From a virus, in the IMG/VR virus record IMGVR_UViG_3300012923_000006, positions 1 to 40,639 of that record: a stretch of DNA of 40,639 nt. One strand, 5' to 3'. Within the stretch, counting starts at the first letter, position 1; every line of letters starts with the position of its first letter. The notes under the pieces are model-generated. The model did not search any database and had not been told where the DNA came from. It saw only the letters and a list, made by a program, of their open reading frames with translations. This document shows, piece after piece, positions 1 to 40,639 of the stretch. The position numbers and the translations under genes were made by a program.

Positions 1-118
1 CCGAGAATGGATAAAGACAGCCTGCAACGGTTCCTTCTGCCCTTCACCGAGGACATCGATGTCTACGTGGAGCTCGGCGGCATCCCATGCCGGATCGAGC
101 GCGCCAGCTACATCAACA
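1..118. repeat. Terminal direct repeat, copy 1 (identical to 40522-40639)
   Basis: Direct base-by-base comparison: 1-118 matches 40522-40639. This gives a unit genome length of 40521 bp. Confidence 0.95.
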
Positions 119-459
119 CGAATGGTGATGGGGCCGTACTGCTGCATCTGGCCGACAGTGGTTACACCAAACGAGGCGAGGTTATGAAGACGCCGGAGTC
201 GGCCGCTCAGGGCTCCGAGGCAGGTCACCTCAATACGCCTCACCGTGATGGGACTGGGGCAGTTCCGGGAGGAAACTCCATGGGGACGGAAGCGCAGGCC
301 ACGCAACCGTCCGCCGCCCCCACGCTTGGAGATCCATGCCATGTATGCAAGTGGGCGAGGATTGAGCAAAGTGGTTACAACTTTCGCTGTGCCAATTGCG
401 GCTGGCTTGGGCCGCGCGTCCCATGGGCACCGTCTACATCCTCCGAGGAACACAAATGA
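7..459 (+). CDS. Hypothetical protein with a C-terminal zinc-ribbon-like motif (CHVC...CANC)
   Basis: 150-aa ORF. The same ATG is seen at 40528, overlapping the upstream stop by 8 nt, so the gene chain continues across the circular junction. Confidence 0.6.
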   Translation: MDKDSLQRFLLPFTEDIDVYVELGGIPCRIERASYINTNGDGAVLLHLADSGYTKRGEVMKTPESAAQGSEAGHLNTPHRDGTGAVPGGNSMGTEAQATQPSAAPTLGDPCHVCKWARIEQSGYNFRCANCGWLGPRVPWAPSTSSEEHK

Positions 460-695
460 AAGCATACGATTTCTACAACGTCTATGCACATACGCCCGTC
501 GGAATCGCCGCGCCGCCTTTCATCAGCATAAATGCCGTGCCGGACGGCCTGAAGTTCAATGTCCGGTACAAAGGCATAGACGGCAACACCGGCCCGCAGG
601 GTGAAATTACCCTCTCCGTTGAGGAAGTGAAGGCCATGATTCCGAAGCTGCAGCAGTGGGTCGATGAGCACGCTGACAATGGACCCGAGCGATGA
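456..695 (+). CDS. Hypothetical protein (79 aa)
   Basis: ATG 456 forms an ATGA overlap with the stop of 7-459, and GAGGAA lies upstream. The longer track start at 396 would overlap the upstream gene. Confidence 0.6.
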   Translation: MKAYDFYNVYAHTPVGIAAPPFISINAVPDGLKFNVRYKGIDGNTGPQGEITLSVEEVKAMIPKLQQWVDEHADNGPER

Positions 696-871
696 ACAAA
701 CTTGTGGCCGATGGTCCCACCCCCGGCGAGGTTCACGCACTCATCATGAAGCGGATCGAGGGCTTGATGGACGCCACCGGGGGATCGCTACTCGGAGAGG
801 AACTCAATCTTCTGACCGATCTGGCGTTCTTTTATGAGAATCAGCTCGGATGGTCATCGCGCAATGGATGA
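692..871 (+). CDS. Small hypothetical protein (59 aa), below the ORF-track cutoff
   Basis: Hand translation gives MNKLVADGPTPGEVHALIMKRIEG...SRNG. ATG 692 overlaps the upstream TGA (ATGA), and the ORF fills an otherwise unexplained gap. Confidence 0.45.
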   Translation: MNKLVADGPTPGEVHALIMKRIEGLMDATGGSLLGEELNLLTDLAFFYENQLGWSSRNG

Positions 872-1205
872 GCACCTCTTACGGGACACACTCGACATGT
901 GCGAAGGCTGGGCTGCGCATATGGCGGGAGGCTGCGGTGTAGCGAATCAAATTCCGGTTCATCGCCACACCATTGCAGCGCTTCGCGAGCTGCTCGCAGA
1001 TACGAAAGCAACCCACGCTTGGCACCTGACGGACAAGCACATCAATTCGCTGCAGGTGGAATCCATCGATAACCTAATCCGTCGCGCAAAGGCCGCGCAC
1101 TACGTCAATGTATTGGTACGGATCAACGGAAAAGACGAGGTGTACGAGGCGGATTGGCTGAAGCATCTACATAGAACTGGCGGCTCAGGAGAATCACGTG
1201 GCTAA
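864..1205 (+). CDS. Hypothetical protein (113 aa)
   Basis: Internal ATG of ORF 834-1205, placed just before the stop of 692-871. No motif recognised. Confidence 0.55.
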   Translation: MDEHLLRDTLDMCEGWAAHMAGGCGVANQIPVHRHTIAALRELLADTKATHAWHLTDKHINSLQVESIDNLIRRAKAAHYVNVLVRINGKDEVYEADWLKHLHRTGGSGESRG

Positions 1206-1422
1206 AAAGCCCAGCGGCTTCATCGCCAAGTGTCAATGCGGCTCCATCACTGGCGCGTTGGATGCGGATAGAACCGACCGAAAGGACGCGGGCAAGATCC
1301 TCGGCGAGTGGCTTCAGCGCGGCTGCACTATTGAGCCACGCTTTGGTGGCACGTGGACTGAAACCATCACCCAATGCAAGTGCCCTTCGGACAGCGCAGA
1401 CGCACAACAGGAGAAATCATGA
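1198..1422 (+). CDS. Hypothetical Cys-containing protein (74 aa)
   Basis: GTG start preceded by GGAG. It overlaps the upstream stop by 8 nt. Confidence 0.55.
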   Translation: MAKKPSGFIAKCQCGSITGALDADRTDRKDAGKILGEWLQRGCTIEPRFGGTWTETITQCKCPSDSADAQQEKS

Positions 1423-1577
1423 AAATATCGATCATTCAAATCTCGCCTCACACGAAAGTATGGGGATTCAGCCGCATACGAAACGTCGTCGCCAACGGAC
1501 GCACCCGAGGACTGTCTTTGTATATCGGGACTCTCCAGTTCGCCTTGGAGCTTAGACCAAAGGAAGGAATCTCATGA
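1419..1577 (+). CDS. Hypothetical protein (52 aa)
   Basis: ATG 1419 forms an ATGA overlap with the upstream stop and is preceded by AGGAGA. Confidence 0.5.
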   Translation: MKISIIQISPHTKVWGFSRIRNVVANGRTRGLSLYIGTLQFALELRPKEGIS

Positions 1578-1684
1578 CTCCTTACTGCAATCATCCGGAT
1601 CGCATTTGCCGCTTTATGGTGGATTGCCCGTTCCTCACCTGCCGTTGGAAGCAACCGGAACCAGGAGTGAACGATGGCAATTGA
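1574..1684 (+). CDS. Small Cys-rich hypothetical peptide (36 aa)
   Basis: Hand translation gives MTPYCNHPDRICRFMVDCPFLTCRW.... ATGA overlap at 1574-1577. Not in the track because of its size. Confidence 0.35.
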   Translation: MTPYCNHPDRICRFMVDCPFLTCRWKQPEPGVNDGN

Positions 1685-1871
1685 GTCGCTTGTGAAGCCC
1701 GATGGCTGCTCATGCGATGACTGGGCAATCACGATGCCCAAACTCAATGGCCCGATCGTCTTGGCTTCAATCCGCGCTGGCAATCCATGCCTATATGACG
1801 GCAAGCCGTTTGTGTTCTGTCCGTGGTGCGGTAATAGGCTCCCGGAAACCGTGAACGAGCAACAACTGTGA
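1674..1871 (+). CDS. Hypothetical protein, possible zinc ribbon (CSC...CPWC)
   Basis: 65-aa ORF with GGAG 6 nt upstream of the ATG. Confidence 0.55.
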   Translation: MAIESLVKPDGCSCDDWAITMPKLNGPIVLASIRAGNPCLYDGKPFVFCPWCGNRLPETVNEQQL

Positions 1872-2101
1872 GCGAGACCTTTATTCCGTGCTGGCGCACC
1901 CGAACTTGGCACCAAGTATCGTTGAGGAATGATTGCGCCCATTGCGAGATCGAGCATGGAAGACAGTTATTGCAACGCTGGGTGACGGCCTGCAATCTGG
2001 CCGGTGTTGCCGCAGTCAGTGCGGATCTTCGCGATAATCCATTGCTCGCCCTGATCGCTGATTCCAAGGCCTATCTTTCGAAAGTGCGAATTGACGCTTG
2101 A
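1868..2101 (+). CDS. Hypothetical protein (77 aa)
   Basis: GTG start in a GTGA overlap with the upstream stop. Confidence 0.5.
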   Translation: MSETFIPCWRTRTWHQVSLRNDCAHCEIEHGRQLLQRWVTACNLAGVAAVSADLRDNPLLALIADSKAYLSKVRIDA

Positions 2102-2126
2102 CTGTGACATGTCACGCTGATAGGAT
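2098..2126 (+). promoter_or_regulatory. Candidate sigma70-type promoter with a palindromic operator in the spacer
   Basis: TTGACT (2098-2103), a 17-nt spacer, then TAGGAT (2121-2126). The spacer contains the perfect 12-bp palindrome GTGACATGTCAC (2104-2115). ATG 2155, with a GGAG motif, lies downstream. Confidence 0.45.
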
Positions 2127-2154
2127 ACTTCACATCAGCCACGGAGACCCAGTC

Positions 2155-2325
2155 ATGAAAACCTTCCGCCTCTACAGCGCGCAGACAGGCTCATCTTTCG
2201 GCACGGTCGAGGCCGTCAGTGAGTCAGACGCGCTGAACCGATTCGCCCAGCGCTATGGCCACAACAGCGTACAGGCGATGTGGAAGGCTGGCTGCTTCGA
2301 ATACGTCTCGGCGGAGGCGGCCTGA
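2155..2325 (+). CDS. Hypothetical protein (56 aa)
   Basis: Internal ATG of ORF 2098-2325, preceded by GGAG. The longer start would lie inside the candidate promoter. Confidence 0.55.
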   Translation: MKTFRLYSAQTGSSFGTVEAVSESDALNRFAQRYGHNSVQAMWKAGCFEYVSAEAA

Positions 2326-2465
2326 GCCCTTCCACGGCCGCTGAGCGGAAGGCTGCGCAGCGAGCTCGGCAGGAAGCGCAGGGGCTATCGAAGCTCGAGG
2401 TATGGGCGCCGAAGCGCCTGCACGAGCGGATCAAGAAATACGTGGCGCGCCTACTGAGGCGCTGA
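2280..2465 (+). CDS. Small basic protein, possible RHH/Arc-like DNA binder
   Basis: GTG is the only start available. The segment AERKAAQRARQEAQGLSKLEVWAPKRLHERI resembles small plasmid and phage regulators. It overlaps the upstream gene by 46 nt. Confidence 0.4.
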   Translation: MEGWLLRIRLGGGGLSPSTAAERKAAQRARQEAQGLSKLEVWAPKRLHERIKKYVARLLRR

Positions 2466-2483
2466 CAACCAAAGAGAGCAATC

Positions 2484-2894
2484 ATGAACCGCAAAGCTGC
2501 TTTGGGAGCTTGTCGAGTAGCCGGATATCACGACGATACACGCTCGTTCGTTCGCGCCTATGTGGAGAATCGAATCAGCTATACCTCTGCAAAGACTGAA
2601 TGGAATCGTGGAGCGCAGATGAAGAAGGCTGGTGTTGTTTGTGACTGCTTTTTCTGCAAGCGAGCCGCTCACCAAACTAAACCCACAACCATGAGCATGG
2701 ACTACATCCGCAAGACCTACGACGTGCCGGCGAAACGTGGCGGGCGCATCAAGTACACAAATGGCGGCACGTTCTACGGGACGATCGCCAGTGCCAAGGG
2801 CGGCTATCTGCGGGTTCGCTGGGATGAAGGTGGCCAGCGCCTTGTCTCGCTGCATCCGACATGGTGCGTTGAATACGTCGGGGCGCAGGTTTAA
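2484..2894 (+). CDS. Hypothetical protein (136 aa)
   Basis: ORF with a purine-rich (AAAGAGAG) stretch upstream. The C-terminal half (YDVPAKRGGRIKY...LHPTWCVEY) resembles a small domain common in phages. Confidence 0.6.
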   Translation: MNRKAALGACRVAGYHDDTRSFVRAYVENRISYTSAKTEWNRGAQMKKAGVVCDCFFCKRAAHQTKPTTMSMDYIRKTYDVPAKRGGRIKYTNGGTFYGTIASAKGGYLRVRWDEGGQRLVSLHPTWCVEYVGAQV

Positions 2895-2910
2895 CCTCAA
2901 ACCCACCACC

Positions 2911-3102
2911 ATGAAAATCTCAGAACTGATTGCCGCGCTGCAGGCCATTCTCGCGACTGACGGAGATCGCGACGTGGTTATCGATGATGCGGACACCCAT
3001 TGGTACCTCGCTATTGATACCGTCGAGACGGATACCGAATCAGGGTGCATCACGATTGGCGGCGACTACCATAGCGAAGGAAGCCGGGAGTTGCGCTCAT
3101 GA
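2911..3102 (+). CDS. Hypothetical acidic protein (63 aa)
   Basis: First ATG after the upstream stop within ORF 2737-3102. Confidence 0.55.
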   Translation: MKISELIAALQAILATDGDRDVVIDDADTHWYLAIDTVETDTESGCITIGGDYHSEGSRELRS

Positions 3103-3743
3103 CAAAAGAGCGCTTCTACCGCGTCGAGGTCAGTGACGCTGCCGGCCAAATCGTCGCGATTGAGACCGCAATGCTTGCCGGTCGTGATATTGGCCAATCT
3201 GAGCAGCAGGTAATTCGCTGGGCTATCGAGAATCTGTGCGGATTCGTCGGAGTGTTGTCACCTCCAGGGTCTTCTTTCGAATCGGCTATGCGAGAGTTCG
3301 AAGACGGTACAGGGCCCCTGTCGCCACAACCCGCCCCCGAACCGTCCGCCGGATACTGCCCAAATTGTGACTGCGATTATTGCGGCAGCGTGCAAGGAAG
3401 GCTCCAGCGAGCCGCAGTGAAATCGGCACCCGAACCGAACGAGCTATGCCAGTGTGGCTTGAATGAGCGGGCCTGCAGCGAAAGTGCATGCGCAGAACCA
3501 ATTCCGCGTTTCCGACCCGCAGTGAAATCGGGAAGAAGTCTTAGAACCCCGCAGGGTGAACCGGCGCTAACTTCCCCTCGGGAGTTGCCGGGTACGAGGG
3601 AGCCAGTCTTACAGCAGCCTCACGGCAACGCTGGCGAAAGCCCTGCACTTTTCTGTGGCTGCGACGTCGAGGATCCATACGTCTGTACCAATGCCAAGCC
3701 GCATGAGCACGAGCCCTGTTACTGCCAGTGCCATAAGCTGTAA
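3099..3743 (+). CDS. Cys-rich hypothetical protein (214 aa)
   Basis: ATGA overlap at the start. Multiple CxxC/CxC clusters (CPNCDCDYC, CQCG, CYCQCH). An in-frame 15-bp internal repeat lies at 3412-3426 and 3517-3531. Confidence 0.6.
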   Translation: MTKERFYRVEVSDAAGQIVAIETAMLAGRDIGQSEQQVIRWAIENLCGFVGVLSPPGSSFESAMREFEDGTGPLSPQPAPEPSAGYCPNCDCDYCGSVQGRLQRAAVKSAPEPNELCQCGLNERACSESACAEPIPRFRPAVKSGRSLRTPQGEPALTSPRELPGTREPVLQQPHGNAGESPALFCGCDVEDPYVCTNAKPHEHEPCYCQCHKL

Positions 3744-3766
3744 CGAGTTGAGAACCTGAGCGCCTC

Positions 3767-4009
3767 ATGGACAAGTACACCGACGATCCTTACTACATGA
3801 CGCCAGAGGAAGAGTCACTGGTTGAGCTTCGGGCGGCGCACGACCGAATAGCCTTGCTGGAAGGCCAGCTTGAAGACGCTCAGATGACGATTTCGGATTT
3901 GGAGGGAGACCTGCGCATGGTCCGAAGCGGTCGAAACACATTCCATCGGCTGTACGACGAGTTAGCGCAGAAGATTGTGAACAAATGGCGACCCGCTCTG
4001 CGTCGATGA
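3767..4009 (+). CDS. Hypothetical coiled-coil protein (80 aa)
   Basis: ORF with a heptad-like acidic helix (LLEGQLEDAQMTISDLEGDL). Confidence 0.6.
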   Translation: MDKYTDDPYYMTPEEESLVELRAAHDRIALLEGQLEDAQMTISDLEGDLRMVRSGRNTFHRLYDELAQKIVNKWRPALRR

Positions 4010-4227
4010 GCGTTCGCATTCACTTCGGAGCCAGTAGCGATCCCAGCTTCATGTGTGATCAGTGCGGCCAGAAATATCTAGTCCCGCAGTCAGTGCGCTG
4101 GGACCCCGCGGTAACAACCGAGTGCGCTCAAGCAGCGAGAGACCGAGGCTGGTATATCGCGGAGTACAAGATTATGTGCCCGACTCACGCCGTACTGAAC
4201 AGGCCATCGGATAGCGGAAACGAATGA
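4006..4227 (+). CDS. Hypothetical zinc-finger-like protein (73 aa)
   Basis: ATG 4006 in an ATGA overlap. CDQC...C...CPTH cysteine/histidine pattern. Confidence 0.55.
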   Translation: MSVRIHFGASSDPSFMCDQCGQKYLVPQSVRWDPAVTTECAQAARDRGWYIAEYKIMCPTHAVLNRPSDSGNE

Positions 4228-4469
4228 CCAACCTCGCCGGCACCCGGTTCGGGCGCCCCCTTCTTCTCACCCCCCGTGAAGAGTTCGAAATTCGCCAGAT
4301 GCGCGAAGCTGGCGTGACCATTAAGGACTGCTGCGGTTACTTCAACATCTCCGAAGCAACCGTCTACCGTGTCTTATCCAAGCTACGCCGCAAGCTCGGA
4401 CCCGAGAAATTACCGCGCGGGCAAACTGCCCGATCACATCTGACACGTCAGAACGACGCGCAGATCTAA
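4224..4469 (+). CDS. Stand-alone HTH protein resembling the C-terminal HTH_7 domain of serine resolvases/invertases
   Basis: The segment GRPLLLTPREEFEIRQMREAGVTIKDCCGYFNISEATVYRVL matches the resolvase-type HTH pattern. There is no catalytic serine domain here or upstream. ATGA overlap at the start. Confidence 0.55.
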   Translation: MTNLAGTRFGRPLLLTPREEFEIRQMREAGVTIKDCCGYFNISEATVYRVLSKLRRKLGPEKLPRGQTARSHLTRQNDAQI

Positions 4470-4483
4470 AAACAACGTGTTAT

Positions 4484-4543
4484 AGTTTTTGAGAGGTCGC
4501 AGTCGAAGTTACTTCTCAATATACATTATGCGCAATTGGACCA
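4484..4543. repeat. Left copy of a composite direct repeat flanking the DUF3653-like gene
   Basis: Contains TGAGAGGTCGCA (4490-4501), TTATGCGCAATT (4526-4537) and ATTGGACC (4535-4542). The outer motifs recur in the same order at 4943-4966. Confidence 0.8.
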
Positions 4544-4559
4544 TGGCATAAAGAGCACC

Positions 4560-4940
4560 ATGTTGCGCGCACAAGATATCCTTTATGGCTTGCAAGTCAG
4601 TGAGATACAGCGGATTTGCAAGGTGGATATTACCACCGCTCGACGCTGGAAACGCGGTGCAATCTGCCCGCCCGAATCAGCGCTCATGATTCTCGCTGGA
4701 GACCTGGGCGCTTTCGATCCAGCCTGGGCGGGCTGGCGGCTCGTCCGCGGCGAACTCATCTCTCCCGAGGGCTGGCGGGCCACTCCGGGGGACGTGCTTT
4801 CGATCCAGTTCACGCAGGCTCAATTGTCCGAATGGCGGATCGAGGCCAAGCGTCTCAGGGCCAAGCTTGAGGAATATGAGTTCGAAGAACAGCCCCTTCC
4901 CGACTCCATCGATCCCATGGAAATCAAAGCGCTTAAGTAA
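4560..4940 (+). CDS. DUF3653-like phage regulatory/HTH protein
   Basis: The segments ITTARRWKRGAICPPESALMILAGDLGAFDPAWAGWRL and GELISPEGW match my recollection of the DUF3653 family pattern. The first ATG is at 4560; the track start at 4536 is TTG. Confidence 0.5.
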   Translation: MLRAQDILYGLQVSEIQRICKVDITTARRWKRGAICPPESALMILAGDLGAFDPAWAGWRLVRGELISPEGWRATPGDVLSIQFTQAQLSEWRIEAKRLRAKLEEYEFEEQPLPDSIDPMEIKALK

Positions 4941-4942
4941 AA

Positions 4943-4966
4943 TGAGAGGTCGCAATGCATTGGACC
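4943..4966. repeat. Right copy of the composite direct repeat
   Basis: TGAGAGGTCGCA (4943-4954), then the 4 nt ATGC, then ATTGGACC (4959-4966). The segment also forms the near-palindrome GGTCGCAATGCATTGGACC. Confidence 0.8.
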
Positions 4967-4993
4967 TGAAAATATTTTCCCCTCGCCGCCTGA

Positions 4994-5032
4994 TTATGCG
5001 CAGTTCTTATGCGCCAGACTTATGCGCAATTC
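4994..5032. repeat. Three tandem 13-bp repeats (TTATGCGCAGTTC, TTATGCGCCAGAC, TTATGCGCAATTC)
   Basis: Read directly, with units starting at 4994, 5007 and 5020. A fourth TTATGCGCAATT lies at 4526-4537. The array sits exactly at the convergence of the two arms. Confidence 0.85.
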
Positions 5033-5564
5033 ACTTCTTTGCAAGCGCAGCCAGTGCATCCGTTTTCGCGGCGGAACCGCTTGAGCTTCCATAGTAGTAC
5101 GTGATGATTCCGGCCCATGCCGTGGCGAGTGATCCGAGCATGACCAGAAGCGCATCGCCGCCCGTTTCAGGTTTGCCGTGAACCAGCAAAAAACCCAGTG
5201 TGCCGAAGAACCCTGCCGTCACCAGATAGGCAAGAAATCTCGGGGTTGAGTCCTTGACCGCGATTTCCCGAGCGCGAGCATTGGCGATGTCCTGATAGAC
5301 GAGCTGCTCTTTCTGGATGCCCAATTCTTCCATCTTAAGCGTGAAGTCATTCTCGGCCTGTCTCATGGCCAAGGCCTGCTCCGGTGTCATCGAGAGCAAT
5401 GCGCTCTGGACCGCTTTGGGGTCGCTGGGATCGACGCCGAATATCTTATTGATGAAAGGAGCTACCAGAGGTGCAAACGGCCCGGCGGCGGCCGTGGCCA
5501 TCGTGGGCGCGATCGTCTTGAAGACTTGGAATGCGGCGCCGCCAATGTCCTTGAGCAGGTTCAT
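5031..5564 (-). CDS. Holin, GTA-type three-TM family
   Basis: ATG 5564 forms an ATGA overlap with the endolysin stop. It has a Gly/Ala-rich N-terminus, hydrophobic segments and the C-terminal YYYGSSSGSAAK motif typical of this family. It is the last gene of the late arm. Confidence 0.6.
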   Translation of the reverse strand: MNLLKDIGGAAFQVFKTIAPTMATAAAGPFAPLVAPFINKIFGVDPSDPKAVQSALLSMTPEQALAMRQAENDFTLKMEELGIQKEQLVYQDIANARAREIAVKDSTPRFLAYLVTAGFFGTLGFLLVHGKPETGGDALLVMLGSLATAWAGIITYYYGSSSGSAAKTDALAALAKK

Positions 5565-5989
5565 GGTGTCTTCTCCGCCAGTTGGGCGATTTTGAATAGC
5601 CGGCGCATCCATCCACGTCCGAACGTGGCGAACGTCGGCTGGGAAGCGAGTTGAAGCGTGCGCTCGGACTGAAAGTCCTGAATGAAGTTGGCCTGGGGTC
5701 TACCGCTGCACATCTGCAGCCACTTCAATGCGCGTCCCTGTCCTTGGAGGACGGAAGCATCGAACGCGAGCAATGCTTCATGCCACGGTAGTGCATCCCA
5801 AGTCTTCTGGTAGAAGTCCCTGGCGTAGAGGAACTTCGCGCGCTCGAGCGACAGATTCTTGATGTCCTCGGTCGGGTACGTGCGCTTGGAAATTCCATAG
5901 CGCGTCTCGCCTCCGGGATCTTTCTCGTTGTTGACGTAGCCGCCCTCGGCTCCAACCACAATGCCGAAAGCGGGGTCGAACCAGCTCAC
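5561..5989 (-). CDS. Endolysin, glycoside hydrolase family 108
   Basis: AEGGYVNNEKDPGGETRYGIS matches the GH108 signature (EGGY..DPGG.T.YGI). GTG start in a GTGA overlap with the upstream gene. Confidence 0.8.
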   Translation of the reverse strand: MSWFDPAFGIVVGAEGGYVNNEKDPGGETRYGISKRTYPTEDIKNLSLERAKFLYARDFYQKTWDALPWHEALLAFDASVLQGQGRALKWLQMCSGRPQANFIQDFQSERTLQLASQPTFATFGRGWMRRLFKIAQLAEKTP

Positions 5990-6165
5990 TTTTCACCCAG
6001 CCACTGCTTGACCTTCACCCGCACCGCCCACCAGACCAGGATGAACGATCCAATCCCAATCCCGACCCGCAGAATCAGATCGATCTTGTCCAGCCATACC
6101 CAGATGGCGGCATTGGCAGGGACGGCCGCGGCGGTGATGCCGTCTGCTACTTTTTGGGGAGTCAT
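5986..6165 (-). CDS. Small membrane protein of the lysis cassette (holin/antiholin-like), short form
   Basis: MTPQKVADGITAAAV...IGIGSFILVWWAVRVKVKQW has one clear TM segment. The ORF track extends it to 6417 (143 aa), which remains possible. Confidence 0.45.
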   Translation of the reverse strand: MTPQKVADGITAAAVPANAAIWVWLDKIDLILRVGIGIGSFILVWWAVRVKVKQWLGEK

Positions 6166-6173
6166 GCTATATT
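6165..6173 (+). promoter_or_regulatory. Candidate extended -10 element (TGCTATATT) for the plus-strand ORF 6205-6402
   Basis: TGnTATATT read at 6165-6173, followed by AGGAAGGGA and ATG 6205. No good -35 element. Confidence 0.3.
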
Positions 6174-6204
6174 TCCGCCGGTCTAAGAATAGGAAGGGAA
6201 CGCC

Positions 6205-6402
6205 ATGGCAGTAATGAACGACGAGCCGATTGAGAACTTGGACCTGTATCGGCAGGACTTCCGCAGAGAACTGGTCTTTCAATTCCCCTCCGCCCGCCTG
6301 GGCTATACCTTCCACGCGAGTGATCGAGCAAGCCAGGTCGTTGCTGCCTTGCGCAAGCTGGCCGATGACATCGAGGCCAGATTTCTGATCGAGCCTAATT
6401 GA
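6205..6402 (+). CDS. Opposite-strand small acidic protein (65 aa) between the tailspike and the lysis cassette
   Basis: AGGAAGGGA lies 5 nt upstream of the ATG. Hand-counted GC3 is about 69%, against about 63% for the competing minus frame. It exactly fills the gap between 6165 and 6404. Confidence 0.45.
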   Translation: MAVMNDEPIENLDLYRQDFRRELVFQFPSARLGYTFHASDRASQVVAALRKLADDIEARFLIEPN

Positions 6403-6403
6403 A

Positions 6404-8194
6404 CTAGTTGGGTACATCTGCCGGAGTCCTGCTCATTTCTATCCACGATGTATTGTCGTAACGAAACGTGATCGAGCGGCTGTTCGCATTGGCTGGATTA
6501 ACCCACGCCGACATCTTGTAAATTGCATTCCACGTCGCAGCTCCCAGCGCGCCACCCGATGTGTTGCGCACAACCACAGTGATCTGCTGGCCTGTGGTCG
6601 GACTCGTGGGCGCGTTAATCGTAAAGGCAGCCGCCGTAGAAGCCGGAACGATGAACGTATCCCCGGAATTCGCGACAATATTGACAGTCGCAAAGCTTGT
6701 CGTAACCTCAACTTTCGCAGTCCCGGAGGCGAATTTGAACACTCTGGAGTTGATATCAATGTCGAATAGATGGCCCGTACCACGCGACCATGCGAAGAAC
6801 GATCCAAGCGTGCCGGAGCTGTTGTCGATGCCGATTCCGGCATCCTTTGTCGAGCCTCCCGATGCGCGAATTACAATTCGACTCTGCACGTCCCATGAAT
6901 TCTCAAACATCACCTGATCTTTGCCGGAGGAGACGCTCCAGAAATCGTATGAGGTGACCGGGATATTGCCGCCACTCCCGAAAGACATATTGCCGGTCTT
7001 ACGTTGGACCAAGAACGGCACGTAATGCCCGATCGTATCTCCTGATACCGGGAGTTTTTCCAATAGATAATTGGAGAGATCTTCATCGGTGAAGTTAGGG
7101 CCTACTTGGGTGCCTTGTCCCAAATTCCAGGCAAAAGACCCATTTATGCCCCAGCCTATCTGTGCCCGGCGATTGTCCAAGGCAGTTCGAGACGGAGCAC
7201 CCGGAGCGGCTAGAATGCCATCACTCTGCAGCCAGATTCCGGGATTCCACGTACCCCGAATCAGTAGTTGATTTCCTTGGTGCTGTCCATAATTGATGAA
7301 GGTTGCTGTAGCGGTAGCAGCTGAAGAAAGCCCACCTGTCCACGTGGCTGTAGTCAGTCCATTCGTATAGGTGACATTGCGCACATCACCATTGGAGAAA
7401 GTTGTCGGCCAAGGCCCGGTAGCCAATGCCCAAATTGCAGTTAAAGTGGCTGATGTAGCCCCTCCACTCAGAGTGGTCGTGAAAGTGACCGTGGCCGTGG
7501 TCTGTGGCGTGAAGTAGAACTGCCGCTCTTGTGCGCCATCGTAAGCTACGGGGTATCCCGCGAAACTGTTGCCTGGACCATAATCCAATACAAGACATGG
7601 TGATAAACAGGAACTGAAATCTGGGAATGTCGTGAAATCGGTGACCTTATATCCGTAGCTGATGTTGGGCGGTACGATAACCACCCCGCCACTCGTCGCG
7701 CCTTCCGCACTGACGACTGATATTGCCACCTGCAGAGCGGCTTTGTTCACCGCATTGGATGCACTCTTAGACGCACCATAGCGGCGAATGTCATATGGAA
7801 TTGTTTCAGCCCAGTAATTAGTTGGCGTCACTCCAGCTAAAATTTCTGCTGGTGTTCGAGGGTAGAGAACCTGCCCGATGAGCTGCTGAGTGAGGGTCGC
7901 AAATGTCAGCCCGGAAATAAGTTGATCAACACTCCAAAACGGGTTCGTCGGCGGATCAGTATCAGTCGCTGGAGCAAGAACGAATTTATACGTCAGGGTC
8001 GGGTCGATCCAAACCTGTGCCTCACCGCGATAGTTCAATACGACTGGATTGGTGTTCGGAGTACCGCCAGTCGAATCCGTATAGGTCGCAATCTTCGTGG
8101 TTGTTCCGGCGATATACGTGAACAATAGCCCGCCAACCAATGGGAAGTTGTTGTTGTCGTAGAAGCGCTGAATCGGTAGAGGCGAAAGGTTCAT
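6404..8194 (-). CDS. Tailspike/tail fibre 2 with a shared N-terminal anchor and a probable pectate-lyase-like beta-helix
   Basis: The N-terminal ~93 aa are paralogous to 8196-9131. YDIRRYGASKSASNAVNKAALQVAI...GGVVIVPPNISYGY resembles the start of a pectate_lyase_3-type depolymerase domain. Confidence 0.7.
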   Translation of the reverse strand: MNLSPLPIQRFYDNNNFPLVGGLLFTYIAGTTTKIATYTDSTGGTPNTNPVVLNYRGEAQVWIDPTLTYKFVLAPATDTDPPTNPFWSVDQLISGLTFATLTQQLIGQVLYPRTPAEILAGVTPTNYWAETIPYDIRRYGASKSASNAVNKAALQVAISVVSAEGATSGGVVIVPPNISYGYKVTDFTTFPDFSSCLSPCLVLDYGPGNSFAGYPVAYDGAQERQFYFTPQTTATVTFTTTLSGGATSATLTAIWALATGPWPTTFSNGDVRNVTYTNGLTTATWTGGLSSAATATATFINYGQHQGNQLLIRGTWNPGIWLQSDGILAAPGAPSRTALDNRRAQIGWGINGSFAWNLGQGTQVGPNFTDEDLSNYLLEKLPVSGDTIGHYVPFLVQRKTGNMSFGSGGNIPVTSYDFWSVSSGKDQVMFENSWDVQSRIVIRASGGSTKDAGIGIDNSSGTLGSFFAWSRGTGHLFDIDINSRVFKFASGTAKVEVTTSFATVNIVANSGDTFIVPASTAAAFTINAPTSPTTGQQITVVVRNTSGGALGAATWNAIYKMSAWVNPANANSRSITFRYDNTSWIEMSRTPADVPN

Positions 8195-8195
8195 A

Positions 8196-9131
8196 TCATC
8201 CCAATGGATAGCTGATGCACCAGCCGGCAGCTAATCCCTTGTTGGCTGCGGCTGTAAAACCGGCCTGATTGTTGTTGATACCGGAACCGAAAGTAATCGT
8301 TCCCGTTCCGGCATTGACTGTGGCCCATCCCCCAATGCTGATGCTGTTATCAGTGAGAACACAGGCCACTGCCGATGCGCCGCTGGCGGGGATGACGGCA
8401 GCCGGAAGTCCCGTCATTGTCATGGCGGTTGAATTGGAAGTTCCGGTCACTGCCGGGGCGCGCAACATGCACAATCGACCGACAATCCAGAAGCTGACTG
8501 TCTGAGTCGGACTGCCGGTCATTCCGGTCAATGTTCCCGTGAAGGTCCCGGACAAAGGAACATTGCCAGTTGCCAAGAGCAAAAACGAACCGCCCTTGAA
8601 CATGATGACAGAGGTTTGATTTGCTTGGAGCTGGCCTGAGGAAAGAGCAGTCCCGTCCTGGTTGGTTATCGCAACCACGCCCAGCGAATTGACATTGATC
8701 GTGCTCGCACCGGAATTCGTATTCGACGGAATCCAGTAGATGACGGTGCCATCGGTGTAACTGGTGAAATTGGCAGTGAAGTTCAAGACATAGGAATTAG
8801 CTACTCCAGTGTCTACACCGCCATAGAGCGTGATCAACTGCGAGCTGACGAGTTGATCTACAGTCCAGATTGGATTCGTGGGAGGATCGGTATCCGTGGA
8901 GGGCGCTAGGACGTATTTGTAGCCGAGGTTCGGCGGAAGCCAGATAGACGCCTCACCGCGGTAGTCCAAAATGGTCGGGTTGGCGTTCGGCGTGAGTCCG
9001 GTCGAATCTGTGAACGTGTTCCGCTTGGTGGTCGTGCCAGCGATATAAGTAAAGAGCTTCCCGCCGACCAGCGGACGGCCATTATTGTCAAGAAACAGCT
9101 GTTTCGGGGCTGGAGATAGGACGGCGGTCAT
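8196..9131 (-). CDS. Tail fibre 1 (shared N-terminal anchor, distinct C-terminal domain)
   Basis: LFLDNNGRPLVGGKLFTYIAGTTTK..TDSTG.TPN.NP is a common phage tail-fibre N-terminal motif. It lies directly upstream of its paralogue. Confidence 0.7.
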   Translation of the reverse strand: MTAVLSPAPKQLFLDNNGRPLVGGKLFTYIAGTTTKRNTFTDSTGLTPNANPTILDYRGEASIWLPPNLGYKYVLAPSTDTDPPTNPIWTVDQLVSSQLITLYGGVDTGVANSYVLNFTANFTSYTDGTVIYWIPSNTNSGASTINVNSLGVVAITNQDGTALSSGQLQANQTSVIMFKGGSFLLLATGNVPLSGTFTGTLTGMTGSPTQTVSFWIVGRLCMLRAPAVTGTSNSTAMTMTGLPAAVIPASGASAVACVLTDNSISIGGWATVNAGTGTITFGSGINNNQAGFTAAANKGLAAGWCISYPLG

Positions 9132-9181
9132 GGAATCCCCGTCTCGGCAGGCATAGACTCGGGATCTCTAAGGAGGGATCT

Positions 9182-9382
9182 ATGGCAATCATCTTTGGCA
9201 TTCTGTGCTTTACGTTGGCAGCTCTTGTATTGCTGACCATCTCGCCGATGGTCTTCGCAATAGCCCTTGTGATCGGCCTGTGTTATGTCGGCTACTGGTG
9301 CTTTACCAAATACAAGGGCTATTCCAGCAGAGCGATCAATGCTCGCATCTCGGAACAGCGCAGGGCCTACGGTTACGACTGA
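9182..9382 (+). CDS. Opposite-strand two-TM membrane protein (66 aa) embedded in the late operon
   Basis: Strong AAGGAGG (9170-9176) lies 5 nt before the ATG. Two hydrophobic helices are followed by a basic tail. Hand-counted GC3 is 68%, against 44% for the overlapping minus ORF 9128-9388. Confidence 0.55.
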   Translation: MAIIFGILCFTLAALVLLTISPMVFAIALVIGLCYVGYWCFTKYKGYSSRAINARISEQRRAYGYD

Positions 9383-9384
9383 TT

Positions 9385-11430
9385 TCATGGCTTCCTGCTC
9401 TTTGGCCTGAGTCCGGCACCAGGCTTCAGAGCTTCGCGTACAAACCTCTTGTCCGACCGCGTCTCGATCTTCTCCCTGGCCAGAGTTCCCAGATCAGCCC
9501 CCGGTAGTACTGCATTGACTCCGCGCTCTGCAACGCCTTTGGCGAGGTTCGCCGCATGGGCCGCAACGGTCGTGTTGCTGTTGTTCACAAACGATCCACG
9601 GGGCTGTGCTTGTGTATACCGAGCAACATTGCCGAGGGTCTGGACTTGTTCCGCTCTATGTGGACCGACGAGCTTATTGAGCTTGGGAGTGAGTTCAGAT
9701 AGCGCGCGGTTGTAGCCTGCCTGAGAGAAATTCCCCTCGTTGGTGTAAAGATTCACCCCAGACTTCGACTTGAGGTAGTTCAGCGCGCCGGCAGTAATCG
9801 TTTCCCCCGCGGTAGGATCCCCCTGTAGTGACTCGCGCATCCGATCGATGTTCGATGACTTCCCTTTCACGACGTACTTGTGAATGAAGTCGTCCGCGAG
9901 CGGGGAGGCTTCGCCCATATCAACCGAATCTTCAGCAACCGCTTTGTATGCCGGATCTGCGCGCAACCGTTCAAACCGTGCTCGAGCAGCTGTTCGAGCT
10001 GCATCGGCAATTGGTTTCAGATTGGCTGATTCGCCCGTCATCGGAAGGGATTCGAGGGATTCGCGCACGATGTTGACAGCCGCCGCTGCGTTTCCATCTC
10101 CGGCCCGATCGGCCTTTCTGGCTTCCGCAGCGAGATTGGTTCGCAGGTTTTCGAATTGCTCGAAGTTCATGGCCACTTCGCCGCTACGGATGGCTTCGAG
10201 GTCTGCAGCTACCTGCGGAGGAACGTAGCGCCCTTTGAAAGCCTTCTTCAGTGCGGTATCGGCTTGAGTGACAAACGCTTGTCCATCGACAGGAAATTCA
10301 CCGCCATTCGCATCTCGGAGGGCCTGATACTTCTGATTGATATCCTCACGAACGGTCTGGTCGTATGCCTTATAGCTATCGATGAGCGTCTGGCCGTTCT
10401 GGATATGGTCATTACCGACAACACTCGGAGTGGCCTCGCGACGGATCTCATCAAGGTTATCGATGAGCTGCTGGTTGAGTTCTTGATAACGCTGAGCGAA
10501 TTCCGGATCTTTCCCGCGCCGATTGTGTTCGTGGGAAATCTGTACCGGATCCTGCGTGGCCATCCCCTCTGTGAGACGCATGGGAATTGGCAAAGAATCA
10601 GCCTCGAGATGGCGATCCAATGCAGCCCGATCTACGCCGCCCTCTCTGGCCTGAGCCCGGACAGCCGCTTGCAATTCTGGACTGGCGGTTTTGAGTTGCG
10701 AAGGTACAGCAGCGGCCGCACCGATCGATTCATGCTCGAGCGGATTGACATCGGGCGTGATGGGCTTTGGGGGAACCTTCCCGCCGACTGCGCGGACGGT
10801 CGCATCTGAAACGGCCTCACCAGCCTCGGCAATTTTGCGCCCGGCAGTTGCGACACCAGATGCGGTGGCTCGGGCTCCAGATGCGACTGCTCCTGGAACC
10901 TGTCGCGCGATTGACAGTGCAGGAGACGCAAATGGCGACAGCCCCATGACTCCACCAGCCGCGCCAGCCGCAGCAGGGGCCTCTCTGAGAAAAGTTTCTG
11001 CTGTCGGACTAACCTTGCCGACTTGTGTAGCCGCCTGATCTGCAGCGCCGCCAATAGCCTTGATCGCCGGGCCGTAAGTCGTTGCAAGATCCTGCTCAGC
11101 AGCTTTGGCACTGTCACTCTGTGGCTGATAGGTCAGATAGTTCTGTACGCGACTTTGGACTTCGGCCGGGTTCACGTCCGCGCCGAAAGCCTTGCCGACT
11201 GCCGCGCCTCCATAGGCGAGACCAGCAGGAATAGAGGCCACGGCTCCAGTCGCCATCTTGTACAGCTCTTCCGCGGCACCGACTGGTGCCATCACAAGCG
11301 AAGGTCTCTTGATTGGTTCCGGAGCCGGTTTCGCCCGTCCCTCGAGCAATGCAATCGCCCGCTGAGATGGTGTCTCTTGCGGTTGGTCCTCTCCATCGCC
11401 AGAGAGCAATGCTAGTGCGGCCTGACTCAC
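9385..11430 (-). CDS. Large virion protein, probable internal/DNA-ejection protein
   Basis: 681 aa with an Ala/Gly-rich N-terminal third and a helical remainder. It occupies the position between smaller internal proteins and the fibres, as in podoviruses. No enzymatic motif seen. Confidence 0.5.
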   Translation of the reverse strand: MSQAALALLSGDGEDQPQETPSQRAIALLEGRAKPAPEPIKRPSLVMAPVGAAEELYKMATGAVASIPAGLAYGGAAVGKAFGADVNPAEVQSRVQNYLTYQPQSDSAKAAEQDLATTYGPAIKAIGGAADQAATQVGKVSPTAETFLREAPAAAGAAGGVMGLSPFASPALSIARQVPGAVASGARATASGVATAGRKIAEAGEAVSDATVRAVGGKVPPKPITPDVNPLEHESIGAAAAVPSQLKTASPELQAAVRAQAREGGVDRAALDRHLEADSLPIPMRLTEGMATQDPVQISHEHNRRGKDPEFAQRYQELNQQLIDNLDEIRREATPSVVGNDHIQNGQTLIDSYKAYDQTVREDINQKYQALRDANGGEFPVDGQAFVTQADTALKKAFKGRYVPPQVAADLEAIRSGEVAMNFEQFENLRTNLAAEARKADRAGDGNAAAAVNIVRESLESLPMTGESANLKPIADAARTAARARFERLRADPAYKAVAEDSVDMGEASPLADDFIHKYVVKGKSSNIDRMRESLQGDPTAGETITAGALNYLKSKSGVNLYTNEGNFSQAGYNRALSELTPKLNKLVGPHRAEQVQTLGNVARYTQAQPRGSFVNNSNTTVAAHAANLAKGVAERGVNAVLPGADLGTLAREKIETRSDKRFVREALKPGAGLRPKSRKP

Positions 11431-12881
11431 GGCAGTTTCCCGGTCTCAGAGAGCGAGTCGAGCGCGGCCATTTTGCGCGCGACTTCCTTCCGGCGCGCGG
11501 GAGTCAGATCGCCCAGAATCGCCCGCTGCTGGGCCTCGTCCCCATCCGCTACAGCGTTCTCAAGCCGGAAAGCGTCGATGTCGAAGTTCTTGGCCCAAGC
11601 GGCTTTGAATTTCGGCAATTGGGTGTAATCCGTATCTCCGCCAGTTCCTACAACCTTGTCCAGTCCTTGGCGGTATTTCTCCAGTCCCGTGTTCGTTGCA
11701 TAGTTGAACTGCGTGACGGCCTTGAGAGCTTTCGCATTGAACTTGGTCGAGCCATTTGCAGCTACTGCGGCAGACAGACGCGCATCGCTCGGCGGCCCTC
11801 CCATTGCGGTCATGTTGCTGATGGCGTTCTTTTCCAGATACTTGCCCAGCTCTTGATAGTTGTCGCCGAACACCTGTCCGCCAATGGGATTATTCTGCAG
11901 CAGCGAGACCAACGGACCCGTATTGGTATCATCAGACATCTTCAGGATGTGCTGGAAGATGTTGCGATTCGATGGGGCTTGATCTGCAGCCGCACGAACG
12001 TTTCCGACTTCCTGCTGGAATGATTCGATGTCATGCTGCTGTCCCGGATAGCTCGGTTGAGAAAACGTAGCCTGTTTGGGCGATGCACTTGGACCAGCAG
12101 GATTGCGACCGCCGCCCACAGGAGTGACAGTGTTCTTCTGTGGATCAAAAGCGAACTGCGCACCCTTCTGGTCGGTCAGGATCTGAACGCCAGGACCCAC
12201 AGTGAGCGGAATGCTATTCGGCGCAGCTCCTGGAGCGGCATTCGGGTTGATGTTGGTGAGATCGGCTCCGGTATTTGAGTACTGCGGCCTTTGCTCCTCA
12301 ATCTGCTTACCAGCCGATTCCGCCTGCAATTGAATGGCTCGAAGCGCATCGGACATCCGGCCTTTCGGCGCTTTCTGCAAAGGACCGGCATAAGCGCTGA
12401 GTACAGGCAGAGCATCCTCTCCATACATCTGCCCGTATTGGAGCATTGCTTGGTTGACTTTCTGCCGGCCCTTGTCGCTGTCTTCTGCGACATCTTTGTC
12501 CGAGCGTAGAGCCCCAACCATGTCGGAGAACGCTGCCCGTTGGTCATTGCGCAGTCCGACGAGTTTCGACTTCGCATCGAGTTGACTGGCTTTTGCAGTG
12601 ACTGCACTCTGTACGACATCCAGATATTTATCTCCGGCAGCCTTCATCAGCTCCGTATCGTTCAGCGAGTTGAGATCAAATGTCCCATCATCGCCAATGT
12701 GCTTATTCCAGTCGTAGGTGGCTAATGCAGAACGCTGGCGTTGCGTCTGTTGAGCGCCCGCGACTTCCGCAGCCTGACCCTGCAGCCCCAATTTCTGATG
12801 CTGGATGGTAAGCAGCTGAGAGAGTTTGCCGAATACATCGGGAGTTTGTGCCCCGAGTCCAACTCCGGTGAATTCTGACAT
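11427..12881 (-). CDS. Virion protein, probable internal/ejection protein
   Basis: 484 aa, Gln/Ala-rich and helical. ATGA overlap with the next gene. Assigned by position only. Confidence 0.45.
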   Translation of the reverse strand: MSEFTGVGLGAQTPDVFGKLSQLLTIQHQKLGLQGQAAEVAGAQQTQRQRSALATYDWNKHIGDDGTFDLNSLNDTELMKAAGDKYLDVVQSAVTAKASQLDAKSKLVGLRNDQRAAFSDMVGALRSDKDVAEDSDKGRQKVNQAMLQYGQMYGEDALPVLSAYAGPLQKAPKGRMSDALRAIQLQAESAGKQIEEQRPQYSNTGADLTNINPNAAPGAAPNSIPLTVGPGVQILTDQKGAQFAFDPQKNTVTPVGGGRNPAGPSASPKQATFSQPSYPGQQHDIESFQQEVGNVRAAADQAPSNRNIFQHILKMSDDTNTGPLVSLLQNNPIGGQVFGDNYQELGKYLEKNAISNMTAMGGPPSDARLSAAVAANGSTKFNAKALKAVTQFNYATNTGLEKYRQGLDKVVGTGGDTDYTQLPKFKAAWAKNFDIDAFRLENAVADGDEAQQRAILGDLTPARRKEVARKMAALDSLSETGKLP

Positions 12882-13528
12882 TAGGCGTGCACCGGTCCCG
12901 TGCTTTCGTTAGGGACAAAGCTGCCGCCCCCGCCTCCACCGCCAAACTGTTTCATCAGCCAATAATTCGTCAACCCATTGCTAGCCGCATTGCCAGCTCC
13001 AACATATCCCGATCCCGCCGCCGTCCCTGCATTGGTAATGGCCTGACCCGCATTACCGGCCAAGGTCGTTCCTTGCGCCCCGACTCCTGCAGCAGAGTTC
13101 TGACCGAGCGTTGCGAGCGACGAGAGCCGCGAGAAGATGTTGCCCTGCTGGGTCTGGTAACGGTTAAACGCATCGTTATAGGCGTTTCCGGCATAGTCCT
13201 GGTTGTATTTCAACAGGTCCTTGAGAGCGGACCCGGAAAGTGCTCCGGAACCTGCGGCAGCACTATTCTGCAGCGCTTGAGTACCTTGCTGAAGATTAAA
13301 TGCATACGCCGGATCGGCATAGTTGTAGAACTGCTGAACGTCAAACGGCTGTGTGAATGATCCATACGCTGGATCGTTCTGATTGCCGTAAGTGCCGGTC
13401 ATTGGATCTGGCGCAGCTGCAGCGGGAGCTGATGAACCGCCTCCCTTACCGCCGTTGACGAGCTTTCCTACGATATCATCGCGCTTGAACGCTTTGACCG
13501 GATTCAGCAGATCAGAGAAGAAGCCCAT
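12881..13528 (-). CDS. Gly/Ala/Asn-rich virion protein, probable internal protein
   Basis: 215 aa of low-complexity sequence with a poly-Gly tract near the C-terminus. Contiguous with its neighbours in the structural module. Confidence 0.45.
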   Translation of the reverse strand: MGFFSDLLNPVKAFKRDDIVGKLVNGGKGGGSSAPAAAAPDPMTGTYGNQNDPAYGSFTQPFDVQQFYNYADPAYAFNLQQGTQALQNSAAAGSGALSGSALKDLLKYNQDYAGNAYNDAFNRYQTQQGNIFSRLSSLATLGQNSAAGVGAQGTTLAGNAGQAITNAGTAAGSGYVGAGNAASNGLTNYWLMKQFGGGGGGGSFVPNESTGPVHA

Positions 13529-13995
13529 CAGACCATTCCCAACATGCGTCCGGCTTGGGTATCACCGTGTGCTGCACGTAACGCGAGAATCTGCCGCAAT
13601 TGCATGTTGCCGCCGTTCGGATCACCTCCTTGACCGCCGGCATACATCTGTTGCGGGCCCATAGCGAGTGTGGGCTGAATTCCACCTCCAGGAGTCGGAC
13701 GCCATGCGCCGCTCGGATCTCCTGCAGGACCGCCGGCAAACATGCGCGTAGTACCCGGGTTGGGTCTCACAGACTGGATGTTTTGATTTGGATTGGGACT
13801 GAGACCCAATAGCGTGTTGAGCCGACCCAAAGCACCATATCCGGATTGAATGTACGGCTGCTGCTGTTGATTCAGCAGATGGAACTGGTCCATGTTCAGG
13901 TTCGCAGCGTTCTTGGCTGCGGATGCCTGCTTGTTGGCGCCGTATATGGATGTGCCGATGCCTACTGCGCCAACGGCCACCGCAATCCATGTCAT
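13528..13995 (-). CDS. Virion protein with an N-terminal TM segment, probable internal protein
   Basis: MTWIAVAVGAVGIGTSIY is a hydrophobic N-terminus. There is an internal duplication (MFAGGPAGDPSG and MYAGGQGGDPNG). ATGA overlap with the HNH stop. Confidence 0.45.
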   Translation of the reverse strand: MTWIAVAVGAVGIGTSIYGANKQASAAKNAANLNMDQFHLLNQQQQPYIQSGYGALGRLNTLLGLSPNPNQNIQSVRPNPGTTRMFAGGPAGDPSGAWRPTPGGGIQPTLAMGPQQMYAGGQGGDPNGGNMQLRQILALRAAHGDTQAGRMLGMV

Positions 13996-14528
13996 TGAAT
14001 TATCTCACATTTCTCTACTACGTGCCCCCATCTTTTACCCGTAGATGCGTAGTAGATCGTGGCTCGGGAGACATCGAATTCACGAGCGAGTGCATTCAGA
14101 TTTTCGCCAGCCGCGACTCGGCGCCGGATATCGCGGACCTTCTCTTCATTCAATTTCGCTTGGCTATGCCGTTCGCCCTTGTTGCACTGAAGACCGAGAC
14201 GAAATGAATGCTTTTGGTTTTCGGAAGGAGTCACGTATTCCAGATTGACAGCCGCGTTATTCCCTTTGTCGCCATCAATGTGATTGACGTGCTGGCCTTC
14301 CGGACGTGGCCCTATGAAGACCTCTGCAACAAGCCTATGAACCGTGAAGCGCTTCTTTACGGGTCCGGTCTGGAGCTCGACGGAGAGATATCCGCGAGAT
14401 TTTGAGAATGCCAATAATCCCGGGAGTCCGGATTTGGCGTAGTTCATCGACATCACGTTCCCTAGGTCGGAAACGGCGTAGATGCCCTCGTAACCTTTAA
14501 TCGATGCCCACTGTTCGTGGCAAGACAT
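13992..14528 (-). CDS. Homing endonuclease, NUMOD4 + HNH_3 + C-terminal HTH
   Basis: EQWASIKGYEGIYAVSDLGNV is a NUMOD4 motif and VNHIDGDKGNNAAVNLEYVTPSENQKH is an HNH motif. ATG 14528 lies 32 nt inside the 3' end of the upstream gene. The segment is visibly more AT-rich than its flanks. Confidence 0.8.
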   Translation of the reverse strand: MSCHEQWASIKGYEGIYAVSDLGNVMSMNYAKSGLPGLLAFSKSRGYLSVELQTGPVKKRFTVHRLVAEVFIGPRPEGQHVNHIDGDKGNNAAVNLEYVTPSENQKHSFRLGLQCNKGERHSQAKLNEEKVRDIRRRVAAGENLNALAREFDVSRATIYYASTGKRWGHVVEKCEIIQ

Positions 14529-15012
14529 GCTCGACCTCATGAGGCTCGGCCTCAATGAGTTCGATGCACGCTCTCGCCAGTGCAGCATCTAACTCGGCAT
14601 AGTCCGGCGCGATAATTTCGCGCTCGATATCTGCGAGATTCGTCGATTCTACAACATGGACCGTTGTCCACCAAGTTTCTTCATGCACATAGAGCGCCCG
14701 TTTCGTGCCGGGTTTAGAGGTGAAAATTACAGGTTGCTGACGTGCATCGATCTGCATTCGCCCGAACTCGGTCACCACAGTCACCAGACCGCGGGACACT
14801 ATATTGACGTGCGCATGCCTGTGTATTTTACCAACTACTAGCGCTCCAGCTGGAAGCTGAATGCCCCTCGCGTACGATCCTGGCGCAAAGGTATGGGTCA
14901 GCGGACAATCGATCTGCTCGAATTCCCGCATACGGGATTCAAGCGCTAGGATTTGCTCCCGCGAAGGTATCAGCACCTGTTCAAGCGCCTTACTTTCAGC
15001 TTCGAAGCTCAC
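14497..15012 (-). CDS. Conserved phage protein, possibly cupin-like
   Basis: FAPGSYARGIQLPAGALVVGKIHRHAHVNIVSRGLVTV resembles a beta-barrel phage family I recall from podovirus structural modules. The function is unknown. Confidence 0.35.
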   Translation of the reverse strand: MSFEAESKALEQVLIPSREQILALESRMREFEQIDCPLTHTFAPGSYARGIQLPAGALVVGKIHRHAHVNIVSRGLVTVVTEFGRMQIDARQQPVIFTSKPGTKRALYVHEETWWTTVHVVESTNLADIEREIIAPDYAELDAALARACIELIEAEPHEVEHVLPRTVGID

Positions 15013-15350
15013 GTCGGCACAAACGTCATTGTGGGAGCTACGGTATAGGTCACCCGCAGTCGATCGGCAGAGTTAAGCGTGAACTGTCCACTAGTGGTCC
15101 CATAGCTATAGAACGTCACTCCATCCCGGGAGAACTCCACCAATGAAACCGTCCCACCGGTAATGAGCATGAAGCCCTTCACCGCCGCTGTGAATGTATA
15201 CGGCGATGCAGCGGGTGCTGTAGGAATCACCGCGCCCGGTGCCAGTCCTCTGAATAGACCCTGCCAGAAGAAATACCATGGGGCGGCTGTTTCCCTTCCT
15301 TGGATAAGGGACACGCTATAAGTCGGGAGGCTGTTAAATTGCTGAGGCAC
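15009..15350 (-). CDS. Small structural-module protein (113 aa)
   Basis: ORF contiguous with its neighbours and beta-rich. No motif recognised. Confidence 0.5.
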   Translation of the reverse strand: MPQQFNSLPTYSVSLIQGRETAAPWYFFWQGLFRGLAPGAVIPTAPAASPYTFTAAVKGFMLITGGTVSLVEFSRDGVTFYSYGTTSGQFTLNSADRLRVTYTVAPTMTFVPT

Positions 15351-16909
15351 TATCCCGCCTCGCTTTCTTCGCCCTGCGCGGTGAGAGTAGCCCCGACGAC
15401 ATCCCGGCGGACCGGATCGCTGATGCTGGCCTCGAACACCATGTCTCGAGCCGTGGAAAGCCGTCGCCGGATACAGCGATTCTTGAACTTACCGGCCTTG
15501 CCGATATTCAGGAAGTGCTGCGTGCCGAACGTTGCGCCGTAGTCATAGGAGATCTGCAACATCGCCCGGGGATCAGAGCCCTGTCCAGTTTGCAATCCGA
15601 CCCCGGGTGCGAACTCGATCTGCAGAGCGGCAGCGAAGATGCGCTTCCGATCCTCCTTACTCCAAATGTGGGGACATCGACGGATCGCAATCAGCGGCGT
15701 ATCGCCATCCACATAGAACTTCCGAGACATCTGATAGCCCTTCTGGGCCTGAAAATCCCCCACGCATCGGATGTTCTGATAGTTCGCATAGGCGTTGGCC
15801 TTCGCTCGATGGAAGGTTCCTGTAGCAGGGTCGAATGAGGCCCTTTGGTGCCACATCTTCGAAGTGTCGTCATACACCCAGGTTTTGTCAGCGGTCGGGA
15901 ATGTCAAGACATAGAACAGATGCCCTTCTTCCTCATAGACGAATCCGAATGCATCAGACACTAGCGGGTAGCTTGTAATGGCGGCTTCTACAGCGCGGGT
16001 GGAGATGTCTTCATAGCTGTACTGGTTGGTGCGGATGACGACGTTCTCACCCCGTTCGCTCCTACCCAGCCAAACGAGCGAACTTCCAAGGCGGGCAATC
16101 GAGTGTTTCGCTGAGCAGCCTATCTGCGGAGCTACCCCAGGAATTCGGCTGAAGGCGTAATTAGCGCCTCCCGCGTCGTACCAAACTTCTGATGATCGCT
16201 CACCGATCTGCCACCACTCGCGATTGTTCACCATGTGCGTAACGAGGTTATCGCTCGAGGAATCCTTGAGTGCGAAGAAAGCACCGGGGAAGGTCAACGC
16301 ATAAGGCGTCGGGCCCGTAGTGTAATTCTTCTGTGTGCCTGGCTGATTGAAGAGAAACCAACCATCAAGGAAATCGACCCGATCCGATCCCAGAAATCCA
16401 GGATCCGTGATCTGTGTAAGGGTCAGTCCGGTAATGCTGTAGTAATACCCATATGGGCCATCGACAATGCACGCGGTTGGGGTGCCGCTACTCATGCCAT
16501 TATCGGCAATGGATATAGGTCCGGAGTTGGTTAGAATGCTGCCGATCAGTGTCTTTGAGAACCGTGCGATTGAGGTTTGAGTAGCGGCAACGATCATTCG
16601 GGTGAGAATGACCGAGCTTCCTACCACCCATAGCGCATCTATCCCGCCCGGCAATACCCAAATTCCGCGGACTCCGCCGGTCAAAGGGACAGTCGTGCCG
16701 TTCGTCATGATACTGAAGTCGAAAATCTGGTTGAGTCCCGGAGTCCCCAGCAAAGCGGTTGGGGTTTTCGACTTGCCATCCTGGCTGACTTCGACATACC
16801 AATTGATCAGGCGTTGGGAATCCTGATACGGATCTGGTGCCTCATAACTTTGGCCTACAAATCCAAAGTCACCAGCCTCCATCAGCGAAAGCCCCCGTTC
16901 AAAATCCAT
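15350..16909 (-). CDS. Tail hub/nozzle-like protein (positional analogue of P22 gp10 or T7 gp12)
   Basis: 519 aa. The size, position and C-terminal pattern (KNRCIRRRLSTARDMVFEASISDPV) are loosely reminiscent of P22 gp10. The alternative start at 16882 is not excluded. Confidence 0.4.
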   Translation of the reverse strand: MDFERGLSLMEAGDFGFVGQSYEAPDPYQDSQRLINWYVEVSQDGKSKTPTALLGTPGLNQIFDFSIMTNGTTVPLTGGVRGIWVLPGGIDALWVVGSSVILTRMIVAATQTSIARFSKTLIGSILTNSGPISIADNGMSSGTPTACIVDGPYGYYYSITGLTLTQITDPGFLGSDRVDFLDGWFLFNQPGTQKNYTTGPTPYALTFPGAFFALKDSSSDNLVTHMVNNREWWQIGERSSEVWYDAGGANYAFSRIPGVAPQIGCSAKHSIARLGSSLVWLGRSERGENVVIRTNQYSYEDISTRAVEAAITSYPLVSDAFGFVYEEEGHLFYVLTFPTADKTWVYDDTSKMWHQRASFDPATGTFHRAKANAYANYQNIRCVGDFQAQKGYQMSRKFYVDGDTPLIAIRRCPHIWSKEDRKRIFAAALQIEFAPGVGLQTGQGSDPRAMLQISYDYGATFGTQHFLNIGKAGKFKNRCIRRRLSTARDMVFEASISDPVRRDVVGATLTAQGEESEAG

Positions 16910-17823
16910 CCCGCGTCACTCGTATTGGACTGGACCAGCTCCGAGTCATAGGACGCGACAGGAACAGGATTGGCGTTCAATGCTTTGACAAATCCATAGG
17001 CCTCCTGCGTCAGCTTCTCTCTCATGGGAGTCCAGATGGCGCCGTATTCCGGTGCGAGTTCACGGGCCAGCAAGCGTTTCAACATGCGCGCATAGCCCTG
17101 CGGCATCTGGATCACGGTTGAAAGGGAAGCCAAATTGGTCAGGATCAGATCGCTGTAGAGATGCAACTCAGCCGCACCAGATGGGTTCTGATAGAAGAAC
17201 AGAGTCCCCAGCGGCATTGTCGGGTTGTACCAGAGGTAGATCGGCCACGGAGCGGAAATGGCTTTGAACCCGATACTCACATACCGGGTCTGGTCAATGA
17301 TCTCCATCGGGTAATCGAGACCAGAAGCTTGCGTGGTAATGCGTGTGAACGCATTCGTGATCCGCAGAGGCCGGGCCATCTTGAAATCACCAGGGATGGT
17401 GAATCCGATCTGCTGCGGACCCGGAGAAGCTATGCCATTGGCCGACATCGTGACCGTACCGGCGCCGGCATTGAATGAGAGGATTGTGGCGCCGGCAGGA
17501 ATTCCTGTTCCGGTCAGATCGCCTCGAGCCAGCATTGTAGAGGGGATGGTAGCCGCGGTAATCGTCGGAGAGCCGTTCGTCACCATTCCCGCAAACGTTC
17601 CGCCGCTGTAATTGCCGATGGTGTAGCGAAACTGTCCAGCAGTGTAGGTGAAGACGTCCTCTTCACTGGCAAAGACACTGGCTTCGCTGGTGCTCAGAGA
17701 CTCGAGCAGATCGTTGAGGGTGTCGAGCGCATCCTGGGCGTCGGATGCATCGAGAGATTCACCCGGCGAATAGGAATTGATGAACCGAAGGGCCCCGGTG
17801 ACCAGATCCTGACCGGTGGTCAT
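16882..17823 (-). CDS. Head-to-tail adaptor / tail tubular A-like protein
   Basis: 313 aa. The N-terminal ALRFINSYSPGESLDASDAQDALDTLNDLLESL motif recurs in podovirus adaptor-position proteins. This is a position-based call. Confidence 0.35.
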   Translation of the reverse strand: MTTGQDLVTGALRFINSYSPGESLDASDAQDALDTLNDLLESLSTSEASVFASEEDVFTYTAGQFRYTIGNYSGGTFAGMVTNGSPTITAATIPSTMLARGDLTGTGIPAGATILSFNAGAGTVTMSANGIASPGPQQIGFTIPGDFKMARPLRITNAFTRITTQASGLDYPMEIIDQTRYVSIGFKAISAPWPIYLWYNPTMPLGTLFFYQNPSGAAELHLYSDLILTNLASLSTVIQMPQGYARMLKRLLARELAPEYGAIWTPMREKLTQEAYGFVKALNANPVPVASYDSELVQSNTSDAGWILNGGFR

Positions 17824-17826
17824 AGG

Positions 17827-18192
17827 TTACTCGTAGAAGACTGAAATGATTCCCGATCCCGCCGCTACGACCGTTGCATCACTGTCGGGTGCCAGATTTG
17901 TCACTGCGAGGAATAAAAGGCCAGCTTTCTGCAGGCCGTCCGGCCACGATTGCAGAATGTTCCCAGTGGTCGTGCCGAGCGCCGGTAGTTCAATGGTGAT
18001 ATCCGGCACCGTAGTTCCCACAATGGGCGTCGGGGCCGCGGGTGTCGATACATACCAGTAGAACTTCAGGAAGATCGCCGCAGCAGTCGTATTGAGCGCT
18101 GCAATGCCTTTCAGGGATGCCGTAGCGCCGTCCTTGACCTGCGTCAGGTTGGTCGTATTGGCTACAACGATCCTTTTGACTGCGGCGGTCAT
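17827..18192 (-). CDS. Small structural protein (121 aa)
   Basis: Beta-rich ORF downstream of the coat and decoration-like genes. ATGA overlap with the upstream gene. Confidence 0.5.
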   Translation of the reverse strand: MTAAVKRIVVANTTNLTQVKDGATASLKGIAALNTTAAAIFLKFYWYVSTPAAPTPIVGTTVPDITIELPALGTTTGNILQSWPDGLQKAGLLFLAVTNLAPDSDATVVAAGSGIISVFYE

Positions 18193-18521
18193 ACAAGTGC
18201 GGTCGGCAAAGCTCCGGGATTCTCCGGCCGATTAAGCTCGATGAAATAGGTGTCGCCGACAGTCGGAACGATGGGCGCGCCGGTGTTGTTTGAGAATGTG
18301 ATGGCCACGGTATTGGCAGCGCTCACCCTCGAATTGACGATTCCCAAACCCGCCTGCGCGGTATTTTTGGTGACTGCAATCTGATCTCCAGGCAGCAAGC
18401 CCTGAAATGTGAAGGTTTGCTCAGCTGTCGTATTGGCTGCGACACTGACGAGTGACTGAACAGTCTGCAGAATCATCGCCAGTGCGATGTTCCCGCGCGG
18501 AAGAGTTGACGGACCGGGCAT
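18189..18521 (-). CDS. Small beta-rich structural protein, paralogue B (possible capsid decoration)
   Basis: Shares NTTAEQTF...GDQIAV...NSRVSAANTVAITFSNNTGAPIVP with 18566-18991. AGGAGGG lies upstream. Confidence 0.5.
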   Translation of the reverse strand: MPGPSTLPRGNIALAMILQTVQSLVSVAANTTAEQTFTFQGLLPGDQIAVTKNTAQAGLGIVNSRVSAANTVAITFSNNTGAPIVPTVGDTYFIELNRPENPGALPTALV

Positions 18522-18533
18522 ACGCCCTCCTGG

Positions 18534-18558
18534 AAAAGCCCCGGCTCACAACCGGGGC
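18534..18558 (-). terminator. Candidate intrinsic terminator or attenuator between the two paralogues
   Basis: Minus strand reads GCCCCGG-ttgtgag-CCGGGGC followed by TTTTCC. The 7-bp GC stem is at 18538-18544 and 18552-18558. Confidence 0.55.
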
Positions 18559-18565
18559 GGTTGGG

Positions 18566-18991
18566 TTACACAACAGCAGTCGGAACGAAGGCGTAAGTCG
18601 TCGTTCCGGGCGGCTTGGTGCTCTGGTTGAACCGAGCGACTGTCAGCAGATAGAGCCCCGTAAGAGGTACTACGGCGCCAGCCGTGGGATTGACGAATTC
18701 CAGATAGAACTTGTCATCCACAGATGCGTCCACTCGGGCATTCGCCACGACCACGCCCGTTGTCATTCCCGGCGGATTGACTCCGATGATCACATCGCCA
18801 GCCTTGATGCCGGTGGCCGCAGTGACCTGCGACACACCGTTCAAGCCAAATGATTGCTCGGCCGTGGTAATCGTCGCAACCGATAGCGGCGTGAGGTTCA
18901 CCGCGATCGTCTGGACCGTGACTTCCGGACTGTAAGGGGACTGCGTGTTGACCGTAGTCTGGGACGCAGGACCCGGATTCACTGAAGGCAT
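18566..18991 (-). CDS. Small beta-rich structural protein, paralogue A (possible capsid decoration)
   Basis: ITTAEQSF...GDVIIGV...NARVDASVDDKFYLEFVNPTAGAVVP aligns with paralogue B. AAGGAG lies upstream, and the gene is immediately after the coat gene. Confidence 0.5.
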   Translation of the reverse strand: MPSVNPGPASQTTVNTQSPYSPEVTVQTIAVNLTPLSVATITTAEQSFGLNGVSQVTAATGIKAGDVIIGVNPPGMTTGVVVANARVDASVDDKFYLEFVNPTAGAVVPLTGLYLLTVARFNQSTKPPGTTTYAFVPTAVV

Positions 18992-19003
18992 TGTCGTTAC
19001 TCC

Positions 19004-20359
19004 TTAACCGGCCACGCGGCAAGCCAGCTGCCGGTAGAGGCCCGCGTAACCGTAAAGCACGTCGATACGTGTCGGCAGCGCGTCGTTGTTGATGGTGTAC
19101 TGGGTGACCGAGCGCATGCTCATTCCGATGTCGGAATCATTCGCTCGAGCCGCCTCATGGACTCCGCGAGGCAGCGGCAAATCCGCAAACGCCAGTGCGA
19201 AGGCATTCCGATGCGTCACGATTCCCTGCGGGGTGACCTTCGTGGCGTTGGCAGTTCCGCCATTGACCGTGAGGGCCGAGGTTGCCGTGAATGCCGCCGT
19301 AGTCACCGCGTTCTGGAACTGACCACCGGTGATGCAGCACTCGCCGATCAGGATCGACAGCGCTCCAGCGCCACCACCAGAGGTGTACACACCCGTTGCC
19401 GGGTTGAACGTACCGCTGGTGAGGGTTGCGGCAGCGAATGCCAAACCCGGAGTCGCAGTACCGATCGGGTTCTGCGTGTAACCACCCGGAGGCAGGACGA
19501 CGAACTGCTTCAGCGCGTTTCCATACTGAGTTCGGCTCTGAGGATTGGCTGGGAAGACACCCGCAATCTGGATGATATCGCCGACCTTGATGACGCCAGT
19601 CGTTGCGGTCCAACCGTTGGTCTGGATGAAGCCAGACTGCGCCCAGCCGGAGGTCAGGAAGGCCCCACCAGTATTGGCCGTGAGCAGAGGTGTTCCGCCC
19701 TGTGCGCCAGTGGTGAACGATACGACGTTCTGATCTTCGAACCAGTCGAGACCGGCGAAGTTCTTGGCGATCATGCCGTTTTTGACGTACTCGCCCAACT
19801 GCGCCTGGGGATTGAACAACCCCTTCACGCCGTCAGTGGCCGAAGACATTGAGAGCGGGTCCAAGACCAGGTTCCTGTCGCCTTTTGGACAGGCTTCGAA
19901 GGCCAGCAACGCGCGGGCATCGGAGAAGGTCTTGTACGAGGAAGGACTGACGCCCGGAGTACCGACAGACAGCGCGGTATTTTGGTAGGCGAAGTACAGA
20001 CCATCCGAGTCCACCCGGTTGGCGATCGTCGCCATCATCGGGGCCAGCACTCTGGTGCGAAAGCGATCCATCGACAGCAGCAAGTCTGCCGTGGAGAACT
20101 GGACGTCAACGTGGAACTGGTAGTTCAGCGTGACGGGGATGTAGGTCTCGTTCGTGTCCTCGACGTTGAGGGCGGGACCGAACGTACCGAGATAGCGAGG
20201 AGGCCGGCGGACGTTACAGGTCGCGCCAATCTTCGCTTCCTTGACCGCGAATTCGTCAGAGTACTGGCGATCGACCTTGTCGGCGAAGATGAGAGTGTTC
20301 TCCAGGATCACGAGCCCTTCGTTCGTGATGTAGGAGATTGTCAGCAGGTTGTTGCTCAA
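19004..20359 (-). CDS. Major capsid protein, P22-coat-like
   Basis: 451 aa following the scaffold. ISYITNEGLVILENTL, VGDIIQIAGV and the C-terminal RIDVLYGYAGLY resemble the P22 coat family. TTG start with GGAG 8 nt upstream. Confidence 0.7.
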   Translation of the reverse strand: MSNNLLTISYITNEGLVILENTLIFADKVDRQYSDEFAVKEAKIGATCNVRRPPRYLGTFGPALNVEDTNETYIPVTLNYQFHVDVQFSTADLLLSMDRFRTRVLAPMMATIANRVDSDGLYFAYQNTALSVGTPGVSPSSYKTFSDARALLAFEACPKGDRNLVLDPLSMSSATDGVKGLFNPQAQLGEYVKNGMIAKNFAGLDWFEDQNVVSFTTGAQGGTPLLTANTGGAFLTSGWAQSGFIQTNGWTATTGVIKVGDIIQIAGVFPANPQSRTQYGNALKQFVVLPPGGYTQNPIGTATPGLAFAAATLTSGTFNPATGVYTSGGGAGALSILIGECCITGGQFQNAVTTAAFTATSALTVNGGTANATKVTPQGIVTHRNAFALAFADLPLPRGVHEAARANDSDIGMSMRSVTQYTINNDALPTRIDVLYGYAGLYRQLACRVAG

Positions 20360-20411
20360 AACGGCAGCTCCGAAAGAGGGTTGTCATACCCGCCGCCGTC
20401 TCAAGCACGCT

Positions 20412-21425
20412 CTACATGCGTTTGCCTGACGCGCGCTCCGTCATACGGTGAGCGCGCAGCTCCTGGAAGCTCATCTCCGACGGGTCCTTTTTGACCGGGG
20501 TCGCAGCATCACCACTCAGAGGCTGAATCGGTGCGGGCGCCCTGGAGACTTGCCGAGTTGACTGTGTAGGGGGTTCGCCTTTCGGGGGATCCTTCACCTT
20601 CGCAGCCTCTTCGAGTCGAGCCTCCAGCTTGCCGAGTTCTGCTATACAGCGGCTCGGCGAGAGCTTCGACAAACGTTCGGCTGTCTCTTTATTACCCGAC
20701 TGGGCGAGGAAATAGGCCAATTCCGGGCCAATCTCACTCTCTGCGATGTACTGGAGGCCTGCATCTGGGATGATCAGTGGAGAACCGTCCAACACTTCCT
20801 CAAAGTCAGGATGTGCCTTTTCGAACTCCGCGCGCCGCTTCACAAAGTTGGCGCCGATCTCTTCCGCTTCTGCCTGCTGCCTGGCTTGCTCGTTATGCTG
20901 TTTACCAGCCTCTCGAGCCGCTTTGGCCGCTTTTGCCACCTCGTACGTCGCTACAGCGCGGGCGTACTCACCGACCGTCTTGAAGTCGTCTGGATTGGGT
21001 TCATCACCTTCACCAGCCGCTGGGCCCTGGCCTGACTTCGTGCCCTTGAGCGAACTCAACTCGCGCTCGAGAGCTTCTGCCCGTGCTTCTGCTGCGATTG
21101 CTCGGCGCGCTTCATCGCGCCCGAACTCTTCCGCCTCTTTCATCGCTCTGTGCTTCTTTCCGATCACACGTCGAGCGTGTTCGGTCAGATTCGCGCCATC
21201 GGGGTCATCATCTGCGGGCTGAGGCGCCGCCTTACCTTTCTCCTCTGGAGACTTCTCTCCAGTGGGAGACTGAAACGTACCGTCTGCAGCGCGGGGATTC
21301 AACTCCGTCTTGCTGTCCGAAGTTGCAGGCTTGTCATCCTTCGGCGCATCGGGAGCTTTGAACTCCGCGACTTTGCCAGTCTGGATGAACTCGACCATGT
21401 TGTCGTTCGTGACTACCTGAGCCAT
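20412..21425 (-). CDS. Scaffolding protein
   Basis: 337 aa, Ala/Glu/Lys-rich helical low-complexity sequence located between portal and coat. Confidence 0.65.
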   Translation of the reverse strand: MAQVVTNDNMVEFIQTGKVAEFKAPDAPKDDKPATSDSKTELNPRAADGTFQSPTGEKSPEEKGKAAPQPADDDPDGANLTEHARRVIGKKHRAMKEAEEFGRDEARRAIAAEARAEALERELSSLKGTKSGQGPAAGEGDEPNPDDFKTVGEYARAVATYEVAKAAKAAREAGKQHNEQARQQAEAEEIGANFVKRRAEFEKAHPDFEEVLDGSPLIIPDAGLQYIAESEIGPELAYFLAQSGNKETAERLSKLSPSRCIAELGKLEARLEEAAKVKDPPKGEPPTQSTRQVSRAPAPIQPLSGDAATPVKKDPSEMSFQELRAHRMTERASGKRM

Positions 21426-21428
21426 CTG

Positions 21429-23549
21429 TTACTCCGCTCTGTCTTTGGTTCCCGCATCGATCAGGGCACGAGCGGCTTTCTCGTCGCCTTCTGCCTCTGC
21501 GCGGGTGTTGAGGAGCTGTGTCGCTCCATGAATCTCAGCCACGTCCCGTGATGTCGCACCCTTCATGTGCTCGACCTGAACGCGGTTCTCGTTGTTTCGG
21601 TCGATCTCTTCGAGCTTGCCGTGAACCTGCATTTCCTTCACAGATCCCTGGTACTTGATCTCGAGTTGAGCCTGCTGCAACTGTCCCTGGAGGTCCTGCA
21701 GCTGCTTCTGCATCGATCCGATGATGTTCTGAGCCTGTTTCGGTAGGCCCTCGACCATCTTCTCCATCGCCGCGGGAATTGTTGAGGCAACCCGGTCTGC
21801 GAGTTCGTCAGCGCCATGCCAGTCCATATTACGCAGGACCAAATCGGCCCCCTGCTGTACCACAACCTCACCCAGCGGGGTTCCGAGGACCTCGACCATG
21901 TTCTCCGCGGCTTCCTCACGCTTGGTTGCATAGCCAGGTCCGGTATCCATGACTACGGAATACAGACCCACGGTCATGTCGTTCTTCACTCGTTGAACGC
22001 CGCTGTCGTCCGGAGCGCCTTGCTCGTTGATCTTAACCACCTGCGGAACTCCATCCTCGCCAATGATCCGCTGCATCCGCTCGGTGTCGTAGTAGTGCGG
22101 GATCATCTCGAGCAGCACTTCACCGGTCCAGGCAATAGCCAGAGTCTGATTGTCGTAGTACTGAAAATGCGTCAGATCCTGCATGCCCTGCCGGCGTTGG
22201 AGGTACTTGTTACCGCCGACAATCCGCGAGGCGAGCTCGGGATTCTCCTGCGGCATGCCCGCCACGCTCATCAGATCGTGTTCTGCTCCAGCAGCAGCAG
22301 CGGCCATGCCTTCTTCTACCGGGACCGGCGGCTGTCTCTGCGGAGGGGGGAGAACCTGTTCCCCTTGAGCAGTCGTGACAGTGACGGCCTTGTATACCAG
22401 TGTGCTGTAGGATTTCTGGTTGGCGTCATTCCATTCCGGATGACCATCAGTCTGGCCCTCGGCCACAACCCACGGAGCCTTGGGAGCCAATGCATAGCGT
22501 TCCGTCTGGGCAGTACGCCAGTAGTTGTACATCTGCGCAGGGTCGATCAGATCCTCGACCATACCCTTTCGAACTGTCTTGCCGTCGATCTCTTCGACGT
22601 TGCCTTCGGAGCGGATGACCGGGATATATCGACCGGGAATAGTGGTTCGCTCGACAATCTCTTTGCCGTTGAGCCGGAACCACTCGACCGTTAGCCTGGT
22701 GCTTGGGCGCTCGACAGGCGTTCCAGTCTTCGGATCGATCTGCGGCTGGTAGTTGAGCGCGGTTCGAAGTTCTTCGGCCGGCAATTCGGACTTGAACAGC
22801 GTACTGCCATCGTTCATTAGGCAGAGCGTGTCTCTGACCTCATGAATCCGGTAATACTCCGCAAGTCGAATCTCCTCCTTGCCTTCCCACTCATTGTTGA
22901 GAATCCCTAAGTCACCCGGCGAATCGACATAGCTGTAGTCGATGTTCTGGGCCTTGGGATAGCGGCGCTTGTACTCCTGCCGCTTCATGGTTTCGGAGAT
23001 GATGCACCACTTCTGATCGCGACCATCCGGGAACTTGGCACCCGGATCCATGTACACGCTGAAGTGATTGCGGATCGGGAGGATTTTCAACTCCTGATCC
23101 ATGCTTTTCGGACCTAAGAACTCGCCCGCAATACGCCAGTAGCCCCAGCCGATGTCGACTGCACCTTTGGCTCCGCGGTCATAGGCAACAGAAGCATACG
23201 AGCGATTCTCGATATGCCGGATTATTCCCTGCACCGTTGCCGCAGTATCGACGTTGGCCCCATCTCCCACGGGATGGACCTTGATCCTAGGTCGTTGCTG
23301 ACGAAGCGTGTTCTCCTGGCGCTGGCAGAATACATTGGCATGATTGATCGTAAGAGCTGGTCTACCAGAGCTCTTGCGCGAATTTTTAACGTCATCCGGC
23401 CACTGCTCGCCCCAGCGGAACTTGATGGCCTTGACGCCCTTCTTGCGGTTCTCAGACTCGGCAGCTTGGGCAATCTGCAATCGGTCTGCACATTCACGCC
23501 AGATACCGTCGTCAGAGATTGCGTCCTTGTCCAGATCATCACGAGCCAT
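21429..23549 (-). CDS. Portal protein
   Basis: About 706 aa immediately after the terminase genes, with a C-terminal coiled-coil tail as in P22-type portals. ATG 23549 is preceded by GGGAG; the track start at 23576 is TTG. Confidence 0.75.
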   Translation of the reverse strand: MARDDLDKDAISDDGIWRECADRLQIAQAAESENRKKGVKAIKFRWGEQWPDDVKNSRKSSGRPALTINHANVFCQRQENTLRQQRPRIKVHPVGDGANVDTAATVQGIIRHIENRSYASVAYDRGAKGAVDIGWGYWRIAGEFLGPKSMDQELKILPIRNHFSVYMDPGAKFPDGRDQKWCIISETMKRQEYKRRYPKAQNIDYSYVDSPGDLGILNNEWEGKEEIRLAEYYRIHEVRDTLCLMNDGSTLFKSELPAEELRTALNYQPQIDPKTGTPVERPSTRLTVEWFRLNGKEIVERTTIPGRYIPVIRSEGNVEEIDGKTVRKGMVEDLIDPAQMYNYWRTAQTERYALAPKAPWVVAEGQTDGHPEWNDANQKSYSTLVYKAVTVTTAQGEQVLPPPQRQPPVPVEEGMAAAAAGAEHDLMSVAGMPQENPELASRIVGGNKYLQRRQGMQDLTHFQYYDNQTLAIAWTGEVLLEMIPHYYDTERMQRIIGEDGVPQVVKINEQGAPDDSGVQRVKNDMTVGLYSVVMDTGPGYATKREEAAENMVEVLGTPLGEVVVQQGADLVLRNMDWHGADELADRVASTIPAAMEKMVEGLPKQAQNIIGSMQKQLQDLQGQLQQAQLEIKYQGSVKEMQVHGKLEEIDRNNENRVQVEHMKGATSRDVAEIHGATQLLNTRAEAEGDEKAARALIDAGTKDRAE

Positions 23550-23739
23550 TGAGCAGCTCCCGGATGCTGACAGCAATACCGGCCAGGACAGCGTTGTTCT
23601 CAGCCACGATCTCAGCGGCCCGGTGCTCTGTCATCGTCTGACTGACGCGAGTTCGGGAGATTTCCTCGAGCCTTGCGGCTGCATCCATGCCAAGGGCTTT
23701 CCAGCGTTCCAATTCTGTTTCGAGCTCGGCGCGTGTCAT
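23539..23739 (-). CDS. Small helical protein between terminase and portal (66 aa)
   Basis: ATG 23739 forms an ATGA overlap with the TerL stop. Confidence 0.5.
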   Translation of the reverse strand: MTRAELETELERWKALGMDAAARLEEISRTRVSQTMTEHRAAEIVAENNAVLAGIAVSIRELLNGS

Positions 23740-25193
23740 GACATCCATCCGTTTCCGTCACGGCCTGCGAATGAGGTCGTATTGCTGTTGGTAGGAGCTG
23801 GCTTGTTCTGGGTAGTCGCAAAGCGACGCATCATCATCGCGTAGCGTGTGGCGGATAGAAGGTCGTCGCCCTTCTTCACAATCAATCCATCCTTGCGGTG
23901 GTAGAGGTTGAATTCCTCAAACCATTCGGTGAGATGGCTGAATATCTTTAGACGGCCGGTCTGCATGCGGTCGAGCATCCCTGTAATGCCGGCCTCTACA
24001 CCGTTCGAACCATCCTCGAACGTCGCTCGTTGGGGATGCATGGCGAGACCTTGCTCTTTGTACTGCTTTGCCAGTTGTTCGCCAGAACCTTTGTCGTGCT
24101 GCAAACCATCATGGGGCCAGGCCCATGGCAACCACGCGCCCCAAGGCTTGACACTCGCTGCAAACATGACTGGTGTCTGCTCGCGCTGGCGGTGAGTGGC
24201 GATCACGTAAATGCAGTCCGCATCGCGATCCCATGCCAGACGTGCTGCAGCTGAAGGATGGTCCCATCCGAAGTCGATGCCGGCGATCTGTGGCCAGTGA
24301 GCTGGGATGGGAAACGCCTGGATCTTGATCTCATCATCGTCGATCGGGAACACGCGCCCACTCCCAAGTTGAGGAATGCCCTTGGTGCGGGCTTTACGTT
24401 CGTGAGCGGGATAGCTCGCAATGATTGCCGCCCGTTGCTCGGGCGTATAGTGCTCGGCATCGGCGATATCCATCATCGTAAGATGCGTGCTCGGTTCCTT
24501 GTCTAGATAGAACCGCTTCACGACATTCGACACGCCCATCAGTGGAGTGAGCGTGGTCATTACCGGACCCAGAGTCGTGTTCGTGCGGGTGATACCCTCG
24601 AAGTAGATATCCTCCGGCGGTTCTTCATCGAACCACACGCCATGCACGGTATCGGCCTGCCACTTGGTGCGGCCTTGATCGTAAGTGGCTAGCTGCACTG
24701 AAGAGATCCCATCGGGCTTGCCGTCCAGGTCATAGTGCTGCACGTTGATCGTGGCAACTGCATCGGGGACGCCTTGACGACGGGCCCAATCCACAACGTC
24801 AGCTTTTGGGATTGCGCCAGTTCCCCACTGGGCTTCGTTCTCTGGCGGCCCAAGCAACAGACGCTGGATGCCTTTGCGTGTGAGCTCGGCAGACTCAGAT
24901 CCTGCGAGCCAGCGAACGTTTTCAGTGAACCGCTTGCCTGTCCACCACTCTGGATACTTACCAGTGAGATGCATGGCGACTTCAAACGCTGCGGAGAGTG
25001 TCTTGCCGACCTGGTTTCCGGCCATGAGCATGCGCTCGCGAAACGTAGCGCCAGCTGCATGGAACTCGCGCTGCTTCGGATATGGCGCATAGTCAGTTAA
25101 CCGACGTTGACTTGCCCGGCGCGTCGCTTCCTTCACCAGTAGCGCCAGAAAGGCGGCTTCTGAGAAGGGCGATGCCGGCAGTGAGTTCTGCAT
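23736..25193 (-). CDS. terL: Terminase large subunit
   Basis: Walker A (AGNQVGKT), Walker B-like (VHGVWFDEEP) and nuclease motifs (IDFGWDHP, DDLLSATRYA). The start is uncertain; an in-frame GTG at 25136 is also possible. Confidence 0.9.
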   Translation of the reverse strand: MQNSLPASPFSEAAFLALLVKEATRRASQRRLTDYAPYPKQREFHAAGATFRERMLMAGNQVGKTLSAAFEVAMHLTGKYPEWWTGKRFTENVRWLAGSESAELTRKGIQRLLLGPPENEAQWGTGAIPKADVVDWARRQGVPDAVATINVQHYDLDGKPDGISSVQLATYDQGRTKWQADTVHGVWFDEEPPEDIYFEGITRTNTTLGPVMTTLTPLMGVSNVVKRFYLDKEPSTHLTMMDIADAEHYTPEQRAAIIASYPAHERKARTKGIPQLGSGRVFPIDDDEIKIQAFPIPAHWPQIAGIDFGWDHPSAAARLAWDRDADCIYVIATHRQREQTPVMFAASVKPWGAWLPWAWPHDGLQHDKGSGEQLAKQYKEQGLAMHPQRATFEDGSNGVEAGITGMLDRMQTGRLKIFSHLTEWFEEFNLYHRKDGLIVKKGDDLLSATRYAMMMRRFATTQNKPAPTNSNTTSFAGRDGNGWMS

Positions 25194-25437
25194 CGGTCAG
25201 ATCGTCCAATGGCTGTGACTGTTCAACCTGCTTCGGCATCAGAGCGACGATCGCTTTGACGTACCCCATCGGGTCCTCTTCACGAGCTCGCACAATCGCG
25301 TCTTTGCCGTGTGCGTCGAAATCATCCGCCAGAGCGTTTAGGAAGCCGCCCTGCAGGCGATTGCGCGCAGCCTTGGGCTTTCCACCGGGGTTGCCGGATT
25401 GGCCGGGCTGGAAGGGCTTGAGGTTCTCGGAGGTCAC
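25093..25437 (-). CDS. terS: Terminase small subunit (DUF5681-like)
   Basis: The FQPGQSGNPGGKPK motif is typical of small terminases. It lies directly upstream of terL. GTG 25437 forms a GTGA overlap with the upstream stop; the track start is 25476. Confidence 0.55.
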   Translation of the reverse strand: MTSENLKPFQPGQSGNPGGKPKAARNRLQGGFLNALADDFDAHGKDAIVRAREEDPMGYVKAIVALMPKQVEQSQPLDDLTDAELTAGIALLRSRLSGATGEGSDAPGKSTSVN

Positions 25438-25829
25438 TGTTTCTGAGTGGCCATGCCAAGCGTGATGAGCCGCCACCTTATAAAATCAATCTTGTTACCG
25501 ATGTGCAGGCCAGAGCTGAAGACCGACCAATATTCCGCGGGTAGCTTCCAACTCGATTTGGCTCGTTGCGCTGCTGCACGCGCGTCCGCTAAGGGCGTTC
25601 TCATGCATCCTCCCTGAGGCTGCTCGGCTACCCATGCTCTCCTGTGCAAAGGGGATATCCAACCTGTCCGCTTTGGCGGTCCACCGTCATAAAGCTTGTG
25701 AGTCTCCTCGGTGCTCAGGACCGTAAAAGAGATGTCGCAGGGGAAGCAGTAGTAGTCATCATGAGCAATATCGTAGCCCAAATAGGCGGAGCGGCACTCA
25801 GGGCACGTATACTGCGGTTGCATGGTCAT
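25434..25829 (-). CDS. Hypothetical protein with an N-terminal zinc ribbon (CPEC...CFPC)
   Basis: 131-aa ORF with an ATGA overlap with the upstream gene. Confidence 0.55.
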   Translation of the reverse strand: MTMQPQYTCPECRSAYLGYDIAHDDYYCFPCDISFTVLSTEETHKLYDGGPPKRTGWISPLHRRAWVAEQPQGGCMRTPLADARAAAQRAKSSWKLPAEYWSVFSSGLHIGNKIDFIRWRLITLGMATQKQ

Positions 25830-26203
25830 GAGGCTTCCCTCACTCCCGCCACATCACGCTCGGTGATGATCAGGTGCTTGATCCCGTTCACAATGACCTC
25901 TGGGAAGTCATAGCCGCGTCCGTCGAAGATGTTCAGGCCACCGAGTTCCACGACATCACCGACCTTCACTTCAGTCCGCTGAAAGCGCTTGGAGAAGTCG
26001 ATTCGCTGCCTGCCGTCGTTGAGCTTGGTGCGCTTACTCACCGGATGAATGCCGGGGCCGACTGCGACAACCTCACCACGAACCGGTCTGCCTTGGCGGA
26101 TGGCGGTGATGACCTTGCTCGCTTCCCAGTCGAGTGGCTTGAGCAATATGCGATCACCTAACATGCGCAAAGGACCAGTGATGACTTCGGGATGCTCACC
26201 CAT
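25826..26203 (-). CDS. GroES/Cpn10-like co-chaperonin fold protein
   Basis: LGDRILLKPL...RGEVVAVGPG...VKVGDVVEL...LIITERDV aligns by eye with GroES (HDRVIVK...RGEVLAVGNG...VKVGDIVIF...LIMSESDI). ATG 26203 is preceded by GGAG. Confidence 0.55.
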   Translation of the reverse strand: MGEHPEVITGPLRMLGDRILLKPLDWEASKVITAIRQGRPVRGEVVAVGPGIHPVSKRTKLNDGRQRIDFSKRFQRTEVKVGDVVELGGLNIFDGRGYDFPEVIVNGIKHLIITERDVAGVREAS

Positions 26204-26417
26204 ACCTAGGCTCCATTGCGCGTTGGCGCAGGACTTCAACTCGCTCGACATATCCGAACGACGCATAGCCTTCAGGCGAGGCGTAATGCAGGACCCGCGT
26301 GCATCCTTGGGCTGCGAGGTGTTTCTCAGCGCCTTCGCGTTCTGGCGCGGTGTCAGAGCCCCTGCGGAATAGGTAGTGATAGGCCTGGGGAAGATCAATT
26401 GAGTCTTCAACGATCAC
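26196..26417 (-). CDS. Hypothetical protein (73 aa)
   Basis: GTG start abutting the endonuclease VII stop. It reads as a more protein-like frame than the N-terminal extension of ORF 25826-26410. Confidence 0.45.
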   Translation of the reverse strand: MIVEDSIDLPQAYHYLFRRGSDTAPEREGAEKHLAAQGCTRVLHYASPEGYASFGYVERVEVLRQRAMEPRYG

Positions 26418-26908
26418 TAGTGGCTCCCGTTGCGCAGATAGGCTAGCGCTTTGCTTAGTAGCTCCGGGCTATCGCCCAATCGGCCAAGAGCAGTGTTGCA
26501 CCCAAAGCAAAGCCAGCCGCGGAATCGGCCAGTGTCGTGGCAATGATCGAGATGAAGCCCCCGATTGCCTTCAGGTCGCTGATCGCAGATTTCACATCTC
26601 TCAGGGCATGGCCTTATTGGCTCTGGGTAGCCAAGACGCTTCCATTTTGCGAGTTTGTGCTTATGGCTATTTGCGCGCTGATATGCCTTACGCCTCTCAG
26701 CATGTTTGAGAGCGGATTGTTTGGCGGAGGATTTGTATAGCTCGGGATTTGCCAGTCGCCATGCCGCCGCAAGTTGCTTGCCGCATTGACAGCACATACC
26801 ATTCTGCGTATAGCGCGGCCCTGTATGTCCATACTTGCAAGGACGTCCAGTCACATACTGCGAATGGCCCTGCTGCCGCGCGACTTCACGTTCGCCAATA
26901 ACTGGCAT
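26417..26908 (-). CDS. Recombination endonuclease VII family protein with an N-terminal zinc-ribbon extension
   Basis: CEICDQRPEGNRGLHLDHCHDTGRFRGWLCFGCNTALG matches the Endonuclease_7 signature. The N-terminus carries CKYGHTGPRYTQNGMCCQC. Confidence 0.7.
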   Translation of the reverse strand: MPVIGEREVARQQGHSQYVTGRPCKYGHTGPRYTQNGMCCQCGKQLAAAWRLANPELYKSSAKQSALKHAERRKAYQRANSHKHKLAKWKRLGYPEPIRPCPERCEICDQRPEGNRGLHLDHCHDTGRFRGWLCFGCNTALGRLGDSPELLSKALAYLRNGSH

Positions 26909-27177
26909 TACATTCCTGCCTTCGCTATTTCCATGCGAACTGCAGCTGGAACTGGATCTGCCGGCTTAGGAATGTCGTGGTCCATCGGATGATGGAACGC
27001 CAATTGGTAATGGTCACAACCGCGGCCGCATTTCGCATGCTTGGCAAACCAGTCATCAGCTCGACGTAGTGAGGTCAGGATGTATTGCACGTCGTTGCCG
27101 GCGCGATCGGCAAGGCACAGAGCGTCCTCGAGATTGGGATGATGAGAACAGACGAGGAATAGCCGGTTGGCGCTCAC
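26908..27177 (-). CDS. Hypothetical protein (89 aa)
   Basis: GTG start. ORF contiguous within the operon. Confidence 0.5.
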   Translation of the reverse strand: MSANRLFLVCSHHPNLEDALCLADRAGNDVQYILTSLRRADDWFAKHAKCGRGCDHYQLAFHHPMDHDIPKPADPVPAAVRMEIAKAGM

Positions 27178-27266
27178 TTCTTGTCCTTATGCTTAAATTC
27201 GCTGTACGCCACTGCCGCGCGCTGACTCTGCTTCGGAAACGAGCCGCGAGCTTCCTTCGATTTCAT
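27174..27266 (-). CDS. Possible tiny basic peptide (30 aa)
   Basis: Hand translation gives MKSKEARGSFPKQSQRAAVAYSEFKHKDKK. Its TGA overlaps the downstream GTG (GTGA). No clear SD. Confidence 0.25.
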   Translation of the reverse strand: MKSKEARGSFPKQSQRAAVAYSEFKHKDKK

Positions 27267-27294
27267 GAATCGAGCCACGAACGTGGACAGGCGT

Positions 27295-27540
27295 TCACCC
27301 TTGATCGGCTGGGGCATTCTCGGGAGTCTGGGGAATGTTTATCCCGAGTGCCATCAGAATCGCATGTACGTTTGTTGTATCTACATTCTTGTAACAGTAT
27401 CCAGATGCAATCTGATCGACCAAACTCTTGCTAACACCCTCGGCCTTAGCAAGTTCACTATGTGTTGGCAGTAAGCGCCTAAGCGAAATAATAGTTCGAA
27501 CATAGGCTGCGCGTTCGGGTGTCAGTTTGCGCGGTCTCAT
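27295..27540 (-). CDS. HTH DNA-binding protein (81 aa)
   Basis: THSELAKAEGVSKSLVDQIASGYCYKNV is an HTH-like segment. ATGA overlap at the start. The segment looks more AT-rich than its surroundings. Confidence 0.55.
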   Translation of the reverse strand: MRPRKLTPERAAYVRTIISLRRLLPTHSELAKAEGVSKSLVDQIASGYCYKNVDTTNVHAILMALGINIPQTPENAPADQG

Positions 27541-27686
27541 CGGGCACCTGCATGGTCGCGTAACTTACGATTGATCCGGTGTAGCCGCATGCACTCGACA
27601 CAAGATCCAGTGCTCTTGTACCGCCGGCCTGTATGGCCCCGCTTGCACGTGGTGCTGATGAAGTATCTCTCTTCAGGTGGCTTCAC
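27537..27686 (-). CDS. Stand-alone zinc-ribbon peptide (49 aa)
   Basis: GTG 27686 forms a GTGA overlap with the upstream stop. CKRGHTGRRYKSTGSCVECM repeats the motif seen at the endonuclease VII N-terminus. Confidence 0.5.
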   Translation of the reverse strand: MKPPEERYFISTTCKRGHTGRRYKSTGSCVECMRLHRINRKLRDHAGAR

Positions 27687-27955
27687 GAGATCACCCCTAC
27701 AGCTTTGAGCGCAGCTTTGGGTGTGCGGACAAGCTGGACTTTCCACAACACGAATAGCTCCAGCTGCTTCGGATCGCGCTTGCGGTTCTTCGTAATCCCA
27801 TCCACGTCCAGAAGATGCAGGCCGCTGGCAGACCGACACAGAAGGTCAGCAGGCCGACCGATAGGCCAGACAAGCACAGCACTGCTACGTAGAGCGGCGA
27901 CAATCTCTTTTGCATTTCCATCTGTTCGAAATCCATTAGGTCTTCTCCAGCTCAC
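27683..27955 (-). CDS. Possible PD-(D/E)xK (VRR-NUC-like) nuclease (90 aa)
   Basis: GRPADLLCRSASGLHLLDVDG...KQLELF...VRTPKAALKAVGV loosely resembles the VRR-NUC pattern. GTG 27955 forms a GTGA overlap. Confidence 0.35.
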   Translation of the reverse strand: MSWRRPNGFRTDGNAKEIVAALRSSAVLVWPIGRPADLLCRSASGLHLLDVDGITKNRKRDPKQLELFVLWKVQLVRTPKAALKAVGVIS

Positions 27956-28167
27956 AGTTGAGGCGCGGGCCAATTGAGGGGAATGATTCCGTAAGGCCGT
28001 TTACTGGCCATGCGGTGACGGTTTTCCATGACCTTGATGCGGTTGCATTCGAGGCAGATCTGACGGTGGCGATAGTTGCCATGTCTGTCTCTGCCGCTCT
28101 TGTGGAGCTTGAACCGCGATTCGGTGTCGGGATGCCAGCTATCGCAGGCGTCGAGTCGAGTTTTCAT
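27952..28167 (-). CDS. Small zinc-finger-like protein (71 aa)
   Basis: ATG 28167 forms an ATGA overlap with the upstream small ORF. The CDSWH...CLEC pattern is present. Confidence 0.5.
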   Translation of the reverse strand: MKTRLDACDSWHPDTESRFKLHKSGRDRHGNYRHRQICLECNRIKVMENRHRMASKRPYGIIPLNWPAPQL

Positions 28168-28283
28168 CGGTAATTTTGCTCCCAATCTCGCCAGCAGACG
28201 TAATGACGCTTGCATTCGGCCGGTTCCCAGCCGCGGAATTCGAGGCTATGCCATCGAAAGAATGCGAAGCCTTCGCCGGTCAT
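28164..28283 (-). CDS. Small hypothetical protein (39 aa), below the ORF-track cutoff
   Basis: MTGEGFAFFRWHSLEFRGWEPAECKRHYVCWRDWEQNYR. It has ATGA overlaps at both ends, linking the lipoprotein gene to the zinc-finger gene. Confidence 0.5.
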   Translation of the reverse strand: MTGEGFAFFRWHSLEFRGWEPAECKRHYVCWRDWEQNYR

Positions 28284-28675
28284 GTCGTGGCCTCGGGCTT
28301 CCCACACGGCGCAATTGCGTTGGACGTGATGCCCGCGGTTTCGGCGATCTGCAGCGCTTGGCTGAATGGCGTTGGAGGTCCGTTCGTCTCGGTCATCTTT
28401 CCATTCTCGATGGTGAAGATAGTCGTTTGCTTCTGGTCGAAGCGGATGACGTGGGTCGGATCCACGATCACAAACAGCGCGAGAGCTCCACCGCATTGGA
28501 TGAAGTCGAAAGCGGCGATCGGAGTTGGCACGATCTCGGGTTTTGGCTGATGCACAGAGACGCAGCCGATCAGGGCAATCGAAGCCATCATTGCGAGCCA
28601 TTTGCGAAAGCGGGTGATGTTCGCCTTGCGGTCGGCCCAGTCAAAATACGGTTGGAGTCCGTGGAGTTTGTTCAT
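28280..28675 (-). CDS. Predicted lipoprotein (131 aa)
   Basis: A basic n-region is followed by WLAMMASIALIGC, which contains the lipobox L-I-G-C. ATG 28675 forms an ATGA overlap with the upstream stop. Confidence 0.6.
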   Translation of the reverse strand: MNKLHGLQPYFDWADRKANITRFRKWLAMMASIALIGCVSVHQPKPEIVPTPIAAFDFIQCGGALALFVIVDPTHVIRFDQKQTTIFTIENGKMTETNGPPTPFSQALQIAETAGITSNAIAPCGKPEATT

Positions 28676-28896
28676 GCGGTCATTTCCTGTTGAGTTTTTG
28701 AGAGGTGCGCGATACATGCCTGTCGCGCTTCTTCACCTGAGCTGTAGCCGCCCAACACTTGGGACATCCAAGTTGGCGTGGTCTTGCCAATGAATGCAAC
28801 ATAGCGGCCCGTTGGTATGCCTTCAGCTGTGCACTCCAACACACGGTAACCCGCGTCGGATTCGATGACATGCTCATTGATGCCGCGCCATTTCAT
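28672..28896 (-). CDS. Hypothetical protein (74 aa)
   Basis: ORF with an ATGA overlap with the P-like gene stop. Confidence 0.55.
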   Translation of the reverse strand: MKWRGINEHVIESDAGYRVLECTAEGIPTGRYVAFIGKTTPTWMSQVLGGYSSGEEARQACIAHLSKTQQEMTA

Positions 28897-29474
28897 GCGG
28901 CCTTCCGTTGTGCTATTTCGGCTTCCGCGCTCTCGATAAGGTTGGCCCAGCTCGCGCTCTGATCTTCCATCGAAGGCTCGATGATCTCACCGGTCTCGCG
29001 GTTAACGTCCCAATCACGCATTAGAGCAGCCCAGCGCTTCTTGTAGCCGACGAAAATGTCTGTGATGCGCTTCATTTCCGGAGACTTCGGCGCACCGAAG
29101 ACGTTGGTTCGTTCCACGATCTTGCGCATCAGATACGCCATCAGCCGTTGGTTCGATGCGATATCCCATTTATCACCATCGAACTTGTCCGGATTCGGGA
29201 GCGCGATCGGACGCGGACCTTCATCGACGCCATCGTCCTGGATGGTTCTGCACAGCTTGACGAAGGCCGGCAAGGACGGAACGCCATCACGACCGGAATG
29301 CACCAACCTGCGCATGCCGCGGTCGAGCTCATAATCCTTGAGCTTCGAAAGCACGCTGGTCCATTCGGGCGGGATCTCCTTGCCGAACTTACGCATGATG
29401 GCGTCGCCACCAAACAGGCCGGCAAACCGCCGCCATACTTCACTGGCGCGGGAGCTGCTTGAATCCGGGTTCAT
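28893..29474 (-). CDS. Lambda P-like replication protein (helicase loader)
   Basis: PPEWTSVLSKLKDYELDRGMRRLVHSGRDGVPSLPAFVKLCR parallels the lambda P segment ending FLPSPGQFVAWCR. It lies directly downstream of the initiator-like gene. Confidence 0.5.
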   Translation of the reverse strand: MNPDSSSSRASEVWRRFAGLFGGDAIMRKFGKEIPPEWTSVLSKLKDYELDRGMRRLVHSGRDGVPSLPAFVKLCRTIQDDGVDEGPRPIALPNPDKFDGDKWDIASNQRLMAYLMRKIVERTNVFGAPKSPEMKRITDIFVGYKKRWAALMRDWDVNRETGEIIEPSMEDQSASWANLIESAEAEIAQRKAA

Positions 29475-30234
29475 GCTCAATCACTCGTGAGTTGTCGCGG
29501 TTGTCCAGCATGCGCAGCAGCTGGTCGGTCGCAGTTTCTGGTTTTGGCGGAGCGGTCCACGGAAGCAGGAAGGGTTTATCGGGGCCGAGAAAGGTCGCGG
29601 CCTGCTTGACGTATTCGCTGCCGGTCTTGCCAGCCGCAGAGCAGTAAGCGGCGTAGCGCTTGGCACCCGCGATGAACTCCGCGGTTGTGTGTCCTTCCGC
29701 AATCCTGGCATTGGACGCCTTCTCGGCCTTCCGCCATCCCTGATCCCCTGCCCTCTCGGGATACACCTGCCTGAATTCCACAAACCATGTTGGCGTCGCA
29801 GACGCCGTAGTAGATCCCTTCCCTTCCCTTCCTTGGTCCTTGGTCCTTGGTCCTTGATCCGGGGGTGAAAGCTCGCGAGGGCTCGATAACTTTCGCGAGG
29901 ACTCAACGAATGCGGGGTATTTCGAAGCGCTGGGCTTGTCGATCTTCTGATGTTTCAACCAGTTAGGAATGTCGAGGTAGGATTCGCCATCAATCTGGTA
30001 GCAGCGCACCGCCGCGACGCCCTCCAACTCGGTCAACCAGCCTCCAATGAGGCTCTTGGCATCGTCGTCATAGGGGTATAGAAGGCTCGCGAGCATTCGC
30101 GAATTCCCGCGAGCCCTCCCGGAATCGTCGGCGAGAGTCCAGAGTTGGATGAACAGCAGGCGAGCGTCTCGCGACACTTTCCCCATACTCTCGCTATGTG
30201 GAAATTCGGGTTTGATGGTTCTGATCCTTGCCAT
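29440..30234 (-). CDS. Replication initiator/organiser-like protein
   Basis: N-terminal ARIRTIKPEFPHSESMGKVSRDARLLFIQLWTLADDSGR and C-terminal FVEFRQVYPERAGDQGW...FLGPDKPF are motifs I associate with phage replication organisers. The alternative start at 30333 is not excluded. Confidence 0.5.
   Translation of the reverse strand: MARIRTIKPEFPHSESMGKVSRDARLLFIQLWTLADDSGRARGNSRMLASLLYPYDDDAKSLIGGWLTELEGVAAVRCYQIDGESYLDIPNWLKHQKIDKPSASKYPAFVESSRKLSSPRELSPPDQGPRTKDQGREGKGSTTASATPTWFVEFRQVYPERAGDQGWRKAEKASNARIAEGHTTAEFIAGAKRYAAYCSAAGKTGSEYVKQAATFLGPDKPFLLPWTAPPKPETATDQLLRMLDNRDNSRVIEHEPGFKQLPRQ
29816..29857. repeat. Pyrimidine-rich microsatellite: (CCCTT)x3 followed by an (N)CCTTGG heptamer about 3.9 times
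   Basis: Read directly: cccttcccttcccttccttggtccttggtccttggtccttga. It lies in the linker of the initiator-like gene (peptide DQGPRTKDQGREGKG). Confidence 0.85.
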
Positions 30235-30280
30235 CAGCAGGAACGCCCGGCGGCCTGCGCGATACCACCGGGCGAAAGGG

Positions 30281-30583
30281 TCAGTAGCTGGACGGTCCGG
30301 CAGCGCGCGCCGCGGCAGCGGTTTCCAGAGCATCCGTCTTCGCCGCCTGCCCTTTCTGGTAGGGCATCCACTCGGCGTAAGCGCCCGCTGGCAATGGATC
30401 GTCGTCCTGCAACAGGGTTAGCGATGTGAAGGCAAACGGCGTCCCGTTGTGGTCGAAGCCTCCAACGTTGATCAGCCGATCGCTCCAGACATATGAGACG
30501 AGAGCAGGTTCGGCCTGTGATGTGTCGGTCGAGCCGGAACGATTTTGGACAAGAACTACGCGGCCAATGGTCGGTTTGATCAT
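30281..30583 (-). CDS. Hypothetical small beta-barrel-like protein (100 aa)
   Basis: MIKPTIGRVVLVQNR... with GAGGA 7 nt upstream of the ATG. This type of small protein is common in phages. Confidence 0.55.
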   Translation of the reverse strand: MIKPTIGRVVLVQNRSGSTDTSQAEPALVSYVWSDRLINVGGFDHNGTPFAFTSLTLLQDDDPLPAGAYAEWMPYQKGQAAKTDALETAAAARAAGPSSY

Positions 30584-30695
30584 GTGAAATCCTCATGGGT
30601 GGGAAAGATCGCCCGGCCACCCGGCAGGGGTGGATCGCCGCTCTTAACAGCGCGTGAGACTGTGAGTGCGATATGGTCGCGGGCGGGAAGAAAAG

Positions 30696-30723
30696 GGCCT
30701 GTCGATCAAACAACCGACAGGCC
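30696..30723 (-). terminator. Intrinsic terminator after the immediate-early minus operon
   Basis: Perfect 9-bp stem GGCCTGTCG / CGACAGGCC with a 10-nt loop. On the minus strand it is followed by CTTTTCTTCC. Confidence 0.6.
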
Positions 30724-30763
30724 AAGGGCGCGCGGTGGGGTAACAACAGCGCGTCGGTCGCAA

Positions 30764-30883
30764 TCATTTGCCGGCCAGCTTCATGAAGATGAAGAACCAG
30801 ACAGTCATGCTCACCGCACCGAGGGCGATGCCGACGAGCAGTGTTTCCAGGCTTTTTTTTGAGACCTGAGGGGGGTCGGTCAT
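30764..30883 (-). CDS. Small single-TM peptide (39 aa), below the ORF-track cutoff
   Basis: Hand translation gives MTDPPQVSKKSLETLLVGIALGAVSMTVWFFIFMKLAGK. GGGGAG lies 4 nt upstream of the ATG. Confidence 0.5.
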   Translation of the reverse strand: MTDPPQVSKKSLETLLVGIALGAVSMTVWFFIFMKLAGK

Positions 30884-30912
30884 ACGTCTCCCCAAGTTAT
30901 TGTTTTTGTTGG

Positions 30913-31119
30913 TCATGCGCGGTTTCTCCCGTTTTGTCCCGAGACGCGCAGCCGGTCCACAATTAAGGTTGCTTCATGGACAAGCCGCTTAATCTCTGGG
31001 ACCAGAAGGTTTTCGATGAACTCGCCCTGCGTGAGTCCCTTCGCTTCGAGAATCGCCTTGAGGGCCTCGTACATATCGGGGTCCAGCTTCGCGCGTACGT
31101 CTTGGCGCTCGAGGCTCAT
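30913..31119 (-). CDS. Ribbon-helix-helix-like regulator (68 aa)
   Basis: RQDVRAKLDPDMYEALKAILEAKGLTQGEFIENLL fits a beta-strand/helix/helix layout. ATGA overlap with the XRE gene. Confidence 0.45.
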   Translation of the reverse strand: MSLERQDVRAKLDPDMYEALKAILEAKGLTQGEFIENLLVPEIKRLVHEATLIVDRLRVSGQNGRNRA

Positions 31120-31340
31120 CGCGCCGGCCGACGCTTCAGGAGTGGCTTCTCGAGGAACATGGCGAGCAGCGCTTCACAAGGAAGGCCGGTCTCTTTCACG
31201 ATCCTGGCGAAGACGTCCAGCGGAGGTCGGCTGTGCCGATTGAGGTACTGGGAGACGCTGGTGGGATGGACTTTGATGCTTGCTGCGAATTGGGCATGCG
31301 TGATGCCCATCTCAGAAAGCCGGTCAGTCAGGAGTTTCAT
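31116..31340 (-). CDS. XRE-family HTH regulator (Cro-position)
   Basis: GITHAQFAASIKVHPTSVSQYLN is a classic XRE HTH. It is the first gene of the minus arm and is divergent from the CI-position gene. Confidence 0.7.
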   Translation of the reverse strand: MKLLTDRLSEMGITHAQFAASIKVHPTSVSQYLNRHSRPPLDVFARIVKETGLPCEALLAMFLEKPLLKRRPAR

Positions 31341-31350
31341 TACCCCTGAG

Positions 31351-31391
31351 ATTAGCAGTGCTTCATTCCTGACACAAGAGGGGTGCTAATG
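31351..31391. promoter_or_regulatory. Bipartite element A: ATTAGCA-N26-TGCTAAT (operator and/or back-to-back extended -10 promoters)
   Basis: ATTAGCA at 31351-31357 and TGCTAAT at 31384-31390. The 16-mer AAGAGGGGTGCTAATG (31376-31391) recurs inverted at 32015-32030. The element lies between the divergent regulators. Confidence 0.6.
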
Positions 31392-31414
31392 TATTTCTAT
31401 TGCGGAGTCAATGA

Positions 31415-31876
31415 ATGTTTTGCGATACTAAAGTTAACAATAAGGCGATTGATTCTCGGGTCTCATTACGTCGTCACATGGCTGCCAAGAAGACAGTACG
31501 TCGCACACCATTGAGCGAGGAGCAGAAACGGGATTGCCGGCTGCTCCGCGAGAAGTGGGACGAGCTCAAGCGAGCGGGTAAGCCGCTATCGCAAAAGCAG
31601 CTGGCAATACTTCACGGCGTAGATCCAAGCACTGTCAGCCAGATTCTGCGACTTCATATCGCTCTGAACACCGAGTGGAAGCTGAACTTCGCGGATTATC
31701 TCGAGACTCTCCCGCAAAACATCTGGCCCGATTGGGCCTACAGCCGTGTGACAGCCGGACGTATACCGGAGGGTATGGCGCCCATCGCTGAAGCGTGGCC
31801 CGACATGCCCGACGAGAAGAAACTGGCGCTGGCGACACTCGCTCTCCCTGGCGGCAATTCCCGCCGCAATTCTTGA
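31415..31876 (+). CDS. HTH regulator in the CI position
   Basis: LSQKQLAILHGVDPSTVSQIL is an HTH. GGAG lies 7 nt upstream of ATG 31415, but the first 21 codons are AT-rich, so ATG 31478 is an alternative start. Confidence 0.6.
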   Translation: MFCDTKVNNKAIDSRVSLRRHMAAKKTVRRTPLSEEQKRDCRLLREKWDELKRAGKPLSQKQLAILHGVDPSTVSQILRLHIALNTEWKLNFADYLETLPQNIWPDWAYSRVTAGRIPEGMAPIAEAWPDMPDEKKLALATLALPGGNSRRNS

Positions 31877-31901
31877 TCTAGGTTAGCTCTCCATACAGAG
31901 G

Positions 31902-31917
31902 GCCCCAAACCTGGGGC
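31902..31917 (+). terminator. Weak candidate terminator after the CI-position gene
   Basis: GCCCC-aaacct-GGGGC followed by TTAGCTTTCC. The stem is short and the T-tract poor. Confidence 0.3.
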
Positions 31918-32014
31918 TTAGCTTTCCACACGCTTTTATTGTCCAACTAGCGGCCGTCGCCGCATTGCGACATACGTCTCATATTCCGTATCTCACCCAG
32001 GAACGGATAAAAAA

Positions 32015-32056
32015 CATTAGCACCCCTCTTGTACTCACCGGTTAGCGGTGCTAATG
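32015..32056. promoter_or_regulatory. Bipartite element B: ATTAGCA-N26-TGCTAAT, second copy
   Basis: ATTAGCA at 32016-32022 and TGCTAAT at 32049-32055, with the same 26-bp spacer length as element A. It contains the palindrome TTAGC-ggt-GCTAA (32042-32054). Confidence 0.6.
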
Positions 32057-32085
32057 TCGGTCCCACATTGGATGGGGTTACCGAA

Positions 32086-32241
32086 ATGATCATCGACGCC
32101 GAACTGGACCGCGCTCTGCAACTCGCCATTGGCACCCGCAAGGATCGAATCCGCGCTGAGAAAGCGCTGGAGGTTTTGCGAGCGAAAGAAGACCGCGCGG
32201 CGAACGAGCTCGAAACTCTGGTCAAACAGAGAACGCCATGA
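32086..32241 (+). CDS. Small helical protein (51 aa)
   Basis: First ATG downstream of element B within ORF 32029-32241. Confidence 0.45.
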   Translation: MIIDAELDRALQLAIGTRKDRIRAEKALEVLRAKEDRAANELETLVKQRTP

Positions 32242-32375
32242 CCATCCCCGGCACCCGCCAGCTCGTCGCGCGAATCATCGCCAAGCACGTTGAGGCTTTG
32301 ATGCATCCGCAGCCGGTGGTTCCGATGCCAAGCCCTTGTCAGCCTGGATTCATGAGTCGGAGGCAAGGCGAGTGA
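32238..32375 (+). CDS. Small hypothetical protein (45 aa), below the ORF-track cutoff
   Basis: Hand translation gives MTIPGTRQLVARIIAKHVEALMHPQPVVPMPSPCQPGFMSRRQGE. ATGA overlap upstream and GTGA overlap downstream. Confidence 0.4.
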   Translation: MTIPGTRQLVARIIAKHVEALMHPQPVVPMPSPCQPGFMSRRQGE

Positions 32376-32602
32376 AATTCAACATTCAACATTTCGTAGA
32401 TACGCGCACAAACGAACAGAAGCAGCGTTATCAGACGATTGAGCAACAGCGGGCAGATGCGCAGGCGAGCATGTGGTTTTCGCCGACTGCCGGAATTCTC
32501 GATGTGATGGCCGCTATCCGCCAGCGCTGGCCCGATCGGGTGATTCAGCGCGGCGTGATCCGCCGAATGGTCAAACGGCTGCGCGAGTTGCGCGGCGAAT
32601 AA
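32372..32602 (+). CDS. Hypothetical protein (76 aa)
   Basis: GTG 32372 with GGAGG 10 nt upstream. The track start at 32336 is TTG. Confidence 0.5.
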   Translation: MKFNIQHFVDTRTNEQKQRYQTIEQQRADAQASMWFSPTAGILDVMAAIRQRWPDRVIQRGVIRRMVKRLRELRGE

Positions 32603-32619
32603 CAGGAGAAAAGCCCCCC

Positions 32620-32979
32620 ATGAAAAACTTCAAAGAAGCAATTGCACGGCCACGCAAGGTCGCGCTTTACGCCCACCTGACCATCGATGATTTTTATAGC
32701 CTCGACGAGGTGCGGATCGTCAACTACGACGAGCACTTCGACACGTTGCCAGATGGGCAGACTCGCGAAGTATCCCGCGAGGGATACGTCCGCATCACTG
32801 AGCTGGCAGAAGTCACGCTTAGCCCTATCGACAATGACGCCATCGTCAGAAATGCCGTCGTGTCTCTGGACGAGCAAGAGCGACAACTCAGGGCCGAGTT
32901 GAACAAGAAGATCGCCGAGATTCAGGATCGTAGAAACCAGCTGTTGGCGCTTACCTATCAGCCGGAGCTGCAGGTATGA
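32620..32979 (+). CDS. Hypothetical protein (119 aa)
   Basis: ATG preceded by AGGAGA. The C-terminal part is a coiled coil. Confidence 0.6.
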   Translation: MKNFKEAIARPRKVALYAHLTIDDFYSLDEVRIVNYDEHFDTLPDGQTREVSREGYVRITELAEVTLSPIDNDAIVRNAVVSLDEQERQLRAELNKKIAEIQDRRNQLLALTYQPELQV

Positions 32980-33707
32980 ACGTCGCAGTAGTTGAGATGC
33001 TGCCTCAACAGCAGGTGACCGAAATCACGCCGATGCAGATGCTGCAGGTCGCCGTTGCACAGGGCGCTGATCTGGAGCGCATCCAGAAGCTTATGGACCT
33101 GCAGGACCGGTGGGAGGCCAAGCAGGCGCTGCACGCTTTCAATGCGGCTCTGGCTGCCTTCAAGAAGAATCCGCCGAACATCGTCAAAGACCTTCTGAAC
33201 AAGCAGTACAACTCCTGGTACACCTCTCTCGGCAATCTCGTGAACACGACGAACGCCGCACTGGGAGAGCATGGGCTCAGTGCTAGCTGGGAGATCGAAC
33301 AGGGCGAACTGATCGCTGTCACCTGCGTCCTTGAGCACGTTCAGGGCCATAGCAGGCGCGTTCGATTGGAAGGTCCGCCGGATACTTCCGGCTCGAAAAA
33401 CACTCTCCAGCAAATCCGCTCCACTCTGACATACCTCAAGGGCGCGACGTTCGAAGCCGTGACGGGCATCGCCTCGCGTGCTGGCAACCAGGATGACGAC
33501 GGCAATGGGGCTGTAGCCAAGCGTGAACCGGCACCGACCGGGTACGACAAATGGAATGCCGACATGACGGTCCTTGCTGAAGAAGGCATGGAGCCTCTGA
33601 CAGCCGCTTGGGGGAAATCCAGCGGAGAGTTCCGCCGCTACGTCGTGAAATTTGATGAGGCATGGTGGCGCGATTGCAAATCGAAAGCCGGGAAGGTGGC
33701 TAAATGA
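32976..33707 (+). CDS. ERF-family single-strand annealing protein
   Basis: YNSWYTSLGNLVNTTNAALGEHGLS...LEHVQGHS...IRSTLTYLKGATFEAVTGIASRAGNQDDDGN follows the ERF pattern (Y.Y..L..v...L...G......H.SG....GSA.TY.RRY...GI...DDDG). Confidence 0.6.
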   Translation: MNVAVVEMLPQQQVTEITPMQMLQVAVAQGADLERIQKLMDLQDRWEAKQALHAFNAALAAFKKNPPNIVKDLLNKQYNSWYTSLGNLVNTTNAALGEHGLSASWEIEQGELIAVTCVLEHVQGHSRRVRLEGPPDTSGSKNTLQQIRSTLTYLKGATFEAVTGIASRAGNQDDDGNGAVAKREPAPTGYDKWNADMTVLAEEGMEPLTAAWGKSSGEFRRYVVKFDEAWWRDCKSKAGKVAK

Positions 33708-34198
33708 GTTTCACCGCCGAAGAGCTGCTTCGGCTCTTCAGACTTGAGGAGCATGGCGTTCTCGTCTGGGTCGCTCCCTCAAAATATCACAAGAATGTAA
33801 TCGGGAAGGTTGCTGGTGCTCCTACCCCTGGGCACTCCGGGAAGCACTACTGGAATATCAGCATTAACGGCCGCAGGTATAAACGCTCGCATCTCGTCTA
33901 CTGCATAAACGCAGGACGCTGGCCCAGGGAGCAGATAGATCATATCGACGGCAACTCGTTGAATGATGATCCGTCTAATCTTCGAGAGGCCTCGCACATG
34001 CAAAACATGTGGAATCTCAAGAGGCGGAAGAAGCGTCTCGCGCTTCCAATGGGCGTGAAGCTGCTGGCTAGCGGGCGGTATCAGGCGCGTATCCGGGTAA
34101 ATAACAAGTGTCTGGCGCTCGGCGCCTATGAGACACCTGATCTTGCAAGCGCAGTCTATCAATCAGCGCGCAGGCAACACTTTGGAGAATTCGCATGA
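33704..34198 (+). CDS. Homing endonuclease, HNH_3 + AP2 DNA-binding domain
   Basis: QIDHIDGNSLNDDPSNLREASHMQN is an HNH motif. GVKLLASGRYQARIRVNNKCLALGAYETPDLASAVYQSARRQHFGEFA is an AP2 domain. ATGA overlaps at both ends. Confidence 0.8.
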   Translation: MSFTAEELLRLFRLEEHGVLVWVAPSKYHKNVIGKVAGAPTPGHSGKHYWNISINGRRYKRSHLVYCINAGRWPREQIDHIDGNSLNDDPSNLREASHMQNMWNLKRRKKRLALPMGVKLLASGRYQARIRVNNKCLALGAYETPDLASAVYQSARRQHFGEFA

Positions 34199-34839
34199 GA
34201 TTCACGATAATGGATGTTGAGCAACGATCCGAACCGTGGCTACAGGCGCGCGCCGGCCGTGCCACGGCGAGCAAAGCCGCTGACGTGCTCAGTAAAATCA
34301 AATCGGGTGAGGCCGCGGCGCGTCGAGACTACCGATTCCAGCTCGCCATCGAGCGTCTCACCGGCAAGCCTGCGGAACCCGGCTACATCAACGCCGAGAT
34401 GCAGCGCGGCATCGATCTGGAGCCGGCAGCCCGTCTCGCCTACGAAGCTCATTCTGGGCTGATTGTTCGCGAGACGGGCTTCCTGTCGATGAACGAAGTC
34501 ATGGCCGGCTGCTCACTTGACGGCGACATTGACGACTTCAAAGGGCTTGTCAGCTTCAAGTGCCCGAAATCGGCAACGCATGTCAGCTACCTGAAGGGCC
34601 GGCGCCTGCCACCGGATTACATCCCGCAGGCCACTCACGAAATGTGGGTCACCGGCGCCGAGTGGTACGACTTCTGTTCGTACGATGATCGGTTGCCCGA
34701 GGGCCTGCAGTTTTTCTGCGTGCGCGTGGAGCGGTTCGAGTTCAAGACAGAGCTCGCCGCGTATGAAACGGAACTGACGAAGTTCCTGGCCGAGGTGGAT
34801 GCCGAAGTGGCCTCGCTCAGGAGCCTGAAGGCCGCATGA
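34195..34839 (+). CDS. YqaJ-type (lambda Exo-like) recombination exonuclease
   Basis: EQRSEPWLQARAGRATASKAADVL matches the YqaJ N-terminal signature. A PD-(D/E)xK-like core follows (SLDGDI...VSFKCP). Confidence 0.7.
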   Translation: MRFTIMDVEQRSEPWLQARAGRATASKAADVLSKIKSGEAAARRDYRFQLAIERLTGKPAEPGYINAEMQRGIDLEPAARLAYEAHSGLIVRETGFLSMNEVMAGCSLDGDIDDFKGLVSFKCPKSATHVSYLKGRRLPPDYIPQATHEMWVTGAEWYDFCSYDDRLPEGLQFFCVRVERFEFKTELAAYETELTKFLAEVDAEVASLRSLKAA

Positions 34840-35297
34840 AGATCGAGCTCTACAGACGAGGCAAGGGCTGGCTGCCTGCGAGCGACGATGCCGAGAAGGT
34901 GTTGGGCCGCATGGAGCAAGGCGAGATCTGCTGGGTCAAGCCGCTGCGCATTCGCGACCTGACCGCGCACCGGCGCTACTGGAAGCTGATGACGATGTGC
35001 GCCGAGAACTGCGAGCAGATCGAGCTGCCACACGGCGGGTTCATGCAGATCCAGTCCAAGGATGACGTTCATACGGCAATCAAACTCTGTACCGGGCTCG
35101 TGACGACCATCTTTGATGCTGCCGGGAAGCCAGCCTTTCAGATCCCGAAGAGCACTGACTACGAGAACATGACGGCCGACGACTGGAACGAGTATTGGCC
35201 GAAGGTTCTCGACGTGGTGTCGCAACGGATCATGCCTGGCATCCAGATTGCCGAGGTTGAATTCGAACTGCAGAAGTGCATGGGATGGGCGCGATGA
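34836..35297 (+). CDS. DUF1367-like phage protein
   Basis: LPASDDAEKVLGRMEQGEICWVKPLRIRDLTAHRRYWKLM resembles the DUF1367 N-terminal pattern as I recall it. Confidence 0.45.
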   Translation: MKIELYRRGKGWLPASDDAEKVLGRMEQGEICWVKPLRIRDLTAHRRYWKLMTMCAENCEQIELPHGGFMQIQSKDDVHTAIKLCTGLVTTIFDAAGKPAFQIPKSTDYENMTADDWNEYWPKVLDVVSQRIMPGIQIAEVEFELQKCMGWAR

Positions 35298-35665
35298 GCA
35301 AGCGCCCTCCAAACAAGCGAGAACAGGCTCGCATCGAGCGTATGGTCCATATGGGGTGCGTGGCATGCGCCGCAATTGGGATGCCCAACTATCATCAGTT
35401 GGAACTCCATCACATCCTCAGCGCGGGGAAGCGTATGGGCCATTGGTATTCCCTGTTTTTATGCAAGGGTCACCATCAAAACCAGTTCACTGACGCTCAG
35501 AAAGCGCGCCTGACCTACTTTGAGAGGGCCTCCATTGCCGGAGGTCGAAAGTTATTCTCGGCAGTCTTTGGAACTGAGCGAAAGCTGTGGGAGAAAGTGC
35601 AGTTCGTTCTCGACCTTAGTGACGAATGGCCGACCTCCAAGATCCTGCCGCGGAGGGCCGCCTAA
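35294..35665 (+). CDS. Ref-like RecA-dependent HNH-type nuclease
   Basis: REQARIERMVHMGCVACAAIG...LELHHILSAGKRMGHWYSLFLCKGHH matches the RecA_dep_nuc (P1 Ref) pattern. ATGA overlap at the start. Confidence 0.55.
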   Translation: MSKRPPNKREQARIERMVHMGCVACAAIGMPNYHQLELHHILSAGKRMGHWYSLFLCKGHHQNQFTDAQKARLTYFERASIAGGRKLFSAVFGTERKLWEKVQFVLDLSDEWPTSKILPRRAA

Positions 35666-35907
35666 TGGCCGGCAGAGGACATCCAATGTTGACCGACGAG
35701 CAAGTCGCCACCATTCGCACATCCGGTATGACTGACACGCATTTCGCCAGGTTGTACCGAATGACCAGCCAAAGCATCAATCAGGCCAGGCGCGGAATCA
35801 CGTTCAAAGAGCATCGCACGCCACCCGATGTTGGGCCAAGGGACGCTTGCGGACGCGGGAGCAAACTCAATCCTATAGCGCGGCTTGCGAAGGTTCGGGC
35901 GATATGA
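35665..35907 (+). CDS. HTH DNA-binding protein (80 aa)
   Basis: LTDEQVATIRTSGMTDTHFARLYRMTSQSINQARRGITFKEH. TAATG junction with the upstream stop. Confidence 0.5.
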   Translation: MAGRGHPMLTDEQVATIRTSGMTDTHFARLYRMTSQSINQARRGITFKEHRTPPDVGPRDACGRGSKLNPIARLAKVRAI

Positions 35908-35950
35908 GTGCTCGTATGGCCGAAACTGGAGTCTTAACACAGGTGAAACA

Positions 35951-36283
35951 ATGAGCAAGCTACGACCTGAATGTGGAAGCGCTGCCCCCGGAACGGCACT
36001 CGCATATGACACTGCGCTTTTCCTGATCCGTGATTCGGTGGCTCGGCGCCGAAGCCTGATCTATGGAAAGCTCGACGGCCCGAATGGCAGTCATTGCGCA
36101 ATTGGCTCGTTCTGGGCCGACAACCCGAAGGCTGCTCTACGGTCCAGCCTGATCGATGAAGTCGCCGCAGTGAACGACTCAGTGCCGCCTACGGCCACAC
36201 CGCATGAGCGGTGGAAAAAGGTCAACAGTTGGCTGCGATGGAAGATCAACGTTCTGGCTGGCAAGCAGAGCCCACGGTCATGA
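35951..36283 (+). CDS. Hypothetical protein (110 aa)
   Basis: ATG preceded by AGGTGA, internal to ORF 35885-36283. Confidence 0.55.
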   Translation: MSKLRPECGSAAPGTALAYDTALFLIRDSVARRRSLIYGKLDGPNGSHCAIGSFWADNPKAALRSSLIDEVAAVNDSVPPTATPHERWKKVNSWLRWKINVLAGKQSPRS

Positions 36284-36594
36284 ACGAGCAACATAGCGCG
36301 GGTTCCACTGAAACGTACTGCGTCTGCGGCAAAAGCCAGTCAGCGCGGCGGCAGGATGGAAGTCTCTATTGCTCTGGCTGTGGCAAAGACTATCACCCGG
36401 ACAACTTCACTGATCTCTGCGAGGACTGCGACGAGCGCCCAATCACGGGGCTCGACGCTCGGTGTGATGCCTGCCGCGAGAATGCCAATGAACGTGCCTA
36501 CGACCGATCCATGGAGGAGCCAACCTACCGTGGCGGCGAATACGCAAGCGCCTTAGCCGAGGAACAGGCGCGCATTCAAAGAGAACTCAAATGA
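36280..36594 (+). CDS. Cys-rich zinc-finger-like protein (104 aa)
   Basis: ATGA overlap at the start. CVCG...CSGCG...CEDCD...CDAC cysteine pairs. Confidence 0.55.
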   Translation: MNEQHSAGSTETYCVCGKSQSARRQDGSLYCSGCGKDYHPDNFTDLCEDCDERPITGLDARCDACRENANERAYDRSMEEPTYRGGEYASALAEEQARIQRELK

Positions 36595-36773
36595 GTGAAG
36601 ACCCACGGCCCTACGAGCTGACCTACGATGAGATCGTGGAACTGATCGTCGATGTCTCGGGCGGGTCACGAATGAACAAGCCCCGGATCTTGGCTGCCTT
36701 GCGTGAATTGCAGGACCGCCGGATTCAGGAACGAGTGGACCACAACTTAAATCTCGCGAGGGCTGAGGCATGA
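36591..36773 (+). CDS. Hypothetical protein (60 aa)
   Basis: ATGA overlap at the start. Confidence 0.55.
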   Translation: MSEDPRPYELTYDEIVELIVDVSGGSRMNKPRILAALRELQDRRIQERVDHNLNLARAEA

Positions 36774-37021
36774 CTGACAGCGAAAGTCAGCAAGTACCTT
36801 CATCACGCCAAGGTGCAGCGATGAGCAGAGAGGCAATTGACGTTGAGGCCGTGGTGCTCTGGCTCGACCCTGATTATGGCGATCACTTCAGAAGCATTGA
36901 GGACGCCGCCGAGCACTACCAGCATTGGGCGCCTATTGAGTGGGAGGATGCAGTTGCCGAAGTAATGGGAGAGGATCGTAGTCATCCCGAAGCGGCCTTA
37001 ACTGTGGAGAGTGGGGCATGA
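36770..37021 (+). CDS. Hypothetical acidic protein (83 aa)
   Basis: ATGA overlap at the start. Confidence 0.55.
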   Translation: MTDSESQQVPSSRQGAAMSREAIDVEAVVLWLDPDYGDHFRSIEDAAEHYQHWAPIEWEDAVAEVMGEDRSHPEAALTVESGA

Positions 37022-37290
37022 CCGGAACAGAGCGAACGCTCCCTGCAGATGAGTACTACCTGCAGGTACGTGGCCATAGCGGTAATTCGCTGCTGTGGTG
37101 GAGGAATGGGCGACACGGCTACACGTGCGACATTCAGCAAGCGCATGTTTTCACCAAGGAAGAGGCGTTCAGGCAAGCCAAGGTGCGCGATGGTGAGGAT
37201 ATCCCATGGCGCAAAGACTACATCGATGCGCACCTTCAGCATCATGTCAACTCTGAACTCGTCAGCCGAAAGCACGAAGGTGCCGTATGA
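37018..37290 (+). CDS. Conserved phage protein of unknown function (90 aa)
   Basis: GNSLLWWRNGRHGYTCDIQQAHVFTKEEA resembles a widespread small phage family. ATGA overlap at the start. Confidence 0.55.
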   Translation: MTGTERTLPADEYYLQVRGHSGNSLLWWRNGRHGYTCDIQQAHVFTKEEAFRQAKVRDGEDIPWRKDYIDAHLQHHVNSELVSRKHEGAV

Positions 37291-37979
37291 GTGACTCACT
37301 AGTACTTCGTCCCGAAGATTCCCGCAACTATCCCGAATTCCAAGAGTTCGGGAAGATTGCGCGCCTCAACCGGGAAGTCATCGTCACTGAGAAGATCGAC
37401 GGCACCAACGGACAGGTGCATATCCGGCTTGCCGATGGCTCAGAACTGGAGCATGGATACGATTGCCAGATCCACGTCGATGGCGTCCCGCACTACATCC
37501 GAGCCGGCTCCCGCAATCGCTGGGTGGCTCACGTCGGTGGCGACGACAACAACGGCTTTGGCCGATGGGTCTATCAGCATGCCCACGAGCTGGCCGCATT
37601 GGGCGCTGGCTCGCACTTCGGCGAATGGTGGGGCCAAGGTATCCAGCGCAAGTACGGGCTGACTGAGAAGCGCTGGAGCCTGTTTAACACGGGCCGTTGG
37701 GTACGCGATCCGGGCGAACCGCTGCGCGAGACCTTCCCGGAAGGTGACAAGCGAGCCTATGCGCCTGCCTGCTGCCACGTGGTGCCGATCCTCGCGCAAG
37801 GCGTGGGGCTCTATGGGCCGGTGGAGGAAGCGTTAGACCGTCTTCGCATGAATGGCAGCGAAGCCTCGCCCGGTTTCATGAAGCCGGAAGGGGTTGTTGT
37901 CTTTCACGTCCACTCGCGCGAGTCCTTCAAGGTCACTCTGGAGCGTGATCAGGAACCAAAGAACCGGAGGGAAGGATGA
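37287..37979 (+). CDS. RNA ligase family nucleotidyltransferase
   Basis: Motif I is KIDGTN. GEWWGQGIQ, EGVVVFH and FKVT appear in the order expected for motifs III, IV and V of ATP-dependent RNA ligases. Confidence 0.7.
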   Translation: MSDSLVLRPEDSRNYPEFQEFGKIARLNREVIVTEKIDGTNGQVHIRLADGSELEHGYDCQIHVDGVPHYIRAGSRNRWVAHVGGDDNNGFGRWVYQHAHELAALGAGSHFGEWWGQGIQRKYGLTEKRWSLFNTGRWVRDPGEPLRETFPEGDKRAYAPACCHVVPILAQGVGLYGPVEEALDRLRMNGSEASPGFMKPEGVVVFHVHSRESFKVTLERDQEPKNRREG

Positions 37980-38287
37980 ACGAGCAACTAGTCAACCGGA
38001 CTGCAGAGGGGCAGCTCCCCTACCCGCCTTTCCCGCTCAAGGGCCAGAACTGCCAGTGCCGCAAATGCGGGCTGCTGTTTCGGCGGACTTCGACCTTTGA
38101 TGCCCATAGGTACGGGCCTATGCGAGCTCGCCGCTGCCACACAAGCATAGATTTGGCAGGCAAGGGCTGGAGCCAGGATGCTAAGGGCTTTTGGCGCCGG
38201 CCAGGAAAACTATTCGTCCGTGACGATCGCCGGCAATGCACCTGCGGCTATGGCTGTCCGGCCTTTCAGGGGTGCCGCCATGACTGA
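37976..38287 (+). CDS. Zinc-finger-like phage protein (103 aa)
   Basis: CQCRKCGLLFRRTSTFDAHRYG...RRC resembles a C2H2-like phage family. ATGA overlap at the start. Confidence 0.55.
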   Translation: MNEQLVNRTAEGQLPYPPFPLKGQNCQCRKCGLLFRRTSTFDAHRYGPMRARRCHTSIDLAGKGWSQDAKGFWRRPGKLFVRDDRRQCTCGYGCPAFQGCRHD

Positions 38288-38513
38288 CCATCGGATCGAA
38301 GAGCAGGTCGATCCAAAGCGCGCCGCTGTGATCGTGCATATCGATGAAGCCCACGCGATGCTGGTGTCTATCGCCCATACGCTGCGCGCACTGGATGATT
38401 TCGATCATGCGCAGGACATGTCAGACGCCGCGTTGTACTGCCGCGCCGCACGTAACGATCTGCGATTGAGCCAAAACACACGAAAAAAGCCGGTCCGCAG
38501 GAGAGATGCATGA
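38280..38513 (+). CDS. Hypothetical protein (77 aa)
   Basis: ATG 38280 overlaps the upstream stop by 8 nt. Confidence 0.5.
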   Translation: MTDHRIEEQVDPKRAAVIVHIDEAHAMLVSIAHTLRALDDFDHAQDMSDAALYCRAARNDLRLSQNTRKKPVRRRDA

Positions 38514-38923
38514 CCGTTGCACGTACATCGGAAACTGAAGTCCACGACCCGTACAGTGTCGCCGTTCGCGATGTCTTGATCGAACGAACCCGCCAAGTCG
38601 TGTTGGAGGGCTGGACGCCTCAGCATGACGATCAGCACCGAGGCGGCGAGATGGCGAAGGCTGGGGCCTGTTACGCGCAGTGCGCCGGCATCGGAATTGC
38701 CATGGCCGCAGGAGTCGAAACTCATTACGAGTTTGTGGCCGAGTACGAGCGTGCCAGTTGCCCTCGCCCTCTGTGGCCTTGGGAGGCACGGTGGTGGAAA
38801 CCAAAGACCCCGCGCCGAGACCTGGTGCGAGCCGCCGCGCTCCTGATCGCAGAGATTGAGCGGCTCGATCGGCGCGCGAACTACGTGCCTGATTATGGCG
38901 ACGATTCGGAGATCGACACATGA
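38510..38923 (+). CDS. Conserved phage protein of unknown function (137 aa)
   Basis: EGWTPQHDDQH...WPWEARWWKPKTPRRDLVRAAALLIAEIERLDR is a pattern I recall from many phages, without an assigned function. Confidence 0.55.
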   Translation: MTVARTSETEVHDPYSVAVRDVLIERTRQVVLEGWTPQHDDQHRGGEMAKAGACYAQCAGIGIAMAAGVETHYEFVAEYERASCPRPLWPWEARWWKPKTPRRDLVRAAALLIAEIERLDRRANYVPDYGDDSEIDT

Positions 38924-39690
38924 GCGAGCTGAGTTCCTCAAAGACGTTGTGCAGTCCGCAACAGTTACGCTGCAACGCCGAGACTTGCGATGAGCTGAAA
39001 CAGGGGCCGTTCGCAAATGACTTCCGCTGGGCTGCCGACGAGATCGATCGACTTCGGGCGGCGCTGACTAGTATTAAGTCGATGGCTGCCTCCGCGCGCC
39101 AGACGATGATCGCCTCTAACATTCTGGAAACCGCCCGCAAGGCGTTGGCTGGAGCCGCTCCCGAGACGAGCGATGAGTCAGTGGGCTGCGGAAATTGCGC
39201 GGAGGCTCATCAGGTATTGAGCGCTGCAGGTATTGCCGACGGCGATCTGGCGGAAAAGATCGACGATCTTGTTTCGGAACGTGACTCCGCCGTGGAAGAG
39301 TTTGAGCGCTATAAGAAGGCGCTGCAGACAGCCAACGGTTTTCTGATCATGAACAATTTGGAGCGTGAAGCTGGAGTACGCTCAGAAAGCCAGCGAGGGA
39401 CAATCATGAGCGGTGATCACAATCGTAGTCGAATGCTCGTTTGGGCTGAAATTGATGGCGGCATTCAGGACGCTGTGCGGCAGTTGATGGAAATGCCGGG
39501 GGTGCTGACGCATACGAGTTGCCAGGGCGGCAACGGCGGCGGCCCATGCCCTGAATATCCGCCCTATGTCATGGTGACTTGGAAGGACGATATGGCGCGA
39601 GCGCGGATTGTTGAGCACTTCGATCTGACAGAAGAAGGGGACCACTGGGCTTATGCCCACCCGCGGCATTCTCTGAACGGGAACGTATGA
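38920..39690 (+). CDS. Hypothetical protein (256 aa)
   Basis: ATGA overlap at the start. Two-part architecture with a possible internal in-frame start at ATG 39406, preceded by GAGGGA. Confidence 0.6.
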   Translation: MSELSSSKTLCSPQQLRCNAETCDELKQGPFANDFRWAADEIDRLRAALTSIKSMAASARQTMIASNILETARKALAGAAPETSDESVGCGNCAEAHQVLSAAGIADGDLAEKIDDLVSERDSAVEEFERYKKALQTANGFLIMNNLEREAGVRSESQRGTIMSGDHNRSRMLVWAEIDGGIQDAVRQLMEMPGVLTHTSCQGGNGGGPCPEYPPYVMVTWKDDMARARIVEHFDLTEEGDHWAYAHPRHSLNGNV

Positions 39691-39923
39691 CACCTAACCA
39701 GATAATGCAGGAATGTCATTTCGACATGTGCGATGACTACAGGCGTGGCGAGCCCTACGCCCATGGGGCGCTGGATACGCTGCGCTACCTCGGGCAGATC
39801 GACGAAGAGCAGCATCGCCTGTGGGGATTGGCACTCAAAACTTGTCCCGGGCATAGGGACGGCGGCCGTGTCTGGTGCGCCTATTGCGGCAACCTACCAT
39901 CGGAGAGCGAGAACGCGCGCTAA
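39687..39923 (+). CDS. Hypothetical Cys/His-rich protein (78 aa)
   Basis: ATGA overlap at the start. CHFDMC...CPGH...CAYC pattern. Confidence 0.55.
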   Translation: MTPNQIMQECHFDMCDDYRRGEPYAHGALDTLRYLGQIDEEQHRLWGLALKTCPGHRDGGRVWCAYCGNLPSESENAR

Positions 39924-40114
39924 TGATAACGCGAGAAAACATGACACAGGAGCTTTGCAGCCATGTCTACCTAGCCTGCCGACGGGTTAGATCGGCTACC
40001 GAGTACCCACAGGGGAAAGGGACAAAAGATAAACAATTGCAATTGAGTATTGATACGCGGAGCGGGGTCGCCTTCGGGCCCCGACTCCATCAGGGCAAGA
40101 GCGAGCAACCATGA
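39923..40114 (+). CDS. Hypothetical protein (63 aa), uncertain
   Basis: TAATG junction upstream and ATGA overlap downstream. However, it has a mixed codon third-position bias and an AT-rich patch (40021-40056). Confidence 0.4.
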   Translation: MITRENMTQELCSHVYLACRRVRSATEYPQGKGTKDKQLQLSIDTRSGVAFGPRLHQGKSEQP

Positions 40115-40296
40115 TTGACTTCGAAGCGGACGCGATGCGCTGGCGGTTCTATCGCAAGCACTTCAGCCATCTAGTCATTGGTTTGCTCTCAAGCGAACGC
40201 AAGGGCGACAGCTTGGCCGATCTGAGTGAAGACCGCGCTGATGTCCTGATTGATCGAGCGATGCGAGACGCTCAACAGCACAACCAGCAACCATGA
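40111..40296 (+). CDS. Hypothetical protein (61 aa)
   Basis: ATGA overlap at the start. Confidence 0.55.
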   Translation: MIDFEADAMRWRFYRKHFSHLVIGLLSSERKGDSLADLSEDRADVLIDRAMRDAQQHNQQP

Positions 40297-40535
40297 AACT
40301 CACCCCTGAGCAACTTGGCTGGCTGAAGTGGCTGCACGAGAATGGCGGTCATGGCTGGCTCGACCAGTACGGGCGAGTCATTGCTAACGGCGCCAACTCG
40401 AAACAGGGCTCACAGGTCTCTTGGCTGAATCTGTTCGTGAAAGGCATGATCCACGCGGATACCAACCGGATAGTCCTGACTGACCTGGGCCGCATGAAGC
40501 TTGGACTATCGTCTACAGGAGCCGAGAATGGATAA
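40293..40535 (+). CDS. Hypothetical protein (80 aa)
   Basis: ATGA overlap at the start. Possibly winged-helix-like, which is a weak impression only. Confidence 0.55.
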   Translation: MKLTPEQLGWLKWLHENGGHGWLDQYGRVIANGANSKQGSQVSWLNLFVKGMIHADTNRIVLTDLGRMKLGLSSTGAENG

Positions 40536-40639
40536 AGACAGCCTGCAACGGTTCCTTCTGCCCTTCACCGAGGACATCGATGTCTACGTGGAGCTCGGCG
40601 GCATCCCATGCCGGATCGAGCGCGCCAGCTACATCAACA
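40522..40639. repeat. Terminal direct repeat, copy 2 (identical to 1-118)
   Basis: Same 118 bases as the window start. This is most simply the assembly overlap of a circular or circularly permuted genome. Confidence 0.95.
40528..40639 (+). CDS. 5' fragment of the gene annotated at 7-459 (duplicate caused by the terminal overlap)
   Basis: The sequence is identical to 7-118. It is not an independent gene. Confidence 0.9.
   Translation, partial: MDKDSLQRFLLPFTEDIDVYVELGGIPCRIERASYIN

Follow-up and report, generated by a model that had tools for sequence, protein, structure and literature searches.

A dif-like attachment site beside a XafT-like gene as the probable lysogeny module of an integrase-free, P22-like tailed phage

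The stretch of DNA analysed here, 40,639 nucleotides in all and referred to as the window, is the genome of a P22-like tailed phage, circular (40.5 kb) and taken to be complete because an exact 118-bp direct repeat lies at its termini. Two of its operons converge on a short junction with genes for two small HTH proteins and several repeated motifs (Table 1). All repeats listed by an earlier, sequence-only reading of the junction are present where it placed them (two copies each of TGAGAGGTCGCA and ATTGGACC, the near-palindrome GGTCGCAATGCATTGGACC and GAAAATATTTTC), and Pfam bears out its assignment of a DUF3653-like gene (E 2e-9) and a resolvase-type HTH (HTH_7, E 2e-8). From the other side, the last gene of the late operon, preceded there by a GH108 endolysin gene (5561-5989), runs towards the module; its stop codon overlaps the third tandem unit, and the public gene call gives it 177 aa. 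Among 50,697 deposited phages, no match to positions 3700-5700 (blastn) or to the DUF3653 protein (tblastn) was found.

The closest deposited phage, Xanthomonas phage PBR31 (MT119766), has xis, int and attP at exactly the position of the module, likewise running towards the lysis end of the late operon, so the synteny argument that had placed attP and int here holds. It was also correctly seen that the window phage encodes no recombinase: Pfam detected no recombinase, integrase or resolvase catalytic domain in the 72 ORFs of the complete genome, and no tyrosine recombinase emerged from tblastn searches with three probes in six frames (best E 0.058). Partition (Par) proteins were not found among the same 72 ORFs, a tRNA scan of the window and of the relatives L005 and L006 gave no tRNA gene that could serve as a tRNA-type attB, and an Rfam scan of 4200-5300 returned nothing relevant.

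Table 1 Features of the junction, in positions of the window.
Feature	Positions	Strand	Description
Small HTH_7 (resolvase-type HTH) protein	4224-4469	+	81 aa; Pfam HTH_7 E 1.8e-8
Box 1, TGAGAGGTCGCA	4490-4501		TGCGA-NN-TCGCA palindrome variant; putative operator preceding attP and the XafT-like gene
attP, 28-bp dif-like site	4509-4536	-	Top-scoring dif-like 28-mer in the 40.6-kb window
ATTGGACC, copy 1	4535-4542		Outer end of the XerC arm and phage-side flank
XafT-like gene	4560-4940	+	126 aa from ATG 4560; longest ORF from TTG 4536
Box 2, TGAGAGGTCGCA	4943-4954		Identical to box 1; starts 2 nt past the stop codon
ATTGGACC, copy 2	4959-4966		Within the box-to-hexamer spacer; forms near-palindrome GGTCGCAATGCATTGGACC with box 2
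GAAAATATTTTC	4968-4979		Only match in the window with two or fewer mismatches
Three tandem 13-bp units (TTATGCGCAGTTC, TTATGCGCCAGAC, TTATGCGCAATTC)	4994-5032	+	Tandem Repeats Finder: period 13, 3.0 copies
Last gene of the late (structural and lysis) operon	5031-5612	-	phrog_1544, E 2.5e-20

The dif-like site reads TTACTTCTCAA-TATACA-TTATGCGCAAT on the + strand and ATTGCGCATAA TGTATA TTGAGAAGTAA on the - strand, and is composed of a degenerate XerD arm (4509-4519), a central region (4520-4525) and a XerC arm (4526-4536) that agree with dif at 4/11, 6/6 and 9/11 positions, respectively. The 17-bp core (4520-4536, reverse complement ATTGCGCATAA-TGTATA) recurs unchanged in natural dif sites such as L078, L094 and L102, and the exact XerC arm of the window is present in at least six natural sites among the metagenome matches listed. 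Of 5,426 E. coli genomes, 4,800 have the canonical site, ATTTAACATAA-TATACA-TTATGCGCACC, once per chromosome; nearly all of the 80 metagenome matches listed read ATTTAACATAA-TATACA-TTATGCG…, in a scan that specified just AACATAA of the XerD arm, and the published Vibrio consensus is ATTTAACATAA(N)6TAATRCGHASY (PMC12715192). For XafT-driven recombination, a degenerate XerD arm must keep its innermost position 1 or 5 (PMC9226527). The XerD arm of the window conforms to this rule, with innermost positions 1, 2 and 5 canonical, as do 21 of 23 attP sites of the family, 20 of them keeping position 5; across these 23 sites the centre is near-invariant and the arms match dif at a mean of 8.9/11 (XerC) and 5.1/11 (XerD). 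The arrangement of attP and XafT-like gene is kept in more than 20 related phages, attP ending 24 nt 5' of the DUF3653 gene in the window and in every relative, and TGGAC 3' of the XerC arm is semi-conserved (L005, L015, L024, L269). One of the junction repeats singled out earlier, the 'fourth' TTATGCGCAATT, is thus indeed part of an attachment site, namely the XerC arm of the attP core; the site itself had not been recognised as dif-like, and the emphasis had fallen on the wrong repeats.

The protein encoded directly downstream is not an orphan HTH protein; its family is that of XafT, an Xer activation factor in which an XRE-type HTH is joined to a DUF3653 domain and which activates XerD; DUF3653 genes cluster at dif (PMC6744903). 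The window protein shares this architecture in a single polypeptide, with the XRE-type HTH at the N-terminus and DUF3653 after it: PF12375 (DUF3653) matches residues 62-107 of the 134-aa ORF with 37.8 bits against a gathering threshold of 22.4 (E 2.1e-9), and NF040522, the NCBIfam 'VC1465 family Xer recombination activation factor' (XafT), aligns over both domains (residues 7-102 to profile positions 6-104 of 111; E 6.4e-11) with 42.3 bits, below its cut-off of 70 bits. Judging from these scores, the protein is homologous to the XafT family but lies outside the curated NF040522 subfamily, and since 42 bits fall short of the curated 70, its putative function derives from distant homology. An AF2 model (pLDDT 86.8) has four N-terminal helices, the DUF3653 beta-hairpin and a long helix; Foldseek matches of its N-terminal domain are XRE/Cro HTH folds, PDB matches being weak and confined to the HTH domain, and the DUF3653 family profile found nothing significant among PDB sequences (just AlpA, at E 0.35). 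Approximately 200 homologs of the DUF3653 protein were found, many on contigs of about 40 kb and some with precomputed HTH_3 or HTH_28 matches. A DUF3653 gene lies beside the site in 33 of 80 dif-containing IMG/VR contigs among the matches listed, and one of only two loci in a genome-contig scan was a non-phage DUF3653 gene adjoining xerC. We infer that the XafT-like protein acts as an Xer (XerD) activation and synapsis factor.

The DUF3653 domain is no guarantee of Xer activation, because PSB15, a DUF3653 protein of Xanthomonas filamentous phages, binds the packaging signal, a hairpin, and is dispensable for φLf-type integration (bioRxiv 10.1101/2024.03.19.585677). Given also that the spacer behind the gene holds a small near-palindrome able to form a hairpin, the region could be viewed as a packaging (pac) recognition site served by a PSB15-like binder; a pac region was among the options named in the sequence-only reading. 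PSB15, however, has its DUF3653 domain at the N-terminus, followed by membrane- or lipid-binding helices and without an HTH, the reverse of the window protein with its HTH first and DUF3653 second. The hairpin is neither conserved nor more stable than shuffles. Tailed-phage pac sites are normally found in or near the small-terminase gene, and the T4-type large terminase of this P22-like phage (23736-25193) is 19 kb away. A pac site is therefore highly improbable here.

On either side of the XafT-like gene lies a copy of TGAGAGGTCGCA, the only two in the window even with one mismatch (expected 0.24; at least two copies in 3 of 100 shuffles). Upstream, the 11-mer TGCGAnnTCGC keeps its position in group-1 relatives, the distance from the end of box 1 to TATACA being 18-19 nt in the window, L010, L011, L012, L014 and L017 and 28-29 nt, i.e. 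one extra helical turn, in L006, L013, L016, L019 and L273; group-2 relatives have TT(T/A)TGATAC in its place. Downstream, L010, L011, L012, L014, L017, L018 and L019 likewise have a box past the stop codon, with GAAAATATTTT 13-14 nt further on. In 17 fetched relatives the gene directly before DUF3653 encodes an ortholog of the HTH_7 protein, and this protein differs in parallel with the box: its recognition helix reads …ATVYRVL… in one subgroup and …PTANRII… in the other. On sequence grounds, the flanking 12-mers are two copies of a conserved, palindromic operator-like box (TGCGAnnTCGCA) that co-varies with the HTH_7 protein, and this protein most probably binds the TGCGAnnTCGCA boxes. A role of the boxes as a genome-wide late-promoter motif was dropped, as they are present only at the two flanks of the gene.

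The same flanking repeats had previously been read, as one option among several, as a duplicated insertion site, with the DUF3653 gene as a mobile cassette or moron between TGAGAGGTCGCA…ATTGGACC repeats and the right copy as a collapsed, 'empty' form of the left one. An identical 12-mer and a colinear 8-mer do stand on both sides of the gene, and the region beyond it is hypervariable, measuring anything from 36 bp to 9.6 kb in relatives. Against a cassette, the HTH_7 gene, attP and the XafT-like gene are kept as one unit in more than 20 relatives, none of the relatives compared lacks the block 4502-4954 and retains a single 'empty' copy, and L006, L013, L016 and L273 carry the gene without the downstream box. 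Palindromic boxes that vary in sequence and keep their position behave like operators rather than target-site duplications, and the right copy appears as a second box-plus-hexamer module that precedes cargo genes in relatives. The cassette has by this evidence been largely refuted and retains only a minimal probability.

Part of this second module is GAAAATATTTTC, in which TATTTT (4973-4978) lies 24.5 nt from the centre of box 2, equal to the distance between TATACA and the centre of box 1. GAAAATATTTTC is kept 3' of box 2 in L010, L011, L018 and L019, and in part in L014 and L024; in these relatives, genes on the + strand come next, while the window phage has no cargo gene at this point. The element is a putative -10 region, and the second promoter to which it would belong, likewise dependent on a box, would transcribe the cargo genes of relatives. 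Its assignment as a promoter is weak, a scan of 4300-5200 having given neither a sigma-70 consensus nor an intrinsic terminator. The two boxes would then be the operators of two box-dependent promoters, one for the XafT-like gene and one for a cargo slot that is empty in the window phage. Alternatively, the 90-bp spacer could be a mere bidirectional terminator with incidental repeats, as two operons converge on it and its - strand carries GGUCCAAUGCAUUGCGACC and then UCUCAUUUU. Little weight is given to this because no terminator-like site passed the scan and RNA folding energies equalled those of shuffles (z ~0 on both strands); moreover, the box and GAAAATATTTTC are kept in relatives whose + strand genes continue and where nothing converges. 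A plain terminator is accordingly unlikely, though less so than a cassette or a pac site.

Each of the tandem 13-mers consists of an 11-bp XerC arm and 2 further bp; together they make up three direct half-sites without an adjoining dif-like centre or XerD arm, the third agreeing with the attP XerC arm and its flank at 12 of 13 positions. TTATGCGC occurs four times in 40.6 kb (4526, 4994, 5007 and 5020), always on the + strand and within approximately 510 bp (expected 1.26), and the array is identical across three independent assemblies. It is absent from every fetched relative, the closest (74% protein identity) included. The junction repeats exceed chance, since most of them keep their position in distant relatives; the tandem array is the exception, confined to the window phage. 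Three direct repeats with a regular 13-bp period and a fourth copy nearby might suggest iterons or DnaA-box-like sites of a replication or plasmid-prophage maintenance locus, and TTATGCGCA is one mismatch from TTWTNCACA, the DnaA-box consensus. Yet the repeats match the dif XerC arm at 9-10 of 11 positions, above the 8/9 for that consensus, and the upstream copy forms part of a full 11-6-11 dif-like site. The replication initiator gene (29440-30333) is 25 kb away with its own short tandem repeats (29815-29860), there are no Par proteins, the array is not conserved, and relatives are integrated in the chromosome. The DnaA-box reading of TTATGCGCA was set aside as outweighed by the match to dif XerC arm and centre and by the prophage junctions, and there is very little chance that this is a maintenance locus. 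Since they are not conserved, the tandem half-sites are not required for the integration mechanism; in what is the least certain part of the explanation, XerC might bind them as accessory sites or as decoys, or they may be the scar of a recent duplication.

Three relatives were found integrated, and their junctions fall within the dif-like attP site. In L005/L026 (both junctions), a 178-kb contig carries a prophage between host genes, with the DUF3653 gene at one end, the HTH_7 gene 41.4 kb away at the other, and no integrase at either; the HTH_7 gene is the last phage gene of the lysogens, at the opposite prophage end. Here attL is ATTGAACATAA-TATACA-TTATGCGAAGT, with 10/11 XerD-arm matches a regenerated proper dif, and attR is ATACGTCACTC-TATACA-TTATGCGAAGT, the two sharing a 17-bp core. 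The free phages L269 and L271 and their integrated counterpart L270 are identical to 2 nt beyond the XerC arm and diverge after it, and L272 is a tandem array with a second dif-like site. The predicted split of the junction into attL and attR around a related prophage was thus found at both ends in L005/L026; the three lysogens are all from the group-2 subfamily, with XafT-like proteins ~46% identical to that of the window, and none was found for the window phage or the group-1 subfamily. The L005 host is a Steroidobacteraceae-like gammaproteobacterium, within the reported range of DUF3653, and its integration site is probably the dif of the chromosomal terminus, going by sequence only: the GC skew of 10 kb of host DNA on each side (+0.004 and -0.027) is only weakly consistent with a terminus, and KOPS-like counts are too weak as well. 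The sister strain L027 (PDH-E1 93% identical) gave no unoccupied attB, synteny being lost and no dif-like site lying within reach. Scans of metagenomes and IMG/VR for the phage core with a proper XerD arm next to it gave many dif sites and small IMEXs (integrative mobile elements exploiting Xer) among the matches listed, and no further P22-like lysogen among the 160 matches listed.

These junctions also bear on whether the dif-like site might serve an unrecognised phage-encoded recombinase, e.g. an HTH_7-associated function, rather than host XerCD. HTH_7 is the DNA-binding domain of serine recombinases, the HTH_7 protein of the window matches the DNA invertases of phrog_125 (E 6e-5), and L006 encodes a tyrosine recombinase of its own next to the XafT-like gene, from which it follows that some family members may be independent of XerCD. 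The 81-aa protein, however, has no catalytic domain, neither the 72 ORFs nor the six-frame searches of this complete genome contain a recombinase domain, and the junction anatomy is that of Xer (11-6-11, canonical dif centre and XerC arm, with a canonical XerD arm on the host side). A phage recombinase is therefore very unlikely. Host recombination at a non-canonical integration site, the first of the four options of the sequence-only reading, is supported by the dif-like attP and the integrated relatives: the junction is, with a probability of roughly 0.8, the lysogeny module of a tailed-phage IMEX of the TLCΦ type that replaces xis, int and attP, and the window phage most likely enters its host chromosome by borrowing host XerC and XerD.

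Integration would proceed as follows. After circularisation, the early rightward operon would be read through the HTH_7 gene and attP into the XafT-like gene, while host XerC would occupy the XerC arm of attP and host XerC and XerD the chromosomal dif. The XafT-like protein would activate XerD without FtsK and stabilise a synapse in which attP is poorly bound by XerD; in the TLCΦ type, catalysis starts with XerD, which the factor activates by touching it directly. Strand exchange within the common TATACA centre would yield two junctions: attL, with the host XerD arm, the core and the XafT-like gene, would be a regenerated functional dif, and attR would consist of HTH_7, box 1, the degenerate arm, the core and host DNA. 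Because attP lies between the XafT-like gene and both the upstream box and the early operon, integration would cut the gene off from its transcription signals, turning the factor off and stabilising the prophage.

The closest parallel is TLCΦ, a satellite phage of Vibrio cholerae whose XafT is VC1465. As in the window phage, its attP is double-stranded and dif-like, combining a good XerC arm with a degenerate XerD arm. TLCΦ likewise lacks an integrase and encodes an XRE-HTH and DUF3653 factor beside attP, and its integration regenerates dif, as in the integrated relatives. TLCΦ, however, is a ~5-kb filamentous satellite of Vibrio, whereas a 40.5-kb tailed, P22-like dsDNA phage of soil gammaproteobacteria is described here, with a factor only distantly homologous to XafT, an additional conserved HTH_7 protein, paired palindromic boxes and, in the window phage alone, three extra tandem XerC half-sites. 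XafT was not detected after TLCΦ integration (PMC9226527), an absence that the split-promoter arrangement could explain. Published IMEX phages similarly have a small regulator and a XafT-like factor beside a dif-like attP, a hypervariable cargo region beside xafT, and tandem arrays (cf. L272), but they are non-tailed and treated as a non-tailed phenomenon, their partner is an RstR-like repressor instead of HTH_7, and their host lineage differs. Filamentous phages of Xanthomonas and Stenotrophomonas (φLf, Cf1c type), whose hosts are related (Xanthomonas-like) gammaproteobacteria, also integrate at dif via XerCD with a DUF3653 protein beside the site, an arrangement seen in many of the IMG/VR matches listed; there, XRE-HTH and DUF3653 (PSB15) genes are separate with DUF3653 on the XerD-arm side, whereas here the domains are fused and on the XerC-arm side.

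Compared with the lambdoid or P22-like int-xis-attP module, as in PBR31, position (at the end of the early operon) and role (site-specific integration and excision) are the same, but integrase, excisionase and arm-type Int sites are lacking. Host enzymes would supply the recombinase, the repeats consist of core-type XerC half-sites plus a palindromic box, and the core is a host dimer-resolution site rather than a tRNA or the 3' end of a gene. The gonococcal genetic island (GGI), cer, psi and pdif modules likewise use XerCD on dif-like sites with a degenerate arm, and in cer and psi accessory sequences flank the core. The GGI, however, has no XafT, cer and psi rely on host PepA, ArgR and ArcA on ~200 bp of accessory DNA for multimer resolution only, and none of these has tandem direct XerC half-sites. 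Recent surveys describe tailed prophages as using their own integrases (PMC11630473, PMC12715192), and no description of a tailed IMEX was found in the literature searched. Xer/dif borrowing with a XafT-type factor has so far been described only for non-tailed phages; the mechanism is known, and its tailed carrier would be new.

A wider reading, held tentatively and with somewhat less than even confidence in all its parts together, is that ~40-kb P22-like podoviruses of soil gammaproteobacteria, numbering in the hundreds in metagenomes, form a family of tailed dsDNA phages, the first to be recognised, that has given up integrase and excisionase and lysogenises via host XerCD at dif with a XafT-type factor. 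The placement of attP inside the transcription unit of this factor might then be a built-in directionality device and the three tandem half-sites a new accessory element that loads or titrates XerC. The literature on TLCΦ leaves the silencing of XafT in lysogens unexplained (PMC9226527), and the fixed position of attP between the XafT-like gene and its upstream signals would offer a simple, testable account of that loss after integration. If a large family of such phages does use dif, the chromosome terminus would be contested by more kinds of elements, and 40 kb of DNA with a hypervariable cargo slot would come to lie beside dif. Predictors of prophages or lifestyle that are based on integrases would then wrongly call such phages virulent.

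The window carries a P22-like podovirus genome (P22 portal and P22 coat protein, T4-type large terminase, ejection proteins). Further genes encode a GH108 endolysin and the recombination functions YqaJ and ERF. Because an exact 118-bp direct repeat occupies both ends (1-118 and 40522-40639), the assembly is taken as complete and circular at 40,521 bp; the NCBI copy of the contig has 40,552 bp. No integrase, resolvase or recombinase catalytic domain was found by Pfam among the 72 ORFs of the window, and tblastn with three probes gave no tyrosine recombinase match in it. Among deposited phages the portal points to Xanthomonas phage PBR31 as the nearest, though with an identity of just 40%; there a classical excisionase and integrase close the early operon, convergent with the lysis end of the late operon, whereas in the window this position is held by the HTH_7 gene, the repeats and the DUF3653 gene. 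Pfam agrees with the sequence-only reading on the domains of both products, and a second ORF with an HTH_7 match was not located in the Pfam summary of the window. Elsewhere in the genome, two adjoining tail-fibre genes (6404-8194 and 8196-9131) share an N-terminal segment of about 92 aa that is 72% identical while their C-termini differ, which suggests alternative receptor-binding proteins on a common adaptor, and 26417-28693 holds two HNH_3 endonuclease genes and one gene each of the endonuclease VII, RNA-ligase-domain and RecA-dependent nuclease kinds (Pfam).

Coordinates of genes, repeats and the attachment site at the convergent junction of the window
Feature	Position	Strand	Remark
HTH_7 gene	4224-4469		
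12-mer TGAGAGGTCGCA	4490-4501 and 4943-4954		box 1 and box 2
attP, TTACTTCTCAA-TATACA-TTATGCGCAAT	4509-4536		degenerate XerD arm, centre, XerC arm
Fourth TTATGCGCAATT	4526-4537		
ATTGGACC	4535-4542 and 4959-4966		
DUF3653 (XafT-like) gene	4536/4560-4940		
Near-palindrome GGTCGCAATGCATTGGACC			convergent spacer
GAAAATATTTTC	4968-4979		
Three 13-mers	4994-5032		
Early genes	~30976 through window ends to 4940	+	
Late operon	~26908 to 5031	-	lysis genes last

All of the repeats that had been claimed from the sequence were found in place when 4100-5400 was read. The 12-mer occurs only twice in the window with one mismatch permitted, TTATGCGC has four copies in the whole window against 1.26 expected, all at the junction and all on the + strand, and the 13-mer array has a period of 13 and 3.0 copies (Tandem Repeats Finder).

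Contexts were fetched for more than 20 of about 200 DUF3653 homologs, many of which lie on contigs of about 40 kb. Kept across these relatives are a small HTH_7 gene directly upstream of the DUF3653 gene and a motif, TATACATTATGCG(C/A)A, that ends 24 nt before the start codon and which, read as the reverse complement (TGCGCATAA-TGTATA), gives the XerC arm and central region of dif. Of 5,426 complete E. coli genomes, 4,800 have precisely one copy per chromosome of the canonical dif, ATTTAACATAA-TATACA-TTATGCGCACC. Nearly all matches listed in a metagenome scan, in which AACATAA was all that was fixed of the XerD arm, read ATTTAACATAA-TATACA-TTATGCG…, and for Vibrio a consensus ATTTAACATAA(N)6TAATRCGHASY has been published (PMC12715192). 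This attP site outscores any other dif-like 28-mer of the locus in each relative, and the 17-bp core of the window attP is identical to natural dif sites (e.g. those at loci L078, L094 and L102). Over 23 attP sites the centre hardly varies, and mean matches are 8.9 of 11 positions for the XerC arm against just 5.1 of 11 for the XerD arm. XafT of TLCΦ, a V. cholerae satellite phage, accepts nearly any XerD arm given a canonical innermost position 1 or 5 (PMC9226527). This rule is satisfied by 21 of the 23 sites; position 5, the most conserved of the arm, is canonical in 20, and the window attP has canonical positions 1, 2 and 5. Innermost position 7 of the degenerate arm is canonical in none of the 23, perhaps through selection that disfavours XerD binding or FtsK-driven excision.

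The XafT of TLCΦ combines an XRE-HTH with DUF3653 and activates XerD, and DUF3653 genes cluster beside dif in β- and γ-proteobacteria (PMC6744903). The NCBIfam profile NF040522 ("VC1465 family Xer recombination activation factor") aligns at positions 6-104 of 111 with residues 7-102 of the window protein (E 6.4e-11), and because nearly the whole profile is covered at a score of 42.3 bits, under the curated 70-bit cut-off, the protein is regarded as a distant yet full-length homolog. Its AlphaFold model (pLDDT 86.8) consists of a four-helix N-terminal domain resembling XRE/Cro HTH folds, a β-hairpin and a long helix; no solved structure resembling the whole protein was found. A DUF3653 gene does not always signify Xer activation, as the PSB15 case illustrates. 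A pac site or a PSB15-like role at the junction is nevertheless unlikely, with the terminase genes 19 kb distant and a protein architecture that is that of XafT and not of PSB15. Among the matches listed, 33 of 80 dif-containing IMG/VR viral contigs have a DUF3653 gene beside dif; all of these are small and inovirus-like, and no protein common to them and the window phage was found among the matches listed. No homolog of the window DUF3653 protein was detectable in deposited phage genomes. On a 740-kb Gammaproteobacteria MAG contig (L009:8796-10336), a DUF3653 homolog (52% identical) starts right at the end of the host xerC, itself frameshifted, and is followed by about 3 kb of unknown genes and then by cysS and gltX; this locus has neither phage genes nor a dif-like site. 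The homolog could be what is left of a Xer-activation factor, or a domesticated one, in linkage with xerC.

Integrated relatives show where these genomes open. In one host, a Steroidobacteraceae-like gammaproteobacterium represented by a 178-kb contig, the DUF3653 gene (L005) is the first phage gene beside host genes, and the HTH_7 gene (L026), 41.4 kb off, is the last, with other host genes beyond. This prophage has the window gene order opened between HTH_7 and DUF3653, its two ends have a 17-bp core in common, and an integrase is absent at both. Its attL, ATTGAACATAA-TATACA-TTATGCGAAGT, has a host-side XerD arm matching at 10 of 11 positions, followed by the XafT-like gene; in its attR, ATACGTCACTC-TATACA-TTATGCGAAGT, the degenerate phage arm follows HTH_7 and leads into host DNA. 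Three contigs encode an identical HTH_7 protein: L269 and L271, of 40.4 kb each, are the free form and L270, of 64 kb, the integrated form of one phage. L269 and L270 are identical until 2 nt beyond the XerC arm, past which the DUF3653 gene comes next in L269 and unrelated DNA in L270. Both forms carry a diversity-generating retroelement (L269/L270:2060-4769; bAvd, reverse transcriptase, two Lcl_C-domain target genes), and differences between the copies are almost confined to a mismatch cluster at 2365-2441 in an Lcl_C gene, the pattern that a DGR variable region should show.

The third lysogen, L272, has a second dif-like site, GCGTGCCCTGA-TATACA-TTATGCGAAGT, 2.2 kb past attR, which bounds a segment with two unknown genes (L272:6274-8545). 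It looks like a tandem array of IMEXs, mobile elements that integrate by exploiting Xer, with a small element as the earlier arrival and the phage as the later one. The three lysogens are all from group 2, the subgroup other than that of the window, with XafT-like proteins about 46% identical to the window's; a lysogen of the window phage itself, which the pattern AACATAATATACATTATGCGCAATTGGACC would mark, was not among the matches listed. An unoccupied host site was not recovered, synteny being lost in the sister strain (L027). Judging by its sequence, the host site is probably the terminus dif, and the 10-kb host flanks have a GC skew that fits a terminus only weakly. Short direct repeats stand in non-phage DNA beside dif (two copies of TTCAAATGTCCG, three to four of (N)AATGTGGG and two of GTGACCAACATTTCG; L270:6395-6450, L026:10340-10450, L005:9868-9905), and ATGTCCG recurs on the XerC side of dif at several metagenome loci without relation to these (L038, L054, L057, L061). 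The repeats may be part of the host or of some other element resident at dif.

Use of the site by an unrecognised phage recombinase is highly improbable given a complete genome without a catalytic domain, although one relative, L006, has its own small tyrosine recombinase, and Xer dependence is therefore perhaps not family-wide. This locus (L006:9950-11293; L007 likewise) combines a dif-like attP, whose XerC arm, TTATGCGCACC, is perfect, with a XafT-like gene that is directly followed by a recombinase of 278 aa with a weak XerA-like NCBIfam match, beyond which lie 9.6 kb of small cargo genes, one AcrIC5-like. L006 may stand midway between lysogeny by integrase and lysogeny by Xer.

In relatives a palindromic box, TGCGA-NN-TCGCA, of which the 12-mer is a variant, stands on both sides of the DUF3653 gene. 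From the end of the upstream 11-mer TGCGAnnTCGC to TATACA the gap is 18-19 nt in some relatives; others have 28-29 nt, a difference of exactly one helical turn. The downstream box lies directly past the stop codon, with GAAAATATTTT 13-14 nt further on. A second subgroup has TT(T/A)TGATAC upstream and GATATATCAAAA downstream in place of the box. A cassette with target-site duplication was rejected: the gene pair and attP are a conserved unit, and the boxes are palindromic, kept in position and variable in sequence, certain relatives being without the downstream copy. The HTH_7 protein, and not the XafT-like HTH, probably binds the boxes, because the HTH_7 recognition helix varies between subgroups as the box does while that of the XafT-like protein, TTARRWKRG, does not vary among 30 sequences drawn from the two. 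TATACA stands 24.5 nt after the centre of box 1, and TATTTT (within GAAAATATTTTC) equally far after the centre of box 2, a spacing that suggests two promoters of the same design, though this reading stays conjectural since no sigma-70 consensus was found at the junction. The second module lies before cargo genes in relatives, where the interval from the XafT-like gene to the late-operon end measures 36 bp (L005), 0.7 kb (L008), 2.7 kb (L022) or 9.6 kb (L006); at 90 bp, the slot is empty in the window. This variable interval recalls the hypervariable region that adjoins xafT in inoviruses (PMC12715192).

The tandem 13-mers are direct XerC-arm half-sites, unit 3 matching the attP XerC arm and its flank at 12 of 13 positions, and no dif-like centre or XerD arm stands beside any unit. 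The array is identical across three independent assemblies and absent from all relatives, even the closest (74% protein identity), and is therefore placed outside the conserved mechanism; it may serve as an accessory or decoy for XerC binding, or may equally be the scar of a recent duplication. Iterons or DnaA boxes were rejected, since the array is not conserved, relatives integrate, and the initiator gene lies 25 kb off with tandem repeats of its own. These repeats (TCCCT x3.6 and TCCTTGG x4.4 at 29815-29860, within the replication-initiator gene 29440-30333) are where origin iterons would more plausibly be sought than at the junction. A bidirectional terminator between the converging operons is improbable, as the junction has no consensus terminator and folds no better than shuffles, while a small hairpin may act as a weak terminator.

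What is observed, then, is a dif-like attP with an adjoining XafT homolog and without any recombinase, and, for relatives, integration via this attP into a site with a proper XerD arm. Host XerC and XerD would make the exchange within the TATACA centre. By analogy with TLCΦ, the XafT-like protein would activate XerD without FtsK and steady a synapse with a poor XerD arm; attL would be a functional dif, and chromosome-dimer resolution would stay intact. The IMEX/XafT mechanism is already known, and what would be new is that tailed phages, here a large and uncultured family, have a lysogeny module of the TLCΦ type. The IMEX literature searched describes inoviruses, microviruses, DJR phages and genomic islands and no tailed phage, and tailed prophages are described as integrase-dependent (PMC11630473, PMC12715192); journal coverage was incomplete, so that an earlier description is possible. 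The HTH_7 partner, the paired boxes and an attP inside the transcription unit of the factor are window features not described for TLCΦ there. The attP separates the XafT-like gene from box 1 and the early operon, a placement by which integration would sever the gene from its transcription signals. XafT is seen from replicative and not from integrated TLCΦ, a regulation left unexplained in that study (PMC9226527), and the attP arrangement offers a concrete hypothesis for the missing XafT from integrated TLCΦ.

Follow-up and report, generated by a model that had tools for sequence, protein, structure and literature searches.

The 253-nt gap (positions 9132-9384) between the last ejection-protein gene and the tail-fibre gene, inside the late operon of this P22-like phage, holds a genuine gene on the opposite strand (9182-9382, plus strand), which encodes a predicted membrane protein of 66 amino acids (P0001, here called plus66). 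We give a probability of roughly 60% to the reading that the gap is a moron-type slot holding a real plus-strand membrane-protein gene, most likely with a role like that of the P22 superinfection exclusion protein SieA. The preliminary description of this DNA had already preferred the plus-strand gene with two transmembrane helices to the overlapping frame on the minus strand, a preference now borne out by codon statistics and by a homologue in syntenic position whose substitutions follow the plus frame. By window we mean the whole stretch of 40,639 nucleotides that was analysed.

A genuine gene antisense to the late operon

The late block occupies about 22 kb of the minus strand (5031-26908) and not the roughly 26 kb originally claimed for the late transcript. 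Upstream of the gap lies a gene for a 681-aa protein (9385-11430, minus strand) in the position of P22 gene 16, with more than 140 homologous loci. It is the last in a trio of putative ejection-protein genes (215, 484 and 681 aa) whose order and sizes parallel those of P22 gp7/gp20/gp16, and the 215-aa protein matches PHROG 598 ('DNA ejection') with an E value of 4e-15. Downstream follows the gene for a tail fibre of 311 aa (8196-9131, minus strand), assigned by a PHROG tail protein match. The stop codon of the plus gene is only 2 nt from that of the convergent 681-aa gene, and a spacer of 50 nt (9132-9181) separates the tail-fibre start from the plus-gene start.

The coordinates and the translation of the plus ORF given in the preliminary description match the sequence, and so does the Shine-Dalgarno motif AAGGAGG (9170-9176, plus strand), which is followed by 5 nt (GATCT) and the ATG at 9182. 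The predicted duplex of this motif with the anti-Shine-Dalgarno sequence (-12.5 kcal/mol) ranks first among the 417 plus-strand start/ORF combinations in 5031-26908, and the hydrophobicity of the ORF (KD17 2.89) is likewise the highest of these 417. In a genome with coding GC1/2/3 of 0.60/0.47/0.64, the synonymous codon likelihood of the plus ORF is normal for the genes (z -0.49); its GC3 of 0.68 agrees with the earlier hand count.

An exhaustive HMMER search of 1.84 billion representative proteins found exactly one other matching protein, P0013, which also has 66 aa and is 38% identical over residues 1-66 without a gap (E 8.9e-7). Its gene lies in locus L149, on a P22-like contig (Phage_stabilise match, plus a weak integrase match), in antisense orientation with a 501-aa gene on one side and a tail-fibre gene on the other; 3 nt separate its stop from the convergent gene, and its ATG is preceded by GGAGG at the same 5-nt spacing. 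The upstream genes of the two loci are unrelated, and the first 188 residues of the tail fibres are 69% identical, so that this N-terminal part of the fibre co-travels with the small plus-strand gene. Plus66 (38% identity) evolves faster than the neighbouring tail-fibre module. A third candidate for the family, in locus L155, reached an hhalign probability of only 20%.

Across the plus gene the window and L149 share 46% of their nucleotides, the differences being distributed over the three codon positions as 30/27/49. In the plus frame 25 of 66 residues are identical (BLOSUM 1.95 per aa), 17 of them encoded by differing codons, with pS 0.83 and pN 0.44, whereas in the minus r0 frame 12 of 66 are identical (0.23 per aa) and a stop codon interrupts the frame in L149. 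The comparison of synonymous and non-synonymous substitution in each frame, which had been proposed as a check, thus gave pN/pS 0.53 for the plus frame and 0.95, as in neutral evolution, for the minus frame; since the family has two clear members, the test is that of one highly diverged pair with saturated pS. Judged from these substitutions, purifying selection is shown to act on the plus frame.

Plus66 is predicted to form a hydrophobic helical hairpin of residues 2-20 and 22-41 (nt about 9185-9304) with a break at S21-P22. In the AF2 model a helix 2-20 and a helix 22-63 are separated by a break, and the hydrophobic part has a pLDDT of about 85. The C-terminal tail is basic and ends in RRAYGYD, a motif conserved as RRA(Y/L)GYD at this end of the protein. 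By the positive-inside rule both ends would face the cytoplasm. Against Pfam, PHROG, PADLOC and PDB, plus66 gave nothing above threshold.

We infer both this topology and an independent transcription of the plus gene, which would be translated from its own strong Shine-Dalgarno sequence on an RNA antisense to the late transcript. With independent transcription assumed, the predicted promoter must lie in or before the 50-nt spacer 9132-9181. Upstream of the gene, the window and L149 alike gave no sigma-70 consensus promoter, though the host's promoters may be of another type; the sole candidate in the spacer, TGGAAT-N17-TAGACT at 9131-9159, read from the alignment with L149, would be a weak one. 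Neither in the window nor in L149 does a convincing terminator follow the gene; a weak terminator-like site lies 180 nt downstream.

An accessory-gene slot and its counterpart in P22

In 41 of 48 relatives from IMG/VR the ejection-protein and tail-fibre genes abut (-4 to +9 nt), and in the other seven 154-267 nt lie between them; metagenome loci give a comparable picture. Every gapped locus examined holds a small hydrophobic membrane-protein ORF, antisense in about 20 cases and sense in 5, the occupants belonging to several unrelated families. Such hydrophobicity is reached by only 4.2% of control antisense ORFs, and of the six frames it is the membrane-protein one that is conserved best in each homologous pair. 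The slot is thus shown to be recurrently filled by small membrane-protein ORFs.

Plus66 belongs to a type of add-on gene well known in phages. Like the morons HK97 gp15 and lambda bor and lom, it is an extra gene between late genes that are adjacent in most relatives, and it is small, predicted to be membrane-targeted and fast-evolving; HK97 gp15 is a small inner-membrane exclusion protein. Classical morons have a recognisable promoter and terminator and are usually co-directional with the late operon, whereas plus66 is antisense, is set between spacers of 2 nt and 50 nt and has neither signal in recognisable form. The description of the gene as a moron holds in the comparative sense, an extra gene where 41 of 48 relatives have none.

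The closest known parallel is P22 sieA, which lies antisense between gene 16, at a distance of 22 nt, and gene 9 (PMC10883804); on the P22 map sieA occupies 13336-13830 (-) and gene 16 ends at 13313 (+). SieA resides in the inner membrane and blocks the injection of DNA through gp16/gp20 (PMC10883804). Like plus66, sieA follows the last ejection-protein gene and precedes the tailspike or tail-fibre gene, runs antisense to the late operon and converges with the gene in the gene-16 position (22 nt versus 2 nt between them), and encodes an integral membrane protein, as plus66 is predicted to do; there too, some relatives have no gene in the slot. The preliminary description had called the site a typical location for superinfection exclusion, and in P22 slot and orientation indeed match (PMC10883804). 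The two proteins differ in size and sequence. SieA has 162-164 aa with three predicted transmembrane segments (four in types B and C) and a conserved FxRYPxEAxxFNK motif; plus66 has 66 aa and two predicted helices, and the motif is absent from it. P22 sieA has an annotated promoter, and for the plus gene none was detected. BLASTP of plus66 against the SieA of P22 gave no alignment at E <= 100. Membership of plus66 in the SieA family by sequence or size was rejected, there being no homology to P22 SieA, no motif, and 66 aa with two predicted helices instead of about 160-200 aa with three or four transmembrane segments.

Position, orientation and protein class together nevertheless suggest an exclusion function by analogy. 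Plus66 would then reside in the inner membrane, be produced without dependence on late transcription, and hinder DNA delivery by incoming phages or otherwise modify the envelope. A lysogen as the setting for an exclusion gene is not established for this phage, since no integrase and no repressor were detected among the window ORFs tested.

Some relatives carry a sense-oriented small membrane-protein gene that is coupled to the ejection gene, and in one locus such a gene is fused in frame to the ejection ORF. These arrangements hint that the slot in at least some phages holds a late or ejection-associated protein and not an exclusion protein.

In related phages some of the small membrane proteins end in a copy of the C-terminal tail of their own ejection protein; the plus66 family is without such a copy. 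These tails may point to a decoy-type interference with the DNA-delivery conduit, or to an assistance of it.

The minus-strand frame as a possible ribosome relay

Opposite the plus gene and codon-aligned with it as its reverse complement (frame r0) runs a sense ORF of 86 aa (9128-9388, minus strand), which, as the preliminary description reported, overlaps each neighbour in an ATGA: its start codon shares bases with the stop of the 681-aa gene (9385-9388), and its TGA with the ATG of the tail-fibre gene (9128-9131). The openness of this frame is by itself unremarkable because 39% of the 66-codon antisense r0 segments of this genome's real genes are stop-free; what keeps it open is that TTA, CTA and TCA are avoided in the plus gene. 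As an exact r0 shadow of a gene it resembles the ordinary shadow ORFs of GC-rich genomes, but an ordinary shadow ORF would have no reason to start exactly on the upstream stop and to end exactly on the downstream start, and ATGA is the standard motif of translational coupling.

As a tentative addition to the preferred reading, which we hold to be less probable than its absence, the minus ORF may be translated as a ribosome relay on the late mRNA. Having finished the ejection-protein gene, ribosomes would begin anew at the ATG that overlaps its stop, translate through the 253-nt insert and stop at the start of the tail-fibre gene, again in ATGA. The relay would keep the coupling that gapless relatives (-4 to +9 nt) get by direct abutment, and would possibly protect against Rho-dependent polarity. 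The tail-fibre gene's own Shine-Dalgarno sequence (GGGGA, -5.7 kcal/mol) is weak, and in the sense-type relatives the small gene is itself coupled at both ends, which is consistent with such a device.

We call a sense ORF a bridge if its start lies no more than 30 nt from the stop of the ejection gene and its end falls on the tail-fibre start or shortly beyond it. Bridges are present in 10 of the 18 antisense-type loci, representing 8 of 14 families, where 4.2 families are expected when the codons of the membrane gene are resampled synonymously (P = 0.003) and 2.4 when the spacer is shuffled too (P = 9e-5). Bridges do not all run in the easy r0 frame: L001, L002, L085 and L087 use other frames, and L149 uses r1, unlike the window with its r0. 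The L149 bridge has a start of its own, AAGGAGG-N5-TTG, situated within the upstream gene, and runs to 8 nt beyond the ATG of the tail-fibre gene; since it uses a different frame, it is the openness that has been retained and not the peptide.

Several points tell against the relay. It was conceived post hoc from the same data, and the independence of the loci is incomplete. Taken by itself the window does not reach significance (P about 0.34): when the codons of the plus gene are resampled synonymously, its minus ORF remains open in 34-41% of cases. Eight of the 18 loci, mostly of lower GC, do without a bridge, and the tail-fibre Shine-Dalgarno sequences are equally strong in loci with and without one. 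That both strands of the 253 bp are in use, the plus strand for a selected protein and the minus strand for a relay ORF unconstrained in sequence, is to us a possibility to be kept in mind and not yet the expectation. The earlier suggestion of genuine dual-strand coding survives in this weaker form of a possible translational bridge; for the 86-aa peptide it fails, the frame being broken in the homologue. A genuine antisense pair of overlapping coding sequences was rejected on the minus r0 pN/pS of 0.95, the stop in L149 and the aberrant codon use of the minus ORF (z -4.27).

Remaining alternatives and significance

It is unlikely, though not negligibly so, that plus66 is real but is something other than an exclusion factor, namely a small toxin or an accessory of lysis or ejection (holin, antiholin or membrane anchor). 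As a toxin it would damage the membrane and be held in check by the overlapping late transcript. Plus66 is indeed small and hydrophobic with a charged tail, and it is fully overlapped by abundant antisense RNA; as in the type I toxin-antitoxin systems (Hok/Sok, TisB/IstR, Ldr/Rdl), a gene for a small hydrophobic peptide overlaps a transcript of the opposite strand. Type I toxins, however, have one short transmembrane segment, whereas plus66 has two predicted helices and a long basic tail, and the overlapping RNA is a 22-kb structural operon and not a dedicated small antisense RNA. No characteristic mRNA fold and no known toxin family were recognised: the region has no Rfam match at E <= 1, its fold is not unusually stable (z -1.4 to -2.0), and no small-RNA promoter was found in it. 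Nothing (no Rfam match, fold z about -1.5) supports the antisense control after the manner of type I toxins that had been envisaged, although the lack of a catalogued family is in itself no disproof.

For a role in lysis speaks the size of plus66, since 66 aa with two transmembrane helices and a charged C-terminus would fit a class II holin or pinholin as modelled. Such holins sit in the lysis cassette on the late strand; here the endolysin gene (PHROG 315, GH108; 5561-5989, minus strand) is 3 kb away from plus66, which lies on the opposite strand. A role in ejection would agree with those relatives in which the slot gene runs in sense, is coupled to the ejection gene or ends in a copy of the ejection protein's C-terminal tail, but the plus66 family has no such copy, and a lysis or virion protein that acts late would need the other orientation, not the antisense one.

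That the minus ORF is the sole real gene, a small coupled late protein with the plus ORF as its antisense shadow, is highly improbable. This reading would account for the operon polarity and the ATGA at each end, and the antisense of a very hydrophilic ORF comes out hydrophobic automatically; moreover, in the NCBI and ENA copies of the contig it is the minus ORF that was called. Its synonymous codon use is that of an outlier, with GC3 0.44 (as counted by hand before) against 0.63 expected and with GTA (four times), ATA and AGA (twice each) at about 6-10 times their genome frequency. The 86-aa peptide matched no family in PHROG, Pfam or PADLOC, and tblastn against GenBank phages gave chance-level matches only; as far as sequence comparison tells, the minus ORF does not encode a conserved protein. 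The perfect Shine-Dalgarno sequence and ATG of the other strand would be left unexplained, as would the length, the helix break and the C-terminal motif that are conserved in plus66. Codon use and the comparison with L149 have thus largely refuted the minus-only reading already. The conflict of annotation, in which the plus ORF is called on the JGI copy, is thereby settled in favour of the plus gene.

Least credible of all is a non-coding spacer or regulatory RNA element with two accidental ORFs in a genome of 57% GC, for which the frequency of open antisense frames (39%) and a perfect 12-nt inverted repeat within the region can be cited. Against it stand the conservation that the plus frame shows as protein while only 46% of the nucleotides are identical, the Shine-Dalgarno sequence and spacing conserved in L149, the missing Rfam match and weak fold z-scores, and the hydrophobic ORFs in the slot at about two dozen independent loci.

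The preferred reading, a moron-type slot with a membrane-protein gene of probably SieA-like role, defines an orphan family of two members, predicted two-helix membrane proteins. It makes the ejection-protein/tail-fibre junction a hot spot for small membrane-protein genes in a widespread environmental group of P22-like phages and yields a defined set of proteins that are candidates for exclusion or for modulating entry. If the relay is real, an antisense accessory gene can be inserted into an operon without loss of translational coupling, and a relay that shifts its frame between homologous cassettes while staying open would mean selection on 'ORF-ness' alone. The bridge ORFs and the ejection-tail copies could outweigh the plus gene itself in importance.

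Two reading frames in one gap

The contig is that of a P22-like podophage: a P22-type coat protein and a Phage_stabilise protein are among the gene calls of the identical NCBI copy, a run of genes for proteins of 215, 484 and 681 aa parallels gp7, gp20 and gp16 of P22 in order and size, and the 215-aa protein matches PHROG 598, "DNA ejection" (E 4e-15). The gene at the gp16 position, which encodes a putative ejection protein (9385-11430, minus strand, 681 aa), and the tail-fibre gene (8196-9131, minus strand, 311 aa) lie 253 nt apart. Between them ORF listing gives a plus-strand ORF at 9182-9382 for a 66-aa protein, here called plus66, and a minus-strand ORF at 9128-9388 (86 aa), the two being exact codon-aligned reverse complements. 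The ATG of the plus ORF is preceded at 5 nt by the Shine-Dalgarno sequence AAGGAGG (9170-9176, plus strand); the minus ORF shares an ATGA with each of its neighbors, at its start with the end of the 681-aa gene and at its stop with the start of the tail-fibre gene. The recorded ORF is the plus one in the JGI copy of the contig and the minus one instead in the NCBI and ENA copies.

In the GenBank phage collection the 681-aa protein had one distant match, in Pseudomonas phage PAE2, and blastn with positions 8000-11500 gave none. The protein's family (C-terminus within 9385-11430; homologues in the related loci L001-L148) has a near-universal C-terminal signature, L-x-(P/x)-G-A-G-(I/L/T/V), with a basic tail behind it, and in many members the last codons, …AAG GAC ATC GGC AAA TGA, double as an AAGGA Shine-Dalgarno sequence and an ATGA restart for the next gene. 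The late structural operon also harbors an HNH/NUMOD4 homing-endonuclease-like gene in the region 13992-14588 (178 aa by the gene call in the NCBI copy; L081 4861-5397), and a further HNH_3 protein is encoded at 33704-34198.

The preliminary description had favored the plus-strand gene, and the ORFs, ribosome-binding site, ATGA overlaps and GC3 values on which it drew are all present as it gave them. GC3 is 0.68 in the plus and 0.44 in the minus ORF, the genome's coding GC1/2/3 being 0.60/0.47/0.64. The whole-codon likelihood preferred the plus ORF only weakly because the composition of a transmembrane protein is atypical; therefore synonymous codon choice, given the amino acids, was scored instead. 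By this measure the plus ORF is typical of the genome (z −0.49; GC3 0.68 vs. 0.66 expected) and the minus ORF deviates strongly (z −4.27; GC3 0.44 vs. 0.63 expected), the reference being real 66-codon gene segments with a 5th percentile of −2.15. The rare codons GTA, ATA and AGA are 6-10-fold enriched in the minus ORF. That the codon-aligned antisense frame (r0) is open is not unusual: it is stop-free in 39% of 66-codon antisense segments of this genome's real genes, and synonymous resampling of the plus gene left the minus ORF open in 34-41% of cases. The plus ORF heads the 417 plus-strand start/ORF combinations of the late block (5031-26908) in Shine-Dalgarno strength (−12.5 kcal/mol) as well as in 17-residue hydrophobicity (2.89).

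A single homologue, conserved in the plus frame

Searched exhaustively with HMMER, 1.84 billion cluster representatives gave exactly one relative of plus66 (P0001), namely P0013, a protein also of 66 aa that aligns without gaps from 1-66 to 1-66 (38% identity, E 8.9e-7). A word-indexed protein search with plus66 and with the two-sequence profile found nothing beyond this pair, IMG/VR pattern scans with plus66, the profile and the 501-aa protein encoded beside P0013 gave no match, and tblastn of plus66 and of the 86-aa peptide against the GenBank phage collection gave chance-level matches only. In Pfam, PHROG, PADLOC and PDB nothing exceeded threshold for plus66, and the sub-threshold matches were biased towards transmembrane segments.

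P0013 comes from a P22-like phage represented by five identical assemblies (L149-L153), which, being identical around the gene, provide no within-family polymorphism. Its gene lies antisense between the 501-aa gene and a 339-aa tail-fibre gene, with GGAGG at 5 nt from the ATG and its stop 3 nt from that of the convergent gene. Since the tail-fibre N-termini of the two phages share 69% identity over 188 aa and the upstream genes are unrelated, the small gene travels with the tail-fibre head module.

The two genes are only 46% identical in nucleotides, and protein conservation is confined to the plus frame. Between the window and L149 the plus frame has 25/66 identical residues, a BLOSUM62 score of 1.95 per residue, a pN/pS of 0.53 (pS 0.83, pN 0.44) and no stop in L149; the corresponding values for r0 are 12/66, 0.23, 0.95 and one stop. 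The frame-by-frame comparison with a homologue that had been proposed as a check thus came out for the plus strand. Plus-frame nucleotide differences by codon position are 30/27/49, and different codons stand behind 17 of the 25 conserved residues. Common to both proteins are a CF.LAA stretch, an ISP helix break and a C-terminal RRA(Y/L)GYD; an AlphaFold2 model of plus66 has helices at 2-20 and 22-63 with the break at S21-P22. From the homology, the plus-frame conservation and the synonymous codon use we conclude, with a probability of about 0.93, that the plus ORF genuinely encodes a protein. Plus66 is a new orphan member of a familiar gene class.

The closest tail-fibre relative, L155 (74% identity), has in a 243-nt gap an antisense two-TM ORF of 62-69 aa (2759-2968) with an architecture like that of plus66 and the ending ...RAKLGY, but an hhalign probability of 20% falls short of placing it in the plus66 family; there a sense ORF spans the entire gap and stops on the tail-fibre start.

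A recurrently used slot

The survey took in about 150 loci with a homologue of the 681-aa protein. The spacing from ejection-protein to tail-fibre gene is −4 to +9 nt in 41 of the 48 IMG/VR loci in which both genes were recognized and 154-267 nt in the other 7; metagenome contigs split likewise. In every gapped locus inspected there is a small ORF whose product has a strongly hydrophobic stretch (Kyte-Doolittle maximum over 17 residues at least 1.6, mostly >2). About 20 of these ORFs, for proteins of 28-69 aa with one or two TM segments in several unrelated families, are antisense and five are sense; only 4.2% of control antisense ORFs of like size reach the lower hydrophobicity bound of the antisense set. 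In the same-family pairs L001/L085, L050/L136, L068/L132 and L059/L148 the one of the six frames that is conserved best is that of the membrane protein. Accessory genes thus make recurrent use of this junction as a slot, which in the window is occupied by the gene for plus66. Its description as a moron at an exclusion-type location fits both the abutment in the 41 loci and the presence of sieA at the same site in P22.

One large group of relatives encodes, in the gap that follows the ejection-protein gene, a small membrane protein ending in a copy of the C-terminal tail of its own phage's ejection protein. The family occurs in both orientations, antisense in L068, L132, L071, L108, L140, L158 and L160 and sense in L111, L133, L138, L146 and L127. 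The tails of ejection protein and small protein are ...KFIDDAWSPYAGIEKR and ...EFIEDAWAPYAGIEKKD in L160, and ...REHLAPGAGIDYV and ...KEHLGPGAGLDYP in L158; the match is better between cognate than between non-cognate tails (permutation P = 5e-5). Since 8 of the 10 codon differences between the L160 copies are synonymous, the DNA inverted repeat being only 79% complementary, selection seems to act on the peptide and not on an RNA hairpin, and the tail-bearing protein may be a decoy or partner of the ejection protein. A motif search in all six frames found in plus66 no tail copy from another protein of its own genome.

Further arrangements were seen at this junction. In L163 (2530-2916) a 465-nt gap contains two antisense genes, one for a 49-aa two-TM protein of a family with members in L072 and L161 as well (motif GFRK.(L/C).W), the other a 78-aa ORF for a putative lipoprotein with a lipoprotein-like signal and lipobox (LKVFLLFIAIVLTGC). 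In L126 (1200-1611) the ejection-protein ORF lacks the usual ...PGAGI...K tail and stop and runs in frame into a sense-type small TM ORF (...ALETVIYFLILLFLVKYRHE...), which is either a true fusion of the genes or an artefact of assembly. The lower-GC loci L059 (8000-8040), L148 (1305-1335) and L108 (4930-4955), which have no bridging ORF, contain a terminator-like sense-strand GC hairpin with T-run between the starts of the antisense gene and the tail-fibre gene.

The minus frame and the role of plus66

Dual-strand coding, conceivable to the preliminary description, fails for the 86-aa peptide, which is not conserved; what survives of it is a possible translational bridge, that is, a sense ORF that starts on or ≤30 nt from the ejection-gene stop (usually with ATGA or GTGA) and ends on or just past the tail-fibre start. 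Of the 18 antisense-type loci, 10 have a bridge, or 8 families of 14, compared with 4.2 bridged families expected when the membrane-gene codons are resampled synonymously with fixed flanks (P = 0.003) and 2.4 when the spacer is also shuffled (P = 9e-5). Five loci are bridged in r0 and five in another frame; in L149, the homologous cassette, the bridge is in r1, starting at AAGGAGG-N5-TTG inside the upstream gene and ending 8 nt past the tail-fibre ATG. Openness of the sense frame appears to be kept while the peptide is free, and the bridge would be a ribosome relay preserving the coupling that gapless relatives get by abutment. We regard this reading of the minus ORF as tentative, with the odds against it: the idea arose post hoc, the window does not reach significance on its own, bridges are missing from lower-GC loci, and the tail-fibre Shine-Dalgarno sequence is equally strong with and without one.

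The suggestion of a type I toxin logic found no positive support, the region matching no Rfam family, RNA folding of both strands being unconvincing (z −1.4 to −2.0) and no small-RNA promoter having been found. A holin is unlikely, as the lysis cassette lies elsewhere on the late strand (endolysin 5561-5989), and a purely non-coding spacer is excluded because the plus frame is conserved at the protein level.

Inside the plus gene there is a perfect 12-nt inverted repeat (9259-9270/9312-9323; AATAGCCCTTGT/ACAAGGGCTATT) with another near-match at 9220-9231; we estimate about 0.004 such repeats by chance in 381 nt. The overall fold z there is about −1.5, and the L149 fold showed no comparable stem.

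The P22 genome carries sieA between genes 16 and 9, on the opposite strand and 22 nt beyond gene 16. SieA, 162-164 aa long, is a protein of the inner membrane with three predicted TM segments that blocks DNA injection, escape occurring via changes in gp16 and gp20, and other P22-like prophages have SieA-like genes at the same position (PMC10883804). Plus66 shares SieA's position, orientation and membrane character but not its size, TM number, FxRYPxEAxxFNK motif or any detectable sequence similarity. Against an exclusion role stand the promoter and terminator scans of the window and L149, which found no promoter for the plus gene, the search for an integrase or repressor, which found none in the window ORFs tested, and the sense-oriented late genes that occupy the slot in some relatives. 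We infer both transcription and function of plus66. It takes the place of SieA without being a member of its family, and our best guess, made by analogy and rated somewhat below even, is that it may act in exclusion or otherwise modulate entry.

Follow-up and report, generated by a model that had tools for sequence, protein, structure and literature searches.

A putative early-regulation switch built around a short CI-like repressor gene and two inverted promoter/operator modules in a P22-like metagenomic phage

We identified a short CI-like repressor gene lying between two mirror-image promoter/operator modules in a phage sequence of 40,639 nt (IMG/VR record IMGVR_UViG_3300012923_000006; this whole stretch is referred to as the window). 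The region probably acts as an early-regulation (immunity-type) switch, a reading to which we assign a probability of about 0.78. By sequence comparison, the repressor represents a new family among the known small non-cleavable CI-like repressors, and the region as a whole is a genuine phage control region of a fairly ordinary kind. A similar module flanks the repressor in five related metagenomic lineages, whose repressors are 30-77% identical.

Two inverted copies of a promoter/operator module

An earlier note on this DNA had described two copies of the pattern ATTAGCA-N26-TGCTAAT around a single helix-turn-helix (HTH) gene. We confirmed both copies, at 31351-31357 with 31384-31390 (element A) and at 32016-32022 with 32049-32055 (element B), each with a spacer of 26 nt. 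These are the only two perfect matches to the 40-nt pattern in the 40.6-kb window, and allowing up to two mismatches adds a single match, at 6112. Shuffled windows contained a mean of 0.10 matches, and three matches were reached in none of 100 shuffles. In addition, all four TGCTAAT heptamers found on both strands of the window are arms of elements A and B. The 16-nt inverted match claimed between the elements (31376-31391 versus 32015-32030) is also present and grows to 22 of 23 nt (31374-31396 versus 32010-32032); in the alignment, elements A and B are reverse complements of each other across approximately 50 bp. The shuffle counts and the heptamer census bear out the view that the paired elements lie far beyond chance.

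Each element consists of two neighbouring pseudo-palindromic putative operators of 13-15 bp, separated by 25 bp centre to centre both in A and in B, and a module of about 50 bp, combining a predicted outward promoter with two such sites, is present twice in inverted orientation (Table 1). The operator family has the consensus (A/T)TAG-N5-CTA(A/T). O1(B) is the strongest dyad among the four window sites and includes a 13-bp pseudo-dyad, TTAGCGGTGCTAA, at 32042-32054, whose arms match at 4/4 positions; in each of the other three, a good half-site is paired with a poor one (dyad arms 2/4). A weight matrix trained on 16 sites from the four closest genomes gave the four window sites scores of 18.8-22.4 bits, compared with 14.7 for the best site elsewhere in the window and a maximum of 17.0 in 30 shuffles, and the same scan found no further site cluster in the genome. 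Copies of TTTTGCG(A) in and near the repressor gene were considered as a third motif and rejected, since they occur at near-chance frequency and are not kept in relatives. No RNA family was found by Rfam in 30800-32600.

The arms of each element had also been proposed to form back-to-back promoters. This holds for the outward arms, which have an extended -10 with a TTG 17 nt upstream in every lineage. It does not hold for the inward arms, where the TG or the last T is lost in relatives and no -35 is conserved; the inward hexamer is TAATTG without the TG in L232, and the TG is likewise missing in L234. An antisense RNA from element B, suggested on the same grounds, is unsupported, and the repressor gene has its own family-invariant promoter-like block at 31421-31429. 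The geometry of the leftward promoter is retained in 8/8 aligned elements, with better hexamers in L232, L234 and L236. Its predicted start at approximately 31340-31342 would yield a leaderless or near-leaderless Cro-like mRNA, as the earlier note had anticipated, and this is supported by six of seven loci, in which the ATG follows the -10 after a gap of 8-11 nt. The rightward promoter, with a predicted start at about 32064, has candidate equivalents in L232 (TTGCAT-17-TAATCT), L234 (TTGATT-17-TAAATT), L236 (TTGAAC-17-TATATT) and L239 (TTGCAG-17-TATCTT).

A candidate promoter for the repressor gene itself has a predicted start at approximately 31436, and its -35 begins about 10 bp rightward of O2(A). 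All 8 aligned lineages, including the most distant, L236 and L238, share the block G.TT.G..A.ACT without change and at a constant distance from O2(A). A generic scanner called no promoters in the region. It missed the leftward promoter because each hexamer fits the consensus at three of six positions; the fit is only 3/6 per sigma-70 hexamer for the window promoters.

Table 1. Positions of the predicted features of the control region in the window
Feature	Position	Strand	Details
Cro-like XRE helix-turn-helix gene, 74 aa	31116..31340	-	Pfam HTH_3 E 6.6e-7; PHROG repressor/regulator families
Predicted leftward early promoter (PR-like)	31349..31377	-	-35 TTGTGT 31372-31377, 17-nt spacer, extended -10 TGcTAATCT 31349-31357
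Putative operator O1(A), ATTAGCA g TGCTTCA	31351..31365		covers -10 of leftward promoter; 18.8 bits
Putative operator O2(A), AAGAGGG g TGCTAAT	31376..31390		adjoins -35 of leftward promoter; 22.4 bits
Candidate repressor-gene promoter (PRM-like)	31400..31429	+	-35 TTGCGG 31400-31405, 18-nt spacer, extended -10 TGcGATACT 31421-31429
Short CI-like repressor gene, 132 aa	31478..31876	+	hhalign, PDB profile search, AlphaFold/Foldseek
Hairpin GGCCCCA-AACC-TGGGGCT, then TTAGCTTTCC	31901..31918	+	predicted weak intrinsic terminator of repressor transcript
Putative operator O2(B), ATTAGCA c CCCTCTT	32016..32030		adjoins -35 of rightward promoter; 22.4 bits
Predicted rightward early promoter (PL-like)	32029..32057	+	-35 TTGTAC 32029-32034, 17-nt spacer, extended -10 TGcTAATGT 32049-32057
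Putative operator O1(B), gTTAGCg g TGCTAAT	32041..32055		covers -10 of rightward promoter; 20.5 bits
Rightward operon first gene, 51 aa, function not assigned	32086..32241	+	homologous first gene in L005

The central repressor gene and the flanking arms

The central gene probably starts at ATG 31478 rather than at the alternative in-frame ATG upstream at 31415, which would give 153 aa, since the -10 of the conserved repressor promoter lies at 31421-31429. Residues 29-106 of its product align with residues 4-80 of lambda CI by hhalign (probability 96.9%, E 1.5e-10), a homology that spans the N-terminal arm and the recognition helix, and a PDB profile search with the family profile retrieved the lambda CI N-terminal domain (NTD) chains 1rio and 1lmb at E ~1e-10. 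The central protein therefore possesses a DNA-binding domain of the Cro/C1 type at its N terminus, as that homology indicates. A first AlphaFold model, built from four input sequences, was unusable (pLDDT 43). A later model reached a pLDDT of 85.8, and its top PDB matches by Foldseek were again lambda cI-NTD structures (1rio, 3kz3, 1lmb), with TM scores of 0.69-0.80 and an rmsd of 1.9 A over 76 residues. In addition, proteins named 'Repressor protein CI' were among the leading viral-library matches. Pfam scores were below the curated cut-offs (HTH_31, E 0.074; HTH_35, E 0.005), and HTH_3 or HTH_31 reached E <= 0.01 in 14-15 of 48 relatives; these sub-threshold scores indicate that the central protein is a divergent superfamily member outside the curated Pfam families.

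No Peptidase_S24 match was found in the central protein or in 48 family members scanned, and the S24 domain with its Ser/Lys dyad and Ala-Gly cleavage site is absent. The protein terminates 47 residues past the HTH domain, and the model predicts only two extra C-terminal helices beyond it, in the position taken in lambda CI by the S24 protease/oligomerisation domain. We also confirmed that a single HTH gene and a weak terminator, a hairpin followed by a weak T-rich tract, occupy the interval between the elements. Hairpins of other sequence were found at the same position in L001, L005 and L234, and that of L234 is canonical with a U-run.

The content of the flanking arms was as the earlier note had described, with replication genes on the minus arm (XRE HTH, ribbon-helix-helix-like, replication initiator and P-like loader) and recombination genes on the plus arm (Erf, HNH, YqaJ exonuclease and NinB). 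The Cro-like XRE gene is the first gene of the leftward replication operon and is kept in all relatives. Its recognition helix, HPTSVSQYLN, is similar to that of the central protein, DPSTVSQILR.

The genome is complete and circular (40.5 kb, with a 118-bp terminal overlap) and carries structural genes like those of phage P22. No integrase, partition gene or antirepressor was recognisable among the ORFs scanned in this complete circular genome, nor was any other prophage maintenance function, and the maintenance of lysogeny by this phage is therefore only putative. A LexA box (CTGT-N8-ACAG, the E. coli type, which may not be that of the host) was searched for with no match, and no antirepressor family was recognisable, antirepressors being small and diverse. 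It is conceivable that the module works without maintaining lysogeny, in a phage that is lytic or formerly temperate and whose regulator pair times early expression. The missing integrase, partition system and antirepressor would fit this, as would a protein-based scan of 185,579 reference genomes, which found no relatives and no prophage copies. Nevertheless, we consider it rather unlikely: the relative L234 pairs the same module with an arm that ends in a tyrosine integrase, temperate phages, as a standard arrangement, place a terminator-bounded single-gene repressor between two early promoters that can be repressed, and several ORFs without detectable homologues could conceal a new recombinase.

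Related loci and the nature of the sites

Within the related lineages, the gene order HTH_3 gene, CI-like gene, recombination genes is retained. A footprint alignment of eight elements from four close genomes showed that both operator blocks and the TTG of the -35 are invariant and that the 12 nt between them are variable, the O2 copies being the best conserved block of the aligned elements. Centre spacing is 25 bp in 13/14 tabulated pairs, and also, by reading of the sequence, in element B of L239, element A of that lineage being irregular. Sites are more alike within a lineage than between lineages, the cores being TGCTAAT in the window, CGCTAAT in L232, TACTAA in L234, GGCTAT/AGCTAT in L236 and GACTAT in L239. 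In the two proteins, CI-like and Cro-like, the recognition helices vary in concert (STVSQIL/TSVSQYL in the window; GMISHYM/GALNHWI in L236). Distant relatives thus keep flanking sites whose sequence shifts with the proteins, which supports the operator role that had been proposed for the elements.

No clear flanking site pair was found at the distant loci L237 and L238, from a protein-based scan of metagenome contigs, and the same type of scan of viral contigs found no locus. No relatives were found among GenBank phages by megablast of 4 kb or by tblastn of the repressor. A composite 38-nt pattern occurred only in L001-L005 among viral contigs and had no match in genome contigs or metagenome contigs. 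The 14-base pattern TTAGCACCCCTNTTG and the 7-N26-7 pattern gave single chance occurrences in viral contigs that lacked the composite pattern, and these were discarded.

Covariation cannot separate the two proteins, each of which changes along with the sites, and the sites could in principle be operators for the Cro-like XRE protein alone, with the central protein serving as an activator or an exclusion/accessory regulator elsewhere. The scores lean that way to some extent, with the Cro-like protein being a clear HTH_3 member and the central protein weak against HTH models (best E 0.005). Yet the central protein is homologous to the lambda CI DNA-binding domain in both arm and recognition helix, its gene occupies the place of cI in every lineage and there is no second cluster of sites in the genome for it to use, and we judge this alternative improbable.

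The earlier note had treated each element as one bipartite unit, and the repeated geometry that it saw was retained. A single bipartite operator, with 7-bp half-sites 26 nt apart (33 bp between centres) bound by one extended or looping oligomer, would explain why ATTAGCA-N26-TGCTAAT is exact at both elements and why element B of L232 again shows 7-N26-7, as ATTAGCG-N26-CGCTAAT. The relatives speak against it: the two sites are direct repeats in element A of L232, element A of L234 and element B of L236, with the spacing of 25-26 bp retained, and a single long palindrome therefore cannot account for the element. Moreover, each site is itself a 13-bp pseudo-dyad, and the central protein is of the CI-NTD type, domains of which (lambda, 434, P22) bind 14-17-bp dyads as dimers. 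This makes a single long site very improbable. It is extremely improbable that the elements are merely duplicated strong promoters with no specific binder: although TGcTAATnT is an extended -10 and its outward copies have a -35 TTG at 17 nt, O2 lies upstream of the -35, a position at which a -10-like sequence is not required by polymerase, and is nonetheless the best conserved block, O2 shifts in step with O1 in each distant lineage, which is unexpected for elements read by host polymerase, and it is the plausibly pure promoter block, at 31421-31429, that does not vary between lineages.

The proposed switch and its known counterparts

From the sequence, homology, geometry and conservation of the region, we infer which sites are bound, which promoters are active and in which direction regulation runs in the early-regulation switch, as follows. 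The repressor (132 aa, or 153 aa from the upstream ATG) would have a lambda-CI-type headpiece with a basic N-terminal arm and two C-terminal helices. Each module would provide an outward sigma-70 promoter (-35 TTGTnn, 17-nt spacer, extended -10 TGcTAATnT) with two operators, O1 on the -10 and O2 immediately upstream of, and touching, the -35. Repressor dimers on O1 and O2 at both modules would switch off the leftward operon (cro-like, ribbon-helix-helix-like and replication genes) and the rightward operon (recombination genes). The Cro-like XRE protein may act as counter-regulator on the same sites through its similar recognition helix, and the repressor gene would form a single-gene unit between the modules with its own extended -10 promoter and weak terminator. 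Without a cleavage domain, derepression would not proceed by RecA-stimulated autocleavage, and could instead rely on other means, such as dilution by Cro or the action of an antirepressor. Points that count against the switch model include the poor fit of the promoter hexamers, the poor half-sites at three of the four operators and the lack of a clear site pair at L237 and L238. Moreover, at a spacing of 25 bp adjacent dimers would face different sides of the helix, and the domain on which the cooperativity of lambda CI depends is missing from the central protein.

The OL-cI-OR topology that the earlier note had recognised is supported, with the CI-NTD homologue diverging from the Cro-like gene that heads the replication arm and running in the same direction as the recombination arm. 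As in lambda, the repressor gene and cro diverge across a common operator/promoter region, here a gap of 74-137 bp that holds O1(A) and O2(A), and downstream of the repressor gene there is a second operator/promoter whose sites follow the same consensus; here this is the inverted copy at 32016-32057, which would drive the recombination arm. Replication genes are found on the cro side, with recombination genes on the repressor side, the DNA-binding domains of the repressors are homologous, and the centres of neighbouring operators stand about 24-25 bp from each other, the OR1-OR2 centre distance in lambda being 24 bp. In contrast, lambda has three tandem sites per control region, whereas two sites per element stand above background here and relatives also have two. 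The present repressor has no S24 protease/oligomerisation domain, rex genes are absent and an N gene is not recognisable, the leaderless-looking mRNA is that of the Cro-like gene rather than cI, the OL-OR distance is 0.64 kb versus about 2.3 kb, and this genome is without an integrase. In phages 434 and P22, the repressor and Cro have similar recognition helices and read the same short dyad operators, and the CI-like and Cro-like helices are similar here too; the 434 and P22 repressors differ in having a cleavable C-terminal domain and three sites per operator region.

The Gifsy repressors GfoR, GtgR and GfhR, together with DicA and RacR, are of the small non-cleavable kind; repressors of the Gifsy type have 136-150 aa, are similar to lambda CI in its N-terminal domain only, lack an autocleavage motif and are encoded in a lambdoid immunity region (PMC3121763). 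Gifsy-3 has its repressor promoter between two in-frame AUGs, and an upstream promoter yields a longer isoform (PMC3121763); similarly, ATGs 31415 and 31478 flank the conserved -10 here. GtgR of Gifsy-2 was ruled out as a homologue, as no sequence relationship was detectable (hhalign probability 0.2%, BLASTP E 18), and no comparable sites were found in its flanks. The present region also differs from Gifsy in that neither a LexA box (of the E. coli type, possibly not that of the host) nor an antirepressor gene was found. More speculatively, and with quite low likelihood, the phage may represent an undescribed, metagenome-only minimal-CI family with a two-operator bistable switch in an integrase-less P22-like genome, in which lysogeny is non-integrative or the switch serves lytic timing, and in which an N-extended isoform, made from a promoter within O2(A), is part of the decision.

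In conclusion, the region leaves the general understanding of phage switches unchanged, and offers a compact example, with four putative operators, three predicted promoters and two small regulators in about 1 kb. The sites and their spacing were set by comparison of five lineages, and they are directly testable or may be reused as an orthogonal repressor/operator set. Overall, the design based on a small non-cleavable repressor extends well beyond enterobacterial prophages, to soil metagenomes.

Probable paired operators in an inverted module

We found the pattern ATTAGCA-N26-TGCTAAT without mismatch at the two places given in the earlier note, elements A and B, and at no others in the window. 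With up to two mismatches allowed there was one further match, at 6112, and shuffled sequence gave a mean of 0.10 matches. All four TGCTAAT heptamers in the 40.6-kb window are arms of these two elements. The inverted match between them is also real and is longer than had been described (22 of 23 nt), and about 50 bp can be aligned between element B and element A read backwards, indicating a single module in inverted duplication flanking the central, CI-like repressor gene.

Synteny and both elements are retained in L001-L005, the contigs encoding close homologues of the central protein. Eight aligned elements share two invariant blocks, AC.TTAGCACCCCT.TTG and AGC..TGCTAAT.TC, separated by 12 nt that vary freely. 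More distant homologues occupy the same genomic position (P0123, 56% identity; P0044, 32%; P0030, 30%; P0048, 34%), and each distant lineage has a comparable module whose site sequence is particular to that lineage, sites being more similar within than between lineages.

The heptamers had been taken as arms of one palindrome with a 26-nt spacer. They are better described as the outer, better-conserved half-sites of two neighbouring operators, O1 and O2. L232 and L234 (element A in both) and L236 (element B) have the two sites as direct repeats, so the operator unit would be a 13-15-bp pseudo-dyad, (A/T)TAG-N5-CTA(A/T), present twice. The O1-O2 centre spacing is 25 bp in 13 of the 14 elements from seven tabulated loci and 26 bp in the other; by our own reading it is likewise 25 bp in L239 element B, outside that table. 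When the rest of the genome was scored for operator-like sites, none equalled the four predicted operators.

Features of the putative immunity region, sites in distant lineages and other genes of the window
Feature	Position	Sequence or comment
Element A	31351-31390	reversed, aligned with B: AAATACATTAGCACCCCTCTTGTGTCAGGAATGAAGCACTGCTAATCTC
Element B	32016-32055	aligned with A reversed: AAAAACATTAGCACCCCTCTTGTACTCACCGGTTAGCGGTGCTAATGTC
O1(A)	31351-31365	predicted operator
O2(A)	31376-31390	predicted operator
O2(B)	32016-32030	predicted operator
O1(B)	32041-32055	predicted operator
Leftward candidate promoter		TTGTGT-17-TGcTAATCT
Rightward candidate promoter		TTGTAC-17-TGcTAATGT
Candidate repressor promoter block	31421-31429	TGcGATACT, with TTGCGG 18 nt upstream
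Repressor gene, favoured extent	31478-31876	132 aa
Predicted terminator hairpin	31901-31918	followed by weak T-rich tract
Palindrome	31966-31981	TGCGAC-N4-GTCGCA, 1 mismatch in the window
Site, L232		ATAGGAGCGCTAA
Site, L234		ATAGTGGTACTAA
Site, L236		ATAGGTGGGCTAT
Site, L239		ATTGGGTGACTAT
HNH endonuclease genes	33704-34198, 13992-14588	
Accessory genes	35276-35665, 37287-37979, 26417-26908, 25826-26410	
Large tail-region ORFs	6404-8194, 9385-11430, 11427-12881	596, 681, 484 aa

Candidate promoters and the probable start of the repressor gene

In every lineage TTG lies directly after O2, and an outward-facing TAnnnT hexamer is found in O1, 17 (once 18) nt on. The hexamers of the window are weak, with 3/6 matches each, and a generic promoter scanner called no promoters; relatives have better hexamers at the same place, such as TTGACT-18-TAAAGT and TTGCCA-17-TATATT. 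The leftward -10 is 8-11 nt from the Cro-like ATG in six of seven loci, without a Shine-Dalgarno sequence, which fits the earlier proposal that the Cro-like mRNA may be nearly leaderless; in the exception, L234, the leader is 36 nt long and a Shine-Dalgarno sequence is present. On the other side, the rightward operon's first gene begins 6 nt past the -10 in L005 (797-811; leaderless) and 28 nt past it in the window (32052-32088). The inward arms had also been put forward as promoters, which is not borne out: no -35 is conserved with them, and L232 and L234 lack the TG or the final T. Neither did we find support for an antisense RNA from element B.

Another block, G.TT.G..A.ACT, does not vary in any of the eight lineages aligned, the most distant ones among them. 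The operators differ from lineage to lineage but this block does not, and for that reason we read it as a candidate promoter of the repressor gene, recognized by the host polymerase. The -35 of this promoter begins about 10 bp rightward of O2(A).

This block is located between two in-frame ATGs, at 31415 and 31478 (window 31415-31477). The end of the gene stands as originally assigned, but its start probably lies at 31478 rather than 31415, because the candidate promoter is downstream of the first ATG, because the equivalent ATG in L232 and L234 opens only a short frame (out-of-frame or terminated), because codons 1-9 from 31415 are conserved at the DNA level, with no synonymous changes, and the twelve codons that follow are not conserved, and because a start at 31478 yields MAAKKTVRRTPLSEEQ, matching the lambda CI N-terminus. 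The source's own gene call also began there. A similar arrangement, with two in-frame ATGs flanking the promoter and a long isoform, has been experimentally described for GfhR of Gifsy-3 (PMC3121763).

For the weak terminator proposed past the gene, a hairpin followed by a weak T-rich tract was found, and hairpins of differing sequence occur at the same place in L001, L005 and L234, that of L234 being canonical. Between the terminator and element B is a palindrome, perfect in L001 (about 944-961), also present in L005 (about 712-729) and found as CGACA-TAG-TGTCG in L232; conserved TATCTCAC comes after this palindrome, whose role may be that of a second terminator or of a binding site. L236 carries an additional ORF (1490-1741; 83 aa, hydrophobic at its N-terminus) after the repressor gene and before element B, the position of the lambda rex or exclusion genes.

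A probable repressor reduced to its headpiece

Searched alone, the central protein gave only sub-threshold HTH matches. It is very rare, with only three other clusters (71-77% identity) among 5.8 billion proteins; a search with a profile against 1.84 billion representatives brought in 118 remote relatives. An alignment of 48 sequences from these relatives matched lambda CI N-terminal-domain chains (E about 1e-10), and hhalign placed residues 29-106 onto CI residues 4-80 (probability 96.9%, E 1.5e-10), a span that takes in the basic N-terminal arm (RRTPLSEEQ versus KKKPLTQEQ of lambda CI). In addition, the AlphaFold model built from this alignment (pLDDT 85.8) has lambda cI-NTD structures as its best PDB matches (TM 0.69-0.80, rmsd 1.9 A over 76 residues). 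The viral library yielded proteins of uncultured phages that carry the names XRE or "Repressor protein CI". Only two helices, 119-130 and 133-143, extend beyond the headpiece in the model, and the protein has no S24 peptidase domain. Functionally it belongs with the small non-cleavable CI-NTD-like repressors.

The recognition helices of the CI-like and Cro-like proteins are alike (DPSTVSQILR/HPTSVSQYLN and TPGMISHYMR/STGALNHWIN) and vary together across lineages.

A probable reduced lambda-type switch in a complete genome

The ends of the window (1-118 and 40522-40639) overlap exactly over 118 bp, so the genome is complete and circularly assembled, at 40,521 bp. Its portal, scaffold, coat and terminase genes are P22-like, and the closest cultured relative of the portal is that of Xanthomonas phage PBR31 (40% identity). 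No integrase, partition gene, antirepressor or protelomerase was recognized among the ORFs scanned; a complete genome without a recognized integrase is the sole odd feature, and this phage may not form lysogens. In L234, a tyrosine integrase terminates the recombination arm. Of two HNH endonuclease genes, one is placed between the erf and exonuclease genes and the other (NUMOD4, HNH_3 and HTH_7) within the structural block; both probably encode homing endonucleases. Among the accessory genes are those for a RecA-dependent (Ref-like) nuclease, a protein of the RNA ligase family and an endonuclease VII, and an ORF with a weak Cpn10 (GroES-like) match. Three large tail-region ORFs inside the structural block had no Pfam or PHROG matches.

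The lambda-like topology suggested earlier was upheld. To the left of element A, the minus strand carries genes for a 74-aa XRE HTH protein, a ribbon-helix-helix-like protein, a replication initiator and a P-like loader; to the right of element B, the plus strand carries small ORFs followed by Erf, the HNH endonuclease, YqaJ exonuclease, NinB and the RecA-dependent nuclease, with the CI-NTD homologue between the arms. The picture supported is a pared-down, lambda-type switch: each of the two outward early promoters would have a pair of operators, on which the headpiece-only repressor and the Cro-like protein would act, and protein bound at O1 and O2 would block access to the -10 and the -35. 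We only infer binding, cooperativity and an effect on the repressor's own promoter. Since the repressor has no cleavage domain, induction could not proceed by the lambda route. Antirepressors provide a known alternative route in Gifsy prophages (PMC3121763); none could be identified in this genome, and no E. coli-type LexA box was found.

In conclusion, the layout is that of a lambdoid immunity region, and the repressor is functionally of a small non-cleavable type. The protein is unrelated in sequence to Gifsy-2 GtgR, does not reach the threshold of any curated family and is absent from GenBank phages and reference genomes. It is therefore a new repressor of a familiar kind: a genuine and clearly delimited finding, but an unsurprising one.
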